Assembly: GCA_028699795.1 (NCBI GenBank) | Contig: JAQVTZ010000002.1 | Coordinates: forward strand, 1 to 43,353 | Origin: Clostridia bacterium | GTDB taxonomy: Bacteria; Bacillota; Clostridia; Christensenellales; DTU072 | Reading direction: 5' to 3' | DNA length: 43,353 bases | In this document: positions 1-43,353 of the stretch, piece after piece | Position numbering within the stretch: position 1 is the first letter of the stretch | How the letters are laid out: every line of letters starts with the position of its first letter | The notes under the pieces: generated by a model | Told to the model about the DNA's origin: nothing | The model's database searches: none | What the model saw: the letters and a program-made list of their open reading frames with translations, nothing else | Translations under genes and position numbers: made by a program

Positions 1-189
1 GTTTGCGACGGCGTATCCGTCTCCGCCGTTGTTGCCCGTACCGCAAACAATTGCTACGGGAGGCCGCCATTGCGCGCTGCGGTAGATACCTTCCGCCGCG
101 CGTCGCATCAGCTCTATACCGCTTATGCCGCTTGCTATCGTTTGCCTGTCGCTTTCGCGCATGGTTTTTACGGATACAACCTTTATCAT
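1..189 (-). CDS. nnr: NAD(P)H-hydrate epimerase / YjeF-N domain protein; N-terminal 63 codons only, the gene runs off the left edge
   Basis: Absent from the ORF track because no stop lies in the window. The reverse complement of 1..189 reads MIKVVSVKTMRESDRQTIASGISGIELMRRAAEGIYRSAQWRPPVAIVCGTGNNGGDGYAVAN. The GTGNNGGDGY loop is the YjeF_N/Nnr signature. A GAGGT Shine-Dalgarno sits about 5 nt upstream of the ATG (CAT at 187..189 on +). Confidence 0.75.
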   Translation of the reverse strand, partial: MIKVVSVKTMRESDRQTIASGISGIELMRRAAEGIYRSAQWRPPVAIVCGTGNNGGDGYAVAN

Positions 190-301
190 AGCTACCTCTA
201 CAACGACTATTGTACAACATTTTTTTCTATTATGGTAGTTTAACAGTAAATATTCTGTCTTTCGTTTCTTTTTTTAAGGAAAAGGATGCTATAATAAATT
301 C

Positions 302-1558
302 ATGAAAAAATTGGTTTGCCTTATGTTAATCATGTGCTTTTCCCTATCGGCTTTAGGCGCTTTGTCTGCTTGCAAGCACGATGACGCAAGCGAAGAAATC
401 CCTCAGCCTGCGGGATATATTACCGCAAGCGGCAAAGATTTTTATACGGCGAAAGAGGACGGTGAAAAGATATTTTTCAAAGGCGTAAACGCGGGCGGTT
501 GGCTGGTTACCGAAGACTGGATGTGCCCCACCTCGTTAGAGGGAGATTTGCATCACGAAAGCGGAATGTTTGAACTATGGGATTCTTTAGAATCTACTTT
601 AGGTATCCATAATGTAGAAGAAGCGTACAACCTTTATCGCGACACTTGGTGGACAACAGAAGACTTTGATCACTGCAAGTCAATGGGATTTAATTCGGTA
701 CGGTTGCCGTTTACTTGGCGGGATTTAGAGAACAAAGACGGTTCCCAAAAGTCTGAAGGGTTTCAAAGACTGGATTGGTTTATCGACGAATGCGCCAGAC
801 GACAAATGTATGTGATATTAGATTTGCACGGCGCGCACGGCTCCCAAAACGGCAAGCATCACTCGGGCGATACGCGCACGGGCGGAAACCTGTATGACAA
901 CGAAGAGAATATGTCACGCACCGAGGCTTTGTGGGTACGCGTGGCGGAGCATTATAAAGAGAACAAATGGATTGCGGCATACGACCTTCTCAACGAACCC
1001 GAAGGGACTCCCGGCGGCGCGATGCACGCGTACACGCCGCACTGGGACTATTATGACAGACTATACAAGGCAATCCGCGCGGTAGATCCTAATAGGCTTA
1101 TTATGATGGAAGCCGTATGGGAGCTTTACAATTTGCCGAACCCCGAAGATTACGGATGGGAAAATATCGCCTACCAACTGCATTTTTATCTTTGGAGCAA
1201 CAGCGGCAATTTAGATGCGCAAAAGGAATTTTTGCAAGGAAAGGTCGCCATTTCTGATTTATTAAAATACAATGTTCCTATTTACATAGGTGAGTTTACT
1301 TTTTTCCATAATCCCGATTCTTGGCTGTATGGATTGGCGCTTTTTCGCGAACAGGGCTGGAGTTGGGCGGTTTGGACCTATAAGGTATACGGGGAGAATA
1401 GTTCTTGGGGGCTGTACAACGGGCCTTCCCGCAATGCCGACAATGTTGTGACAAAATACGACAGTATCGAGACCATACGCTTAAAATGGGAAAATCTGCG
1501 GACAAGCGCATCCTTTGTTCCCAACGAATGGCTTATCGAAATCATGAAAGAAGCATGA
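302..1558 (+). CDS. Glycoside hydrolase family 5 (exo/endo-beta-glucanase-like) lipoprotein
   Basis: 418-aa ORF with signal peptide and lipobox MKKLVCLMLIMCFSLSALGALSAC. GH5 acid/base motif YDLLNEPEG and nucleophile motif IYIGEFT are present. GVNAGGWLVTEDWMCP resembles the N-terminal strand of GH5 beta-1,3-glucanases. Confidence 0.85.
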   Translation: MKKLVCLMLIMCFSLSALGALSACKHDDASEEIPQPAGYITASGKDFYTAKEDGEKIFFKGVNAGGWLVTEDWMCPTSLEGDLHHESGMFELWDSLESTLGIHNVEEAYNLYRDTWWTTEDFDHCKSMGFNSVRLPFTWRDLENKDGSQKSEGFQRLDWFIDECARRQMYVILDLHGAHGSQNGKHHSGDTRTGGNLYDNEENMSRTEALWVRVAEHYKENKWIAAYDLLNEPEGTPGGAMHAYTPHWDYYDRLYKAIRAVDPNRLIMMEAVWELYNLPNPEDYGWENIAYQLHFYLWSNSGNLDAQKEFLQGKVAISDLLKYNVPIYIGEFTFFHNPDSWLYGLALFREQGWSWAVWTYKVYGENSSWGLYNGPSRNADNVVTKYDSIETIRLKWENLRTSASFVPNEWLIEIMKEA

Positions 1559-2118
1559 AAAATACAATGTCGCGAACAAAATCTTTGGTTTATATTGCGG
1601 TATTTGCCGCGCTTATTGCGATAGGCGCGTTTATCCGAATACCGTTCGGGTTGGTGCCTGCCACCTTGCAGACCGCTTTTGTGATGATGGCGGGGCTTGC
1701 CTTAGGCCCTACGAAAGCTACCGTTTCGGTGCTTATCTATCTTGCTCTGGGGCTTGCGGGCTTACCGATTTTTACTGCGGGCGGAGGTTTCGACTATATA
1801 TTTTATCCTACATTCGGCTACCTTTTGGGGTTTGTGTTTGCCGCTTGGATGACGGGTTTTTTGTTCCGGAAATTCAAACAAAAGACTTTATTCGCCGCAG
1901 TGTGCGCGGGGCTCGCAGGCGTATTCGCGGTTTATCTTATCGGTCTCCCATATCTATATCTTATAAAAAACATCTATTTCAACACCCCAATTGGAGTCAA
2001 TGTTTTGTTTGTTCAATGTTTCCTTATCTTTCTCCCCGGTGACCTGCTTACCATGTTTTTATCCGCCACGCTCGTTATCAGATTGCAGAAAATCAAAGGA
2101 TTATTCGATAATATATGA
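1555..2118 (+). CDS. bioY: Biotin transporter BioY (ECF S-component)
   Basis: From ATG 1555 (ATGA overlap with the GH5 stop) the ORF reads MKNTMSRTKSLVYIAVFAALIAIGAFIRIPF...LQTAFVMMAGLALGP...GLAGLPIFTAGGG. This is a typical BioY sequence with about 6 TM segments. The upstream in-frame extension to 1405 overlaps GH5 and was rejected. Confidence 0.88.
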   Translation: MKNTMSRTKSLVYIAVFAALIAIGAFIRIPFGLVPATLQTAFVMMAGLALGPTKATVSVLIYLALGLAGLPIFTAGGGFDYIFYPTFGYLLGFVFAAWMTGFLFRKFKQKTLFAAVCAGLAGVFAVYLIGLPYLYLIKNIYFNTPIGVNVLFVQCFLIFLPGDLLTMFLSATLVIRLQKIKGLFDNI

Positions 2119-2161
2119 GAACTCGGCTTGAATTATTTAGTAAGCGGTTCCTTAATTTCTA

Positions 2162-2190
2162 TTGCAATCGCCCCATATTTCCTTTATACT
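2162..2190 (+). promoter_or_regulatory. Putative sigma-A promoter for the GH13 gene
   Basis: -35 TTGCAA (2162..2167), 17-nt spacer, -10 TATACT (2185..2190), about 70 nt upstream of the TTG start. Confidence 0.45.
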
Positions 2191-2263
2191 TGTTTCGGCA
2201 TAAGTTTTTTTGCAAAAAAGAAACCGAAGAGAGCCACATTATTAAAATAGTAAGGATGTACCA

Positions 2264-4045
2264 TTGAAATTTCATTCGCGTGACACAACCTATAAAAAGC
2301 CTTTCGGGGCGGCGGCAACGGGCGAAGAGATCCAAATAATGTTTCCCGTAGAAAAACGGCGCCGCGCGAAAGGTGTTTTTATTGTCTTGCGCGGCGTATT
2401 AAATAGGCGGATTGCGCTGGATAAGTTGCAAGAAGATGACGCAACTATTTTTTTCGGTACAAGTTTTTGTGTGGACAAAGAAGGTATCGTTTATTATCGT
2501 TTCGAAGTTGAAACGGGCAAAGGATTCTTGTTCGTCGGAAGGGATGCGACGGGACAAGCGGTTGTTGGAGATTGGCTTCCCGAGTGGCAATTAACCGTTT
2601 TCGACAACCATTACACCACACCCCAATGGCTGAAAGGCGGATTGATTTATCATATTTTTATAGATAGGTTTGCGCGAATCGAAGACGGCAAAAAACCCAG
2701 TTTTGGGTATCTGAAAAGCTGGGAAGAGGATGTCGAAATCCATAAAGATGATGGTTCTTACGCGGCAGATGATTTTTTCGGAGGGAATATAAAAGGGATT
2801 CTTTCCAAACTGGATTATCTCGAAAGTCTTGGGGTAAACGCCATTTATCTTTCTCCCGTTTTCGAATCTTCCTCTAATCACAGATACGACACGGGAGACT
2901 ATTTAAAAATAGACAAGCTGTTCGGTGACGAGGAAGAATTCGCCCGACTGATTTCCGATTGCAAATCGCGCGGAATCGGTATTATTTTGGACGGTGTATT
3001 TAATCATACGGGCGCGGACAGCGTTTATTTCAATAAATTCGGACATTATCCGTCTTTGGGAGCTTACCAATCCGAAAAGAGTCCGTATTACCATTGGTAT
3101 ACTTTTTTTGATAACTTAGACTATGCGTGTTGGTGGGGTGTGAAGTCCGTACCGACAGTACGAAGGGATGCGCTAGATTTTCAAGATTTTATCGCAGGTT
3201 ACGATGGTGTAATAGAGAAGTGGACTTCTTTAGGCGTAATGGGATGGCGTCTTGATGTTGTGGACGAATTATCTTCGGCGTTTGTGAAAAAAATCCGTTC
3301 GGCGATAAAACGGCACGGAAGCGAACGCGTCATCATCGGTGAGGTTTGGGAGGACGCAAGCACGAAGGTGAGTTACGGCGAAAGCCGCGAATACCTGTTC
3401 GGGAAGGAGTTGGACGGTGTGATGAATTATCCTTTCCGTACCGCAATCCTTGACTATGTAAAGAGCGCGAATGCCGAAGCATTTGTCACAATAGTAAACG
3501 CTATTATCGAAAATTATCCTAAACCAACGCTGGATTGCTGCATGACGCTCATCGGCACGCATGATACGGTAAGAGTGATAAACGAATTGGCGGAAGGGGT
3601 TGTCCCCCATAAAAAAAGCGAAAGAAAGGCGCACAGACTATCTCCCAATGCATACGCCAAAGCAAAAAAGAGGCTGATGCTTGCGGCCTGTCTGCAATAT
3701 TTTTTACCAGGGGTACCTTCTTTGTATTATGGTGATGAAACGGCGTTGCAGGGCTACGAAGACCCGATGAATCGACGGCCGTATCCTTGGGGCGCAGAGG
3801 ATGCCGAAACTTTGGATTTTTACCGTAAGTTGGGCGGTATCCGCAAGACGAACAGGCCGCTGTTTTCTATGACTGCGACGATAACGGCGGAGAACGGCGT
3901 TGTCACAATTGCAAGAGGAAATCTCGCTTTAATAGCGAATGCATCTGGCGCACCTGTTATGATAGAAAAAGTTTTTGATTTATTGACGGGCGACTTCCTG
4001 ATGCAAGTGCCTGCTTGCGGCGCAATTATCATAAGCAATCCATAA
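2264..4045 (+). CDS. GH13 alpha-glycosidase (neopullulanase / cyclomaltodextrinase-like), cytoplasmic
   Basis: 593-aa ORF with a TTG start and AAGGA 7 nt upstream. All four GH13 conserved regions are present: DGVFNHTG, GWRLDVVDE, IIGEVWED, LIGTHDTVR. It also has the IYHIFIDRF motif and an N-terminal E-set-like domain. No signal peptide is seen. Confidence 0.9.
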   Translation: MKFHSRDTTYKKPFGAAATGEEIQIMFPVEKRRRAKGVFIVLRGVLNRRIALDKLQEDDATIFFGTSFCVDKEGIVYYRFEVETGKGFLFVGRDATGQAVVGDWLPEWQLTVFDNHYTTPQWLKGGLIYHIFIDRFARIEDGKKPSFGYLKSWEEDVEIHKDDGSYAADDFFGGNIKGILSKLDYLESLGVNAIYLSPVFESSSNHRYDTGDYLKIDKLFGDEEEFARLISDCKSRGIGIILDGVFNHTGADSVYFNKFGHYPSLGAYQSEKSPYYHWYTFFDNLDYACWWGVKSVPTVRRDALDFQDFIAGYDGVIEKWTSLGVMGWRLDVVDELSSAFVKKIRSAIKRHGSERVIIGEVWEDASTKVSYGESREYLFGKELDGVMNYPFRTAILDYVKSANAEAFVTIVNAIIENYPKPTLDCCMTLIGTHDTVRVINELAEGVVPHKKSERKAHRLSPNAYAKAKKRLMLAACLQYFLPGVPSLYYGDETALQGYEDPMNRRPYPWGAEDAETLDFYRKLGGIRKTNRPLFSMTATITAENGVVTIARGNLALIANASGAPVMIEKVFDLLTGDFLMQVPACGAIIISNP

Positions 4046-4090
4046 ATAAAATCTTATAAGTAATAATATAGTAAAATACACGGTTTTCTC

Positions 4091-4118
4091 TTGCAAAATC
4101 TTGCACCTCTGTTATAAT
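4091..4118 (+). promoter_or_regulatory. Putative sigma-A promoter (extended -10) for the giant surface-protein gene
   Basis: -35 TTGCAA (4091..4096), 16-nt spacer, TGtTATAAT (4110..4118). It lies about 55 nt upstream of ATG 4174, which has an AGAGGTG RBS at 4161..4167. Confidence 0.55.
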
Positions 4119-4173
4119 AAACATGTATATATATAGGGCGCGTAATATATGCGTCCCGCCAGAGGTGCATGAT

Positions 4174-4245
4174 ATGTCAAAAACAACTAGAATAGCCGCG
4201 CTTGTTCTCATTCTAACGATGCTTTTATTAGGCGTTACCGCCTGC
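4174..4245 (+). other. Sec/SPII lipoprotein signal peptide of the giant protein
   Basis: A positively charged N-terminus (KTTR) is followed by the hydrophobic core IAALVLILTMLLLG and lipobox V-T-A-C, with Cys at 4243..4245. Confidence 0.7.
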
Positions 4246-7200
4246 TCTACCGATACGGCCAAGGTTACCGGCATACAACTTGCCGGTGAGTATCGCAATG
4301 TTTATTTGGTAGGGGAAGATCTCGACCTTTCGGGAATGGAACTTTTGTTGGAAAACAGCGACGGGACCACCTCGACCGTTAATATTGCGGATGTCCGCAG
4401 CGATATTAAGTTTCTCAATGTCAACACCGATGCTGTTACAAAACAGCTAGAAATTACAATACAATACCAAAAACAAAAAACAACATTTACGATAGATGTC
4501 GTCAATCCGCAATCCGACGAAAACAGGGTAAATGTGGTTTTTGATTTAAATATTGCTTCTTTAGATGAGCAATCCCGAAAATTTCAAGAAATTAAAGTAT
4601 TACAGCTAAGCAAGCTAAATGCGCCTTCGTCATCTCCTACCAGAGTAGGATACGCCTTCGATGGCTGGTATAAAGATACCGCACTCAAAAACCCCTGGAA
4701 TTTTTCTGTGGACCAAGTTATTTTAACCTCCCAGCATACCCTCAATACCGTTTATTTATATGCCAAATGGACTCCCTATTGCGAAGTAACTTTCTATAAA
4801 ATATTGCCTTCGGGCGAGACGACGCTTATTGCCACAAAAATGGTAAAAAAAGGTGGGTCACTTACAGATTTTCCCAATATCCCTATAGATGCGGGCGAAG
4901 AAAAATACATATTCGAATGGGATTACAGCAGTTTCGAAAGTATTACCGAAAATATCGAGGTATACACCAAAGAACCTGTATTAAAGACATACAATGTAGA
5001 ATTTTATGACAAAATAAACGATGCGGACCAACTTCTTTATATTCTCGAAGATGTTCCTTACGGCACAGACCTTTTGGACCCTTCCACCGTGCTTACCACC
5101 CAACATGGCGCGCAAATTTCTCCTTTACAAGAAATCGGTTTGCTTTCGCCCTCTAACAGAGAAAACCATGTTTTTGCCAATGCTTGGGATTATAAAGGGC
5201 TCACTTATCATATAGCAAATCCGCAAACAAATAACCCGTTGCGCAATGTCAAGCAAAGTATGCAATTGTATGCGCATTACGAAATAAAAACATTTACAGT
5301 TTCTTTCGATCTCAACTATCAAGGTCAGTCTATTACGCCGCCCTCCCCTCAAGTTGTTGCCCACAATACCCCCATCATCGATATTACCGTAACCAGAGAC
5401 GGTTACGATTTCGACGGTTGGTACAAAGATGCCCAATGTACCCGCCCTTGGAATTTTAATACCGAAAAAGTTACAGAAAACCGTACCCTTTATGCCAAAT
5501 GGACCAAGCTGTTCAAGATCGATTTTTACGCAATCTATTATGGCGATGTGGTGGGTGGCACAGAGAGGCAACCGGCGATGGACAACTCCAGTCTTTTGTA
5601 TTACCAAAATAACGACGGAATATGGGAAGACTCTAATGGTAACGAGATGTTTGCATCATCGACAATTGACCCTCAGATGACCGATCCCGTGGGCGGATTC
5701 CTTTATAACTACATCAAAAAAGATAACGTAATCGCCTATACTCGTGTTCTGATTGGTGAGGTAATGGTTCGCCAAGGCGAGACGGCGTCGGCGCTCCCCA
5801 GTGTATATAGCAGCCAAGTAACGCTTGATGGCCATACGGCAAAATGGAGCAGCACCTCTTTTGTCAATATCCAAGAAGATCGTTCTGTTTACGCCATATA
5901 CACAATACGAACTTACAATGTTAAGTTTGTGGACGGCGAAAACCAAATCGGTCCCACACAAGTAATCCCCTATAAAGGTAAGGCAATTGCTCCTAACGAT
6001 ACGAGAGACGAAAACCTTGCCAACAAAGTGGTGTTCGACAATTATGTTACCACTACACGCTGGGGGTATTCGTTTAGCGGATGGAATTCACTTGCCTATC
6101 TCAATGTGACCGAAGATACGACTATTTCGGCAACATTTACCCCTAACACATATAGGGTCACCGTTCAACTTAGTCCTGGCAATACCGAAGTACGCAACGA
6201 GTTGTACGATTCTGTTCTTACGCTTATTACCCCCAACAGAGAAGCGGAGGGGTATGATTTCGACGGTTGGTATACCACGCCCGATTACGCGCCCGGTTCC
6301 GAATGGGGCGCAGACGACAAAGTCACGGGCAATATCAGTATCTATGCGAAATGGGTCGAAATTTACACGATTACTTTTACGGACGGAGCGACAACCAATC
6401 CTTTGGTGCTTGCAACACGCAAGGTGCGCAAGGGAAACAGTTTAACCGATATCCCCGTAGTCCCCGAAATCGTAGGCAAAAACGGTATCTGGCGCGAAGA
6501 CGGCGCAATACCGAATTTCCAAAATGTGCAGCGCGATATGATTATTGCTGCCACATATACAGACAAAACTTTCAATGTAAACTTTAAAAACGGCAATCAT
6601 GACGATTATTTCTATCTTGCCAATGTGCTTTATAATACCAAAGTCGTACCGCCTCTTTCGCCCGAAGACCCGTCTCAAGCGGTTCCCGATCCCGATGCAA
6701 GTTATGTGGGGTATCAATTCGAGGGTTGGACGGTCGCAGGCGTCACAGGCTATGTAAATTTTTCGACTTACCAAATTAAGCAGGATACCACATTTATCGC
6801 AAGTTATTCCCGCCGTACATTTACTGTGCTGTTTGTCGATAACGATTACGACAGCACGGGCGTTGTTTTGCGTGAAGTAACGATAGAATACGAAGCGATT
6901 GCTTATCCGCCCGCAAACCCCCTAAAAACAGGGATGAATTTTTTGGGTTGGTCTACCGACAAAATTACTGTTTCAGACGATTTATCGATTACGGGTGATA
7001 CCGTTTTTTACGCTGTGTATCAAATAAAAGAATATAATGTTACCTTCAAAAGTATCGAAGACAACACTACTTGGGCGACAGTAAAAGTAGAGCATGGCGA
7101 ACTTGCTGCTTATCCGTCGGACATCCCTCAGCCTACTTATAATGGATTTACTTTTACGGGGTGGGATTATGATTTCAACACGCCAATTACTTCGCACAAA

Positions 7201-10200
7201 AATATTTTTGCGATATTCCAAATCAACACCTATACGATTACTTTCGTAACGGGAGAAGGCTCAACTGTAGACCCTGTGACGGCGACACATAACTCCTATG
7301 CGATTGCGCCCCAACAACCAACATATGAAAACATGGCTTTCTTGGGCTGGTATTTGGACGAAATGTACAGCGTACAATACTTGTTTGATCAACCGATGAC
7401 CTCGAATTTAACTTTGTATGCAAAGTGGTCCGAATATGTTAGCGGATTCGGCGATATTGTATTCCAATTAAATAGCGAAAACACGGCATATACGGTAGTG
7501 AGTGTCAATCCCGATGCGCTTGCGGTAAAGATTGATAACTTTTACCAAAACAAGCCTGTTACTTCTATCGGTAGCGGCGCTTTCCGCAACAACCAAAGGT
7601 TACGGGTAGTAATCTTGCCCGATACATTACAAACCATTGGCACAAACGCTTTCGAGGGATGTGTGAACCTGCTTCGTATCGACATTCCCCAACCCGTAAC
7701 CTCTATTGGTGACAATGCTTTTAACGGTTGCATCAATCTGTCTGCCGCAACTTTTACACCAAACTCGGCTTTAACGACAATCGGCAATTACGCATTTATA
7801 AATGCGCGCAGTCTTACGGGGTTGGCGCTCCCAGATACCGTTACAAATATCGGTTCGGGCGCGTTTATGGGTTGTTCTTCTTTATATAGTTTAGAAGTGC
7901 CGCGCGGTGTTACCACAATTGGCGCTTCCGCTTTCGAGAACTGTATCGGCCTTAAATATCTTATTTTCCTAAGACCTTCCCCTTGTATTCTTGGCGAATA
8001 CGCATTCGACGGTGTGACGCAGAGTTTCCGCCTTTATGTGCAGGATGTACTCGCTTATACTTCGGGCGTAACCAGCAATTGGCAAGCGGTAGGCGACAGG
8101 ATTTGTCCTTCGGGAAACATCGCATCCGATTGGTATTACAGTCTAATACAAGTCGGGGCGCACGCGAACAAACTTAGATTATTACATTATCTTGGCAACG
8201 ATACCGATTTAGCGGTACCCGAAACGCTCACTGTCGAAGGTGTCGAACGCACTGTTTATTCTTTAGGAGACTATTTATTTGACGGCAAAGTAACGGCATT
8301 CAAGATGAATTCTGATATGCCGCTTTCTGCAAACACTTTCGGTTCCGCTTCGGGGCTTATGAAACTCGAAGTAAGTATTGTAAACGAGTTGGGCGAACAA
8401 AGAGAATTGCTCAATTCCAACATCACCTATATCCGCAATGCGTTTGAAACCATCAATAGTCTAAAAGAACTTAGTATTTCTGCGGTGGCAACGCTCAAGA
8501 ACTTATTTGGCAATGTCAATCCTCCAGCCAATCTCAAAAAAGTCAATATCCTTAACGACCGAACAGAATTGCCCGCCGATATGTTTTATAATTGCCTTAA
8601 TATTGAGGAAATAACCATTCCCGCTTCTATACAGAATATAGGTAATTATGCTTTCTACGGATGTTATAATCTTCATAGCGTTTCGATAGCGCCTATCAGC
8701 GGTCTTACAAGTATCGGCGAGAGCGCCTTCGAAAACTGTGTCAGCTTACAACAGATTGCGATACCCGATTCCGTTACCGTTATCGAAAGCAATGCGTTCA
8801 AGGCCACGCCTTATGTAACCAATTCCGACGAAACTTTCGTCGTATTGGGAGACGGAATACTGTATTCTTACAACGGCAACGACGAAACGGTTATTCTGCC
8901 CAAAGAAATCAAACAGATCAATGAGTACGCTTTTTATGGCGCTTCTTTGCGCAGCTTTATGTTCGAAGAAGGATCCGTCTTACAAAGCGTAGGAGATTAC
9001 GCTTTTGCCGAATGTGTAAATTTAGAGCATGCGGTTTTCCCAGAAACCATGGCTTCGTTGGGCGAAGGAGCATTCTATAACGATACAAAACTTTCCAAGG
9101 TTATATTCTTCTTATATGATCAATTCGGCGTCAGGATTTACATTGCCGACACGACCAGCATATTTACAAACTGCATGCATACTTTAGAGATTATTGTACC
9201 GTTAGCAAGCAGCTCAAGATTTTTAGAGTCAGATAATAACTGGGAAGAAATTATCCGCGAACAGCTCGATTATCCCGGATGGTCCGGGCTTTCCAGCGCC
9301 AACCTGTATTTCAATGAAGAATGGATTTATAGTTTAGAAGCGGGTCAAGGGATTACCCTGTTGCAATATTACGGTTCCAACAAAGATCTAGTGATACCTT
9401 CCCAAATTGGTAGCGATGAAGTGATAGAACTTGCCAACTATACCATACCGCGTAATACCATAACTTTAGATTTTAGCGTCAGTGTCGCAAGCGATTCCCG
9501 CGTGTTTGGCGCACTCAACGGGCTTACCGAAGTTACGATAAGAGACACGACGAACGCCACCTTTATTATGGAAAAAGATTATATCTACAATATGTTGGCT
9601 GCCAACCGTTCGCTTCACAAAATCAATGTGGGCGGCAAAATGAGTATTTATTCCATTTTAGGAGACCGACTACCGCCCTCCAATATTACGGCGGTTACGG
9701 TATTTGACGGTGAGACCTCGCTTGCGGACGAGATGTTCAAAGATTGTCAATATATTGTCGATATCGAATTGCCCGACTCGTTAACCGATGTGGGTAAGCA
9801 AGCCTTTAATGGAAGCGGTTGGGAAAACGCCTATGATGGCGAATTTGTTACGATTCTGCGGGACTTAGATGGCAGAGGTTTATTGGTAAGCTATAAGGGC
9901 AACCAAAAACATGTCGTGATACCTTCCGATGTAAAAGCAATTAACCGTATGTTGTTTGAAAACAATGCATTTGTTGAAATTGTGAGCGCAAACAATCTTG
10001 AAGCGATTTATGACAATGCCTTTGCGGGCGCGGAGACGCTAAGCAAAATTATTTTAGGCGGAGATGCCCCATCATTCGGAACCGAAGTGTTCAAAGACCT
10101 TATGGAAGGGGCGCAGCTTTTTGCAGATGAGGACAAACTTGCGGGATACCTTTCCGCCGATCTTACAGGCATAGAGCTTGTTGCCAACCATATCACCGTA

Positions 10201-13200
10201 TCGGGAGATTACATGCTACAGACACTGGATGCGACGCATGCGGTGCTGCTGCAATATACAGGCGGCGGAAGCGATGCAGAAATACCCGTTTTTGTGGGCG
10301 ATTACGAAATCGTATCTATAGGCAATAACGCTTTGTATTCCGATATCCAAAACTTGACCTTCCGAGTCTCCGATATTCTCACTCAGTATTCTTTTGGTAA
10401 CCTAAAACTTCTACAATCGGTTACCATACTCGATACAAACAATATTCTTTGTGATAAAGAATATATTTACACACTGTTAACAGAAAACATCAATCTTACC
10501 AAAATATCTTATAATGGCGGAGACTGCACGCTCATCGATTTGTTAAACGGAAACAGTCCTGTTGCTTCCATTAACACGGTAGAAGTGATAGATGGCGCTA
10601 CCTCAATCATAGACGGGATGCTCCAAGAGTACGCCAATATCACCAACATTATATTGCCGTCCACTATACAAACCATAGGGTTGTATGCCTTTGAGAATAC
10701 CGCATGGTATGCGGCGCAGCCCGACTTTGTTATCATATTGGATGGATACCTTTACAAATACAAAGGGACCGAATCCAATGTTACGGTACCCAATACGGTA
10801 AAAGTAATAGGCGAAAGAGCGTTTGCCGATTATCGCGAAGGCGTTTGGGTCGGCAATATGTATGTCAGATCCCTCAAATTCGAAGGCGGAAGTTCGGCGA
10901 CCACAATTTTGTCCGAAGCGTTTTTGTCTTGCGCATTGCTCACAAAAATAGATCTTCCGTGGTCTCTTACCCAAATAGCAGAAAACGCGTTCGACGGCAC
11001 AGGAATGGCGGTAGAGAACGATACTTTGCTTGCCAGAGGCGACAGAGGCGATGCGCTTATCAGATATTATGGTACAAGTTCGCAATACGAGTTGTCCGCC
11101 GGTGTTATTACCATCAATGCTTCGGCGTTCGAAAGCAACGAATACTTGACTGATTTCGTAATCCCCCAAGATAGTCTGCTTGTAATGATCGGTCCGTCGG
11201 CATTTAAGAATTGTATCAATCTGTCTTCCGTCACAATCAATAACGGCGGAGTCTTAAGCGATGTAACAGATATATTGGCGTTAGAATATATCGAAGATAT
11301 CGGCGCCGATGCTTTTGCAGGTACGCCTTGGATGCAATCTCTTGGCAATTATCTTTTTGGCAACGGCAGACTGTTGCTTGCCAAAAACGGTGATGACACA
11401 CTGGTGCTTTCGGACAGCGATAAACCGGCGGGTTACGAACTTAACATGATTGCGAGCAGTGCATTCGCATCGTCTCATGCAACCAAATTGTATATCGATA
11501 TGATATCTCCTCTCTCTCTGGGATTGGGCTCGTTAGACTCGCTTTCCGCAATTTATGTACCTTACGATTTATACGGGATATTTGTTGCTTATTGGAACGG
11601 TTACGCAAGCAAACTGATTCCCGTGCATGTTGCCGAAGGTTCTTTTGTGAATGCCGCTGGTCAGTTGGTTTATGTAAACAAAACCGATACCGCAATTGTC
11701 TTAACAGACCATTGCGGACTGACGGAAATTGCTCCCGACGCCTTTGTGGGAACGGCGGCAACGACTTTGGTCTTAACATCTGTTATACCGCCTGTCATGG
11801 GAGGCGATTGGCTTCACGGCATCAATACCATTTATGTAGCGCCCGAAGCCGTGGACGCATATAAAGCGGCTTGGAGTTCCTACGCTTCTTCTATCCAAAG
11901 CTATACATTGTTGCAAGAAAAATTCCTTGTTTATGACAATATTCTGTATCAGTATGACGGCAATGAAGAAGTGGTAACTGTTCCCATTGGTATCCAAGAG
12001 ATTGCGGGACACGCTTTTGCGAATGCAAACAATATCAAATTCCTTTTTGTTCCGTCGGATGTGACAACGGTACAGTCTTATGCTTATTTCGGATTGCAAA
12101 ATGCGGCGGTAGCGGCAGAACTTTCCAATATCGAAGGCTGGTCTGAAGATTTCGCGGCAAACCTTCTTGGTTTACATACTTCCGTGAGCGCGGGCGTGGC
12201 GGGGATAGAGGGCGACTATATTACCAAACCAGTATCCGGAGGGGCCGAAATCATTCGTTATTTAGGCAATCAAAACAGTGTGACGATACCCGATTCTATC
12301 GCAGGACAAGCGGTTTACGGCATTGCTTCCAAGGCTTTTGCAGGCAATCCGAATATTATCCGAATTACTCTTCCAAGCAGCGTGGAGATTGTCGCCGAAA
12401 ATGCATTCTACGGGTGTGAATCGTTAACCGTTATATTCAAAAGCGCCGCTATCCCTTCGGGGTGCCAAGCGGGCTGGAACAACTGGGTAGAAGAAAGTTA
12501 TGTAAATGGTAATTCAGAATTTTCCGATGCATACGGTAACCAATATATCAACAATGCCGGAAACGCGGTACTCATAAAAGCCGTGTCAGGGCACGAATCA
12601 ATGTCGATTTCTTTGGCGGGAGGACTTACCGTCAAAACCATCGCTGCCAATGCGTTTGCCGAAGTGACGGGATTACGCTCATTAAGGCTTTCCGACACCA
12701 TTATCAATGTCGGTATTTCGGCGTTCATAGGTTGTGAACAAACGGTGCTTTATTTAGATGCCTCACAGGTGCCAGCCACTTGGGCGACAGGCTGGACGGA
12801 CTTTGTATTGGATTATTATACGGATTACAAAAAAGTCTTTACCGTCAACGATGGCGGAGCGGAAGGCACCGGCTTCAAAATGCTTCTTAACGAAGGCGCT
12901 CTTATTATTATAGATTATCAAGGCGATCCTGTTGATCTTGTCATTCCTAACACGGCGATGTACTATTCAATAAATTATTATGTTACCGAAATCTCTTGCT
13001 ACGCTTTTTATAATAAGACAATGCTAGAGTCCGTAACACTAAATGCCGAAATGAAAAAAATAAGCGCGTACGCCTTTGCAGGCTGTACCGCCTTAACAAG
13101 TATCGATTGGAACTCCAAACTGGAGGCAATCGGAACAGGCGCATTTAGTAATAATGCTTGGTTAGACGGGCAAAATTATATTATTGACCAAACTACCCTT

Positions 13201-16200
13201 TATTTGTATGCCGACGCTGCCAATACGGCGGTTATCCCTTCCGAAATAACGAATGTGATTGACGGCGCGTTTTCTATGGGGATTGCGCGGTATGCCGTAT
13301 TTACGATGTCCGTTCCGCCCGAAGTAGCCGATAATGCTTTTATCGGCGTACAAACCGTACTGGTTCCGCAAGGATATCTAGAGGTGTATCGCGCGGCATG
13401 GCCCGCTTACGCAGATTTTATTCAAGCCTACACAGAGGTGAACGGCGCGATGTATTACCGCAATACATTGGTCTATTACAATGGAGACGGAGAAGAATTA
13501 ACTGTTCCTTCCTCTATTGAAGGCTACATTGTTAACGAAATTTCTGACAAAGCTTTCTTAGGAAGCGCGAGCCTCAAAAAATTGGTATTGCCTTCTAGTA
13601 TAAGCACTATGGGCGAAAGCGTGTTTTTGGGTTGTTCTAATCTTGTCATTTATTTGGAAGGCGATAACTCGTTTGCTCCCGACTGGTCTGCAGGCGCAAT
13701 GTATGTATATGCCGATACCTCTAGCCAAACAATTGTTGTAAACGGAGTGCGTTATTTTGAGGAGCTAAACGCCTTTACCGTTATCGGGGTAGAAGAAGGC
13801 TACAAAGAAGTGTTTGTCGAAAGCACCGTAAACGGGCTCGATGTTATCAAAATCGGGCATAGAGCGTTTGCGGGCGGCGGGTTATATAAAGTTACGCTTC
13901 CTGTCTCTATCCAAACTATTGACGCGACTGCATTCCAAGGAGCGGACAATACGGTACTAATTATCTTGGCAGACACCTTGCCCGACGAAACAAACGGTTG
14001 GAGCGCGGACATCAACGAAATCTATGTTGGTGAAAGCAACTTTGTCACCGCGGGCGATTATACGGTCTTCGCAAACGGTGATACGGCGGTATTGTTCGGA
14101 TATAACGGTTCATTAAACGGGATAGCTTTACCCGATACGGTAGCCGATAAAACGCTGACAGGTATCGCAAGCTATGCTTTCCTTGATGCTAGCCTATTTA
14201 AAATAGTACTAAACGAATCTATGGATAAGGATAGCATAAGCGCAAAAGCTTTTGCGGGAATGACAGCAGAATGTGTTGTTTATGTGCGTCAGAATATCAA
14301 TATCAATGATTATGCTTGGGCAGAGGATGTCTATGAAGCTCATGCCGATTATCAAGAGTATGATAGCGGGGATTACAAGGTGATTCCCATGCAATTAGAG
14401 GAAGAAAGCGGGTTAATGATTGTGGGGAGCACAATTTCTATAACGGATTATCTCGAAATACCTTCTTCATTAGCGGTTACAGGGCTTGGTACATTACCCG
14501 TTATAGGTATTGCAAGCTACGCATTCAGCTTACTTCTTTCTAATCCTTACGCCGTCATCATACCCGAGAGTGTAAGCTATATCGGGGGCAAAGCGTTTTC
14601 GAAGATAGAAGAATACGGCACAGCTTCCAATGTTTTTGTAGAAAGTGAAAATGCCAAAACGGGCTTCGCAGAGGGCTGGGACAACGGATTTTCCGATACT
14701 TTTTATAATTGCAATGCGGCTGCAACGGTAAACGGTGTTGTCTATCTTGCAGACGGAGATGAAGCCGTTGTAGTAGGTTATACGGGAGACTCTTCTGTTG
14801 CGGTAATAGAGGGGAAAGTTATTATAGACGGTAACAGTTTCGAAGTTACCAAGATTGCCGCTTATGCGTTCGCTTTTATGCCGCATTTAACAAGAATCTT
14901 TATCCCCGACAGCGTGATAAGCGTTCGCGACCGTATCGCATACGAAAGCGGTGCAGATGTCGTGATGTCGCTCGAGCACTCCATGGTTGCTTCGTATTGG
15001 CCTGTGGGTTGGAACAACTTTGGGGCGCAGCAAGTGAAGATAAGCTCTCAATTGGTCGCAAGTAACGATCTGTTGTTATTGTTCCACAATAATACCTTAA
15101 GTGTTATAAGATATAGCGGTACTGATGCCACAATCACGATACCAGAGTCCGTTTCAGTCGGCGCCAATGTTTACGAAGTAACGGCAATCGAGCCTTATGC
15201 GTTCTATCATTCCGATGCATACCGTATTTATGTACCCGAAAGCGTAGACAGCATAGGAGAATTTGCTTTTGCAGATTGCGACCATGCTATCTTGTTTATC
15301 GGGGACACCAGCTCCGATCCTTCTTGGGATTATACATACGGAGGTTCGACGATTGCATACGATAGCGATGTTAAATATACATATTACAATTATACAGCGT
15401 TCGAGCAGAGAGGGGGGTTCCGTTATGTGCTGGACGGAATATCAGCGCATATTGTAGATTATGTCGGCACCGATACCGAACTTGAGATAGAAGATACGAT
15501 TATCATCGATATGGTAACCTACGAGGTCAATGCCATTGGTCCGTACGCGTTTGCGTTCCTTACTGATATCACAAAAATCATTCTTCCCGACACTATAAAT
15601 ATGGTGTACCAAGATGCGTTTTTAGGGACTTCCAATGCCGCGCTTTATCTTACCCATGTTATGGTGCCCGTTTATTGGCCCCAAGGATGGGAGGGAGACA
15701 CATTGCATGTCACTCTTAATGCGGCGAATACTTGCGAAGAACAACTCTTCCAATATATCTGTTATACCCCCGAAGTAGGACAAAGAACGGCAACGATTAC
15801 GGGTTTTTCCGGAGGCTCCGTCTCAGAGCTTACCATTCCCGCATCCTTTATTCACCCAATTGACGGTTTAAATTATAAGGTAACCCGAATTGCAGAGTAT
15901 GCATTTGCCAATAGGACAGAATTAAGTTCGGTTAATTTGCCGCAGAATGAAGATAGCAACCTAACCGAAATTGGCGCATACGCTTTCTATCGGTGTATCC
16001 GCTTATCGACAATTTCCAATTTTGACAGCAAAATTGTGAATATCGGAGAAAACGCCTTCCAGTCTACTCTATGGTACCAAAACATTTCGGATAAATATTT
16101 AAAAAGTAACGATAGACTAAGGCTCTACACAGGAAACGAAAGCGCGGTAATCTTTGATGCGCAAACCCAAATCGATATTTTGGGCGGAGCGTTCGCCTCG

Positions 16201-18363
16201 AGCGAGGAATTAAAGTATGTGGTATTTTTAGACGGAATCAAACCCGAAGTACATTCGGACGCATTTGTTTCGGTAGAAAAAATACTTGTTCCCGAAGCGA
16301 ATCTCCAGATGTATCAAAATCTGTGGCCCGAGAACAGCCACAAAATAGATAGCTTTCATGAAGAAAACGGCATGCTGTTCTACCAAAATAAACTTATCGC
16401 CATTATCAATAAAGTTGACACGGATTTAACGATACCTCAGCAAGTTGAAGATTATACCATAGACACTATCCTTTCACATGTCGACAAAACGGGTCGCGAT
16501 ACTTTATTAAGTCTTACGATACCCCGAACAGTCACAACGATAGGCCCCAACACTTTCCCGTACACCGCGGTATATTTTGAGGTTGCAAACAGATTGGAAG
16601 GATACAGCACCGCCTTTACCGCATTAGAAGAGTATTTTGATATAGGCGAATTCTTCCATTTAGAAGGCGCAACATTTGCGGTTATCGATGGCAAAGCAAA
16701 GCTGATAAATTATTACGGAGATGCAAAAGAATATACAATACCTCTTAGTGTTTTTTATAACGGAACCGATTACGAAGTATCCGCAATCGGCTCGTATGCT
16801 TTTGCCCAAAACAACTATGTAAAGAGCGTCTATTTGCCCAAAGGTATCGACAGCATTGGTGTGTACGCTTTCAGAACGGCGTTCTCAGGGCCTCAAGAGC
16901 CCGAGTTTATCTTGTACACTGGTCTTTCGGAGGATTCTTATCCTTGGTACAATAATTGGGAAATGCCGGTATACTTTAATATCCCCAAAGTACAAAGTCA
17001 AGGCTCCATGAGATATGTTGTAACAGATGACGGGATTACGATAACACAATATTTCGGAACAGTAAGCGTGTTTGACATCCCGCAATCTCTTACCATAAAC
17101 CAAGTCGCGATTAGTGTGACGGCAATAGGCGCGTACGCATTCTACAATGTATCCTCATTGGCCAATATCACCATTCCCTCAAGTGTAAGAATGATAGGCA
17201 AACATGCCTTTACAGGAACAAAATGGTTGCAAGACGCAGGAGATTTCATAGTTGACAATAGTAGGCTGTTGCTTTATAATGGTGAAGACAAAAATGTTAC
17301 AATCGAAGAGTCATCGGGCATAAGAAGTATTGTAGGCGGCGCATTCTTAAGCAGCAGGGCATTCAGGTTGGTCATCAACGGAGACACACCGATGATAGAG
17401 TTGTACGACCACGCTTTCGACGGAATCGAAATCATCGATGTGCCCAGTGTCGCATCAGACATTTACCGAGAATATATCTGGACAAATTATCAGTCCATGA
17501 TTATCGGAAGTGTACGCATCGGCGAATACGGGTTCTCACTTAACCCAGACGGGACAGCAAAAATTATAGGATATTACGGCGAGTCCGCTACGCCCGAATT
17601 GCCTTCTTCCGTCACTGTTGGCGAAAGATCGTATACCGTCAATGAGTTGGGTGACAAGTTGTTCAAAGGCAGAACCGAACTTATCCAAATAATATTGCCC
17701 CGAAGCATACAGTATCTCGGAGAAAATGTCTTTACAGATTGTAACAATACCGTAGTCTATTTGCGGCACGAAGTTATCCCCGCCTGGCCGACGGGTTGGT
17801 ACAATGACTTGTTGCATGTTTATTCCAATATCGACAACTTTGTGGCAATAGGCGATTACACCGTCCAACTCAACGCAGGCAATCACGAACTAACAATAGT
17901 ACAATATAATGGGGTTGCATCCTCGGTTGCCATTTCGTCTATGATTTACGGAGCATCCGAATATACGGTAACACGCATAGGGTATTACGCCTTTTATCAC
18001 AAGACCTTTGTCAGCGAAGTTACTATGGCGGTCACGGTAGAGCAAATCGACAAGTATGCTTTCGAAGGTACTGCTTGGGCAAGCAACGGCACAGACAAAA
18101 AAGTCTTCGGCAATAAACTGATGCTGTATACCGGGAGCGCCACTTCGCTAACAATAAGCGAAACAGATGCCATTACGGCCATATGCGGCGGCGCATTTGC
18201 CTCTTCCGATGTGACCGTATTAGATATTACGGCAGAGGCCACGATTACTTTAGACGAGGGCGCGCTACAAGGCATCCAAACGATTTATGTAAACGCGGCC
18301 ACAGTAGACGAATTCAAAGATTTATGGCCGCAATACGCCGAGATAATTACGGCAAGACCTTAG
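4174..18363 (+). CDS. Giant (4,729 aa) surface lipoprotein: Ig-like domain, about 12 Flg_new (Listeria-Bacteroides) repeats and a very long BspA-type LRR region
   Basis: The uninterrupted ORF 4123..18363 is taken from the ORF track. The preferred start is ATG 4174, which has an RBS and gives MSKTTRIAALVLILTMLLLGVTAC (lipobox VTAC). Recurrent G[YF]xFxGW...LYAKW motifs and xIGxxAFxxCxxLxxIxIPxSV motifs run throughout. No LPXTG, SLH or cell-wall-binding repeats were seen. Confidence 0.9.
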   Translation: MSKTTRIAALVLILTMLLLGVTACSTDTAKVTGIQLAGEYRNVYLVGEDLDLSGMELLLENSDGTTSTVNIADVRSDIKFLNVNTDAVTKQLEITIQYQKQKTTFTIDVVNPQSDENRVNVVFDLNIASLDEQSRKFQEIKVLQLSKLNAPSSSPTRVGYAFDGWYKDTALKNPWNFSVDQVILTSQHTLNTVYLYAKWTPYCEVTFYKILPSGETTLIATKMVKKGGSLTDFPNIPIDAGEEKYIFEWDYSSFESITENIEVYTKEPVLKTYNVEFYDKINDADQLLYILEDVPYGTDLLDPSTVLTTQHGAQISPLQEIGLLSPSNRENHVFANAWDYKGLTYHIANPQTNNPLRNVKQSMQLYAHYEIKTFTVSFDLNYQGQSITPPSPQVVAHNTPIIDITVTRDGYDFDGWYKDAQCTRPWNFNTEKVTENRTLYAKWTKLFKIDFYAIYYGDVVGGTERQPAMDNSSLLYYQNNDGIWEDSNGNEMFASSTIDPQMTDPVGGFLYNYIKKDNVIAYTRVLIGEVMVRQGETASALPSVYSSQVTLDGHTAKWSSTSFVNIQEDRSVYAIYTIRTYNVKFVDGENQIGPTQVIPYKGKAIAPNDTRDENLANKVVFDNYVTTTRWGYSFSGWNSLAYLNVTEDTTISATFTPNTYRVTVQLSPGNTEVRNELYDSVLTLITPNREAEGYDFDGWYTTPDYAPGSEWGADDKVTGNISIYAKWVEIYTITFTDGATTNPLVLATRKVRKGNSLTDIPVVPEIVGKNGIWREDGAIPNFQNVQRDMIIAATYTDKTFNVNFKNGNHDDYFYLANVLYNTKVVPPLSPEDPSQAVPDPDASYVGYQFEGWTVAGVTGYVNFSTYQIKQDTTFIASYSRRTFTVLFVDNDYDSTGVVLREVTIEYEAIAYPPANPLKTGMNFLGWSTDKITVSDDLSITGDTVFYAVYQIKEYNVTFKSIEDNTTWATVKVEHGELAAYPSDIPQPTYNGFTFTGWDYDFNTPITSHKNIFAIFQINTYTITFVTGEGSTVDPVTATHNSYAIAPQQPTYENMAFLGWYLDEMYSVQYLFDQPMTSNLTLYAKWSEYVSGFGDIVFQLNSENTAYTVVSVNPDALAVKIDNFYQNKPVTSIGSGAFRNNQRLRVVILPDTLQTIGTNAFEGCVNLLRIDIPQPVTSIGDNAFNGCINLSAATFTPNSALTTIGNYAFINARSLTGLALPDTVTNIGSGAFMGCSSLYSLEVPRGVTTIGASAFENCIGLKYLIFLRPSPCILGEYAFDGVTQSFRLYVQDVLAYTSGVTSNWQAVGDRICPSGNIASDWYYSLIQVGAHANKLRLLHYLGNDTDLAVPETLTVEGVERTVYSLGDYLFDGKVTAFKMNSDMPLSANTFGSASGLMKLEVSIVNELGEQRELLNSNITYIRNAFETINSLKELSISAVATLKNLFGNVNPPANLKKVNILNDRTELPADMFYNCLNIEEITIPASIQNIGNYAFYGCYNLHSVSIAPISGLTSIGESAFENCVSLQQIAIPDSVTVIESNAFKATPYVTNSDETFVVLGDGILYSYNGNDETVILPKEIKQINEYAFYGASLRSFMFEEGSVLQSVGDYAFAECVNLEHAVFPETMASLGEGAFYNDTKLSKVIFFLYDQFGVRIYIADTTSIFTNCMHTLEIIVPLASSSRFLESDNNWEEIIREQLDYPGWSGLSSANLYFNEEWIYSLEAGQGITLLQYYGSNKDLVIPSQIGSDEVIELANYTIPRNTITLDFSVSVASDSRVFGALNGLTEVTIRDTTNATFIMEKDYIYNMLAANRSLHKINVGGKMSIYSILGDRLPPSNITAVTVFDGETSLADEMFKDCQYIVDIELPDSLTDVGKQAFNGSGWENAYDGEFVTILRDLDGRGLLVSYKGNQKHVVIPSDVKAINRMLFENNAFVEIVSANNLEAIYDNAFAGAETLSKIILGGDAPSFGTEVFKDLMEGAQLFADEDKLAGYLSADLTGIELVANHITVSGDYMLQTLDATHAVLLQYTGGGSDAEIPVFVGDYEIVSIGNNALYSDIQNLTFRVSDILTQYSFGNLKLLQSVTILDTNNILCDKEYIYTLLTENINLTKISYNGGDCTLIDLLNGNSPVASINTVEVIDGATSIIDGMLQEYANITNIILPSTIQTIGLYAFENTAWYAAQPDFVIILDGYLYKYKGTESNVTVPNTVKVIGERAFADYREGVWVGNMYVRSLKFEGGSSATTILSEAFLSCALLTKIDLPWSLTQIAENAFDGTGMAVENDTLLARGDRGDALIRYYGTSSQYELSAGVITINASAFESNEYLTDFVIPQDSLLVMIGPSAFKNCINLSSVTINNGGVLSDVTDILALEYIEDIGADAFAGTPWMQSLGNYLFGNGRLLLAKNGDDTLVLSDSDKPAGYELNMIASSAFASSHATKLYIDMISPLSLGLGSLDSLSAIYVPYDLYGIFVAYWNGYASKLIPVHVAEGSFVNAAGQLVYVNKTDTAIVLTDHCGLTEIAPDAFVGTAATTLVLTSVIPPVMGGDWLHGINTIYVAPEAVDAYKAAWSSYASSIQSYTLLQEKFLVYDNILYQYDGNEEVVTVPIGIQEIAGHAFANANNIKFLFVPSDVTTVQSYAYFGLQNAAVAAELSNIEGWSEDFAANLLGLHTSVSAGVAGIEGDYITKPVSGGAEIIRYLGNQNSVTIPDSIAGQAVYGIASKAFAGNPNIIRITLPSSVEIVAENAFYGCESLTVIFKSAAIPSGCQAGWNNWVEESYVNGNSEFSDAYGNQYINNAGNAVLIKAVSGHESMSISLAGGLTVKTIAANAFAEVTGLRSLRLSDTIINVGISAFIGCEQTVLYLDASQVPATWATGWTDFVLDYYTDYKKVFTVNDGGAEGTGFKMLLNEGALIIIDYQGDPVDLVIPNTAMYYSINYYVTEISCYAFYNKTMLESVTLNAEMKKISAYAFAGCTALTSIDWNSKLEAIGTGAFSNNAWLDGQNYIIDQTTLYLYADAANTAVIPSEITNVIDGAFSMGIARYAVFTMSVPPEVADNAFIGVQTVLVPQGYLEVYRAAWPAYADFIQAYTEVNGAMYYRNTLVYYNGDGEELTVPSSIEGYIVNEISDKAFLGSASLKKLVLPSSISTMGESVFLGCSNLVIYLEGDNSFAPDWSAGAMYVYADTSSQTIVVNGVRYFEELNAFTVIGVEEGYKEVFVESTVNGLDVIKIGHRAFAGGGLYKVTLPVSIQTIDATAFQGADNTVLIILADTLPDETNGWSADINEIYVGESNFVTAGDYTVFANGDTAVLFGYNGSLNGIALPDTVADKTLTGIASYAFLDASLFKIVLNESMDKDSISAKAFAGMTAECVVYVRQNININDYAWAEDVYEAHADYQEYDSGDYKVIPMQLEEESGLMIVGSTISITDYLEIPSSLAVTGLGTLPVIGIASYAFSLLLSNPYAVIIPESVSYIGGKAFSKIEEYGTASNVFVESENAKTGFAEGWDNGFSDTFYNCNAAATVNGVVYLADGDEAVVVGYTGDSSVAVIEGKVIIDGNSFEVTKIAAYAFAFMPHLTRIFIPDSVISVRDRIAYESGADVVMSLEHSMVASYWPVGWNNFGAQQVKISSQLVASNDLLLLFHNNTLSVIRYSGTDATITIPESVSVGANVYEVTAIEPYAFYHSDAYRIYVPESVDSIGEFAFADCDHAILFIGDTSSDPSWDYTYGGSTIAYDSDVKYTYYNYTAFEQRGGFRYVLDGISAHIVDYVGTDTELEIEDTIIIDMVTYEVNAIGPYAFAFLTDITKIILPDTINMVYQDAFLGTSNAALYLTHVMVPVYWPQGWEGDTLHVTLNAANTCEEQLFQYICYTPEVGQRTATITGFSGGSVSELTIPASFIHPIDGLNYKVTRIAEYAFANRTELSSVNLPQNEDSNLTEIGAYAFYRCIRLSTISNFDSKIVNIGENAFQSTLWYQNISDKYLKSNDRLRLYTGNESAVIFDAQTQIDILGGAFASSEELKYVVFLDGIKPEVHSDAFVSVEKILVPEANLQMYQNLWPENSHKIDSFHEENGMLFYQNKLIAIINKVDTDLTIPQQVEDYTIDTILSHVDKTGRDTLLSLTIPRTVTTIGPNTFPYTAVYFEVANRLEGYSTAFTALEEYFDIGEFFHLEGATFAVIDGKAKLINYYGDAKEYTIPLSVFYNGTDYEVSAIGSYAFAQNNYVKSVYLPKGIDSIGVYAFRTAFSGPQEPEFILYTGLSEDSYPWYNNWEMPVYFNIPKVQSQGSMRYVVTDDGITITQYFGTVSVFDIPQSLTINQVAISVTAIGAYAFYNVSSLANITIPSSVRMIGKHAFTGTKWLQDAGDFIVDNSRLLLYNGEDKNVTIEESSGIRSIVGGAFLSSRAFRLVINGDTPMIELYDHAFDGIEIIDVPSVASDIYREYIWTNYQSMIIGSVRIGEYGFSLNPDGTAKIIGYYGESATPELPSSVTVGERSYTVNELGDKLFKGRTELIQIILPRSIQYLGENVFTDCNNTVVYLRHEVIPAWPTGWYNDLLHVYSNIDNFVAIGDYTVQLNAGNHELTIVQYNGVASSVAISSMIYGASEYTVTRIGYYAFYHKTFVSEVTMAVTVEQIDKYAFEGTAWASNGTDKKVFGNKLMLYTGSATSLTISETDAITAICGGAFASSDVTVLDITAEATITLDEGALQGIQTIYVNAATVDEFKDLWPQYAEIITARP
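4258..4503 (+). other. Ig-like (Big_3-like) domain
   Basis: AKVTGIQLAGEYRNVYLVGEDLDLSGMELLLENSDGTTSTVNIADV...LEITIQYQKQKTTFTIDV matches the usual bacterial Ig-like pattern: Y.VGe.LDLsG..l.v.ysDGt...v, ending ...i.y.g....f.I.V. Confidence 0.5.
4525..7428 (+). repeat. Array of about 12 Flg_new / InlB-B-type (Listeria-Bacteroides) repeats
   Basis: Canonical G-[YFM]-x-F-x-G-W cores begin at nt 4648, 5401, 6064, 6250, 6709, 6931, 7144 and 7333. Each is followed 25-35 aa later by [LIV]YA.[WYF]. Degenerate copies (..F.W / ..KW) sit at 4903, 5170, 5830 and 6478. Confidence 0.8.
7435..18360 (+). repeat. BspA-type leucine-rich-repeat (LRR_5-like) region organised in higher-order cassettes
   Basis: There are dozens of roughly 23-25-aa units such as VTSIGSGAFRNNQRLRVVILPDTLQTIGTNAFEGCVNLLRIDIPQPVTSIGDNAFNGCINL. 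Cassette-ending motifs recur (details in findings). Confidence 0.85.
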
Positions 18364-18420
18364 CAATAAATAGCAGAGCTATTCGATATAAAAAACAAAT
18401 CACTTACGGGAGTATGTTAA

Positions 18421-20949
18421 ATGAAACAGAGCTTTAAGAAATATTTTGTTGTAATGCTTGCTGTTGTTTTAATATCAAGTTTGATGCTTGGTTGTAACGG
18501 TTGCATTAAAGATCCGCCAACGACGACACCTACAGACTATACCGTCGATATCGACATTTTGCCGGATCTCTATGACCTCAGTGTCAGCGCCAACGACTAT
18601 GCGCCAAGCGCCGTGACCTACGAATCGGTTGTAAGAAGCACGCAGGCGGATAAACTGCTGGCAAAGCAAGAGTCCGAAAAAGAGAAGCATAATTATATCG
18701 ATACCAATAGCGACGGCAATCTGGATTCCAACTTCGATACCGTCACAGGCAAATATGCTTGGGACAATGTTTACTATGATGCAGATGCCCAAGAATATGT
18801 ATGGGATGAAGACGGCGACGAAGGCGAAACCACTACCTTTACCAAGATTTTCCTTTTCTGCGATATCAATGCTCTCATCGGCAGAATGGCCGCTGCCGCA
18901 TTGCCGCAAGACAAGATGATAGAACTAATTGACTACATTACGCGCGATGACCCCGCGGGAGACGATTATCTCATGACAGCGGGTACAGGAAGCGCGATAC
19001 GCGACTACGAAGAGCTGGACGAACTTTACGATGTGTATGACGAAGACGACTCCGACAGCAATTACAGAAAGTTGCAACAAAAACGCCGCAAAGTGATGCA
19101 CGAAGTATTCGGCATCTTCCAAGACGATGCAGCATCCGCGGCAAGAACGGCAATCGAAATTCTCGCCTATGCCCAAGAAGTTGTCGCCACCGAAATGATA
19201 GACGATTACGAAGAAAACACAGGCTCGCGCCCCGGCTTTTACGATTTCTTTAAAGGGGAATTGTTCGACTACGATACGCTGGTTTATTTCCTTGCCTTCA
19301 ACGAAACTTGCGGGGCGACCGGAGATTATTTGCTAAGCAATGTCAATTATACGATTTCTGCCGTCAACAAAAAAGAGATGACCAAACTTTACGGCTACTA
19401 TTATCAATATCAAAAAAGAGATTTCGACCTCTTTACCGATACAGAATACTTCGAGTATTTGGATTTGAGCCTTTTAGATTATTACGATAATAAAGCCGAC
19501 GCGCTCAAATACAGAGATTACGACAGAGAGCATTATGCGGGCGCCTACAGATACTCTGCAGAATTTTATGAAAAATATTATCAAGCGCATTTCTTATTCC
19601 AAGGCAAACAAGAAAAGCAAGATATTAGAGTCTACGGTGTCGATAAAGATTGGTCTACCAGTTATGCCAACGAAATGCAGAAAGGTTGCGATGCCGGTAT
19701 GGAAGCGACCCTAAAGCTGAGCGATGTCAACTGGGAGTATAGCGCAACAGACAGCAATGTCACAAACTACAACATTGCGGCGAAAGCGTATTACAGCTTG
19801 CCCGAAGATGACAGAACGGGCAGCAAGCCCTCTAACGAAGCCAGACTTAAGTTGGTCAAACTCAGAGTCGAACAGCTTAAGAGCCAACATTATACCATAA
19901 CCCATAAATCGATTGAATCTGCCGATCTCGGCAATGCATTAAAGTACCAGATTTATTCTTTCAGCGGTGATTATGCCCGCACCTTGCTGTCTAACCGCAA
20001 AGACGATATTTATATGACGGCGGAGCGCGCAAGAATCGCTCCCGATGATACAGAAAAAATCAGCGCAAAGGACGAGGAAATCGGTCGCAACACAGCGATG
20101 TTTGCCAATCATAATTATTTCTATATCGAAAAGGGCAATGTGACACATCAGTTATCAATTGCGAATGAATATAATTGGGGTGAGATTGCCGATGGAATGG
20201 AACAAACTATCGCGTATGACTTCGAAGAATATCAAACGAAATATCTTGCAGGAGAACCGCCGGAAGTTATCGATGGCGAAACGGTAGATTATAATGACCC
20301 CGTAGATATCCAATTCGAAGACACGCTTATCAAAAAGAATATTGTAGGCGAAGGCGCCAACCAAAAGAAAGAGTACGATACCGACTGGGAAATCTCCCGT
20401 CTTTTGGATAACCACGAAAATGTCTTCCGTTATGCATTCGGACAGGTTGTCGTGTACTATATGGAAGGGGACAACCTCGAAGATTATACGCTAAAAGGCG
20501 AATATGTTACCGATAGTCAACATGCGCCCGATAGCATTATCGACCCCGAATCACCTGAGTTCTACAATAACACGATAAAAGCCATTAGTACATCCGACTT
20601 CGAGAAATTCTCAAGTAACGCCATAAACTATAGCGATTATCAAGAAGAAAGTTACGAATCCGATGAAAGAGTCGAGCTTGCCTTGTTTGCAGCTGGCGAA
20701 TGGGAGGGTATTTTGCCGACCAACGGGAATGTAAGCGGCTCTCCCTCGCTGTATACCTTCCAAAAAACCGAAACAGTTTCGGGCAATGCCAGAAATTATA
20801 ATTATTATCTTATTTTCGAAGGTTGGTATGTCGATGAGGACTTGCAATACAAAGCCGAATTGGAAGACGACCAGTTTGGAGAAGAGTACGATTATGATAT
20901 TCGCCTCTACCCCGGATATAAAGTTATAAAGGTGTTGCAAGAACAGTAA
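18421..20949 (+). CDS. Highly acidic D/E/Y-rich lipoprotein of unknown function, with a C-terminal Flg_new-like motif
   Basis: 842-aa ORF with GGGAG 8 nt upstream. Signal and lipobox read MKQSFKKYFVVMLAVVLISSLMLGC, followed by a PPTTTPT linker. An EF-hand/dockerin-like loop DTNSDGNLDSNFD lies at 18700..18738. The C-terminus reads LIFEGWYVDEDLQYKAE...IRLYPGYKV (20815..20919). I recognise no other family. Confidence 0.8.
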   Translation: MKQSFKKYFVVMLAVVLISSLMLGCNGCIKDPPTTTPTDYTVDIDILPDLYDLSVSANDYAPSAVTYESVVRSTQADKLLAKQESEKEKHNYIDTNSDGNLDSNFDTVTGKYAWDNVYYDADAQEYVWDEDGDEGETTTFTKIFLFCDINALIGRMAAAALPQDKMIELIDYITRDDPAGDDYLMTAGTGSAIRDYEELDELYDVYDEDDSDSNYRKLQQKRRKVMHEVFGIFQDDAASAARTAIEILAYAQEVVATEMIDDYEENTGSRPGFYDFFKGELFDYDTLVYFLAFNETCGATGDYLLSNVNYTISAVNKKEMTKLYGYYYQYQKRDFDLFTDTEYFEYLDLSLLDYYDNKADALKYRDYDREHYAGAYRYSAEFYEKYYQAHFLFQGKQEKQDIRVYGVDKDWSTSYANEMQKGCDAGMEATLKLSDVNWEYSATDSNVTNYNIAAKAYYSLPEDDRTGSKPSNEARLKLVKLRVEQLKSQHYTITHKSIESADLGNALKYQIYSFSGDYARTLLSNRKDDIYMTAERARIAPDDTEKISAKDEEIGRNTAMFANHNYFYIEKGNVTHQLSIANEYNWGEIADGMEQTIAYDFEEYQTKYLAGEPPEVIDGETVDYNDPVDIQFEDTLIKKNIVGEGANQKKEYDTDWEISRLLDNHENVFRYAFGQVVVYYMEGDNLEDYTLKGEYVTDSQHAPDSIIDPESPEFYNNTIKAISTSDFEKFSSNAINYSDYQEESYESDERVELALFAAGEWEGILPTNGNVSGSPSLYTFQKTETVSGNARNYNYYLIFEGWYVDEDLQYKAELEDDQFGEEYDYDIRLYPGYKVIKVLQEQ

Positions 20950-20973
20950 TGATTCAAAACAATACTCGTTTTT

Positions 20974-21009
20974 ACCCCCGCGCAGGTACCCGCGCGGGGG
21001 TAATTTTTT
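20974..21009 (+). terminator. Rho-independent terminator closing the surface-protein gene pair
   Basis: A 10-bp GC-rich stem pairs ACCCCCGCGC (20974..20983) with GCGCGGGGGT (20992..21001). The loop is 8 nt and a TTTTTT tract follows at 21004..21009. Confidence 0.85.
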
Positions 21010-21064
21010 GCCTATCTTTATAGGTTGCGGGTATAGAACATCAGGCGTCCCAATAAAATACTAT

Positions 21065-22051
21065 ATGAATATCGTGGCATCCGTTTTTACTTTTTTGGCA
21101 GGTCTCGGCGTTTTTCTGTTGGGTATGAAATTGATTTCGGTGCATATGCAAGGGCTTGCGGCGGATAATATCAAACACATGCTTTCCAAGACATCCAACA
21201 ATAAACTTGCAAGCGTAGGACTGGGGGTAGGAGCGTCGTTTCTTTTGCAAAGCTCTACGGCGACTACCGTCATTTTGTTGGGATTGGTGAACGCGGGACT
21301 CGTCAATCTGTTTCAGTCTGCGTTAATCATTATGGGCGCCAATATCGGCACAACTTTTACCGTGCTGTTTTTTTCGTTCAGCTATCTTCCGATTAGCGAA
21401 ATCCTTTCTTCTTGCGCGCTTATCGGTGTTTTTATGGTGCTTGCGGCAAAGAATCCCAAAATTGCCTTGGCAGGTTGGGTGGTCTCGGGCTTTGGCCTTA
21501 TTTTTATCGGCCTCAATATGATGAGCAACGGCGTGGATTTTTTGAAAACTTCCGAAGTGTTTTCAAAGCTACTGCTTTCGCTGGATAACATGGTGTTGCT
21601 GGTCATAGTGGGTCTATTGTTCAGCGCGATTACACAATCCAGCAATGCCACAACGGGTGTGGTGATTACTTTGGCGGAAGCGGGGTTGATGCCCGTCACC
21701 GCGGCTTTTGCGATTATTATGGGCAGCAATGTGGGTACCTGTGTGACAGCGATGCTGGCAAGCGTCGGTACCAGTCTGAACGCAAGAAGGGCGGCAGTTA
21801 TTCACCTTATGTATAACGCGGCGGGCGTTATGCTGTTTTTGCCGTTTGTGATGGTAGGTCGCGCTTCTATTGACCGCGCGCTCTCTTCCACTTTTACCCC
21901 CTCGCTATCTGTTGCTTACTTCCACATACTGTTTAACATGGTCACAACAATTTTGTTGTTGCCTTTTGCAAAAAACCTTACCGAGCTTGCAATAAAGTGC
22001 GTTCCCGAAAAAAATTCTTCCAGAAGTAAAATAATGACAAAAACAGGTTGA
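21065..22051 (+). CDS. Na+/phosphate cotransporter family protein (no PhoU-like C-terminal domain)
   Basis: MNIVASVFTFLAGLGVFLLGMKLISVHMQGLA plus a second internal repeat (ITQSSNATTGVVITLAEAG, GSNVGTCVTA) is typical of the Na_Pi_cotrans family. The start is ATG 21065, because the extension to 21008 overlaps the terminator. Confidence 0.8.
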   Translation: MNIVASVFTFLAGLGVFLLGMKLISVHMQGLAADNIKHMLSKTSNNKLASVGLGVGASFLLQSSTATTVILLGLVNAGLVNLFQSALIIMGANIGTTFTVLFFSFSYLPISEILSSCALIGVFMVLAAKNPKIALAGWVVSGFGLIFIGLNMMSNGVDFLKTSEVFSKLLLSLDNMVLLVIVGLLFSAITQSSNATTGVVITLAEAGLMPVTAAFAIIMGSNVGTCVTAMLASVGTSLNARRAAVIHLMYNAAGVMLFLPFVMVGRASIDRALSSTFTPSLSVAYFHILFNMVTTILLLPFAKNLTELAIKCVPEKNSSRSKIMTKTG

Positions 22052-22076
22052 CAACCATCGTCATTATGTATATAAT
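22048..22076 (+). promoter_or_regulatory. Consensus sigma-A promoter for the acyltransferase gene
   Basis: Perfect TTGACA (22048..22053), 17-nt spacer, perfect TATAAT (22071..22076). An imperfect inverted repeat GTGATT-N8-AATCAC (22077..22096) follows directly. Confidence 0.7.
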
Positions 22077-22106
22077 GTGATTAGATACTAAATCACGAGG
22101 TATACT

Positions 22107-23405
22107 ATGACGATCACAGCTGAAATGTGGGACAAAATGCAACATATTATGGCGCGTTATAACGATCATATGATCCATATTATCGCAAAGTTTGACGGCC
22201 AAGCGGATGCGCCTATCTTAAAAAAAGCTTTCGACATTGCCATAAACAAAGTTAAAATTTTGAAGTCCGTATTTGTATGGGGGCTATCTAAACCGCAGTG
22301 GAGAGAAATAGAAAACTTTACTATTGACGATGTTTTTACCACTTTAGAGGTTGCAAAAGACCCCGACGCATATGCCGAAAGCAAGGTGCTGGGCATAATA
22401 AAAGAGAGCAAGGAAGCGCAAATTAAGGTGTGGCTTATAAGACATGGCGGTAAGGATACTTTGGCAATGCTTCTTAATCATATGTGTTTCGACGGCGCGG
22501 ATGCCAAAATTTTTATGTACTATGTTGCAGGGGTCTATAACGACTTAAAGAAGGGCGGGGACGGAGAAATTCCGCTCAAACAAGGCTCTCGCAGCGCATG
22601 GCAAATCTATAAGAGTCTGGCCCCTGCGCAGTACGACGAGGCAATGAAGCTGATAAGCTACAGCAAAAAACAAAAAGCGAAAATAGCCTATCCCTTTTCC
22701 AAATCCTCTGGAAAAGAGCGTTTCCCCAAAATCAATAAATTGGTATTATCCCAAGAAATGTTTTTAAAACTAAAGAAAAAAACCAAAGAAGTGGGCGTAT
22801 CCTTAAACGATCTTGTCCTCGCGGCTTTTTACCGCGTCACATTAAAAATGGTACAGTTAGAAGAAGGACAGACGCTGGGTATTCCCAACATGGTAGACTT
22901 AAGAAGATATCTGCCGAACGGCGAGAGTCAAGGGTTATGCAATCTGACTTCGATGGTCGTAAGCAATCTTGGTAACGAAATCGGCGCAGATATTCTCGAA
23001 ACGGTGCAAAAGGCCAAAATGAGCATGGATGAGCTTAAGGGATACTATCCGGGGCTTCATGGGCTCCCGTTACTCAAAAAAGTGTTGGATATCTTGCCAT
23101 ATCCTATCGCATGGTTTTTAATTGGAACTTTCTTCAAAAACCCCCTGATAGGGATTAGCAATATCGGCTTGATAGACAACAAAGAGTTTGGGTTCGACGG
23201 GCTTACCGTAGAAGATGTTTATATGACAGGCTCGGTTAAGTATTCGCCCTATATGCAGCTTGCTTTGTCCACTTTTAACAATATTATGACCCACACCGTA
23301 GCGGTATACGGGACAGAGAAAGACCACAAGATGTTTCAAAAGATGTTGGAGCTGTATTTGTCGGAACTGGAATCGTTTATAAAAACCAAACCCGCCCAAA
23401 AATGA
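22107..23405 (+). CDS. Stand-alone condensation / CAT-fold (HxxxDG) acyltransferase-like protein
   Basis: 432-aa ORF with GAGG 6 nt upstream. The catalytic-type motif NHMCFDG (HMCFDG at 22479..22496) sits about 125 aa from the N-terminus, as in condensation, WS-DGAT and alcohol acetyltransferase families. Confidence 0.6.
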   Translation: MTITAEMWDKMQHIMARYNDHMIHIIAKFDGQADAPILKKAFDIAINKVKILKSVFVWGLSKPQWREIENFTIDDVFTTLEVAKDPDAYAESKVLGIIKESKEAQIKVWLIRHGGKDTLAMLLNHMCFDGADAKIFMYYVAGVYNDLKKGGDGEIPLKQGSRSAWQIYKSLAPAQYDEAMKLISYSKKQKAKIAYPFSKSSGKERFPKINKLVLSQEMFLKLKKKTKEVGVSLNDLVLAAFYRVTLKMVQLEEGQTLGIPNMVDLRRYLPNGESQGLCNLTSMVVSNLGNEIGADILETVQKAKMSMDELKGYYPGLHGLPLLKKVLDILPYPIAWFLIGTFFKNPLIGISNIGLIDNKEFGFDGLTVEDVYMTGSVKYSPYMQLALSTFNNIMTHTVAVYGTEKDHKMFQKMLELYLSELESFIKTKPAQK

Positions 23406-23427
23406 TCTTTTTCATGGTTATAGAAAG

Positions 23428-23460
23428 AAAAGCGGCTGTTTTTGCAGCCGTTTTTCTTTT
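23428..23460 (+). terminator. Rho-independent terminator after the acyltransferase gene
   Basis: Stem CGGCTG (23433..23438) pairs with CAGCCG (23445..23450) and is extendable with flanking A/U pairs. TTTTTCTTTT follows. Confidence 0.6.
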
Positions 23461-23494
23461 TGCGGAAAACCAATTGTGGTTTGTGGTAAGAATT

Positions 23495-23525
23495 CTTGCG
23501 AATAATATACTTGATTATTCGCAAG
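23495..23525. promoter_or_regulatory. Perfect 12-bp inverted repeat (operator-like, or a second terminator) upstream of luxS
   Basis: CTTGCGAATAAT (23495..23506), then 7 nt, then ATTATTCGCAAG (23514..23525), followed by TTTT. It overlaps a candidate luxS promoter: -35 TTGATT at 23511..23516, 17-nt spacer, -10 TACAAT at 23534..23539. Confidence 0.55.
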
Positions 23526-23575
23526 TTTTGTATTACAATTATATCTTAGTAAAGAATATTAAACGGGGAAGTAAA

Positions 23576-24115
23576 ATGCAAACAATTCCGTCTTTCACAG
23601 TAGATCATCTTAAGCTAAAAAGTGGGCTTTTCGTATCTCGCAAGGATATACTTGGCAGCGTTGTCATTACTACTTTCGATTTAAGGCTAAAGCGGCCTTA
23701 CCATGACCCCGTGATGGATACGGCATCGGTACATGCGCTAGAGCACATATGCGCGACTTATCTTAGAAACGATGCGCTTTGGGGCGAAAGAGTGCTATAT
23801 TTCGGACCGATGGGTTGCCGTACGGGTTTTTATTTAATCATGATAGGTGATTTTTCTTCGGAAGACATTCTGCCGCTTGTCGAAAGAACATTCGATTATG
23901 CTTCGGATTTCGAGGGGGACATACCGGGAGCAACGCCAAAAGAGTGCGGCTATTGTGTCGATATGGACTTAGAGCTTGCCAAAACAGACGCCGCCATGTA
24001 CTACAATATTCTTATTGCCCCCAAAAAAGAAAATCTTTTCTATCCCGTAAAGAGGACGCGCAAACCCAAAGCAAAACCCGATACGGGTACCGTCGATGAT
24101 AATCAGGAGGAATAA
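23576..24115 (+). CDS. luxS: S-ribosylhomocysteine lyase (AI-2 synthase)
   Basis: MQTIPSFTVDHLKL... carries the metal-binding HALEH motif, GPMGCRTGFYL and a C-terminal CG. The N-terminal extension shown in the ORF track (23402) spans the terminator and the inverted repeat, so it was rejected. GGGGAAG lies upstream of the ATG. Confidence 0.9.
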   Translation: MQTIPSFTVDHLKLKSGLFVSRKDILGSVVITTFDLRLKRPYHDPVMDTASVHALEHICATYLRNDALWGERVLYFGPMGCRTGFYLIMIGDFSSEDILPLVERTFDYASDFEGDIPGATPKECGYCVDMDLELAKTDAAMYYNILIAPKKENLFYPVKRTRKPKAKPDTGTVDDNQEE

Positions 24116-25231
24116 ATGACAGATCCCAGAGTAGAAAAACTGGCAAAAGTATTGGTGCAATATTCTTGCGCGTTGCAAAAAGGAGAAAAAATCCTTATCG
24201 ATGCAAGAGGAGTAGATTACTCCATCGTCAATGCAATTATAAAAGAGGTAAAGAATGCGGGCGGATTGCCTTTTGTAAATGTAACAGATAACCGTGTACA
24301 AAGCGCGCTTCTTAAACAGATGACCAAAGAGCTTGCCCAAGCAATGGCCAAGTATGACGGAGCCAGAATGGCAGAAATGCACGCCTATATCGGCATAAGA
24401 GGCGGCAACAATTGTTATGAAACAAGCGATGTAGAGTCCGCCAAAATGCAAATTTATGACAAGTATTATGCCCATCCCGTCCATCACGAGTTGCGGGTTG
24501 CCAAAACAAAATGGGTTGTTTTGCGTTACCCTACCGAAGGGATGAGCGCGCTTGCAAAAATGAGCACGGATGCCTTCGAAGAATTTTATTTTAATGTATG
24601 CACATTGGATTACCGCAAAATGGATAAGGCGATGGACCCTTTGGTAGAACTGATTGCCAAAACGAATAAGGTTCGTATTGTCGCCAAAGATACCGATCTC
24701 AGCTTTAGTATCAAAGGCATGGGCAGCGAAAAATGCTCGGGCTTGCGCAACATACCGGACGGCGAAGTCTATACCGCGCCCATAAAGGACAGCGTAAACG
24801 GAGTAATTCATTACAATGTGCCATCTATCGAAAACGGTATCGAGTTTACCAATGTAAGACTTGTTTTTAAAAATGGCAAAATTGTCGAGGCGACCGCCAA
24901 CAAAACCGATGCCGCCAATGGTATCTTTGATACCGATGAGGGCGCGAGATATGTGGGAGAGTTCGCATTCGGCGTCAATCCCTATATTATGAAGCCGATG
25001 GGGGATATCCTGTTCGACGAAAAGATATCGGGTTCTATCCACTTTACACCGGGCAGTTGCTATGACGATGTCAACAACGGCAACAAAAGCGCGATACACT
25101 GGGATCTCGTGCAGGTGCAAACGCCCGAGTACGGCGGCGGCGAAATCTATTTCGACGGCAAGCTGATACGAAAAGACGGCAGATTTGTTTTGCCGGAACT
25201 GGATTGCCTCAACCCCGAAAATTTATTATAA
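24116..25231 (+). CDS. M29 family aminopeptidase (AmpS/PepS-like)
   Basis: 371 aa. MTDPRVEKLAKVLVQYSCALQKGEKILI...EVYTAP...GEFAFGVNP...IHFTPG has the typical thermophilic-metalloprotease (M29) layout. The ATG abuts the luxS stop, and an AGGAGGA RBS lies inside the luxS 3' end. Confidence 0.85.
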   Translation: MTDPRVEKLAKVLVQYSCALQKGEKILIDARGVDYSIVNAIIKEVKNAGGLPFVNVTDNRVQSALLKQMTKELAQAMAKYDGARMAEMHAYIGIRGGNNCYETSDVESAKMQIYDKYYAHPVHHELRVAKTKWVVLRYPTEGMSALAKMSTDAFEEFYFNVCTLDYRKMDKAMDPLVELIAKTNKVRIVAKDTDLSFSIKGMGSEKCSGLRNIPDGEVYTAPIKDSVNGVIHYNVPSIENGIEFTNVRLVFKNGKIVEATANKTDAANGIFDTDEGARYVGEFAFGVNPYIMKPMGDILFDEKISGSIHFTPGSCYDDVNNGNKSAIHWDLVQVQTPEYGGGEIYFDGKLIRKDGRFVLPELDCLNPENLL

Positions 25232-25238
25232 TATTATT

Positions 25239-26474
25239 ATGAGTTGTTATAAGCAAAGCGAAAAACAAACCGTAGTAAACAAGCCCAGCAAGCTATTGTA
25301 TTGGCTGTTGGTGCCGCTTGCCAATCTTATCGCAAAGATCCTGTTCGGTTTTAGAGTCCACAAGGATCAATCCATAAAGCAAATAAAAGGACCTTTTGTC
25401 GCAATCGGTACCCACTCTTGCACAATGGATGTCGCTTTTATGATGCTTGCGATGATGCCGCATCCCCTCAATATCGTTTGCGGCAGAGATGTTTTTACAT
25501 GGAAACCCGTCAAACCTATTTTAAGTAAAGCCGGCCTTATTCCCATAAGCCAGTTTGAGGCAGACCTTTACAGCATCCGCCTGATGAAAAAAGCCGTCAT
25601 GAAAGGTTGTAGCCTTTCTTTGTTTCCCGAGGGCAAGAGGTCGATAGACGGCAGAAACTTGCACTATCTTTCGCCCAGTCTTGCCAAACTCATCAAGTTT
25701 TTGGATGTGCCCATTGTGATGTGCCATAATAACGGCGGATATTGTGTCAGCCCGCGTTGGTCCAAAGCAAAGCGCCGTGGCAAGGTGTTGCAGGATACAA
25801 AACTGCTGTTTACGGCAGAGCAGATACGCTCGATGTCGGTGGGCGAAATCTATAAGAAACTCAGAGAAGAGTTCAGTTACAACGACAACTTGTACCAAAA
25901 AGAACATCATTTGCGAATCAAATGCAAGAAACCCGCTTTAGGGCTGCATTATTTGCTCTATAAATGCCCCAAATGCGGCGCCGAATACCAAATGGAATCC
26001 ACAGAAAATGAGCTCCGTTGTACCGCTTGCGGTAACACGGCGATAGTAAACGAATACGGCGAAATTGTCGCAAAAGAAGGCGGCGTGGCGTATTCCAGAC
26101 TAGATATCTGGTACGACTTCGAAAAGGAAGCCGTTCGCGAAGAAATCGCCAAGCCGGATTTCTTTATTTCCAAACCCGTTAGTTGGAAAATCAACGACCC
26201 CGAAACCAATATCTATCACGAAAAGGGCGAAGGCGAATTGTATATCAATACAGAAGAAATCGGTTTCCGCGGTAAGGATCACAATGGAGAGGTGCGCACG
26301 CTACGCATCGCTCTCAAAGGTCTACATACGATTGTGCAAAAGGTGGACGAAGCCATAGACCTCACAATAGACGGCGTTATTAACAGATTTTATTTTAAAG
26401 AGAACAAGTTCAGCGCAAAATATAACCTTATTGTAGAAGAGTATTTTAGGAAGATGCACGGGTTGGATGAGTAA
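25239..26474 (+). CDS. PlsC-type lysophospholipid acyltransferase with a C-terminal Zn-ribbon-containing extension
   Basis: HX4D motif HSCTMD at 25413..25430, motif III FPEGKRS and an N-terminal TM helix are present. A CPKC...CTAC Zn-ribbon lies at 25965..26030, followed by about 150 further residues. The start is ATG 25239; the 25185 extension overlaps the aminopeptidase. Confidence 0.8.
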   Translation: MSCYKQSEKQTVVNKPSKLLYWLLVPLANLIAKILFGFRVHKDQSIKQIKGPFVAIGTHSCTMDVAFMMLAMMPHPLNIVCGRDVFTWKPVKPILSKAGLIPISQFEADLYSIRLMKKAVMKGCSLSLFPEGKRSIDGRNLHYLSPSLAKLIKFLDVPIVMCHNNGGYCVSPRWSKAKRRGKVLQDTKLLFTAEQIRSMSVGEIYKKLREEFSYNDNLYQKEHHLRIKCKKPALGLHYLLYKCPKCGAEYQMESTENELRCTACGNTAIVNEYGEIVAKEGGVAYSRLDIWYDFEKEAVREEIAKPDFFISKPVSWKINDPETNIYHEKGEGELYINTEEIGFRGKDHNGEVRTLRIALKGLHTIVQKVDEAIDLTIDGVINRFYFKENKFSAKYNLIVEEYFRKMHGLDE

Positions 26475-26477
26475 AAT

Positions 26478-26558
26478 AAATTACAAATTACAATGTACAA
26501 ATTACAAATAAGGACGAAATCAAATTACAAATTACAGTGTACAAATTACAAATAAGGA
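26478..26558. repeat. Two copies of a 37-nt direct repeat (44-nt period) built of TTACAAA-like heptads
   Basis: 26478..26514 reads AAATTACAAATTACAATGTACAAATTACAAATAAGGA. 26522..26558 reads AAATTACAAATTACAGTGTACAAATTACAAATAAGGA. The two copies differ by one mismatch. Confidence 0.9.
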
Positions 26559-26566
26559 TTAGAGTT

Positions 26567-26590
26567 AGAAGAGTTTCCGCTCTTTTTTTT
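26567..26590 (+). terminator. Weak candidate terminator after the acyltransferase gene
   Basis: AGAAGAG (26567..26573) pairs with CTCTTTT (26580..26586) as a 7-bp A/U-rich stem with one G-U pair and a 6-nt loop. It sits inside a T8 tract. Confidence 0.35.
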
Positions 26591-26604
26591 ATCCGTTCAA
26601 GTTT

Positions 26605-26633
26605 GCATAATTCGTGCCGTTTTTTACATTCTA
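26605..26633 (+). promoter_or_regulatory. Forespore sigma-G/F-type promoter for spoVT
   Basis: GCATA (26605..26609), 17-nt spacer, CATTCTA (26627..26633). This fits the B. subtilis sigma-G consensus GHATR-N17/18-CATXHTA. Caveat: the -10 ends only 16 nt before the ATG, so the leader would be very short. Confidence 0.45.
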
Positions 26634-26649
26634 TCAGCAAGGAGAATCT

Positions 26650-27177
26650 ATGCGTGCTACAGGAATTGTAAGACGGATTGACGAGCTTGGCAGAGTGGTC
26701 ATTCCCAAAGAAATCAGAAGAACAATGAAGATAAGAGAGGGAGAAGAGCTGGAAGTTTTTACCGGTGAAGACGAGTCCCTCATCCTAAAAAAATATTCCG
26801 CCGTAAAGGAGTTTTCAAGTTTTGCGGGAGAATATGTGAGTTCGGTGTATCTATCAACGGGATATACGGCGCTTGTATTCGATATGGACAGTTTGGTTGC
26901 CGCAAGCGGGGATATTAAGCTGTATAAAACCGGAAGTCCCGTAAGCTACAAATTCGAAAAATTGCTGGAAGACAGGAAACCGATTTTGCTTACGGGGAGA
27001 GAATTGGTAAGCCTTTGCGGAGAGGAGATTTCGGGATTGGGCGGTATGGCGATTGCCCCTATTATAAGCGCCGGAGATGTTATGGGCGCTCTTGCGGTGG
27101 TGTCCGTAAAAGAGCTCGGAGATGTGGCTCTTAAGTTGGCTACAATAGGCGCTAATTTCTTATCGACCCAACTCTGA
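26650..27177 (+). CDS. spoVT: Stage V sporulation protein T (AbrB-family forespore transcription factor)
   Basis: MRATGIVRRIDELGRVVIPKEIRRTMKIREGEELEVF is nearly identical in pattern to the B. subtilis SpoVT N-terminus. A C-terminal GAF-like domain of about 120 aa follows, for 175 aa in total. AAGGAGA RBS at 26639..26645. Confidence 0.9.
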   Translation: MRATGIVRRIDELGRVVIPKEIRRTMKIREGEELEVFTGEDESLILKKYSAVKEFSSFAGEYVSSVYLSTGYTALVFDMDSLVAASGDIKLYKTGSPVSYKFEKLLEDRKPILLTGRELVSLCGEEISGLGGMAIAPIISAGDVMGALAVVSVKELGDVALKLATIGANFLSTQL

Positions 27178-28743
27178 TTGAAGCGAACACTTTGGAAAGG
27201 CGCGGGCCTTCTTGCCTTCGCCACTTTTTTTTCCAAGTTTATCGGAGCGTTATACCGCATACCGCTCACCAATATTCTGGGCGCCCAAGGCATGGGCGTG
27301 TACCAGCTTATTTTCCCTATTTATTCTTTTATCCTTTCGACTTCGTCGGGGGCGTTGCCGATAGCCGTTTCGATGTTGGTAAGCTCGCGTATTGCAAGGG
27401 GTGAGCGGGAAGAAGCCCGTAAACTCATTACGACGGCTATGTCTGCGTTGCTCATGACGGGCATTGTACTGACCTTCATATTAGTGGTACTTTCGGGGCC
27501 ACTCGGTTCGCTGCAAGGTTCAAAGGATACAAGACTCGGATATCTTGCGATTGCGCCTGCAATCTTCTTTGTATCGGGCATTGCGGTTTTGCGGGGCTGG
27601 TTTCAGGGGACAGGGCATTGGGCGCCGTCCGCGGCATCGCAAGTGAGCGAATCGATTGTTAAGCTGGGCGTAGGCCTTACGCTTGCCTATTTGTTTTTAC
27701 CCCTCGGTATCGCATGGTCGGTGTTCGGCGCAATGGCGGGTGTCACCTTGTCCGAACTGGTGACTTTTTTTATGTTATACGGGATGTATCGCAAAAAAAA
27801 CCCCCGCTTAAACTTGACTTTTGATATCAAAAATTCCAGACAAAATTATAAAGAAATCACACGGCTCACCATCCCTATGACCATCGGCAATGTTATTATG
27901 CCTACGATACAAATTATCGACAGCTTTTTGGTAGTCAATCTTTTGTCCCGAGCCATTACGGGGGCGGCGGCAACGGCAAGTTATGGCTTGCTGACAGGAC
28001 CCGTAAACTCTTTGGTCAATCTCCCCATCGTCATCGGATTATCGCTGGGGATAGCCGTCGTCCCGCAAATCGCGAAAAACAAAGAAGAACATAATATAAC
28101 GGCAATCAAACAGAAAAGCGATACCGCGTTTAAGCTCGCGCTCGTGATAGGCGTACCTTTCGCATTCATGTATTTTGCGCTGTCGGAAGGCATTATCAGG
28201 GTGTTATATCCCGCATTTTCCGCGGCCGAAATTGCTGAAGCGTCTTTATTGCTAAGGATAAGCTGTTTTTCGGTAATCGCGTTGTCTGCCCAACAAATTT
28301 ATACCGCCATTATGCAGGGACTTGGCAGTATTTATAAGCCTGTCAAAAACATGGGCATAGGCGCGGTGGTGAAAATAGTGTTGAACTTGGTGTTAATGCC
28401 CGTAATCGGCATCGCGGGGGTTGCGGTGGCATCGCTCGCTTGTTTTGTTGTGACAGCTGTTTTGAATATTATTCAGGTGCGTATTTTAATTGGGAAAAGT
28501 ACGAATTTATTTAAAAATAGTGGCGTTATTCTTTTAAGCGGTGTTATAATGGGGGCGGCGGTATTTGCGATAAGCTTTTTTACGAGAGGTTGGGCGTTGC
28601 CCTTGATTACCGCGATAGTGGGTGCGTTGTTGTATCTTGCGATGCTTATCCTTTTCCGTGTTTTTAATAGGGGCGAGCTTGCCGCGTTGCCTTTGGGCAA
28701 AAAGCTGGTCGCATTAAACGACAAAATATTTTCGAGAGGTTAA
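27178..28743 (+). CDS. MOP-superfamily polysaccharide / lipid II flippase (SpoVB/YabM-like)
   Basis: 521 aa with about 14 TM segments. LLAFATFFSKFIGALYRIPLTNILGAQGMGVYQLIFPIY is the family N-terminus. The TTG start directly abuts the spoVT stop. Its position after spoVT mirrors B. subtilis yabM. Confidence 0.8.
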   Translation: MKRTLWKGAGLLAFATFFSKFIGALYRIPLTNILGAQGMGVYQLIFPIYSFILSTSSGALPIAVSMLVSSRIARGEREEARKLITTAMSALLMTGIVLTFILVVLSGPLGSLQGSKDTRLGYLAIAPAIFFVSGIAVLRGWFQGTGHWAPSAASQVSESIVKLGVGLTLAYLFLPLGIAWSVFGAMAGVTLSELVTFFMLYGMYRKKNPRLNLTFDIKNSRQNYKEITRLTIPMTIGNVIMPTIQIIDSFLVVNLLSRAITGAAATASYGLLTGPVNSLVNLPIVIGLSLGIAVVPQIAKNKEEHNITAIKQKSDTAFKLALVIGVPFAFMYFALSEGIIRVLYPAFSAAEIAEASLLLRISCFSVIALSAQQIYTAIMQGLGSIYKPVKNMGIGAVVKIVLNLVLMPVIGIAGVAVASLACFVVTAVLNIIQVRILIGKSTNLFKNSGVILLSGVIMGAAVFAISFFTRGWALPLITAIVGALLYLAMLILFRVFNRGELAALPLGKKLVALNDKIFSRG

Positions 28744-28746
28744 AAG

Positions 28747-29790
28747 ATGAATTTTACCGAAATGACAGGCGGCTCTTATGCCGCATTTTCCGCATCCCAG
28801 TTTTTAGAACGCAAAATCAACAGTTTTGAATACAATATTCCCGTTGTCGTTTACGAGATAGACGAAGGCATTTTTTCTAAAGTCAAAAACAAAGCCGAAG
28901 ATTATTTTGGAAGTGATGCCAAAATTATTACAGCGGACGGCGACACACAAAAATTAAAAGAGGTTCCATTTGTCGATACGCTTATTATCCAACCCGTCCC
29001 GTATATCGAGCGCAAACGTTTCGGATTCGGGGACCTTGTCGAAATTATCAGACGGCTCCGAGACCCCGACGGTTGCCCTTGGGACAGAGCGCAAACTTAC
29101 GACAGTATCCGCGCTTGCGCGATAGAAGAAGCGTATGAGTTGGTCGAAGCGGTAGAGCTTAAGGATAAAGACAAAATATTGGAAGAAAGCGGCGATGTCA
29201 TGTTGCAAGGGTTGTTTCATGCCTCGATTGCCGAAGACAACGGCGACTTTAACTTCAACGATATGATTTCTGCCCTTGCGTATAAACTGGTAAGCAGACA
29301 CACGCATATTTTCGGGGCGCATAAAGCCGCAAATGAAGAACAAGCCCTCAATTTTTGGGAAAAAGCGAAAGCAAAAGAAAAGGGGCAAAAAAGTGTCGGG
29401 GATAAGCTGGACAGCGTGCCCAAAACCTTTTCTGCCTTAATGCGTGCATTAAAAGTACAAAAAATTATTAAAAAAACGGGATTCGAGTTTCCGTCTGTCG
29501 ATAACGCTCTGGACAAGGTGCGCGAAGAAACCGCCGAGTTTGCCGAGGCGACGGACAATCTCGAAGAAGAAGCGGGCGATCTTCTGTTTTCGGTTGTCAA
29601 TTTGCTGCGGATGCATCGTATCGATCCCGAAATCGCCCTTAACGCGACCATAGATAAGTTTATCCGCAGGTTTTTGTATGTCGACCAAAAAGCGAGGGAA
29701 GCGGGCGTTGCGCTGGAAGAATGCAGTTTGGAAACCATGGAAGACTGGTACCAAGAGTATAAGAGGTTGTACGAACATTCATGCAGATAG
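28747..29790 (+). CDS. mazG: MazG nucleoside-triphosphate pyrophosphohydrolase (YabN-like, short N-terminal region)
   Basis: LVEIIRRLRDPDGCPWDRAQTYDSIRACAIEEAYELVEAV, followed by a second MazG repeat (EETAEFAEA...EEAGDLLFSVVNLLR). 347 aa. Confidence 0.85.
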   Translation: MNFTEMTGGSYAAFSASQFLERKINSFEYNIPVVVYEIDEGIFSKVKNKAEDYFGSDAKIITADGDTQKLKEVPFVDTLIIQPVPYIERKRFGFGDLVEIIRRLRDPDGCPWDRAQTYDSIRACAIEEAYELVEAVELKDKDKILEESGDVMLQGLFHASIAEDNGDFNFNDMISALAYKLVSRHTHIFGAHKAANEEQALNFWEKAKAKEKGQKSVGDKLDSVPKTFSALMRALKVQKIIKKTGFEFPSVDNALDKVREETAEFAEATDNLEEEAGDLLFSVVNLLRMHRIDPEIALNATIDKFIRRFLYVDQKAREAGVALEECSLETMEDWYQEYKRLYEHSCR

Positions 29791-30698
29791 GGGAGTTTGT
29801 ATTACAAAACGGCCTTATTCTTCCGCCGATTGCGGGCTACAGCGATATCGGGATGCGGATGCTTTGTGTAAGATACGGCGCGGAGCTTACTTTTACCGAA
29901 ATGGTGAGTGCGAAAGGGCTTGTTTATAATAATGAGAATACCAAAGAATTGCTCTTTACGCATGATACCGAGCCTATAAAAGCGGTGCAACTGTTTGGCA
30001 GAGAAGAAGACTTTTTTCAAAAGGCGATACGGCATGAGGCGTTGCGACCATTTGATATTATCGATATCAATTTTGGCTGTCCCGTGAATAAAATAGTGCG
30101 TAACGGAGAAGGTAGCGCGCTGATGAAAGAACCAGAACAAATATATAAGATTATAAAAAAATGCATCGAAGCCGCCGACGGAAGACCTGTCACCGGCAAA
30201 ATTCGCGCAGGCTTTTCTCAAGAATGGCGCAACGCCGTCGAAGTTGCTTTGGCAATTCAGGATGCGGGCGGCGCGATGGTTACCGTGCACGGCAGAACGC
30301 GTGATATGATGTACAGCGGCAAAGCAGACTTAGAAATTATCAAAGAGGTCAAGGATGCCGTAAGCATACCCGTTACGGGAAACGGAGATGTTTGTGACAG
30401 AGAGAGTTATCTTCGCATGCTGTCTACGGGGGTAGACGGCGTCGCAATCGCCCGTGGAGCAATCGGCAGGCCTTCTATTTTTAGCGAAGTGCTCGGCAAA
30501 GGCGTCCAATTCGAAATCAAAGAATTGGTAAGAGAACATCTGGATGAGTTGCTGAAATACTATCCCGAAAGAGTCGCTGTAAACAATATAAAAAAACATG
30601 TCGCGTGTTATGTGAAAGGGCAAAGAGGCGCAAAACAGCGAAAAGAACAAGTATTTCGCGCCGAAACAACAACGCAGATTTTAGATAGTTTCGCATAA
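29781..30698 (+). CDS. dus: tRNA-dihydrouridine synthase
   Basis: LILPPIAGYSDIGMRMLCVRYGAELTFTEMVSA, DINFGCP and TVHGRT motifs are present. 305 aa, with a 10-nt overlap with the mazG end. Confidence 0.88.
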   Translation: MQIGEFVLQNGLILPPIAGYSDIGMRMLCVRYGAELTFTEMVSAKGLVYNNENTKELLFTHDTEPIKAVQLFGREEDFFQKAIRHEALRPFDIIDINFGCPVNKIVRNGEGSALMKEPEQIYKIIKKCIEAADGRPVTGKIRAGFSQEWRNAVEVALAIQDAGGAMVTVHGRTRDMMYSGKADLEIIKEVKDAVSIPVTGNGDVCDRESYLRMLSTGVDGVAIARGAIGRPSIFSEVLGKGVQFEIKELVREHLDELLKYYPERVAVNNIKKHVACYVKGQRGAKQRKEQVFRAETTTQILDSFA

Positions 30699-30737
30699 GT
30701 AAAGGGTAAATATTTATCCTATAATTGGCAAATATTG

Positions 30738-30766
30738 TTGCTCTACAAACATCAAAGTGGTATAAT
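30738..30766 (+). promoter_or_regulatory. Putative sigma-A promoter (extended -10) for pgk-tpiA-gpmI
   Basis: -35 TTGCTC (30738..30743), 17-nt spacer, TGgTATAAT (30758..30766). Confidence 0.5.
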
Positions 30767-30807
30767 TCACTTAGTTTATTAAAAAATGCTCAGTTTTGGA
30801 GGTAAAT

Positions 30808-31998
30808 ATGAACAAAAAAACCATCAAGGATGTGGCCGTCAAAGGCAAAAAGTGCCTTGTCCGCGTAGACTTTAATGTGCCTATGGCAGACGGCGTTATC
30901 ACAGACCTTAACAGGATTAACGGAGCGATACCCACAATCAAATACTTGGTAGATCAAGGCGCCAAGGTGATACTTTGCTCTCACATGGGCAGACCCAAAG
31001 GCGAATTTAACATGAAGTACACGCTTCGTCCCGTTGCCGAAAAATTGGAAGAGATGCTGGGACAAAAAGTCATTTTCGCCACCGATGTAATCGGTCCCGA
31101 TGCAAAAGCAAAGGTTGCCGCTTGCGGCGAAGGCGAAATTGTTTTGTTAGAAAACCTCCGCTTTCATAAAGAAGAAGAAAAAAATGACGAGGCTTTTTGC
31201 AAAGCCCTTGCAGCGTTTTGCGATGTGTATGTCAATGACGCTTTCGGTACTGCGCACCGCGCACACGCCTCCACCGCGGGGATTGCACAGTACGGATTTG
31301 TAAAAGATGCAGTCGCCGGCTTTCTTATCGGCCGTGAACTGGATGTCATGGGCGGCGCGCTCGAGAATCCCGCCCGTCCTTTTGTTGCAATACTCGGCGG
31401 CGCCAAGGTCAGCGACAAAATAGGAGTCATCAACAATCTGTTAGAAAAAGTCGATACCCTTATTATCGGCGGTGCAATGGCCTATACCTTCAATGCCGCA
31501 AAAGGGATCAAAACAGGTAATTCGCTATGCGAGATAGACAAAGTTGAGCTTGCAAAACAGCTAATTGCAAAAGCCGCAGCCAAAAAAGTCAATCTGTTAT
31601 TACCAGTAGATACTGTTGTGGCCGATGAGTTTGACGCCGATGCCAACAGTATGGTAGTCGAAGGCGATATCCCGGACGGTTGGCAAGGTCTGGACATTGG
31701 TCCCAAAACTTGCAAGATTTTTGCAGACGCCGTACTGTCCGCAAAAACGGTAATATGGAACGGCCCTATGGGCGTATTCGAAATGGAGAAGTTTGCAGTA
31801 GGTACCAAAGCGGTAGCCAAGGCGCTTGCAGACTCGCAGGCAGTTACAATTATTGGCGGCGGAGACAGCGCGGCAGCCGTAAAACAGTTGGGATATGCAG
31901 ACAATATGACGCATATATCCACAGGAGGTGGCGCATCGCTTGAGTTTTTGGAAGGATTGGAGCTTCCCGGTGTGGCTTGTCTTAATGATAAGGCATAA
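30808..31998 (+). CDS. pgk: Phosphoglycerate kinase
   Basis: [25 protein letters not shown]..., GGAKVSDKI and GGGDSAAA motifs are present. The ATG at 30808 has GGAGG 5 nt upstream, so it is preferred over the TTG at 30796. Confidence 0.95.
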
Positions 31999-32079
31999 TC
32001 GATTCAAACAGATAAGTATTCACTTATAACGACGAAAAACTATCGAAAAATAAAAAATAAAGTCATAAGGAGAACCTAA

Positions 32080-32826
32080 ATGAAAAGAGATATTATTGCA
32101 GGCAATTGGAAAATGAACAACAACAACGCCCAAACAAAAGAGCTTATCAAACAAATCGCGCCTCTTGTCAAGGATGCCAAATGCGAAGTTGTAGTTTGTG
32201 TTCCTTTTACCGATTTAGATACAGCCCGTCGCGCAATTCGCGGAACAAACATCAAACTTGGCGCACAAAATGTACATTGGGCTCCCAAAGGCGCGTTTAC
32301 AGGCGAAATCAGCGCGGATATGCTGTTAGAACAAAAAGTAGAATATGTTATTGTCGGACACAGCGAAAGAAGACAATACTTTGGCGAAACTGACGCTTCC
32401 GTAAACGCGAGAACCAAAGCGGCAATCGCGGCGGGGCTCAAGGTTATTGTTTGTATCGGCGAACTGTTAGAAGAGAGAGAAACGGGCAAGACTGCTGAAG
32501 TCGTAATTCGTCAGATTAACGGCGCCATGGCAGGTATCGAGAAAGCAGACCTCAAGAAAATTGTCGTTGCCTATGAACCCGTATGGGCAATCGGAACCGG
32601 CAGAACCGCGACCCCACAGGACGCAAACGACACCATTGCGATCATCCGCAAGGCTGTCCGCAAACTTTATGGCAAGACAGCTGCCAATGCGCTGCGTATC
32701 CAATACGGCGGCAGCATGAACGCCAAAAACGCCTCCGAACTGATGGCTATGCCCGAAATCGACGGCGGCTTAATTGGCGGCGCTTCCCTCAAAGCCGAAG
32801 ATTTTGCCAAGGTTGTCAATTATTGA
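32080..32826 (+). CDS. tpiA: Triosephosphate isomerase
   Basis: IIAGNWKMN, VIVGHSERR, AYEPVWAIGTG and GGASL motifs are present. AAGGAGA RBS. Confidence 0.95.
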   Translation: MKRDIIAGNWKMNNNNAQTKELIKQIAPLVKDAKCEVVVCVPFTDLDTARRAIRGTNIKLGAQNVHWAPKGAFTGEISADMLLEQKVEYVIVGHSERRQYFGETDASVNARTKAAIAAGLKVIVCIGELLEERETGKTAEVVIRQINGAMAGIEKADLKKIVVAYEPVWAIGTGRTATPQDANDTIAIIRKAVRKLYGKTAANALRIQYGGSMNAKNASELMAMPEIDGGLIGGASLKAEDFAKVVNY

Positions 32827-32841
32827 TTAGTAAGGAATAAT

Positions 32842-34368
32842 ATGTTTAACGCTTTAATTATAATGGATGGTTTTGGCATAAGCGAAGAAGTTTATGGCAA
32901 CGCCATCAAAGCGGCAGGGACACCGTTTCTGTCATCGCTTATGCAAAGATATCCCAATACTACGATTGGTGCAAGCGGTTTGGATGTGGGGCTTCCCCGC
33001 GGTCAGATGGGCAACAGCGAGGTAGGTCATATCAACATTGGCGCGGGACGCACGGTGTATCAAGAGCTTACACGCATCACGAAAGACATAGAAGATGGCG
33101 GATTCTTTACAAACGAGTGCTTTTTAGATGCCATAAAAAACGCCAAAACGAACGGCCGCGCCTTACATGTGTTCGGTTTGCTTTCGGACGGCGGTGTACA
33201 TAGCCATATCGAGCACCTGTTTGCGCTCATCGAACTTGCAAAACGCGAAGGACTGAAGGATCTCTTTATCCATTGTTTTATGGATGGGCGCGATGTTCCG
33301 CCCACAAGCGGCGCTTGCTATCTGCAGATGCTGGAAGATTTTATCCAAAAAATAAATTTCGGGACGATTGCTTCGGTCATGGGCAGATATTACGCCATGG
33401 ATCGGGATAACCGCTGGGAGCGTGTCGAAAAAGCGTATAGAGCGCTTGTAGACGGCGAAGGAATTATGGCAGAATCCGCCGTAAAGGCGGCCGAACAAAG
33501 CTATACAAATGAAGTAACAGACGAATTTATTCTTCCTATTGTAATTTGTAAAGACGGAGTCCCCGTACGCCGCATCTGTCACGGCGACAGTGTGGTGTTC
33601 TTCAATTTCCGTCCCGACAGAGCAAGAGAGCTCACCAGAGCGTTTATTAAAGAAGATTTCGACGGTTTTGTCCGCAAACAAGGGTGTTTGAAACCTTTTT
33701 ATGTAGGATTTACCCGTTACGATGCCACTTTTACAGAATTATGTACCGCTTTTAAGCCGCAAAGTCTCAAAAATAATTTGGGACAGGTAATTGCCGCAAA
33801 CGGGTTAAAACAACTTCGTATTGCCGAAACAGAAAAGTATGCGCATGTCACTTTTTTCTTTAATTCGGGCGTCGAGGAACCCAACATAGGCGAAGACAGA
33901 GTGCTGATACCCTCTCCCAAAGTCGCAACTTATGACCTAAAGCCCGAAATGAGCGCGATAGAAGTAACCGATAAAGCAGTAGAACTTATCTTGGCGCAAA
34001 AATATGATTTTATGGTGCTCAACTTCGCCAACTGCGATATGGTAGGGCATACGGGCGATTTTGATGCCGCAGTGAAAGCGGTTGCAACGGTCGACAGTTG
34101 CCTCAAAAAAGTGATAGAGGCGATCCTGTCCATTGGCGGAAGCGCGATTGTGACGGCAGACCACGGCAATGCCGATAAGATGTATGATTGTAACGGGTGT
34201 CCGTTTACTGCGCATACCACCAATCCCGTGCCGTTTGTCGTGGTAAAAGACGGCGATTTTACGCTTGCAGAAGGCGGCAAACTTGCCGATGTTGCGCCCA
34301 CACTCTTAGACATGATGGGGATTTCTCAGCCTGTCGAAATGGAGGGGAGAAGTCTTATTAAGAAGTAA
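32842..34368 (+). CDS. gpmI: 2,3-bisphosphoglycerate-independent phosphoglycerate mutase
   Basis: MGNSEVGHINIGAGR, LSDGGVHSH and ADHGNA motifs are present. 508 aa. Confidence 0.95.
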   Translation: MFNALIIMDGFGISEEVYGNAIKAAGTPFLSSLMQRYPNTTIGASGLDVGLPRGQMGNSEVGHINIGAGRTVYQELTRITKDIEDGGFFTNECFLDAIKNAKTNGRALHVFGLLSDGGVHSHIEHLFALIELAKREGLKDLFIHCFMDGRDVPPTSGACYLQMLEDFIQKINFGTIASVMGRYYAMDRDNRWERVEKAYRALVDGEGIMAESAVKAAEQSYTNEVTDEFILPIVICKDGVPVRRICHGDSVVFFNFRPDRARELTRAFIKEDFDGFVRKQGCLKPFYVGFTRYDATFTELCTAFKPQSLKNNLGQVIAANGLKQLRIAETEKYAHVTFFFNSGVEEPNIGEDRVLIPSPKVATYDLKPEMSAIEVTDKAVELILAQKYDFMVLNFANCDMVGHTGDFDAAVKAVATVDSCLKKVIEAILSIGGSAIVTADHGNADKMYDCNGCPFTAHTTNPVPFVVVKDGDFTLAEGGKLADVAPTLLDMMGISQPVEMEGRSLIKK

Positions 34369-34431
34369 GGGGCGGCAGATAAATCTATAACCAAAAATAC
34401 ATAGTTCCTTAACATATTAAGGGTTTCTTAC

Positions 34432-34460
34432 TTGACAAAAGGGATATAGGGTAGTAGAAT
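34432..34460 (+). promoter_or_regulatory. Sigma-A promoter for pyrG
   Basis: Perfect TTGACA (34432..34437), 17-nt spacer, TAGAAT (34455..34460). Confidence 0.65.
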
Positions 34461-34473
34461 ATTACAAGAACAA

Positions 34474-34520
34474 GGGGCGTTCATACAACACACAATTGGG
34501 GTGTCTGCGAACGCCTTTTT
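34474..34520 (+). terminator. Leader (attenuator) terminator between the pyrG promoter and its RBS
   Basis: GGCGTTC (34476..34482) pairs with GAACGCC (34509..34515). Between them is an inner imperfect hairpin centred on CAATTG. TTTTT follows at 34516..34520. The AAGGAG RBS and ATG 34544 lie downstream. Confidence 0.65.
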
Positions 34521-34522
34521 AA

Positions 34523-36139
<1,617 letters not shown>

Positions 36140-36252
36140 CCCATAGAAAAGCATAAAATAGTAATAATACTTTCAAATGCAAATGATATGTGGTATTATT
36201 GAAAAATGATAATCGGATTAGAAAAACATATTCCGTTTAACGGAGTAGCGTA

Positions 36253-37590
36253 ATGAATAAGCGCGCGCATCGGCTGTCGGATTGGCAGATGATATTGCTG
36301 GGTTATGTGATTTTAATTGTTTTCGGCAGTCTTTTGTTAGCTTTACCTATCTCCTCACGAAATGGTTGGACATCTTATATTAACGCTTTATTTACTTCCG
36401 CATCGGCGACTTGCGTTACGGGATTGGTGGTTTATGACACCTTTACGCATTGGTCGCTTTTCGGGCAGATCGTTATTTTGTTTTTAATACAAGTTGGCGG
36501 TATCGGTATTATGACGATTATAAGCCTCTTTACGGTTGCGCTCAAAGGCAAAGTAGGACTATACGAGAACTTGGTTATCATGCATGCCTCTGGCAACTCC
36601 AGACTTTCGGGCAGCCAAAGACTTATTAAAAGAATTGTGTTGGGCACTTTACTGTTCGAAAGCGCGGGCGCAATCCTTTTAAGCTTTCGTTTCTGTTTCC
36701 AGTTCGGGTTTTGGAGAGGGGTTTGGTTCTCTGTTTTTCATTCGGTCTCGGCGTTTTGCAATGCAGGGTTCGACCTTATGGGTATCAATGCGGGCTTCTC
36801 GTCTTTTACGGCATACAGCGGAGACCCTTTGGTTTCGCTCACGATATGCTTGCTTATCGTTGTGGGCGGTCTCGGATTTCTTGTATGGAACGAAATGTTG
36901 ACCGTAGGTTTCAAATTCAAAAAGTATCAGACACACACGCAATTGGTGCTCTCGGCGACTCTTATATTTGTGGTTGTACCCGCCGCGCTATTTTTATTGT
37001 TCGAAAAGAATAACCTTTTTGCGGATGTCGGGTTCGGCGAAGCGTTGCTGTCGTCGCTTTTCGCCTCCATTACGCCCCGTACCGCAGGTTTCAACACGAT
37101 AGATGTTGCAAGCATGTCCGAAAGCAGTATTGCGCTTACTATGATATTGATGTTTATCGGCGGCAATACGGGGTCTACCGCAGGCGGCATTAAAGTGACG
37201 ACTTTTCTTATTATCTTATTTGGTGTTTTTGCCGCTTACCGCAACAGAACCGATGTGCAGATAGGCAAAAAACGTATGCCTGTCTATTTGCTTTTGCAGT
37301 CGTTGTGCATCGTAATGACATACATTTTTGCAATAGCCCTTGCAACGATTATTATACTTGCTATCGAGCCGTTTTCCTTTTTAGAGGTTGGGTTCGAGGT
37401 CATTTCCGCACTCGGTACCGTGGGCTTAAGTTTCGGTATTACACCGATGATAACGGGAGGCACCAAAATTATATTAGTACTGCTAATGTTTCTAGGTAAG
37501 ATAGGGGTCATCACGCTGCTTTATTCCCTTATTTCACACAAGAAAAAACCTGATATCAAGAGACCGATGGATTCGATACAGATAGGGTAG
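36253..37590 (+). CDS. ktrB: TrkH/KtrB family K+ uptake membrane subunit
   Basis: 445 aa, polytopic. The family's repeated selectivity-filter-like segments are present: SATCVTGL, FCNAGFDL, RTAGFNT, LGTVGLS. Confidence 0.85.
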   Translation: MNKRAHRLSDWQMILLGYVILIVFGSLLLALPISSRNGWTSYINALFTSASATCVTGLVVYDTFTHWSLFGQIVILFLIQVGGIGIMTIISLFTVALKGKVGLYENLVIMHASGNSRLSGSQRLIKRIVLGTLLFESAGAILLSFRFCFQFGFWRGVWFSVFHSVSAFCNAGFDLMGINAGFSSFTAYSGDPLVSLTICLLIVVGGLGFLVWNEMLTVGFKFKKYQTHTQLVLSATLIFVVVPAALFLLFEKNNLFADVGFGEALLSSLFASITPRTAGFNTIDVASMSESSIALTMILMFIGGNTGSTAGGIKVTTFLIILFGVFAAYRNRTDVQIGKKRMPVYLLLQSLCIVMTYIFAIALATIIILAIEPFSFLEVGFEVISALGTVGLSFGITPMITGGTKIILVLLMFLGKIGVITLLYSLISHKKKPDIKRPMDSIQIG

Positions 37591-37623
37591 TTACCATGTT
37601 TTCCTAAAGGAGGAATATTTACT

Positions 37624-38274
37624 ATGAAATCAATTTTGATCATAGGATTGGGCAAATTCGGGTTAATACTTGCCCAAAAAATGCAGGAGTTCGGCAATGA
37701 TGTTATGGTTGTGGACAAGGATGAAAATATCGTAAATGAGTTTTCTCCTATGTTTACCAATGCCATGATTGCCAATTGCACCAATCCCTCGGTGATAGAA
37801 AAATTGGGTGTCGACAGCTTTGATGTTTGTTTTGTCACAATAGGCGACGACTTCCAGTCCTCATTAGAAATTACCTCGTTGCTAAAAGAGAACGGAGCCA
37901 AAACCGTGGTATCAATAGCGGACAGAGATATCCAAAAGAAATTTTTACTTCGTAACGGAGCGGACGAAGTGGTCTACCCGATTCGTGACATCGCTGAAAA
38001 ACTTGCAATACGATATAACACCAAATGTATTTTCGACTATATCGATTTAACGGGTGAATATGCCATTTTCGAGATAGCCGTCCCCAAGAAATGGATAGGA
38101 AGAAGCATTATTGATATCGATGTAAGACGCACACACAGCATCAGTATCCTTGCAATTAAGCGCGACTCGTTGCTTAACCCCATGCCAGGAGCCGATTATG
38201 TGTTTGATAAGCGCGACCATGCGATTGTGATGGGCAAGCCTGATGATGTTTACAAATTAGTTCCACAAACTTAG
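37624..38274 (+). CDS. ktrA: TrkA/KtrA family K+ uptake regulatory (RCK) subunit
   Basis: MKSILIIGLGKFGLILAQKM is a GxGxxG Rossmann motif, and a TrkA_C-like C-terminus follows. 216 aa, immediately after ktrB. Confidence 0.85.
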   Translation: MKSILIIGLGKFGLILAQKMQEFGNDVMVVDKDENIVNEFSPMFTNAMIANCTNPSVIEKLGVDSFDVCFVTIGDDFQSSLEITSLLKENGAKTVVSIADRDIQKKFLLRNGADEVVYPIRDIAEKLAIRYNTKCIFDYIDLTGEYAIFEIAVPKKWIGRSIIDIDVRRTHSISILAIKRDSLLNPMPGADYVFDKRDHAIVMGKPDDVYKLVPQT

Positions 38275-38324
38275 TTTGGGGTACCTAATTGCTATTTTAA
38301 GTTGACGAAATTGGTAATATTGAT

Positions 38325-38885
38325 ATGATAGATTGTGGAACGATAACCTTAGAAACTCCAAGGCTTATACTCAGAAGGTTTCGCGCGGACGATGCCGAAA
38401 CAATATTTTTGAATTGGGCATCCGACCCAGAAGTGACAAAGTATCTCACTTGGCCGACGCATAAAAATGTTGCCGAGACAGCGTCTATTCTTGCCGAATG
38501 GGTTGCGGCCTACGAAAAGCCAGACTTTTATAATTGGGCAATTGAGCTTAAGTCTTTGGGCAAGCCCATAGGAAGTATCGGATTAGCCAAACGCAATGAG
38601 GAAGTAAAGAGCGTGATGGTAGGCTATTGTATTGGCAAACGCTGGTGGCGGCAGGGCATTGTGTCCGAGGCGCTTGCCGCTGTGATACGCTTTTTTTTCG
38701 AGCAGGCGGGAGTGTCGCGCATCGAAGCCGAACACGATACTTTCAATCCCAACAGTGGCAAGGTGATGCAAAAGTGCGGTATGGTTTATGAAGGAACTTT
38801 GCGCAAAGCAAGACGGAACAATACGGGAATAATCGATAGCGCGGTATACGCGATTTTGGCGCAAGATTATTTTAATAAATCATAA
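38325..38885 (+). CDS. GNAT family N-acetyltransferase (RimJ/RimL-like)
   Basis: 186 aa. TLETPRLILRRFRADDAE... and RWWRQGIVSEAL (acetyl-CoA binding Q/RxxGxG/A-like) are typical of the Acetyltransf_3 group. Confidence 0.75.
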   Translation: MIDCGTITLETPRLILRRFRADDAETIFLNWASDPEVTKYLTWPTHKNVAETASILAEWVAAYEKPDFYNWAIELKSLGKPIGSIGLAKRNEEVKSVMVGYCIGKRWWRQGIVSEALAAVIRFFFEQAGVSRIEAEHDTFNPNSGKVMQKCGMVYEGTLRKARRNNTGIIDSAVYAILAQDYFNKS

Positions 38886-38974
38886 CTGTTTGAATGAGCG
38901 GAACAGTAGTCCGCGCAGCAGCATAACGCCCCCTTGCATTTACTTTAATATAATTTAAATTTTATTTCTGCATA

Positions 38975-39003
38975 TTGACATCGTTATTCGGCATCTTTAT
39001 GAT
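38975..39003 (+). promoter_or_regulatory. Putative sigma-A promoter for the GPH/MFS transporter gene
   Basis: Perfect TTGACA (38975..38980), 17-nt spacer, TATGAT (38998..39003). Confidence 0.55.
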
Positions 39004-39030
39004 AGTTATATCACTTTTTTTGGATAGCGA

Positions 39031-40587
39031 ATGACAAACAATAAAAAACAAGGGTTCTTCTCAAAAATCAGAGAAAGTCTTTCCCACGCGATACACAATC
39101 CCTCTTTTACATTAAAAGAACAGCTTGGTTTTGCAAGCGGAACTTTCGGCAATCAAATGGGACAAGATATGATTGCAACCTTTTTGGTGCTTTTCTTGAC
39201 CGATTACATGGGGATTGAGTCTTCAATGCTGCTGGTATTGATGACGGTTGCGAAGATTGTAAACATTATAGGCGACCCTGTCGCGGGTGCGATTCTAGAC
39301 CGTCCCGGGGGAAACTCCAAAAGGGGGAAGGCAAGGCCTTTTTTGTTGCTGTCTCCTTTCCCACTTATCGTGACATCCGTTTTGCTTTTTGTAGTACCCA
39401 ATATTAGTTATACCTCCAGAATCATTTATGTATTTGCATTTTATTTGGTTTATTGCATCAGCGACACCTTTTATGATATGTCACTCTTGACGGTTTCGGC
39501 CCGCATGACCAACAATCCTAAAGACAGAAAGAATTTTTATACGGTTGCCGAGTTTGCTGCAACTTTCGGAAGTATGCTTCCCGGCGGGATTATCCCCATT
39601 ATAATCAGTCTATACAAGAATAATTATATCGCCCAAAAAAATGTGTATTTATTGGCAACGATAGGATTCGGCATTGTGGGATTGGCAATGATGATCATCC
39701 CTTATTTCACTCTAAGGGAAAAAACGCTTGCAGATTGGCGCAAACCTTCCCAAACCAAACTAAACCTTAAAGCGCTTTTGTTAAACAAACCCCTTCTTCT
39801 CATCATGTCATCGCAAATTGTAGACTCGATAAGGCAAGTGTGTTACGGCGCGCTTACTTATTTTTATGCCAAGACGCTGGGCGCATTTTGGATGTCTACG
39901 GTAATAGGAGCGTTTAGCGCGGCGCTTTCTTATGTGGGCATTGCGTTGGTGCCGTTTTTGGGCAAAAAACTGTCTTCGCGCGACCTTATCGTGTTGGGAT
40001 ATACCTATACGGGAATCTGTTATTTGTTCTTATTCATATTCGGGTATCATTCTTTGTTGTTTGTAGGGATTATGGTTTCGTTATCGGGGGCGACAACGGG
40101 CATGATTCGGACTTCCAGAAAGGTGCTGCTAGCAGACTCTACGGATTATATGGAATACAAAACCTGGAAAAAACATGGCGTAAGCGTGCGTTCAGAAGGT
40201 ATGGTGTTTGCCATGAACTCGATGGCGAACCGAATCAGCGGCCTTTGGAAAGACTTGTTGCTGCCGGCAGGTCTCATGATTGTCGGTTATGTCAGTGCAA
40301 CGATAGGGCCCAACGGCGAAACCATCGAAGCGATTCAGTCACCCGAAACATTAAAGGGTATCTTCTATTTGGTGACGATACCCGGTATTATTGGTAATTT
40401 TTTGCCTGCGCTCATTATGTTTTTCGATAACTATACGGGCAAGCACAAAGAGGCAATTTTAAATGAGCTATATGCAATGAGAGCGGAACAAAAAGCAATT
40501 TATTATGCAGAAAAAGCTGTAATAGAAAAGAATATCGGTATGAACATTTATTCTTCCAAAACAGGCGTAAACGAAGGGACGGACTAA
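39031..40587 (+). CDS. GPH-family (MelB-like) MFS glycoside:cation symporter
   Basis: 518 aa with about 12 TM segments. The N-terminal LGFASGTFGNQMGQDMIATFLVLFLTDYMGI and GDPVAGAILDR are typical of the glycoside-pentoside-hexuronide family. Confidence 0.75.
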   Translation: MTNNKKQGFFSKIRESLSHAIHNPSFTLKEQLGFASGTFGNQMGQDMIATFLVLFLTDYMGIESSMLLVLMTVAKIVNIIGDPVAGAILDRPGGNSKRGKARPFLLLSPFPLIVTSVLLFVVPNISYTSRIIYVFAFYLVYCISDTFYDMSLLTVSARMTNNPKDRKNFYTVAEFAATFGSMLPGGIIPIIISLYKNNYIAQKNVYLLATIGFGIVGLAMMIIPYFTLREKTLADWRKPSQTKLNLKALLLNKPLLLIMSSQIVDSIRQVCYGALTYFYAKTLGAFWMSTVIGAFSAALSYVGIALVPFLGKKLSSRDLIVLGYTYTGICYLFLFIFGYHSLLFVGIMVSLSGATTGMIRTSRKVLLADSTDYMEYKTWKKHGVSVRSEGMVFAMNSMANRISGLWKDLLLPAGLMIVGYVSATIGPNGETIEAIQSPETLKGIFYLVTIPGIIGNFLPALIMFFDNYTGKHKEAILNELYAMRAEQKAIYYAEKAVIEKNIGMNIYSSKTGVNEGTD

Positions 40588-41105
40588 GGATTCTTTTTGG
40601 AGAGTAAGGTAGCTTCTTTTACCGCGTTCCAAAATGTTAAAAGACGCTCCAAACTGAAAGAGGCGTTCGCGGGACTGGTAGACGGAAGTTTGGTTGTGAG
40701 AGGGATAAGTTCGGGGTACGCTTTTGTTATAATTGTATAAGAGGCGGTACCGTTGGTAAATATCTTACGGATAGACGAGTTTTTAATAAGCTTGGGGATG
40801 TTCGCGGGTATCATGTTGGTTATTTTCAAGTCGCTGCTGCCCTCTATGTCACACTCATAAACCGCATCGTAAAGAGCAACACCGTTTTGTAATAACAATT
40901 CCGCTTTTAACGAAGGCGAAAGAGGGAGAAAGTCTGTTGCAAACAATGCGCTCATCACCTTCCAAAACCTGTTTTGAGGATGCATATAGTAGAATTCTTG
41001 TTGTGTAGACTTGACGGAAGGGACGCTTCCTAACAGAAGCACACTGCAATTTTGGTCTATGATAGGCGGAAAGGTGTGAACAAAATGACGGATTTCCATA
41101 ATCAT
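40584..41105 (-). CDS. DNA-deoxyinosine (hypoxanthine) glycosylase, UDG family 6-like
   Basis: 173 aa. LLLGSVPSVKSTQQEFYYMHPQNRFWKVM matches the GSxPSxxS...YYxHPxNxFW signature. It is convergent with the transporter gene and overlaps its stop. Confidence 0.7.
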   Translation of the reverse strand: MIMEIRHFVHTFPPIIDQNCSVLLLGSVPSVKSTQQEFYYMHPQNRFWKVMSALFATDFLPLSPSLKAELLLQNGVALYDAVYECDIEGSSDLKITNMIPANIPKLIKNSSIRKIFTNGTASYTIITKAYPELIPLTTKLPSTSPANASFSLERLLTFWNAVKEATLLSKKNP

Positions 41106-41168
41106 ATACTAGTACAAACAGTGTGTTTTGTCAATCTTGTGTATAATAGAAAAGAGGTGTAATCTGCA

Positions 41169-42173
41169 ATGAATCATTTTTCTCCCGATAGTTGTTATCA
41201 AGATTTGTTTAAACAAAAGCCGCTTTTGTCTTATGAAACGGAAGGAAAAGACCCCGATTACAAACAGAAACTCGCGAAGAAACTACAAGAAGTATTAGGG
41301 GAGATGCCTTGCAAGGTAGAGCTTGACCCCGTTACGGAGTATATAAAAGAGCACAAAAGCTATATTGAGAAACGCATGACCTTTGTGACTGAAAAGGATA
41401 TGAGGGTGCCTTGCCATTTTCTAATTCCCAAAAAGGCTGAAGGCCCTTTGCCTGCAGTCATTTGCCTGCAAGGGCATTCTAAAGGGATGTATTTATCATT
41501 GGGGAAATATAAGCGGCTAAAAGATATAAAATCAATTCGCTTAGGTGATCGGGATTTTGGTCTGCAAGCCGTCAAACAAGGCTATTGCGCCTTGGTGATG
41601 GAGCAAAGAGGGTTGGGAGAAAGAGAGAGCGAAAGAAGCCGTGATATGTCTAAGAGATGTGTTTTCCCATCCATGAATGCCTTGCTGTTTGGCCGTACGA
41701 TGATAGGATTGCGCGTATGGGATGTCATGAGAGCAATCGACCTTTTGGAAACGCTGCCCGAAGTAGATAATACTAAAATTGCCTGTTTGGGTACCTCAGG
41801 AGGCGGTACGGTAACCTATTATGCCGCTTGTATGGATAATAGGATAAAAATAGCGATGCCTTCCTGCAGTGTCTGCACTTACAAAGATTCTATCGGCAAA
41901 GTCTATCATTGCTGTTGTAACTATTTGCCTTGCAGCGCGAAATATTTCGATATGGGAGATCTTGGCGCGCTTATCGCGCCGCGTTCTCTTATCGTCGTAG
42001 CAGGCAAAAAGGATCCGATCTTCCCTATAGAGGGCGTGCGCAAATGTTATGATACGATAGCGGATATTTACGCAAAAGAGGGCGGAGAGTGCGCGCTTGT
42101 TTTGGGTGAAGGCGGACATCGATTTTACGCCGCTCCCGCATGGCGAGCCTTTCAAAAAGTCGTCAAAAGATAG
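41169..42173 (+). CDS. Alpha/beta hydrolase, acetyl(xylan) esterase / dienelactone hydrolase-like
   Basis: 334 aa. VWDVMRAIDLLETLPEVDNTKIACLGTSGGG carries the GxSxG nucleophile elbow in an AXE1/CE7-like context, and a late GGHRF supplies the likely catalytic His. Confidence 0.7.
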   Translation: MNHFSPDSCYQDLFKQKPLLSYETEGKDPDYKQKLAKKLQEVLGEMPCKVELDPVTEYIKEHKSYIEKRMTFVTEKDMRVPCHFLIPKKAEGPLPAVICLQGHSKGMYLSLGKYKRLKDIKSIRLGDRDFGLQAVKQGYCALVMEQRGLGERESERSRDMSKRCVFPSMNALLFGRTMIGLRVWDVMRAIDLLETLPEVDNTKIACLGTSGGGTVTYYAACMDNRIKIAMPSCSVCTYKDSIGKVYHCCCNYLPCSAKYFDMGDLGALIAPRSLIVVAGKKDPIFPIEGVRKCYDTIADIYAKEGGECALVLGEGGHRFYAAPAWRAFQKVVKR

Positions 42174-42338
42174 ATGAAACAAAAATTTTTTCAAATGAGA
42201 TAAATATCCTCTCACTTTTTATAAAAATAAATAGTAAATTTTTCGTTTTTTCTGTTGCTAATATTATATTTAATAGTATTATTATATTATATAGATATAA
42301 TTTTCTTATTTTATAATATAATGTGTCGGAGGACTGCT

Positions 42339-43353
42339 ATGACTTCCAAATTATCCAAATATTTTGTATCGGCCATATTATTGGTTGCCGTTTTCGGGTT
42401 TATTTTTGTAATGGGACAATACGGCATCCATCAAAGCGTCGATAAACACTTACTAGAAGTAAACAACGAACTCGGCATAAATATGTTTCCGACCATAGAC
42501 CAAACGATCGAAGCTGAAGCGGCCAGTAATAATGGCGGCTCTAACGGTACGGTATCTTCTTTTTCTCTTAATGCAGGTAGTGGTTCCTACTACTATACGG
42601 GTTCAATCGCTTCATTAAGCTGCAGCGATAGCGACAGCCAAGATTCTAAGTGGAATAGGCCAAATACCAGTTGCAGTAGCTATGCCGAATCTACCAAAAC
42701 AATTACTTTTACCAATGATATGGAAGATGCAATTGCTAGCGGAAGATTATACGGTATACTTAAATTCACGGTTACCGTATCGTTATCCGGCAATAGCGGT
42801 ACTTCTTCTTATTATAATGTCAGCGGGGGATTGACAAAAGGGAACACATCTATGGGTACTGGTACGCATACGATAGGCACCAGTGGTACTAAAATAACAA
42901 GCAAGGTTATTACAATAAAGATTTGGGGCAGTGCCGCATCTTCTGATGGCTGGTATCATGGCTCTAGTAGCAGTGTTAGTTTGTCTACTTCGGCAGTATG
43001 GTTAGACTTATATTTTGATGATTTGCCTGTGTCATACAGTGCAGGAAGTAACGGTTCGGTAAGCAGTTCAGGTAGCACACTTGCCACACCTTCCGCATCA
43101 ACTAGCAGCACTGCTACTCCGAACAGCGGATATTATTTTTCCGGCTGGACGGGCACATTTAGTCATCCAAATAAATCCATCACGATAAAAGCATGCGATT
43201 ATAACAATGCCTCTATTGGTTTAACAGCAAACTTTGCCTCTATTCCGGTCTCCGTAGGTACATACATTTATAACGGTTCGGCACAAGGGCCTACCGCAAG
43301 CGGTGTAACGGGGTATTCCTACACTTATAACTATAATGGTAATGCAAACGACG
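42339..43353 (+). CDS. Membrane-anchored S/T/G-rich surface protein with a Flg_new-like motif; 5' partial, runs off the right edge
   Basis: Absent from the ORF track because no stop lies in the window. My translation from ATG 42339 (GGAGGA 5 nt upstream) is open through 43353: MTSKLSKYFVSAILLVAVFGFIFVMGQYG...SSTATPNSGYYFSGWTGTFSHPNKSITIKA...TANFASIPVSVGTYIYNGSAQ. Confidence 0.75.
   Translation, partial: MTSKLSKYFVSAILLVAVFGFIFVMGQYGIHQSVDKHLLEVNNELGINMFPTIDQTIEAEAASNNGGSNGTVSSFSLNAGSGSYYYTGSIASLSCSDSDSQDSKWNRPNTSCSSYAESTKTITFTNDMEDAIASGRLYGILKFTVTVSLSGNSGTSSYYNVSGGLTKGNTSMGTGTHTIGTSGTKITSKVITIKIWGSAASSDGWYHGSSSSVSLSTSAVWLDLYFDDLPVSYSAGSNGSVSSSGSTLATPSASTSSTATPNSGYYFSGWTGTFSHPNKSITIKACDYNNASIGLTANFASIPVSVGTYIYNGSAQGPTASGVTGYSYTYNYNGNAND

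Follow-up and report, generated by a model that had tools for sequence, protein, structure and literature searches.

BspA of Tannerella forsythia and BspA-like proteins, described as surface or secreted, are built on a 23-aa leucine-rich repeat (LRR) unit of the LRR_5 family with an IGxxAF core, and each carries one LRR_5 domain of ~140–400 aa. BspA itself, the product of a diderm bacterium, also has Big_2 domains and a C-terminal signal for type IX secretion. Two Gram-positive LRR_5 proteins have adhesin-type annotation, PcpA of Streptococcus pneumoniae (4CP6), whose anchor is a set of choline-binding repeats, and HupY/LrrG of Streptococcus agalactiae (NF047961); the functions known for BspA, PcpA, and HupY/LrrG are adhesin or binding functions. 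InlB of Listeria monocytogenes (2Y5P), a 630-aa protein held by GW modules, combines an LRR binding domain of the internalin type with B-repeats on the Gram-positive surface. Finally, giant Clostridia proteins with LRR domains have been linked to adhesion (West-Roberts et al. 2023, bioRxiv 10.1101/2023.11.21.568195).

Set against these systems, the giant protein encoded in the 43,353-nucleotide stretch of DNA analyzed here (the window) stands at the extreme of a class with many members and is not a new kind of system. Its gene occupies positions 4174–18363 (4,729 codons plus stop; all features described below lie on the + strand), and the mature product has a mass of ~517 kDa and a pI of 4.3. 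The giant protein has the LRR_5 family, the 23-aa unit, and the IGxxAF core in common with BspA and BspA-like proteins, and its tail has the same predicted fold as the gut-bacterial structures 4FD0, 4FS7, 4FDW, 4GT6, and 4H09 and T. pallidum TpLRR (6MLX). However, in place of a single LRR_5 domain it has ~3,640 aa of cassettes, a 12-domain stalk, and an apparent lipid anchor. PcpA is also among the fold matches of the tail, but its choline-binding type of module is absent from the giant protein (Pfam). HupY/LrrG is the best NCBIfam match, at 197 bits against an equivalog cut-off of 1,250; a score so far under the cut-off indicates that the giant protein is not a HupY/LrrG member and has only the repeat family in common with it. 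InlB offers a parallel in logic, an LRR binding domain together with B-repeats on a Gram-positive surface, and its B-repeats belong to the family of the giant protein's stalk repeats. The two proteins nevertheless differ in LRR type (internalin versus LRR_5), in order (in the giant protein the stalk comes first and the LRRs are distal), in anchor (a lipobox), and in length (4,729 aa). Moreover, no internalin N-cap, LRR-adjacent, or other internalin-specific domain was matched by Pfam in the giant protein.

An Ig-like Big_3 domain is followed by 12 Flg_new repeats and then by LRR_5 cassettes, and the only Pfam families matched were LRR_5, Flg_new, Big_3, and LRR_8 (overlapping LRR_5). No toxin, enzyme, or secretion-system domains were found with Pfam or NCBIfam. 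The earlier note, made from the letters and a list of open reading frames, had proposed an Ig-like domain, about 12 Flg_new repeats, and ~3,640 aa of BspA-type LRRs, and profile searches recover all three. The Big_3 match (PF07523; aa 43–109, positions 4300–4500) is marginal, with 22.8 bits against a cut-off of 21.2, and weak Big_3 matches were also recorded for the orthologues in loci L004 and L036. The Flg_new (Listeria-Bacteroides/InlB B-repeat type) domains at aa 117–1086 (positions 4522–7431), which we propose form a stalk, are matched by PF09479 (E = 1e-57, 192 bits versus a cut-off of 27) and by TIGR02543 (81 bits versus 21), and show the G-[YW]-x-F-x-G-W motif in tandem units of ~70 aa. 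The boundaries of the 12 units were set by direct reading; 8/12 are significant with a self-built HMM and 4/12 are degenerate. Among PDB sequences, the array matches the InlB B-repeat 2Y5P and a sialidase N-terminal domain.

The remaining 3,643 aa (aa 1087–4729, positions 7432–18360) form the LRR_5 region, with roughly 20 cassettes whose starts are marked by Y-x-G motifs. The match to PF13306 extends over 18 stretches (E = 9.2e-205, 669.2 bits versus a cut-off of 27.7). A single-LRR-unit HMM was too weak to map units, and we instead counted motifs and compared the count with shuffled sequences: there are 61 [ILV]xxxAF motifs, all from aa 1132 onward, where 3.5 ± 1.7 are expected from shuffles, and their modal spacing is 23 aa with the I-G-x-x-A-F core of the BspA type. 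An AF2 model of the last 500 aa has moderate confidence (pLDDT 68.9), and its best PDB matches in Foldseek were 4FD0, 4FS7, 4FDW, 4GT6, 6MLX, 4CP6, and 4H09 (E 1e-7 to 6e-4); the TM-scores are low, as the model strings several modules together.

The giant protein is probably anchored by lipid at the cell surface. The signal peptide and lipobox comprise aa 1–24 (positions 4174–4245): the N-terminus, MSKTTRIAALVLILTMLLLGVTAC, matches the PROSITE PS51257-type lipobox pattern, with K3 and R6 in the n-region and LTMLLLGVTAC ending at Cys24 (Cys is allowed at 15–35). Residues 3–28 are the sole strongly hydrophobic segment of the protein. The lipobox assignment is based on this pattern match and on conservation among orthologues, since all the complete orthologues that we checked (L004, L006, L007, L026, L030, and L032) have a lipobox, down to 27% identity. 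Thus the SPII-type N-terminus claimed in the earlier note holds at the pattern level. Its claim that no second anchor module is visible also holds: Pfam matched no wall-anchor module (SLH, choline-binding, CW_binding, or GW), direct reading of the C-terminus (...KDLWPQYAEIITARP) revealed no LPXTG, and no C-terminal hydrophobic segment is present. No lgt or lsp gene lies within the window.

Large relatives of the giant protein exist, so that it is extreme yet not unprecedented as an adhesin-like protein. A word-index search with the last 500 aa returned matches of at most 871 aa, with 21–29% identity over most of the query, and taken alone suggested that there are no large relatives. This reading was overturned by an exhaustive HMMER search of a library of 1.84 billion proteins, the check on the length class that had been suggested beforehand, which revealed giant relatives of up to 6,432 aa. 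Among the best 150 HMMER matches, which we examined, 33 reach 4,000 aa or more, 20 reach 4,500 aa or more, and 54 show a lipobox-type N-terminus. The statement that proteins above 4,500 aa are rare therefore holds for bacteria in general but not for the LRR_5 family (20 of the best 150). Other giant LRR_5 proteins, such as P0146 (6,193 aa) and P0157 (6,432 aa), belong to the same domain family and size class. However, co-linearity with the giant protein is confined to P0145 and the syntenic orthologues; the other matches share repeats and not architecture.

An open reading frame of this length on a metagenome-type 43-kb contig might have been created by misassembly, for instance by the chimeric joining of several LRR genes, or might be a pseudogene in decay, and the short-read JGI contig L001 (99.92% identity to window positions 1492–5439) indeed ends within the giant gene, just past a 26-nt repeat. 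Several lines of evidence leave this explanation highly improbable and effectively refuted. The frame is uninterrupted, as previously claimed for positions 4174–18363, and is open over 4123–18363 (4,746 codons counted from the first ATG), a stop-free run with a chance probability of ~10^-125 given the base composition of the window. The DNA has no long repeats able to cause a mis-join: we found no tandem repeats in the gene, and direct repeats never exceed 36 nt. Even at the protein level internal repeats are only 23–45% identical, and these appeared in chunked BLAST, whereas whole-protein self-BLAST gave the self-match alone. L001 and the Logan contig L003 represent two independent assemblies that match the window at >99.9%, and L003, which covers window positions 8421–22101 without gaps at 99.956% identity, carries the full-length gene call (4,746 residues). 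Relative synonymous codon usage is native, correlating with that of the window's housekeeping genes at r = 0.89, compared with −0.02 for the +1 frame, and seven other genomes have intact co-linear orthologues of 2,436–4,604 aa. The giant gene is intact and native to the chromosome of an uncultured Christensenellales-like Clostridium. Strain-level SNPs comprise three synonymous and one nonsynonymous change in the giant gene and four synonymous and no nonsynonymous changes in the downstream partner gene described below. Exact-sequence look-ups of the giant protein (with both starts) and of PGK found no identical record.

Orthologues reveal a gene family in which the proximal part is better conserved and the distal part diverges faster. 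Co-linear orthologues in related uncultured Christensenellales-like Clostridia share the chromosomal position of the giant gene, and at 4,604 (P0145), 4,551, 4,437, 3,636, 3,595, 2,466, and 2,436 aa all are shorter than the giant protein, the longest member of the family seen here. P0145 aligns to giant residues 1–4499 in one HSP with 49% identity and just two insertions of at least eight residues, and its flanking gene order matches on both sides. Identity is 56–66% over aa 1–1600 and mostly 32–52% further on. The distal part (aa ~2390–4729, positions 11341–18360) is the fastest-diverging, and co-linear counterparts of it were seen in the closest relatives only: in 13 distant orthologue loci the best alignment stops at giant residue 2387–2394, while the close relatives L028, L009, and L004 are co-linear up to residues 4443–4552. 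Each LRR cassette has its own orthologue in a related species, and neither concerted evolution nor recent amplification is evident. Stability is therefore possible even in a very long repeat protein, which helps in judging the reality of giant open reading frames from metagenomes.

The giant gene probably forms a co-transcribed two-gene unit with a conserved partner. The partner gene (positions 18421–20949) encodes an 842-aa acidic, Tyr-rich lipoprotein of an uncharacterized family with the lipobox LMLGC and, like the giant protein, a pI of about 4.3. It begins after a gap of 57 nt that contains a GGGAG ribosome-binding site; no terminator was found between the two genes, and a strong intrinsic terminator-like site at positions 20972–21012 (a GC-rich stem of 12 pairs, 9/12 of them G-C, followed by TTTTTT) ends the unit. 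Exact 8-mer peptide patterns of the giant protein proved too strict and found no relative in a collection of species genomes, but a partner-family profile run on the same collection yielded 25 loci. Where enough upstream DNA was available, an orthologue of the giant gene lies directly upstream of the partner in 20/21 species loci. The pairing is not absolute, since a distant partner homologue in L033 (22% identity) occurs without a giant gene. Partner homologues form 37 clusters, 35 of them with a lipobox, and were found only in the Christensenellales-like lineage, including after a profile re-search. The AF2 model of the partner is confident (pLDDT 84, pTM 0.82), yet Foldseek against PDB and viral structures gave no match below E 0.25 (best ~0.25–0.5), and no relative was found in Pfam (E up to 10), NCBIfam, or PDB sequence profiles; the profile re-search gave no link to a known family either. 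The earlier note made no mention of the conserved two-gene unit or of co-linear orthologues across the lineage.

Animal guts and anaerobic digesters commonly harbor Christensenellales-type Clostridia. Most of these bacteria are uncultured, and to our knowledge their cell surfaces are almost wholly uncharacterized. The locus provides a trackable conserved surface module for this lineage, a giant LRR lipoprotein with a partner lipoprotein, and an obvious candidate for attachment to hosts, particles, or partner microbes.

The domain families suggest an adhesin or host-interaction role, and we think it reasonably probable that the giant protein is a ~517-kDa lipid-tethered, stalk-mounted, multivalent surface binding protein that acts with a partner lipoprotein. 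Based on lipoprotein biogenesis and on knowledge of the domain families, the precursor would be exported by Sec, receive diacylglycerol on Cys24 from Lgt, and be cleaved before Cys24 by signal peptidase II, which would leave its N-terminus tethered to the outer face of the cytoplasmic membrane. The ~1,060-aa chain of Big_3 and 12 Flg_new domains may then act as a spacer through and past the cell wall. Beyond it, the LRR cassettes would form a string of short curved solenoids with many concave binding faces, allowing multivalent attachment to a protein or glycan, the candidates being components of the host or of mucus, food particles, and partner microbes. The distal, fastest-diverging cassettes may be the exposed part that defines ligand or antigen, and the partner lipoprotein, in the same membrane, would probably help the giant protein in assembly, docking, or co-binding. 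We infer both the stalk role of the Flg_new repeats and the contact between the giant protein and its partner. One further possibility, which we hold only tentatively, is that the giant LRR lipoprotein and the ~850-aa helical lipoprotein constitute an obligate two-component surface apparatus of a Christensenellales-like gut and digester lineage, with the partner as assembly or docking factor or co-receptor. If so, repeated lengthening of the distal LRR array from species to species, between 2,436 and 4,729 aa, would track niche or ligand specialization.

Two other interpretations were considered. The giant protein could serve a structural purpose, as a coat or fibril. Such a surface layer or "fuzz" would keep cells apart or protect them against phage, bile, or host immunity; its LRR cassettes would chiefly provide scaffold bulk, and the partner lipoprotein would be the base plate. 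The gene's lineage-wide occupancy of the same core-chromosomal slot, beside housekeeping genes and not on a mobile island, would suit a structural role, as would the preserved module order, almost indel-free over 4,500 residues, and the very acidic pI of both proteins (about 4.3); many envelope-layer proteins are very acidic. However, no SLH, cell-wall-binding, or other wall-attachment domain was matched by Pfam, the function-tested LRR_5 relatives BspA, PcpA, and HupY/LrrG are adhesins or binding proteins, and rapid divergence of the distal cassettes suits variation in ligand or antigen more than a packing lattice, so we regard a coat as unlikely. Alternatively, the protein may be exported without being retained by lipid, through a signal peptidase I cut or shedding after lipidation, and either travel on membrane vesicles or act, once released, in binding or aggregation. 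This would fit with the absence of a second anchor module, and a 517-kDa chain held by one N-terminal lipid may be easily lost. Conversely, all complete orthologues and 35/37 partner proteins retain the lipobox Cys, conservation that argues for selection on lipidation, and the membrane-proximal part is the best-conserved part of the giant protein. Release therefore appears quite improbable, and we favor the tethered binding protein.

Finally, we considered the signals for expression of the giant gene. A screen of the window for known RNA elements found none. Phase variation or an invertible promoter was considered, and no simple-sequence or tandem repeats were found. A 21-nt inverted repeat spans the promoter and ribosome-binding site, but its perfect core is only 9 nt, about the level expected by chance in 800 nt, and we do not take it as a mechanism. 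The promoter-like site at positions 4091–4118 (TTGCAA, 16 nt, TATAAT) has 10/12 consensus matches and an extended −10 TG ahead of the −10 hexamer; if it is used, transcription would start at or just after the ATG at 4123. A ribosome-binding site, AGAGGTG, lies at positions 4161–4167, 6 nt 5′ of the ATG at 4174. The orthologous locus L004 keeps the promoter, the ribosome-binding site (the stretch CCAGAGGTG...ATGTCAAAA), and the MSK start of the giant gene. Promoter position, AGAGGTG, and conservation in L004 together make 4174 a better candidate start than 4123.

The giant gene is an intact reading frame whose start is best placed at 4174. One open frame spans 4123–18363 on the forward strand and holds 4,746 codons counted from its first ATG, a stop-free run with a chance probability of about 10^-125 at the window's base composition. 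The earlier note took 4174–18363 as an uninterrupted ORF of 4,729 codons; that frame is open and intact, with zero ambiguous bases, and on sequence grounds 4174 is a better start than 4123 because of the position of a promoter-like site, the spacing of AGAGGTG and conservation in another species' locus. The promoter-like site (TTGCAA-16 nt-TATAAT, with TG preceding the −10 hexamer) lies at 4091–4118, and transcription from it, if the site is used, would start at or just past the 4123 ATG. The ribosome-binding site AGAGGTG lies 6 nt upstream of the 4174 ATG, and the orthologous locus L004 keeps promoter, ribosome-binding site and the MSK... start, the remaining spacer having diverged. The same region contains an imperfect 21-nt inverted repeat (4091–4111 with 4160–4180; L004 counterpart at 9946–10019), with the promoter spacer GCACCTCTG just 5′ of the −10 box as one arm and the ribosome-binding site CAGAGGTGC as the other; L004 retains the core (CACCTCTG / CAGAGGTG) despite divergence of the sequence between the arms. 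This repeat could reflect chance plus promoter and ribosome-binding site conservation, or could be a regulatory hairpin, provided some transcripts begin further upstream.

By HMM score, motif and fold, the giant protein belongs to the LRR_5 (BspA-type) and Flg_new families. The SPII-type signal claimed for its N-terminus agrees with the PROSITE PS51257-type pattern at aa 1–24 (MSKTTRIAALVLILTMLLLGVTA then C, with Cys24 as the lipobox cysteine) and is the sole strongly hydrophobic stretch of the protein, whose C-terminus has no hydrophobic segment. The Ig-like domain, roughly 12 Listeria-Bacteroides repeats and about 3,640 aa of BspA-type LRRs proposed to follow it all score above Pfam cut-offs: a Big_3 domain at aa 43–109 (22.8 bits vs a cut-off of 21.2), 12 Flg_new units at aa 117–1086 (E = 1e-57; TIGR02543), and an LRR_5 region of 3,643 aa at aa 1087–4729 (E = 9e-205, 18 stretches). 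A self-built HMM finds 8/12 Flg_new units significant, the other 4 being degenerate with W retained. Within the LRR region, 61 [ILV]xxxAF cores occur vs 3.5 expected from shuffling, with a modal spacing of 23 residues, and the repeats fall into about 20 cassettes, most beginning with a '...Y-x-G-x(4-6)-hydrophobic-x-I-P' strand. AlphaFold2 modelling of the final 500 residues (pLDDT 68.9) gave confident blocks split by low-confidence linkers, and the model's top PDB matches are all BspA-type LRR proteins (4FD0, 4FS7, 4FDW, 4GT6, 6MLX (TpLRR), 4CP6 (PcpA) and 4H09). Neither the Pfam scan nor reading of the sequence, including the C-terminus, found an LPXTG motif or an SLH, choline-binding or other wall-binding module, as the note had said, and we reject wall anchoring of those types on this basis. 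The domain layout and the missing wall modules therefore bear out all of its structural statements, and we regard this description of the protein as close to certain. Two narrower assignments were also rejected: HupY/LrrG equivalog membership (197 bits vs a cut-off of 1,250) and internalin membership (no internalin-specific Pfam domains).

The giant protein is an extreme yet typical member of a populous class. An exhaustive HMMER search of 1.84 billion cluster representatives with the final 1,200 residues gave 121,700 matches at E ≤ 1e-3; the best 150 of these include 33 of at least 4,000 aa and 20 of at least 4,500 aa (longest 6,432 aa), and 54/150 start with a lipobox-type signal. Size class and lipid anchor therefore recur within the domain family, and the supposed rarity of proteins above 4,500 aa stands for bacteria in general and not for this family. 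LRR domains in large Clostridia proteins have already been described and tied to adhesion (giant-gene preprint, bioRxiv 10.1101/2023.11.21.568195). The top match, P0145 (4,604 aa), is on alignment a true orthologue: a single HSP covers giant residues 1–4499 at 49% identity with only two insertions of at least 8 residues, and its N-terminus reads MSKITRVLLLILVFGLLMCFVTAC. Its locus has the window's order (alpha-amylase, giant gene, 827-aa partner, Na/Pi cotransporter, Condensation-like, LuxS, M29, acyltransferase, SpoVT, MurJ-like). Neighbouring proteins are 64–85% identical between the two loci and the partners 52%; the giant protein and its partner are thus changing more quickly than the housekeeping genes around them, and both keep their architecture despite this. 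Along the giant protein, sequence conservation is strongest in the proximal part and falls off distally: identity with P0145 is 56–66% over residues 1–1600 and mostly 32–52% farther out, and the final ~230 residues have no counterpart in P0145. In 13 of the distant orthologue loci the best alignment stops at residue 2387–2394, and in the closest relatives co-linear alignment reaches residues 4443–4552; co-linear counterparts of the distal half are thus confined to the closest relatives. Called orthologues measure 4,604, 4,551, 4,437, 3,636, 3,595, 2,466 and 2,436 aa, the window's 4,729 aa being the longest seen. An unrelated 830-aa ORF from a metagenome scan, on a 98-kb contig (L002, 6796–9288; 35% identity in its best segment, in the Flg_new stalk) is a repeat-family match and not an orthologue.

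The value for follow-up lies in a lineage-wide pairing of the giant gene with a lipoprotein of an uncharacterised family. This partner gene (18421–20949, forward strand, 842 aa), unmentioned in the earlier note, starts 57 nt past the giant stop after a GGGAG ribosome-binding site. We found no terminator in the intervening gap, and a strong terminator-like site (12 pairs, 9 of them G-C, then a T-run) lies 3′ of the partner at 20972–21003; the two genes are probably co-transcribed. The partner has a lipobox (MKQSFKKYFVVMLAVVLISSLMLGC), is acidic and Tyr-rich (pI 4.3, 9.3% Tyr), and has no match in Pfam (E up to 10), NCBIfam or PDB sequences. Its family comprises 37 clusters of about 740–915 aa, one a 523-aa fragment; none of the 37 carries a Pfam domain, and those with names are 'hypothetical protein' from Clostridia or Christensenellaceae MAGs. 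A lipobox is present in 35/37, and the other two, which start without a signal peptide, look truncated. Re-searching with the family profile recovered 35 of the 37 clusters plus 2 short fragments, and nothing that carries a known domain. Scanned against one genome per species, the profile matched 25 species, including Ca. Stercoripulliclostridium species, Christensenella sp. UBA3944, Clostridiales bacterium Firm_09 and Christensenellaceae MAGs, with sheep, goat, roe deer and chicken among the sample sources in record titles. The ORF immediately 5′ of the partner is a co-linear giant homologue in 20/21 loci with enough upstream DNA, and 13 of these 20 ORFs stay open across the entire 9–10 kb upstream flank. 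Outside the core lineage, members of the partner family can occur unpaired: one distant homologue (22% identity; L033, 9824–12505), on a Clostridia MAG contig of 973 kb, has an AMP-binding regulator-like gene on one side, ABC-transporter genes on the other, and no giant LRR gene upstream.

AlphaFold2, run on a 38-sequence alignment, gives a confident partner model (mean pLDDT 84.1, pTM 0.82) with a predicted large all-helical domain at about aa 139–609 and a beta-rich domain at about aa 615–840, the latter terminating in an F-x-G-W-Y-x-D motif that resembles that of the Flg_new repeats. Foldseek with this model returned nothing significant, the best E being 0.5 in PDB (TM ≤ 0.12) and 0.25 for viral models. 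The partner thus combines a confident prediction with no structural relative detectable among solved structures; the comparison covers PDB and viral models, and a 'new fold' is not established.

The giant gene is not an artefact. Tandem repeats are absent from the 14.5-kb region, as are direct DNA repeats above 36 nt, and the internal protein repeats are just 23–45% identical to one another, therefore offering no substrate for assembler mis-joins. The JGI metagenome contig L001 agrees with window 1492–5439 at 99.92%, and a 20.6-kb contig from the Logan assembly of SRR22315503 (L003) matches 8421–22101 at 99.956% without gaps, its called gene having 4,746 residues and differing by 1 amino acid across the final 3,314. 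At strain level the giant gene shows 3 synonymous changes and a single non-synonymous one, and the partner 4 and 0 respectively; relative synonymous codon usage follows the window's housekeeping genes (r = 0.89, vs −0.02 for the +1 frame), and G+C is similar to that of neighbouring genes. An artefact or pseudogene is, at the very most, barely conceivable. The JGI contig stops at 5439, 16 nt past a 26-nt Flg_new motif repeat (GACGGTTACGATTTCGACGGTTGGTA, 5398–5423) found again at 4645 and 6247, and short diverged repeats seem to suffice to break short-read assemblies of the gene. In a sheep-rectum MAG (L029, 5443–9876) the ORF preceding the partner is closed at 1,477 aa and lacks a signal peptide, which may reflect a split or frameshift of the giant gene in this assembly.

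Lipoproteins are processed through Sec, Lgt and LspA. Starting from an intact conserved gene with a promoter-like site, a conserved lipobox and a stalk followed by LRR cassettes, we suggest that lipidation of Cys24 would tether the giant protein to the outer face of the cytoplasmic membrane, with Big_3 and the 12 Flg_new beta-domains as a spacer crossing the wall. The LRR cassettes would then form a chain of short solenoids for multivalent binding of at least one ligand, the faster-evolving distal cassettes may be the exposed part that sets specificity, and the partner would sit in the same membrane and may assist, dock or co-bind. We consider this combined picture somewhat more likely than not. 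The mature protein, at ~517 kDa and pI 4.3, could instead be a structural coat and not an adhesin, which we think unlikely. Slightly less likely still is a released or shed factor, against which stands the lipobox present in all complete orthologues.

The window as a whole is an ordinary stretch of Clostridia chromosome; its genes include GH5, BioY, alpha-amylase, Na/Pi cotransporter, LuxS, M29 peptidase, SpoVT, MurJ-like, MazG, Dus, PGK, TIM, iPGM, PyrG and TrkHA, and Rfam gave zero matches. A GH5 cellulase, BioY and an alpha-amylase-family gene lie 5′ of the giant gene (302–4045), and in L004 (1–9850) a full glycogen cluster (branching enzyme, two GlgC/D-like genes, glycogen synthase, phosphorylase) precedes the equivalent alpha-amylase gene; the upstream neighbourhood is thus partly conserved and the downstream stable across the lineage. 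A 432-aa protein with weak Condensation (PF00668) and WS_DGAT_C matches (22107–23405) is kept between Na/Pi cotransporter and LuxS in closer relatives (L004, L034, L035), and this slot lacks it in distant ones (L006, L036, L037). The mechanical LuxS ORF (23402–24115) is 237 aa; translation probably starts around codon 59 and not at the ATG farther upstream, which overlaps the preceding gene, because the LuxS domain begins at residue 62 and orthologues are 171–182 aa.

What the first reader, a model, noticed from the sequence alone, without database searches (positions are those of the whole stretch)
7435..18363. The giant ORF looks like an in-frame concatenation of whole BspA-type units, because its own C-terminal tail motif recurs internally
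The last 26 residues, IYVNAATVDEFKDLWPQYAEIITARP (18283..18360), follow a pattern: [IL][YV]V-P/A, a few residues, then [YF]xxxWxxYxxxIxx.

The same pattern closes LRR blocks at six internal sites:
- 8032..8103: YVQDVLAYTSGVTSNWQAVGDRI
- 11554..11625: YVPYDLYGIFVAYWNGYASKLIPV
- 11833..11904: YVAPEAVDAYKAAWSSYASSIQSY
- 13360..13431: LVPQGYLEVYRAAWPAYADFIQAY
- 16285..16356: LVPEANLQMYQNLWPENSHKIDSF
- 17434..17505: IDVPSVASDIYREYIWTNYQSMII

Degenerate versions occur near 9196 and 10117. After each tail a new unit restarts with an intro strand of the type ..Y.G....L.IP..V.

This suggests the gene grew by fusing or duplicating complete protein-sized cassettes of 90-975 aa. The copies are clearly diverged at nucleotide level, so the duplications are old rather than an assembly artefact.
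Basis: partly seen in the sequence, partly recalled or inferred. Interest (0 to 1): 0.7.

Follow-up and report, generated by a model that had tools for sequence, protein, structure and literature searches.

The report
Giant surface protein of capped LRR modules

Summary
All seven tail motifs are in frame at the stated coordinates and occur far more often than chance allows. They align with each other better than shuffled tails or random windows from the same LRR region.

The tail is the last about 26 residues of a conserved module of about 90 aa, called T here. AlphaFold models show it as two helices plus a strand that close an LRR mini-solenoid, both at the C-terminus and internally. The same module ends solved stand-alone BspA-type chains (4fd0, 4fdw, 2lz0) and lies internally in 3sb4.

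The basic repeat is not the tail-bounded cassette. It is a module of about 100 aa (hairpin plus 2-3 LRRs) in three classes:
- G ends in a P..W..GW cap.
- W ends in AF.GT.W.
- T ends in the tail.

The order is [LRR block+tail][W T][W T][W W W T][T][G3 W T][G7 W T][G2 W T][G W T]. W-T and G-W-T blocks were duplicated as units.

The duplications are old. There are no nucleotide repeats, and a 49%-identical orthologue is collinear module by module. Only the C-terminal modules differ between orthologues.

Intragenic duplication fits better than fusion of separate genes. Of 150 unrelated giant LRR_5 proteins, 44 carry the tail and 22 carry it repeatedly. This is a new member of a known kind.

The parts
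4123..18363 (+). Giant ORF of 4746 aa as listed. The likely true start is ATG 4174 (M18), giving a 4729-aa precursor.
   Evidence: ORF list and translation. AGAGGTG lies at 4161-4167, 6 nt before ATG 4174. A TTGCAA(4091-4096)-16 nt-TATAAT(4113-4118) promoter-like pair lies only 4 nt upstream of ATG 4123 (read). Orthologues align from about M18 onward.
4174..4245 (+). Lipoprotein-type signal peptide with lipobox G-V-T-A-C (Cys41)
   Evidence: MSKTTRIAALVLILTMLLLGVTAC read. V38 T39 A40 C41 are invariant against P0039. L001 and L002 have analogous ...AAAC and ...LASC. No signal-peptide predictor was run.
4300..4500 (+). Big_3 Ig-like domain (aa 60-126)
   Evidence: Pfam PF07523, E 1.1e-4
4540..7434 (+). 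Array of Listeria-Bacteroides (Flg_new) repeats, aa about 140-1104; presumed stalk
   Evidence: Pfam PF09479, 192 bits, 6 stretches. TIGR02543. Internal self-similarity between aa 150 and 1100.
7435..8103 (+). First LRR block (about 8 regular 23-aa BspA repeats, aa 1105-1327) closed by tail 1 (8032-8103)
   Evidence: The tail is detected by the iterated T profile at 45.8 bits and is conserved in P0039 and L002.
8137..10707 (+). Three long W-type modules (aa 1339, 1732, 2028) and two long, degenerate T-position modules (aa 1566-1731, 1907-2027).
   Evidence: Segmentation. W1339, W1732 and W2028 are each other's best matches, and T1566's best T-class partner is T1907. The degenerate tails are not detected by profiles.
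10708..11328 (+). W modules aa 2196-2298 and 2299-2402 (hairpin + LRRs, ending AF.GT.W/M)
11329..11625 (+). T module aa 2403-2501 with tail 2 (11554-11625)
   Evidence: T-profile hit at 104 bits, full length. Alignment.
11626..11904 (+). Solitary T module aa 2502-2594 with tail 3 (11833-11904). This is the smallest cassette: one module directly after another tail.
   Evidence: T-profile hit at 117 bits
11902..12861 (+). Three G modules (aa 2594-2913) ending in P..W..GW-type caps
   Evidence: Alignment A4; class assignment
12862..13431 (+). W-T pair aa 2914-3103 with tail 4 (13360-13431)
   Evidence: In the AlphaFold model of aa 2914-3204, the internal tail forms helices at model residues 170-179 and 181-186 plus a strand at 187-193, with pLDDT 90-94 across the junction.
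13426..15750 (+). Array of seven G modules (aa 3102-3876)
15751..16356 (+). W-T pair aa 3877-4078 with tail 5 (16285-16356). It is the paralogue of the 2914-3103 pair.
   Evidence: W2914/W3877 and T3012/T3985 are mutual best matches. The self-alignment 2837-3168 vs 3802-4145 has E 9e-42.
16351..17505 (+). Cassette G-G-W-T aa 4077-4461 with tail 6 (17434-17505)
17518..18360 (+). Terminal cassette G-W-T aa 4466-4746 with the C-terminal tail (18283-18360). Orthologues P0039 and L001 lack the W-T part and end in a G cap.
   Evidence: AlphaFold model with pLDDT 89.6 and pTM 0.83; the tail forms helices at model residues 260-269 and 271-276 plus a strand at 277-279. Orthologue comparison.
18421..20949 (+). 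Downstream 842-aa acidic lipoprotein-like ORF with no family match, conserved next to the giant gene in both syntenic genomes. It is a possible partner and is not part of the repeat finding.
   Evidence: The syntenic ORFs are 829 aa in L001 and 900 aa in L002.

Best explanation
The gene encodes a giant cell-surface lipoprotein of a gut-type Clostridia bacterium.

Architecture, shown by the sequence and searches: an N-terminal lipobox signal, one Big_3 domain and about 1000 aa of Listeria-Bacteroides (Flg_new) repeats. Then come about 3640 aa of BspA-type (Pfam LRR_5, TpLRR-class) leucine-rich repeats.

The LRR region is not one long solenoid. It is a chain of about 30 short modules of about 100 aa each. 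Each module opens with a beta-hairpin ('..Y.G....L.IP..V') and holds 2-3 LRRs. It ends in one of three ways:
- G: a P..W..GW cap.
- W: an AF.GT.W connector that leads straight into a T module.

The tail is the C-terminal cap of the T module. It forms two short helices and a final strand, which presumably shield the hydrophobic core at the open end of the mini-solenoid. The fold is shown by two models; the shielding role is inferred from the general need of LRR domains for caps. Wherever the tail occurs, one capped unit ends and the next hairpin begins 11-24 residues later.

The gene grew by intragenic tandem duplication of single modules (G arrays, T2403/T2501) and of multi-module blocks (W-T, G-W-T). 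These duplications predate the split from a 49%-identical orthologue. Only the C-terminal end is still turning over: the window ends G-W-T, P0039 ends in a degenerate G plus a G, and L001 ends in a single G.

Function is inferred from the family and was not tested: a lipid-anchored stalk that displays many LRR binding surfaces for multivalent adhesion to host, mucus, food-particle or other microbial ligands.
For: - Architecture: Pfam gives LRR_5 at 669 bits in 18 stretches, Flg_new at 192 bits, and Big_3. The lipobox is read directly.
- Module segmentation and period: 30 hairpin anchors with spacings of 76-117 aa after aa 2200. Self-similarity offsets peak at about 110 and 220 aa, and also at 280-300 and 380-400 aa, which match the last tail spacings of 284 and 383 aa.
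- Three classes: the six core T modules have only T modules as their three best partners (five have this for their top five). Mean within-class scores are 66-71 and between-class scores 39-54.
- Tail as cap: the terminal model has pLDDT 89.6 and shows helix-helix-strand at the tail. The internal-tail model has pLDDT 83.3, shows the same elements, and has a confident junction.
- Fold family: Foldseek finds BspA-type structures 4gt6 (E 2.8e-8), 4fd0, 4oju, 4cp6, 4fdw, 6mlx, 4h09 and 4fs7.
- Tail ends stand-alone chains: 4fd0 at 328-404 of 404, 4fdw at 325-400 of 401, 2lz0 at 34-97 of 100. It is internal in 3sb4 at 104-171 of 329.
- Block duplication: G-W-T triples are collinear at 28-31% identity, and W/T partners are congruent.
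- Age: no DNA repeats. Orthologue P0039 is collinear over aa 13-4516 at 49.5% identity, and every module through T4368 has a positional counterpart at 34-64% identity. Paralogous T modules are 23-32% identical.
- Synteny and real stop codons in two independent MAGs.
- C-terminal turnover.
- Generality: 376,624 library proteins match the W+T profile at E<=1e-3, and the top 150 are all 2,047-7,983 aa long. Of these, 44 carry at least one tail, 22 at least two, 11 at least five, and one carries 22 at a spacing of about 160 aa.
Against: - Module boundaries and classes were set by hand and with profiles built from this protein. HHrepID or RADAR could not be run.
- The first 1100 aa of the LRR region (aa 1105-2200) fit the G/W/T scheme only loosely. 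They have long, irregular modules and two undetected 'degenerate' tails.
- The G partners of duplicated W-T pairs are not clearly congruent: G4466's best matches are G3762 and G3102, not G4179. So the G-W-T block duplication is less secure than the W-T duplication.
The claim that the tail packs on the solenoid end rests on secondary structure, pLDDT and homology to the C-termini of 4fd0 and 4fdw.
- The AlphaFold alignments had only 3-4 paralogous rows.
- Surface location, lipidation and adhesion are inferred. The closest named adhesin family (HupY/LrrG) scores far below its cut-off, 197 vs 1250 bits.
- The iterated tail profile drifted to include some GW caps and an unrelated C-terminal motif. 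The family counts were therefore filtered with a regular expression and are approximate.
Confidence: 0.8

Rival explanations
1. Gene fusion. The giant ORF arose by read-through fusion of several neighbouring, originally independent BspA-type genes, and each tail is the relic of a former protein C-terminus.
For: - The tail module is the true C-terminus of stand-alone solved chains (4fd0, 4fdw, 2lz0).
- The hairpin after each tail resembles the N-terminus of the stand-alone protein 4gt6.
- The last 300 aa of the distant orthologue L002 align best with window aa 2186-2499 (103 bits). This is compatible with T2403 having once been a terminus.
Against: - No signal-peptide or linker relics occur at any of the six junctions. 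The next hairpin starts 11-24 aa after the tail, and the modelled junction is ordered.
- The nearest relatives of each module are modules of the same protein. A search of 5.8 billion proteins with the last cassette found only two weak hits, 23-27% identical at E about 1e-4.
- One 'cassette' is a single 93-aa T module placed directly after another T module, which is typical of tandem duplication.
- The three syntenic genomes have one gene, not several.
Confidence: 0.08
2. The tail is not a structural cap but a repeated functional signal, such as a sorting or secretion signal or a ligand-binding or processing site. In that case the giant protein would be cut into, or act as, separate tail-terminated units.
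For: - The motif is conserved (invariant W, V-P, aromatic positions) across very distant proteins.
- In several Bacteroidota-like giants the last tail lies 53-55 aa before the end, that is, near a C-terminal sorting region.
Against: - In those proteins a further C-terminal segment follows the tail. From the C-terminal sequences this looks like a separate sorting domain, which is my reading and not a tested annotation. On that reading the tail itself is not the sorting signal.
- The models place the tail as ordered helices continuous with the LRR fold, with a rigid junction.
- No protease-site-like or disordered linker follows the tails.
- Capping is a general requirement of LRR domains (established knowledge; capping papers surfaced, PMC2637281 and PMC3986869, cited from title and abstract).
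Confidence: 0.05
3. Chance or compositional recurrence, or an assembly or chimeric artefact.
For: LRR regions are repetitive and of biased composition, so short motifs can recur. Metagenome assemblies can collapse or chain repeats.
Against: - The motif occurs 5-7 times against 0.006-0.09 in shuffles.
- The tails beat random windows from the same LRR region in all 500 trials.
- There are no long nucleotide repeats.
- Independent MAGs carry collinear orthologues with the same tails.
Confidence: 0.01

Closest known systems
BspA-type / TpLRR-class leucine-rich repeat surface proteins (Pfam LRR_5, PF13306). Examples: Tannerella BspA, Treponema TpLRR (6mlx), pneumococcal PcpA (4cp6), structural-genomics structures 4gt6, 4fs7, 4fd0, 4fdw, 4h09, 3sb4, and the Trichomonas TvBspA family.
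   Same: - Same 23-residue repeat (..L..I.IP.SV..IG..AF..C..) with a strong LRR_5 match.
- Same fold by Foldseek.
- Same N-terminal hairpin as 4gt6.
- Same C-terminal tail module as 4fd0 and 4fdw.
- Predicted extracellular location, and occurrence in microbes of mucosal or gut habitats (PMC2843621; habitats of the loci).
   Different: - Ten or more times longer than the solved proteins.
- Contains about 30 separately capped modules rather than one solenoid.
- The T modules are so diverged that Pfam gives no hit when each is scanned alone (E<=1).
- No function has been tested.
Other giant (2,000-8,000 aa) multi-LRR_5 proteins of gut Clostridia, Mollicutes and Bacteroidota found in metagenomes (e.g. 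P0025, P0043, P0068, P0152)
   Same: - Dozens of profile matches per protein.
- 44 of 150 carry the same tail, 22 of them repeatedly. P0025 has 22 tail-capped units about 160 aa apart.
- Many also combine Flg_new repeats with LRR_5; the loci were recovered through Flg_new peptide patterns.
   Different: - The window protein mixes three module classes in an ordered G(n)-W-T grammar, whereas P0025-type proteins repeat one unit.
- Its only close relatives are P0039 (49.5% identity), L001 (49%) and L002 (29%).
Leucine-rich repeat adhesin HupY/LrrG (NCBIfam NF047961)
   Same: Partial similarity over LRR_5 repeats (E 4.5e-58, 197 bits). It is a surface adhesin built on the same repeat type.
   Different: The score is far below the equivalog cut-off of 1250 bits. 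The length and architecture differ. The window protein is not a member.
Listeria internalins (LRR plus inter-repeat and B-repeats)
   Same: The general plan is similar: an LRR binding region combined with Flg_new/B-repeat stalk elements on a Gram-positive surface (Flg_new hit). N- and C-terminal caps flank the LRRs (PMC3986869, surfaced).
   Different: The LRR class differs (internalin 22-residue LRR vs TpLRR). The domain order is reversed, with the stalk N-terminal here. The anchor is a lipobox rather than LPXTG or GW modules. There are many LRR domains instead of one.

Membership tests
BspA-type LRR proteins (Pfam LRR_5 / TpLRR class) | Significant match to PF13306 above the gathering score | tested here: met
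   669.1 bits against a cut-off of 27.7, in 18 stretches
BspA-type LRR proteins (Pfam LRR_5 / TpLRR class) | Tandem repeats of about 23 residues with the consensus L..I.IP..V..IG..AF..C | tested here: met
   Read directly in aa 1143-1300 and in every module. Alignments to 4fs7 and 4gt6 repeats.
BspA-type LRR proteins (Pfam LRR_5 / TpLRR class) | Fold similar to solved BspA-type LRR structures | tested here: met
   Foldseek hits: 4gt6 at E 2.8e-8, 4fd0 at 3.3e-6, 4oju at 3.1e-5 (TM 0.58 on the target), then 4cp6, 4fdw, 6mlx, 4h09 and 4fs7. Whole-model TM scores are low (0.2-0.3) because the query contains several modules.
BspA-type LRR proteins (Pfam LRR_5 / TpLRR class) | C-terminal closing module of the '..VP....Y...W..F..I' type, as in 4fd0 and 4fdw | tested here: met
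   The window T profile hits 4fd0 at 328-404 of 404 (E 8.8e-8) and 4fdw at 325-400 of 401. The broadened profile gives 4fd0 E 3.4e-37 and 4fdw E 1.1e-36 for the whole chain, matched in 2 stretches each.
BspA-type LRR proteins (Pfam LRR_5 / TpLRR class) | Extracellular or surface location and adhesive function | not testable with these tools
   Only a lipobox-type signal peptide is seen.
Listeria-Bacteroides repeat (Flg_new / TIGR02543) proteins | Repeats matching PF09479 / TIGR02543 above cut-off | tested here: met
   PF09479 at 192 bits (cut-off 27), 6 stretches. TIGR02543 at 81 bits (cut-off 20.95).
Bacterial lipoproteins | Signal peptide ending in a lipobox [LIVMFWSTAG](2)-[LIVMFYSTAGCQ]-[AGS]-C | tested here: met
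   ...LLLGVTAC (Cys41) fits the pattern by inspection. The Cys is conserved in P0039, L001 and L002. No dedicated predictor was run and lipidation is untested.
Adhesin HupY/LrrG (NCBIfam NF047961 equivalog) | Score at or above the curated cut-off of 1250 bits | tested here: not met
   197.1 bits

The most novel reading that the evidence does not exclude
The T module of about 90 aa (hairpin, about two degenerate LRRs, helical tail) and the GW-capped G module may be self-sufficient mini-LRR domains that current libraries do not model. Their ordered G(n)-W-T grammar could define discrete binding cassettes. In that case the module turnover seen only at the distal C-terminus of syntenic orthologues (G-W-T vs G-G vs G) would reflect adaptive swapping of the outermost binding units, a slow analogue of adhesin or antigenic variation in gut Clostridia. 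A related reading is that the ancestral protein ended at the tail at aa 2501. The whole distal half (aa 2502-4746) would then be a lineage-specific extension, as hinted by the C-terminus of L002 aligning best with aa 2186-2499.
Probability: 0.2. Interest if true: 0.45.

Novelty: new member of a known kind. Interest (0 to 1): 0.25.

Why it matters
The result explains how a 14-kb gene of an uncultured gut bacterium is built and how to read it. It is a lipid-anchored stalk carrying about 30 separately capped LRR modules, not one enormous solenoid.

The practical gain is a parsing rule for this abundant class. 376,624 library proteins match the W+T profile, and many of the best matches are thousands of residues long. 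Hairpins mark module starts, and tails or GW caps mark module ends. This allows construct design for structural or binding studies and module-level comparison between strains.

The tail-bearing module also escapes Pfam annotation when scanned alone.

The result does not reveal a new kind of system. Repeated tail-capped units are common among giant BspA-type proteins.

Tried and rejected
- A whole-protein self-BLAST returned only the identity hit. It was replaced by chunked self-BLAST.
- The search for homologous proteins with the last cassette gave only 2 weak hits, so close stand-alone relatives could not be sampled that way. Of the two, P0002 (372 aa) has the tail at 291-318 followed by a 54-aa extension, and P0001 has no tail.
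- An exact look-up of the giant protein found no record.
- The first genome scan, with peptides from the window alone, found no relative. A second scan with the window + P0039 alignment found the syntenic loci.
- The profile search of 1.84 billion representatives lists only the top 150. All are giants because scores add up over repeats, so it could not sample short stand-alone proteins. PDB chains were used instead.
- The narrow T profile built from the window alone found tails in only 13 of 150 giants. Iterating it raised sensitivity, but it drifted to include some GW caps and an unrelated '..YLKSTY..Y.W' C-terminal motif. Counts were therefore filtered with a regular expression.
- The G-cap portion of the G profile matched no PDB chain beyond the LRRs, so no solved structure of the GW cap was identified.
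- The degenerate tails near 9196 and 10117 could not be confirmed by any profile.
- Chance and assembly-artefact explanations were rejected.
- A literature search found no paper that describes this cap or multi-cap grammar in the held library. Absence there is not proof of novelty.
Full report
**1. What is at the locus**

The finding lies in one ORF, window 4123..18363 (+), 4746 aa. Pfam finds LRR_5, described as 'BspA type leucine rich repeat region', at 669 bits in 18 stretches. It also finds the Listeria-Bacteroides repeat Flg_new at 192 bits in 6 stretches, and a Big_3 Ig-like domain at aa 60-126.

The N-terminus reads MSKTTRIAALVLILTMLLLGVTAC from M18, a lipoprotein-type signal with a lipobox cysteine at residue 41. 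This cysteine is conserved in the orthologues. ATG 4174 (M18) follows AGAGGTG by 6 nt. ATG 4123 lies 4 nt after a TATAAT that is paired with TTGCAA 16 nt upstream. The real start is therefore probably 4174.

Neighbouring genes are ordinary chromosomal genes:
- GH5 cellulase, BioY and alpha-amylase upstream;
- an 842-aa ORF without any family match, then a Na/Pi cotransporter, LuxS, an M29 peptidase and MurJ-like genes downstream.

**2.

All seven tails are in frame at the stated coordinates.

A pattern that includes the I/L-Y/V-V part occurs 5 times against 0.006. A looser pattern recovers all 7 against 0.04. None occurs in the N-terminal 1104 aa.

The seven 26-aa tails align with each other at a mean score of 29.5. 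Shuffled tails give 16.9 +/- 0.85. Random windows from the same LRR region give 18.2 +/- 2.4, and none of 500 samples reaches the observed value.

Six tails close modules that align collinearly, with only short gaps, over about 90 aa. The consensus is W....G.Y...N.RL.LY.G.D...VI.....IT.I.GGAFASS.AT.LVIT...PPEL...AL.GI.TIYVP....D.Y.A.WP.YAS.I.

At the DNA level the gene has no tandem repeats. Its longest direct repeats are 24-36 nt at 62-88% identity. The copies are therefore old, and assembly cannot have produced them.

**3. The real repeat unit**

Printing the LRR region shows a hairpin signature (..L..Y.G....V.IP..V) 30 times. After aa 2200 the spacings are 76-117 aa. Each hairpin opens a module with 2-3 LRRs. 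The modules end in three ways:

| Class | Ending | Number |
|---|---|---|
| G | P..W..GW-type cap | 13 (alignment A4) |
| W | AF.GT.W, running directly into a T module | 9 |
| T | the tail | 8 (six canonical, two degenerate) |

Pairwise scores support the classes. The six canonical T modules have only T modules as their three best partners. Within-class means are 66-71, against 39-54 between classes.

The order is [LRR block + tail][W T][W T][W W W T][T][G G G W T][G x7 W T][G G W T][G W T].

But the tail-bounded 'cassettes' of 95-1171 aa are composites of modules of about 100 aa, and the 'intro strand' begins every module, not only those after tails.

Self-similarity offsets peak at about 110 and 220 aa (module scale). 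They also peak at 280-300 and 380-400 aa, which equal the last two tail-to-tail spacings of 284 and 383 aa.

**4. What the tail is**

An AlphaFold model of the last cassette (aa 4466-4746, four paralogous rows) has mean pLDDT 89.6 and pTM 0.83. The tail forms two helices (model residues 260-269 and 271-276) and a final strand (277-279).

A second model spans an internal tail (aa 2914-3204) and has pLDDT 83.3. It shows the same helix-helix-strand at model residues 170-193, followed at once by the next module's hairpin. pLDDT is 90-94 across the junction.

A profile of the window's T modules matches 4fd0 at residues 328-404 of 404 and 4fdw at 325-400 of 401, that is, the very ends of those chains. 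The 4fd0 tail reads [30 protein letters not shown]. A broadened profile confirms both and adds two more. The 100-residue chain 2lz0 is matched at 34-97 (E 1.7e-6). 3sb4 carries an internal tail at 104-171 of 329.

The N-terminal hairpin matches residues 12-88 of the stand-alone protein 4gt6.

The tail is therefore the C-terminal cap of a BspA-type LRR unit. That LRR solenoids need caps to cover their hydrophobic ends is established knowledge; capping papers surfaced.

**5. How the gene grew**

G-W-T triples from four cassettes align collinearly over 332 columns at 28-31% identity. The strongest internal alignment, aa 2837-3168 against 3802-4145 (E 9e-42), runs through W, T and into the next G.

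W and T partners are congruent. T3012/T3985 and W2914/W3877 are mutual best matches, and so are T4368/T4652. The early long modules W1339, W1732 and W2028 group together. This supports duplication of W-T blocks as units.

The G modules are less congruent (G4466 is closest to G3762 and G3102), which suggests separate expansions of G arrays. One 'cassette' is a lone 93-aa T module placed directly after another T (aa 2502-2594), the signature of a single-module tandem duplication.

Fusion of independent genes is less likely, for these reasons:
- Junctions are seamless, with 11-24 aa from tail to next hairpin.
- The junctions carry no signal-peptide relics and are ordered in the model.
- A search of 5.8 billion proteins with the last cassette found only two hits, 23-27% identical. 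These are less similar than the internal paralogues.

**6. Orthologues**

A profile search of 1.84 billion representatives returned P0039 (4604 aa). It aligns collinearly with window aa 13-4516 at 49.5% identity. Every module through T4368 has a positional counterpart at 34-64% identity, against 23-32% between paralogous T modules. The whole grammar, internal tails included, therefore predates that split.

A genome scan found two syntenic loci:
- L001, MAG 'Clostridiales bacterium Firm_09' (LVAO01000003): giant ORF of 4551 aa, alpha-amylase upstream, an 829-aa ORF and a Na/Pi transporter downstream.
- L002, Clostridia MAG RGIG4281 from roe deer colon: giant ORF of 3596 aa, 29% identity, followed by a 900-aa ORF.

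Profile annotation gives identical grammars for the window, P0039 and L001 up to T4368. After that the ends differ: G-W-T (window), a degenerate G plus G (P0039), and one G (L001). All end in real stop codons.

L002 is collinear only to about aa 2400. It then has a run of W modules and ends in a tail. Its last 300 aa align best with window aa 2186-2499. Module number therefore varies between orthologues, mainly at the distal end.

**7. How unusual is it**

The W+T profile matches 376,624 library proteins at E<=1e-3, and the best 150 are all 2,047-7,983 aa long.

An iterated T profile was filtered with a motif expression because it drifted slightly. With it, 44 of the 150 carry at least one tail, 22 at least two and 11 at least five. 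P0025 carries 22 tail-capped units about 160 aa apart, with tails such as LYVPEGTSADYKSKDSWYRFSEVVEA. Six of the 150 end within 10 aa of a tail, and seven end in a GW-type cap.

Strings of tail-capped BspA units are therefore a common design in giant LRR_5 proteins. The family itself is well known from mucosal and gut microbes, with large variation in repeat number (PMC2843621).

Two modest points are new. The T modules scanned alone get no Pfam hit even at E<=1. And no paper in the held library describes this cap or grammar.

**8. Function**

Nothing here tests function. By analogy with BspA-type adhesins and internalin-like layouts, the most likely role is multivalent adhesion. The lipid-anchored N-terminus and about 1000 aa of Flg_new repeats would act as a stalk, and about 30 capped LRR modules would offer many concave binding faces.

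NCBIfam shows only sub-threshold similarity to the adhesin HupY/LrrG, 197 against 1250 bits.

**9. Verdict**

This is a new member of a known kind, of modest interest.

Noticed in passing
window 4091-4176: The annotated ATG at 4123 is probably not the start. AGAGGTG (4161-4167) precedes ATG 4174 (M18) by 6 nt, and a TTGCAA-16 nt-TATAAT pair ends only 4 nt before 4123. Orthologues also align only from about M18.
   Followed up: partly
window 18421-20949 (+): An 842-aa, very acidic ORF with its own lipoprotein-type signal (...SSLMLGC) has no Pfam or NCBIfam match. It sits immediately downstream of the giant gene here and in both syntenic genomes (829 aa in L001, 900 aa in L002). Its last about 40 aa look like a Flg_new repeat (...FEGWYVDEDL...). 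It may be a conserved partner.
   Followed up: partly
It is also the C-terminus of orthologues P0039 and L001 and of 6 other giant proteins among the 150. No solved structure of this cap was found.
   Followed up: partly
L002 15546 region (last 300 aa of its giant ORF) vs window aa 2186-2499 (nt 10678-11619): The C-terminal W-W-T of the 3596-aa distant orthologue aligns best (103 bits) with the window's W2196-W2299-T2403, not with the window's own C-terminus. This hints that the ancestral protein ended at the tail at aa 2501 and that aa 2502-4746 is a later extension. However, the T module alone scores best against T4652, so the signal is mixed.
   Followed up: partly
window 18076-18360, 13156-13434, 17224-17508: T modules scanned on their own give no Pfam family at E<=1. 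Standard domain annotation would therefore leave the tail-bearing modules blank.
   Followed up: yes
P0025 (4027 aa): An unrelated giant protein carries 22 tail-capped units at a very regular spacing of about 160 aa. It shows the 'concatenated units' design far more cleanly than the window protein.
   Followed up: partly
window 23402-24115 (+): The LuxS ORF is listed as 237 aa, but the LuxS domain covers only residues 62-202. The listed start is probably too far upstream, or there is an N-terminal extension.
   Followed up: no
window 22107-23405 (+): A 432-aa ORF has only weak, sub-threshold matches to Condensation and WS/DGAT C-terminal domains. It may be an acyltransferase of unclear type. 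An ORF of similar size (426 aa) lies at the corresponding position in L001, but homology was not tested.
   Followed up: no

Follow-up and report, generated by a model that had tools for sequence, protein, structure and literature searches.

A conserved lipoprotein encoded directly after a giant LRR lipoprotein gene in Clostridia: a candidate second component of a two-gene surface module

The window analysed here (the whole stretch of 43,353 nucleotides of contig JAQVTZ010000002.1, from a Clostridia bacterium) carries on its + strand, at 18421-20949, an open reading frame starting with ATG that we judge to be a real gene; its product of 842 aa is a predicted lipoprotein encoded just after a giant BspA-type LRR protein. 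We tentatively propose that this downstream lipoprotein and the giant, fast-evolving BspA-LRR/Flg_new lipoprotein together form a two-gene surface module, in which the former serves as the conserved second subunit or as an accessory factor. This reading is favoured because the pair is constant, because both members are lipoproteins, because a natural fusion (P0046) exists and because a more distant member of the family (P0050) is paired as well. The function is deduced only from the pairing with the giant gene, from which we also infer a physical association of the two proteins and any binding activity. The features discussed below are collected in Table 1.

Table 1. Coordinates of the features of the giant gene, the downstream lipoprotein gene and their surroundings in the window
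Feature	Position	Strand	Basis
Promoter-like site 5' of the giant gene: TTGCAA, 16 nt, TG-TATAAT	4091..4118	+	consensus scan
Giant BspA-type LRR / Flg_new / Big_3 lipoprotein gene	4123..18363	+	ORF call, 4746 aa
Intergenic gap with RBS GGGAG (18408-18412)	18364..18420	+	57 nt, without terminator-like hairpin
Predicted type II (lipoprotein) signal peptide, residues 1-25, lipobox L-M-L-G-C, Cys25	18421..18495	+	PROSITE PS51257, family-conserved
Disordered Pro/Thr-rich tether, about residues 26-45, including PPTTTPT	18496..18555	+	pLDDT <50 over residues 1-39
Conserved LPDxVDYG motif and long helix (46-89), hypervariable acidic loop (90-138)	18556..18834	+	alignment, pLDDT
Non-repetitive all-alpha core, residues 139-612	18835..20256	+	AF2 pLDDT mostly >90
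Mixed alpha/beta region (613-736); conserved motifs FEDTLIKK and EYDTDW..SRLLDNHE	20257..20628	+	model and alignment
C-terminal beta domain, residues 737-842, last ~40 being a Flg_new half-unit	20629..20946	+	hhalign, family profile
Intrinsic terminator, 12-bp stem with 9 G-C pairs, then TTTTTTG	20972..21003	+	hairpin scan

The sequence-only reading placed the gene 57 nt after the giant one and gave it an RBS of its own, and both statements hold: the giant frame stops at 18363, the ATG of the downstream lipoprotein is at 18421 and GGGAG lies 8 nt 5' of it. The promoter-like site upstream of the giant gene matches 10 of 12 consensus positions and has the extended -10 TG; as a consensus match only it is a candidate, and it likely starts a two-gene transcript. 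A single mRNA running from this site, near 4100, to the strong terminator, which sits between the lipoprotein gene and that of a Na/Pi cotransporter, would carry both genes; none of the RNA runs holds the window sequence. The comparison covers 20 loci, i.e. the window plus 19 close relatives (identity of about 30% or more) with upstream DNA. In all 19 relatives a large same-strand open frame with giant-like tblastn matches ends just 5' of the lipoprotein gene; these frames span 322 to >3300 aa, most of them truncated where the locus or the contig ends. In 18 of the 20 loci, the window among them, the two genes are 29-79 nt apart without hairpin plus T-run; in the other two the gap is longer (277 and 289 nt) and contains weak hairpins only. 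A terminator-like hairpin is found in the gap of none of the 20. After the stop of the lipoprotein gene, on the contrary, a hairpin followed by a T-run appears in 19 of the 20 loci (the window and 18 of the 19 others). That the giant and the downstream lipoprotein are co-transcribed, as a conserved two-gene unit, is thus a well supported prediction.

The link to giant LRR genes is also borne out by synteny: an LRR gene is adjacent in 20/20 close loci, and the pair is kept intact at locus L024, where both flanks have changed (dnaA on one side; serA, serC, gyrA and gyrB on the other). Member P0050, more distant, is likewise encoded after an LRR_5 protein. In so narrow a family, whose downstream neighbours (Na/Pi cotransporter, LuxS, M29 and others) are also conserved to a large extent, part of this adjacency may come merely from common ancestry.

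The adjacency holds for all close loci with upstream DNA but does not extend to the most distant homologues: at about 25% identity or less, L025, L026/P0057, L029/P0077 and L030/P0072 stand alone in housekeeping neighbourhoods, and none of these four has an LRR neighbour. As they stand alone, the family core should have a function that does not strictly need the giant. The downstream lipoprotein might accordingly be an autonomous surface protein, whose Tyr-rich core binds a ligand of its own (a glycan, an envelope polymer, an environmental substrate) or which is structural in the envelope, the giant having been inserted upstream in one lineage and only the transcript being common. In L025 and L030, like in the window, the family gene lies upstream of PGK-TIM, which suggests that the stand-alone position, as a lipoprotein gene among housekeeping genes, is ancestral; the core moreover tolerates other N-terminal modules, e.g. 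the collagen-like and Cys-rich repeats of P0077, and its many invariant Tyr and charged residues are as for a defined binding or structural surface. On the other hand, once formed, the pair was never split in about 20 loci, even after relocation, neither a terminator nor an evident promoter separates the two genes, and no known carbohydrate-binding or enzyme fold was detected. We regard such an autonomous role as possible but somewhat unlikely.

Both members of the pair appear to be lipoproteins. For the downstream one, MKQSFKKYFVVMLAVVLISSLMLGC fits the PROSITE PS51257 pattern of lipoproteins (SPase II substrates), which asks for a positive n-region, a hydrophobic h-region and, in roughly the first 40 residues, a lipobox of the form [LIVMFWSTAG]2-[LIVMFYSTAGCQ]-[AGS]-C. 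The pattern is matched in 35 of 37 close and 35 of 40 distant family members. The LMLGC lipobox pointed out by the sequence-only reading is present, and we expect the protein to be lipidated at Cys25. The PPTTTPT linker is there as well (residues 32-38), in a tether whose sequence and length differ between family members. The giant has its own lipobox match, LTMLLLGVTAC; its translation probably begins in fact at the ATG of 4174 (MSKTTRIAALV...LLGVTAC), with GAGGTG before it, and Pfam recognises in it LRR_5 (1e-204, 15 stretches), Flg_new (1e-57) and Big_3. In other loci the upstream giant genes encode lipoproteins too, where their N-termini are visible. A role of the downstream lipoprotein as the anchor of the giant was rejected because the giant, itself a lipoprotein, needs no anchoring. 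The downstream protein has no Pfam match to LRR_5.

The two genes evolve at very different rates: between the window and locus L001 the downstream lipoprotein, far better conserved, keeps 53% identity, vs 19-36% for the giant. This contrast of a constant protein with a variable one, together with the presence of Flg_new in both, is a further reason for which we favour the partner reading. A docking tail on the giant was rejected: its C-terminal 200 aa are only marginally better conserved than the rest, and this conservation is uninformative because the repeats misalign. The downstream lipoprotein might also be a lipid-anchored extracytoplasmic chaperone or assembly factor, PrsA-like, which would assist the 4700-residue LRR lipoprotein in folding or extending once Sec has exported it and would stay outside the final structure. 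In favour of this, it is much better conserved than the supposed client, is encoded directly after it on what is predicted to be the same mRNA and should sit in the same membrane leaflet; stand-alone homologues could act on clients encoded elsewhere in the genome. The PrsA-type foldases of Gram-positive bacteria are indeed lipid-anchored extracytoplasmic helpers acting where Sec substrates emerge, but the downstream lipoprotein lacks a parvulin/PPIase domain, has no Pfam or NCBIfam match and is three times larger. It contains no recognisable domain or fold of a PPIase, a thioredoxin or a known chaperone, and a rigid globule of 800 residues with a hypervariable exposed loop and a display-type Flg_new domain is more like a displayed protein than like a foldase. 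A chaperone function thus appears improbable.

The AlphaFold (AF2) model of the downstream lipoprotein is confident (pLDDT 85, pTM 0.84). Its all-alpha core bears most of the invariant residues of the family, including about 19 invariant Tyr, with the motifs LYGYYYQY, YRDYDR..Y..AYRYS and ALKYQIYS.S.DY. In the mixed alpha/beta region most relatives have a C..C..H..C insertion, which is absent here. Foldseek gave no PDB fold neighbour either for the full model (pLDDT 85; best E 1.5) or for the C-terminal part modelled separately (best E 0.41), and by sequence the family profile gave only a chance match in the PDB (best E 0.58). In BFVD the best match of the full model, to an InlB-like protein, is weak (E 0.34). 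Foldseek matches to BAR/eisosome, talin and PAS proteins were rejected as not significant, and a TPR/HEAT-like architecture was rejected because hhalign between segments of the protein revealed no internal repeats. As modelled, the fold is unlike any solved structure. Against the partner reading, it should be noted that no relative of known function, by fold or by sequence, anchors a mechanism.

The arrangement of a helical core and then beta domains at the C-terminus would also suit a surface enzyme of a new type with a polymer as its substrate, e.g. a lyase or hydrolase of polysaccharides in which the helical domain is catalytic and a beta-sandwich domain accessory. The family has invariant charged residues (D195, K221, K224, E228, R242, D283, E398 and D435, with H665 near-invariant), and GH5 and alpha-amylase genes lie upstream within the window. 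However, no PDB fold match to an alpha/alpha-toroid or to another enzyme was obtained and a recognisable catalytic motif is absent; besides, no tblastn match to the GH5 and amylase genes of the window is reported elsewhere, most loci holding only giant-gene DNA upstream. We consider an enzymatic role very improbable.

The sequence-only reading announced a single Flg_new-like unit at the extreme C-terminus, of the same repeat family as in the giant. At the profile level this unit is real: a divergent half-unit of Flg_new (Listeria-Bacteroides repeat) extends from Y795 to Y830 (Y.F.GWY.D...YD..LYP), and hhalign against 60 Flg_new repeats gives a probability of 95.5% with E 1.4e-8 over 31 columns. 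In a hmmsearch of 1.8 billion sequences the family profile matches bona fide Flg_new proteins with E 1e-18 to 1e-4, its positions ~755-824 matching multi-repeat Flg_new proteins (up to 20 repeats), and an HMM trained on the repeats of the giant itself has its top match at this C-terminal site in every full-length member. Giant and downstream lipoprotein thus do bear the same repeat family. On the other hand the unit escapes Pfam and BLASTP: PF09479 has no match in the protein at E<=10 and matches one of 37 members (E 0.0088), the relative P0077 reaches 20.4 bits, below the gathering threshold of 27 bits, and BLASTP against the giant recovers the F.GWY.D motif only, at E>3. Of the ~65-residue Flg_new unit only the C-terminal half is aligned (31 columns), and Foldseek finds no B-repeat match in the PDB. 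The coordinates given for the unit, 20815-20919, do correspond to FEGWY...PGY but are two residues off the peptide quoted with them.

Computed pI and composition confirm the richness in D, E and Y (10.5%, 8.8% and 9.3%; pI 4.30, net charge -85). The term hyper-acidic is nevertheless only relative, as the giant neighbour has a pI of 4.36 and the family a mean of 4.7; across the whole family the unusual feature is rather a Tyr content of 8-9.4%. Both acidic runs that had been pointed out are present, at 118-136 and 195-215; the second is conserved and helical, the first lineage-specific. The run YYDADAQEYVWDEDGDEGE is an insertion confined to this protein and P0003, with pLDDT <50; in the AlphaFold model pLDDT drops to 48-63 over residues 111-140, and confidence is low over residues 117-134. 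The hypervariable loop 90-138 contains both the DTNSDGNLD loop and the DE-rich insertion.

The calcium-type loop DTNSDGNLDSNFD does lie at 18700-18738 (residues 94-106) as had been described, but its likeness to EF-hands and dockerins is lost on inspection. These require a 12-residue loop D-x-[DN]-x-[DN]-G...[DE] with an acidic position 12, kept among homologues; in DTNSDGNLDSNF position 12 is Phe and not D/E, and the DxNxDG loop exists only here and in the two closest relatives, P0002 and P0003, within the hypervariable indel region. A more canonical loop, DTDGDGTNDVLD, is found in P0015 and P0017. That the protein is a Ca2+-binding acidic matrix protein, whose DE-rich runs and DxNxDG loop chelate calcium around the adhesin, would agree with its pI and charge and with these loops. 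The loop and the 118-136 run are, however, missing in most family members, Pfam finds neither EF-hand nor dockerin at E<=10, and the family mean pI, like that of the giant neighbour, is typical of secreted proteins here. The cation-binding or matrix role suggested earlier rested mainly on this run and this loop, both in a variable, low-confidence loop, and it is unsupported because they are lineage-specific insertions and not family features; we give it hardly any credit.

The family is real, under constraint, lineage-restricted and uncharacterised. It comprises about 55 clusters at 50% identity, the named members being all from Clostridia/Christensenellaceae-type MAGs, and 40 columns are invariant among full-length homologues whose identity goes from 97% to ~30%. 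The hosts are uncultured anaerobic bacteria of landfills, digesters and manure. Pfam and NCBIfam return nothing for the downstream lipoprotein even at E<=10, and Pfam no consistent family for 37 members at E<=1; adding the lack of a PDB neighbour by sequence or fold, the statement that it matches no recognised family stands. A full-text literature search found nothing on this family or on LRR lipoproteins of Christensenellales. In the fusion P0046, an N-terminal lipoprotein module bearing LRR_5 is joined directly to the family's mature core. The protein upstream at L028 was rejected as a full paralogue: it has in common with P0046 only a 580-aa N-terminal module and not the family core.

In the two-gene module that we tentatively propose, giant and downstream lipoprotein would be exported by Sec and, once lipidated at the lipobox cysteine of each, would stay on the outer face of one and the same membrane. 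The mature downstream protein (800 residues), on a flexible tether of about 20 residues, would expose a compact Tyr-rich helical core, the alpha/beta region and the Flg_new-like beta domain, and might bind the giant at its membrane-proximal Big_3/Flg_new stalk, stabilise this stalk or help in its assembly. A stronger version makes this new-fold protein the obligate constant subunit of an undescribed two-lipoprotein surface machine of Christensenellales-like Clostridia, docking on the Flg_new/Big_3 stalk of a hypervariable giant and needed for the display or function of the latter, the stand-alone homologues being ancestral; in this full form we hold the proposal to be rather unlikely.

Several known systems offer partial parallels. 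With Flg_new proteins (PF09479; InlB B-repeat) the downstream lipoprotein shares the signature Y.F.GWY.D ... LY[AP] in its C-terminal ~35-40 residues, but as a single copy of the second half only, below the Pfam threshold, and within a larger beta domain of ~105 residues; the unit makes up less than 10% of the protein. As in BspA-type LRR and internalin operons (inlAB), a surface protein is encoded together with an adhesin-like LRR protein, Flg_new-type units being present in the two; unlike there, it has no LRR, a predicted lipid anchor instead of LPXTG or GW modules, and a predicted helical fold that is novel. The adhesion complexes of Mollicutes, wall-poor relatives of Bacillota, associate two proteins (P1 with P40/P90, P140 with P110), a big adhesin and a partner from the same transcript, neither of them dispensable at the surface. 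By analogy the pair described here might work similarly, but it is predicted from genes and has no sequence or fold similarity to those proteins, which are transmembrane-anchored and not lipoproteins. SusD-like glycan-binding lipoproteins are also mostly alpha-helical and encoded beside a large surface component; here, however, Foldseek gives no SusD/TPR match, the host belongs to Bacillota and not to Bacteroidota, and a TonB-dependent partner is lacking.

Anaerobic Bacillota commonly encode giant BspA-type LRR proteins, whose display and assembly are, to our knowledge, largely unstudied. As the hosts are uncultured, the family narrow and its function unassigned, the near-term impact of these observations should be modest. 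The family is nevertheless a candidate for a new Pfam/DUF entry, and a lipoprotein partner that is much better conserved than the giant, predicted to be strictly co-transcribed with it and modelled confidently in a fold without match in the PDB, would offer a concrete entry to the biology of giant LRR proteins.

The 842-aa ORF starts 57 nt after the stop of the 4746-codon ORF of the giant gene, a BspA-type LRR/Flg_new/Big_3 lipoprotein gene. Its N-terminus, MKQSFKKYFVVMLAVVLISSLMLGC, matches the PROSITE lipoprotein pattern, so that by sequence criteria the protein qualifies as a lipoprotein with Cys25 as the predicted lipidated residue, followed by PPTTTPT. The sequence-only reading had described the ORF, the gap, the GGGAG ribosome-binding site, the lipobox and the linker just as we find them; every peptide it quoted is present, at the exact coordinates for a Ca-binding-type loop (18700-18738) and two residues off for a Flg_new-like peptide. 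It recognised no family, and Pfam and NCBIfam indeed return nothing even at E<=10. The acidity it stressed is real (D 10.5%, E 8.8%, Y 9.3%; pI 4.30; net charge -85) but relative: the giant protein is just as acidic (pI 4.36), and pI averages 4.7 over the family; the oddity truly common to the whole family is its 8-9.4% tyrosine.

Features of the two-gene region (window positions) and of the 842-aa lipoprotein (residues, AlphaFold2 model)
Feature	Position	Strand	Remark
Promoter-like TTGCAA-16-TGtTATAAT	4091-4118	+	upstream of giant gene
Giant ORF as called	ATG 4123	+	5 nt past -10 element of promoter-like site
Second ATG of giant gene	4174	+	preceded by GAGGTG; canonical lipoprotein signal MSKTTRIAALV...GVTAC
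GGGAG	18408-18412	+	8 nt before ATG of lipoprotein ORF
Lipoprotein ORF	18421-20949	+	842 codons
Terminator after lipoprotein ORF	20972-21003	+	12-bp hairpin, 9 GC, T-run
Signal peptide and tether	residues 1-39		disordered
Long helix	residues 69-89
Variable loop	residues 90-138
All-alpha core	residues 139-612		non-repetitive
Alpha/beta region	residues 613-736
Beta domain	residues 737-840

The AlphaFold2 model, built from a 37-sequence alignment, is confident (mean pLDDT 85, pTM 0.84), and hhalign of segment against segment found no internal repeats. With the entire model as query Foldseek matched no PDB chain at E<1, and with a separate C-terminal model (pLDDT 71) none at E<0.4; the best BFVD match was an InlB-like phage protein (E 0.34), and the family profile gave one chance match only against PDB sequences. 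Because none of these searches yielded anything significant, the core appears, as far as the searched libraries show, to be a novel predicted fold without characterised relative, and comparison with solved folds gave no assignment. That it would be a novel enzyme seems improbable.

At the C-terminus, a Flg_new unit (Listeria-Bacteroides repeat, PF09479) had been proposed. BLASTP against the giant protein aligns the F.GWY.D motif alone (E>3), and an HMM trained on the eight Flg_new units of the giant gives our protein just 7 bits, its best match nevertheless falling at one and the same C-terminal position in all full-length members (up to 13.6 bits). Profile-profile comparison with 60 bona fide Flg_new repeats gives 95.5% probability (E 1.4e-8) over 31 columns, which correspond to the latter half of the repeat. 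When 1.84 billion representatives were scanned exhaustively with HMMER, the family profile had 162 matches, about 55 of them full-length relatives; the others match profile positions ~755-824 only, in 4-15 stretches apiece, and those sampled are classic Flg_new proteins (e.g. P0089, 20 Flg_new stretches, 745 bits). The proposal thus holds for a divergent half-unit at profile level, not for membership by the Pfam threshold. On these comparisons the sole family relationship that passes a test is that between Flg_new and the final ~40 residues, at profile level; LRR_5 membership did not hold.

The acidic run YYDADAQEYVWDEDGDEGE is an insertion found only in this protein and the homologue P0003, and its pLDDT in the model is <50. 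The loop DTNSDGNLD falls in that hypervariable indel region too, and apart from our protein only the two closest relatives have it; it has been read correctly as to sequence and position, but its EF-hand/dockerin likeness fails, a Phe standing where an acid is required. A Ca-binding matrix protein, which such loop and run might have suggested, is hence most improbable, both being lineage-limited. The second acidic run (195-215) belongs to two conserved helices and holds the invariant D195, Y196 and Y206.

A word-indexed search yielded 37 clusters. All are full-length (~770-915 aa), and their named members are proteins of Clostridia or Christensenellaceae MAGs, all annotated hypothetical. With each GTDB species represented by a single genome, a scan gave 25 loci; the hosts are Candidatus Stercoripulliclostridium, Christensenellaceae and unnamed Clostridia of animal-gut and digester origin. 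The window organism is detected in landfill, anaerobic-digester and manure metagenomes. The family alignment (35-64% identity to our protein) has 40 invariant columns, 19 of them Tyr. In most members the conserved EYDTDW is immediately preceded by an insertion of the form C-x(n)-C-x(n)-H-x2-C (SCGG...C...H..C), possibly a metal or disulfide knuckle; our protein and its closest subclade have lost it (site about residues 640-650, window 20338-20370).

Wherever a related locus includes upstream DNA (19 loci), a large open frame with giant-like matches lies on the same strand and ends 29-289 nt before the homologue (29-79 nt in 17). These frames span 322 to >3300 aa, most being truncated where the locus or contig ends; three are complete (~2460-2500 aa), with lipoboxes. 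No terminator was found in the 57-nt gap of the window and no terminator-like hairpin in the gap of any of the 19 loci, 18 of which have a hairpin and T-run after the homologue. In L024 the pair is intact, with dnaA to one side and serA, serC, gyrA and gyrB to the other; since both flanks differ from those of the window, the pair behaves as a unit. P0050, a more distant member, also follows an LRR_5 protein. It is likely that the pair functions and is transcribed as one unit.

The reading as an autonomous ligand-binding or envelope protein, which these loci and L024 speak against, is rather unlikely; it draws on the most distant members, which also weigh against the pairing: they are stand-alone lipoprotein genes amid housekeeping genes (L025, 22% identity; P0057/L026; P0077/L029; P0072/L030). 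As L025 and L030, like the window's region, are located upstream of PGK-TIM, the stand-alone position might be ancestral, the giant gene having joined later.

The giant ORF contains 15 LRR_5 stretches, Flg_new and Big_3 (Pfam); its sequence predicts a lipoprotein, MSKTTRIAALVLILTMLLLGVTAC, probably starting at the second ATG. Compared with the related locus L001, the 842-aa protein is much more conserved (53% identity) than the giant (19-36%). In L028 (6003-14077, ENA contig BRZ_AF NODE_79) two neighbouring lipoprotein genes have a common 580-aa N-terminal module including an LRR_5 unit (70% identical, the first 60 residues fully) and unrelated C-terminal halves; in the second, P0046, the module is joined directly, at the LPD.V.YG motif, to the family mature core. 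This looks like a recent tandem duplication or recombination giving a natural fusion. In L021 (2-9876) the giant is split into overlapping frames (2-5527 and 5443-9876) upstream of an intact homologue, the cause being a frameshift (pseudogene) or else an error of assembly. L018 has, downstream of its homologue, 3.2 kb of AT-rich DNA (12550-15728, 32% GC) with no ORF of at least 100 aa, Rfam match or repeat array.

Directly upstream of the giant gene lie GH5 cellulase-family and alpha-amylase-family genes (302-4045), with no tblastn match reported in the related loci, most of which hold only giant-gene DNA upstream. Downstream of the pair are housekeeping genes: Na/Pi cotransporter, WS/DGAT-like, LuxS, M29 peptidase, acyltransferase and SpoVT, then MurJ, MazG, Dus, PGK, TIM, iPGM and CTP synthase. 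The WS/DGAT- or condensation-like gene (22107-23405, between cotransporter and LuxS) occurs also in L001, L002 and L019 and is missing there in most other syntenic loci, an indel in a conserved order. The mechanical ORF calls of LuxS (23402-24115), acyltransferase (25185-26474, overlapping the M29 gene by 47 nt) and SpoVT (26614-27177) have N-terminal extensions unmatched by homologues, whose matches set in around residues 35-62, 2-27 and 3-13, in that order; translation probably begins further downstream in each.

Co-transcribed adhesin-partner pairs are known, P1 with P40/P90 of Mollicutes and the internalin operons, and PrsA is a lipoprotein helper; these are functionally the closest analogies, the former to our pair and the latter to the 842-aa protein, all without homology. 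A transient chaperone is an unlikely role. The sequence shows a lipobox ORF in a conserved two-gene transcription unit between a promoter-like site and a strong terminator; the encoded core is conserved, Tyr-rich and free of repeats, the exposed loop hypervariable and the C-terminus a divergent Flg_new. A functional partner of the giant protein is tentatively the best explanation. One mRNA would encode both proteins, both lipid-anchored on the same membrane face, and the conserved one could assist the diversifying giant as its partner, its stabiliser or a factor in its assembly, acting most plausibly on its membrane-proximal Big_3/Flg_new stalk. The protein would be an accessory surface lipoprotein of an adhesin operon, on an uncharacterised, apparently novel fold. 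The feature is real and conserved, with no structural assignment; the family is of narrow distribution in uncultured hosts, and the pairing with the giant gene is the only biochemical lead.
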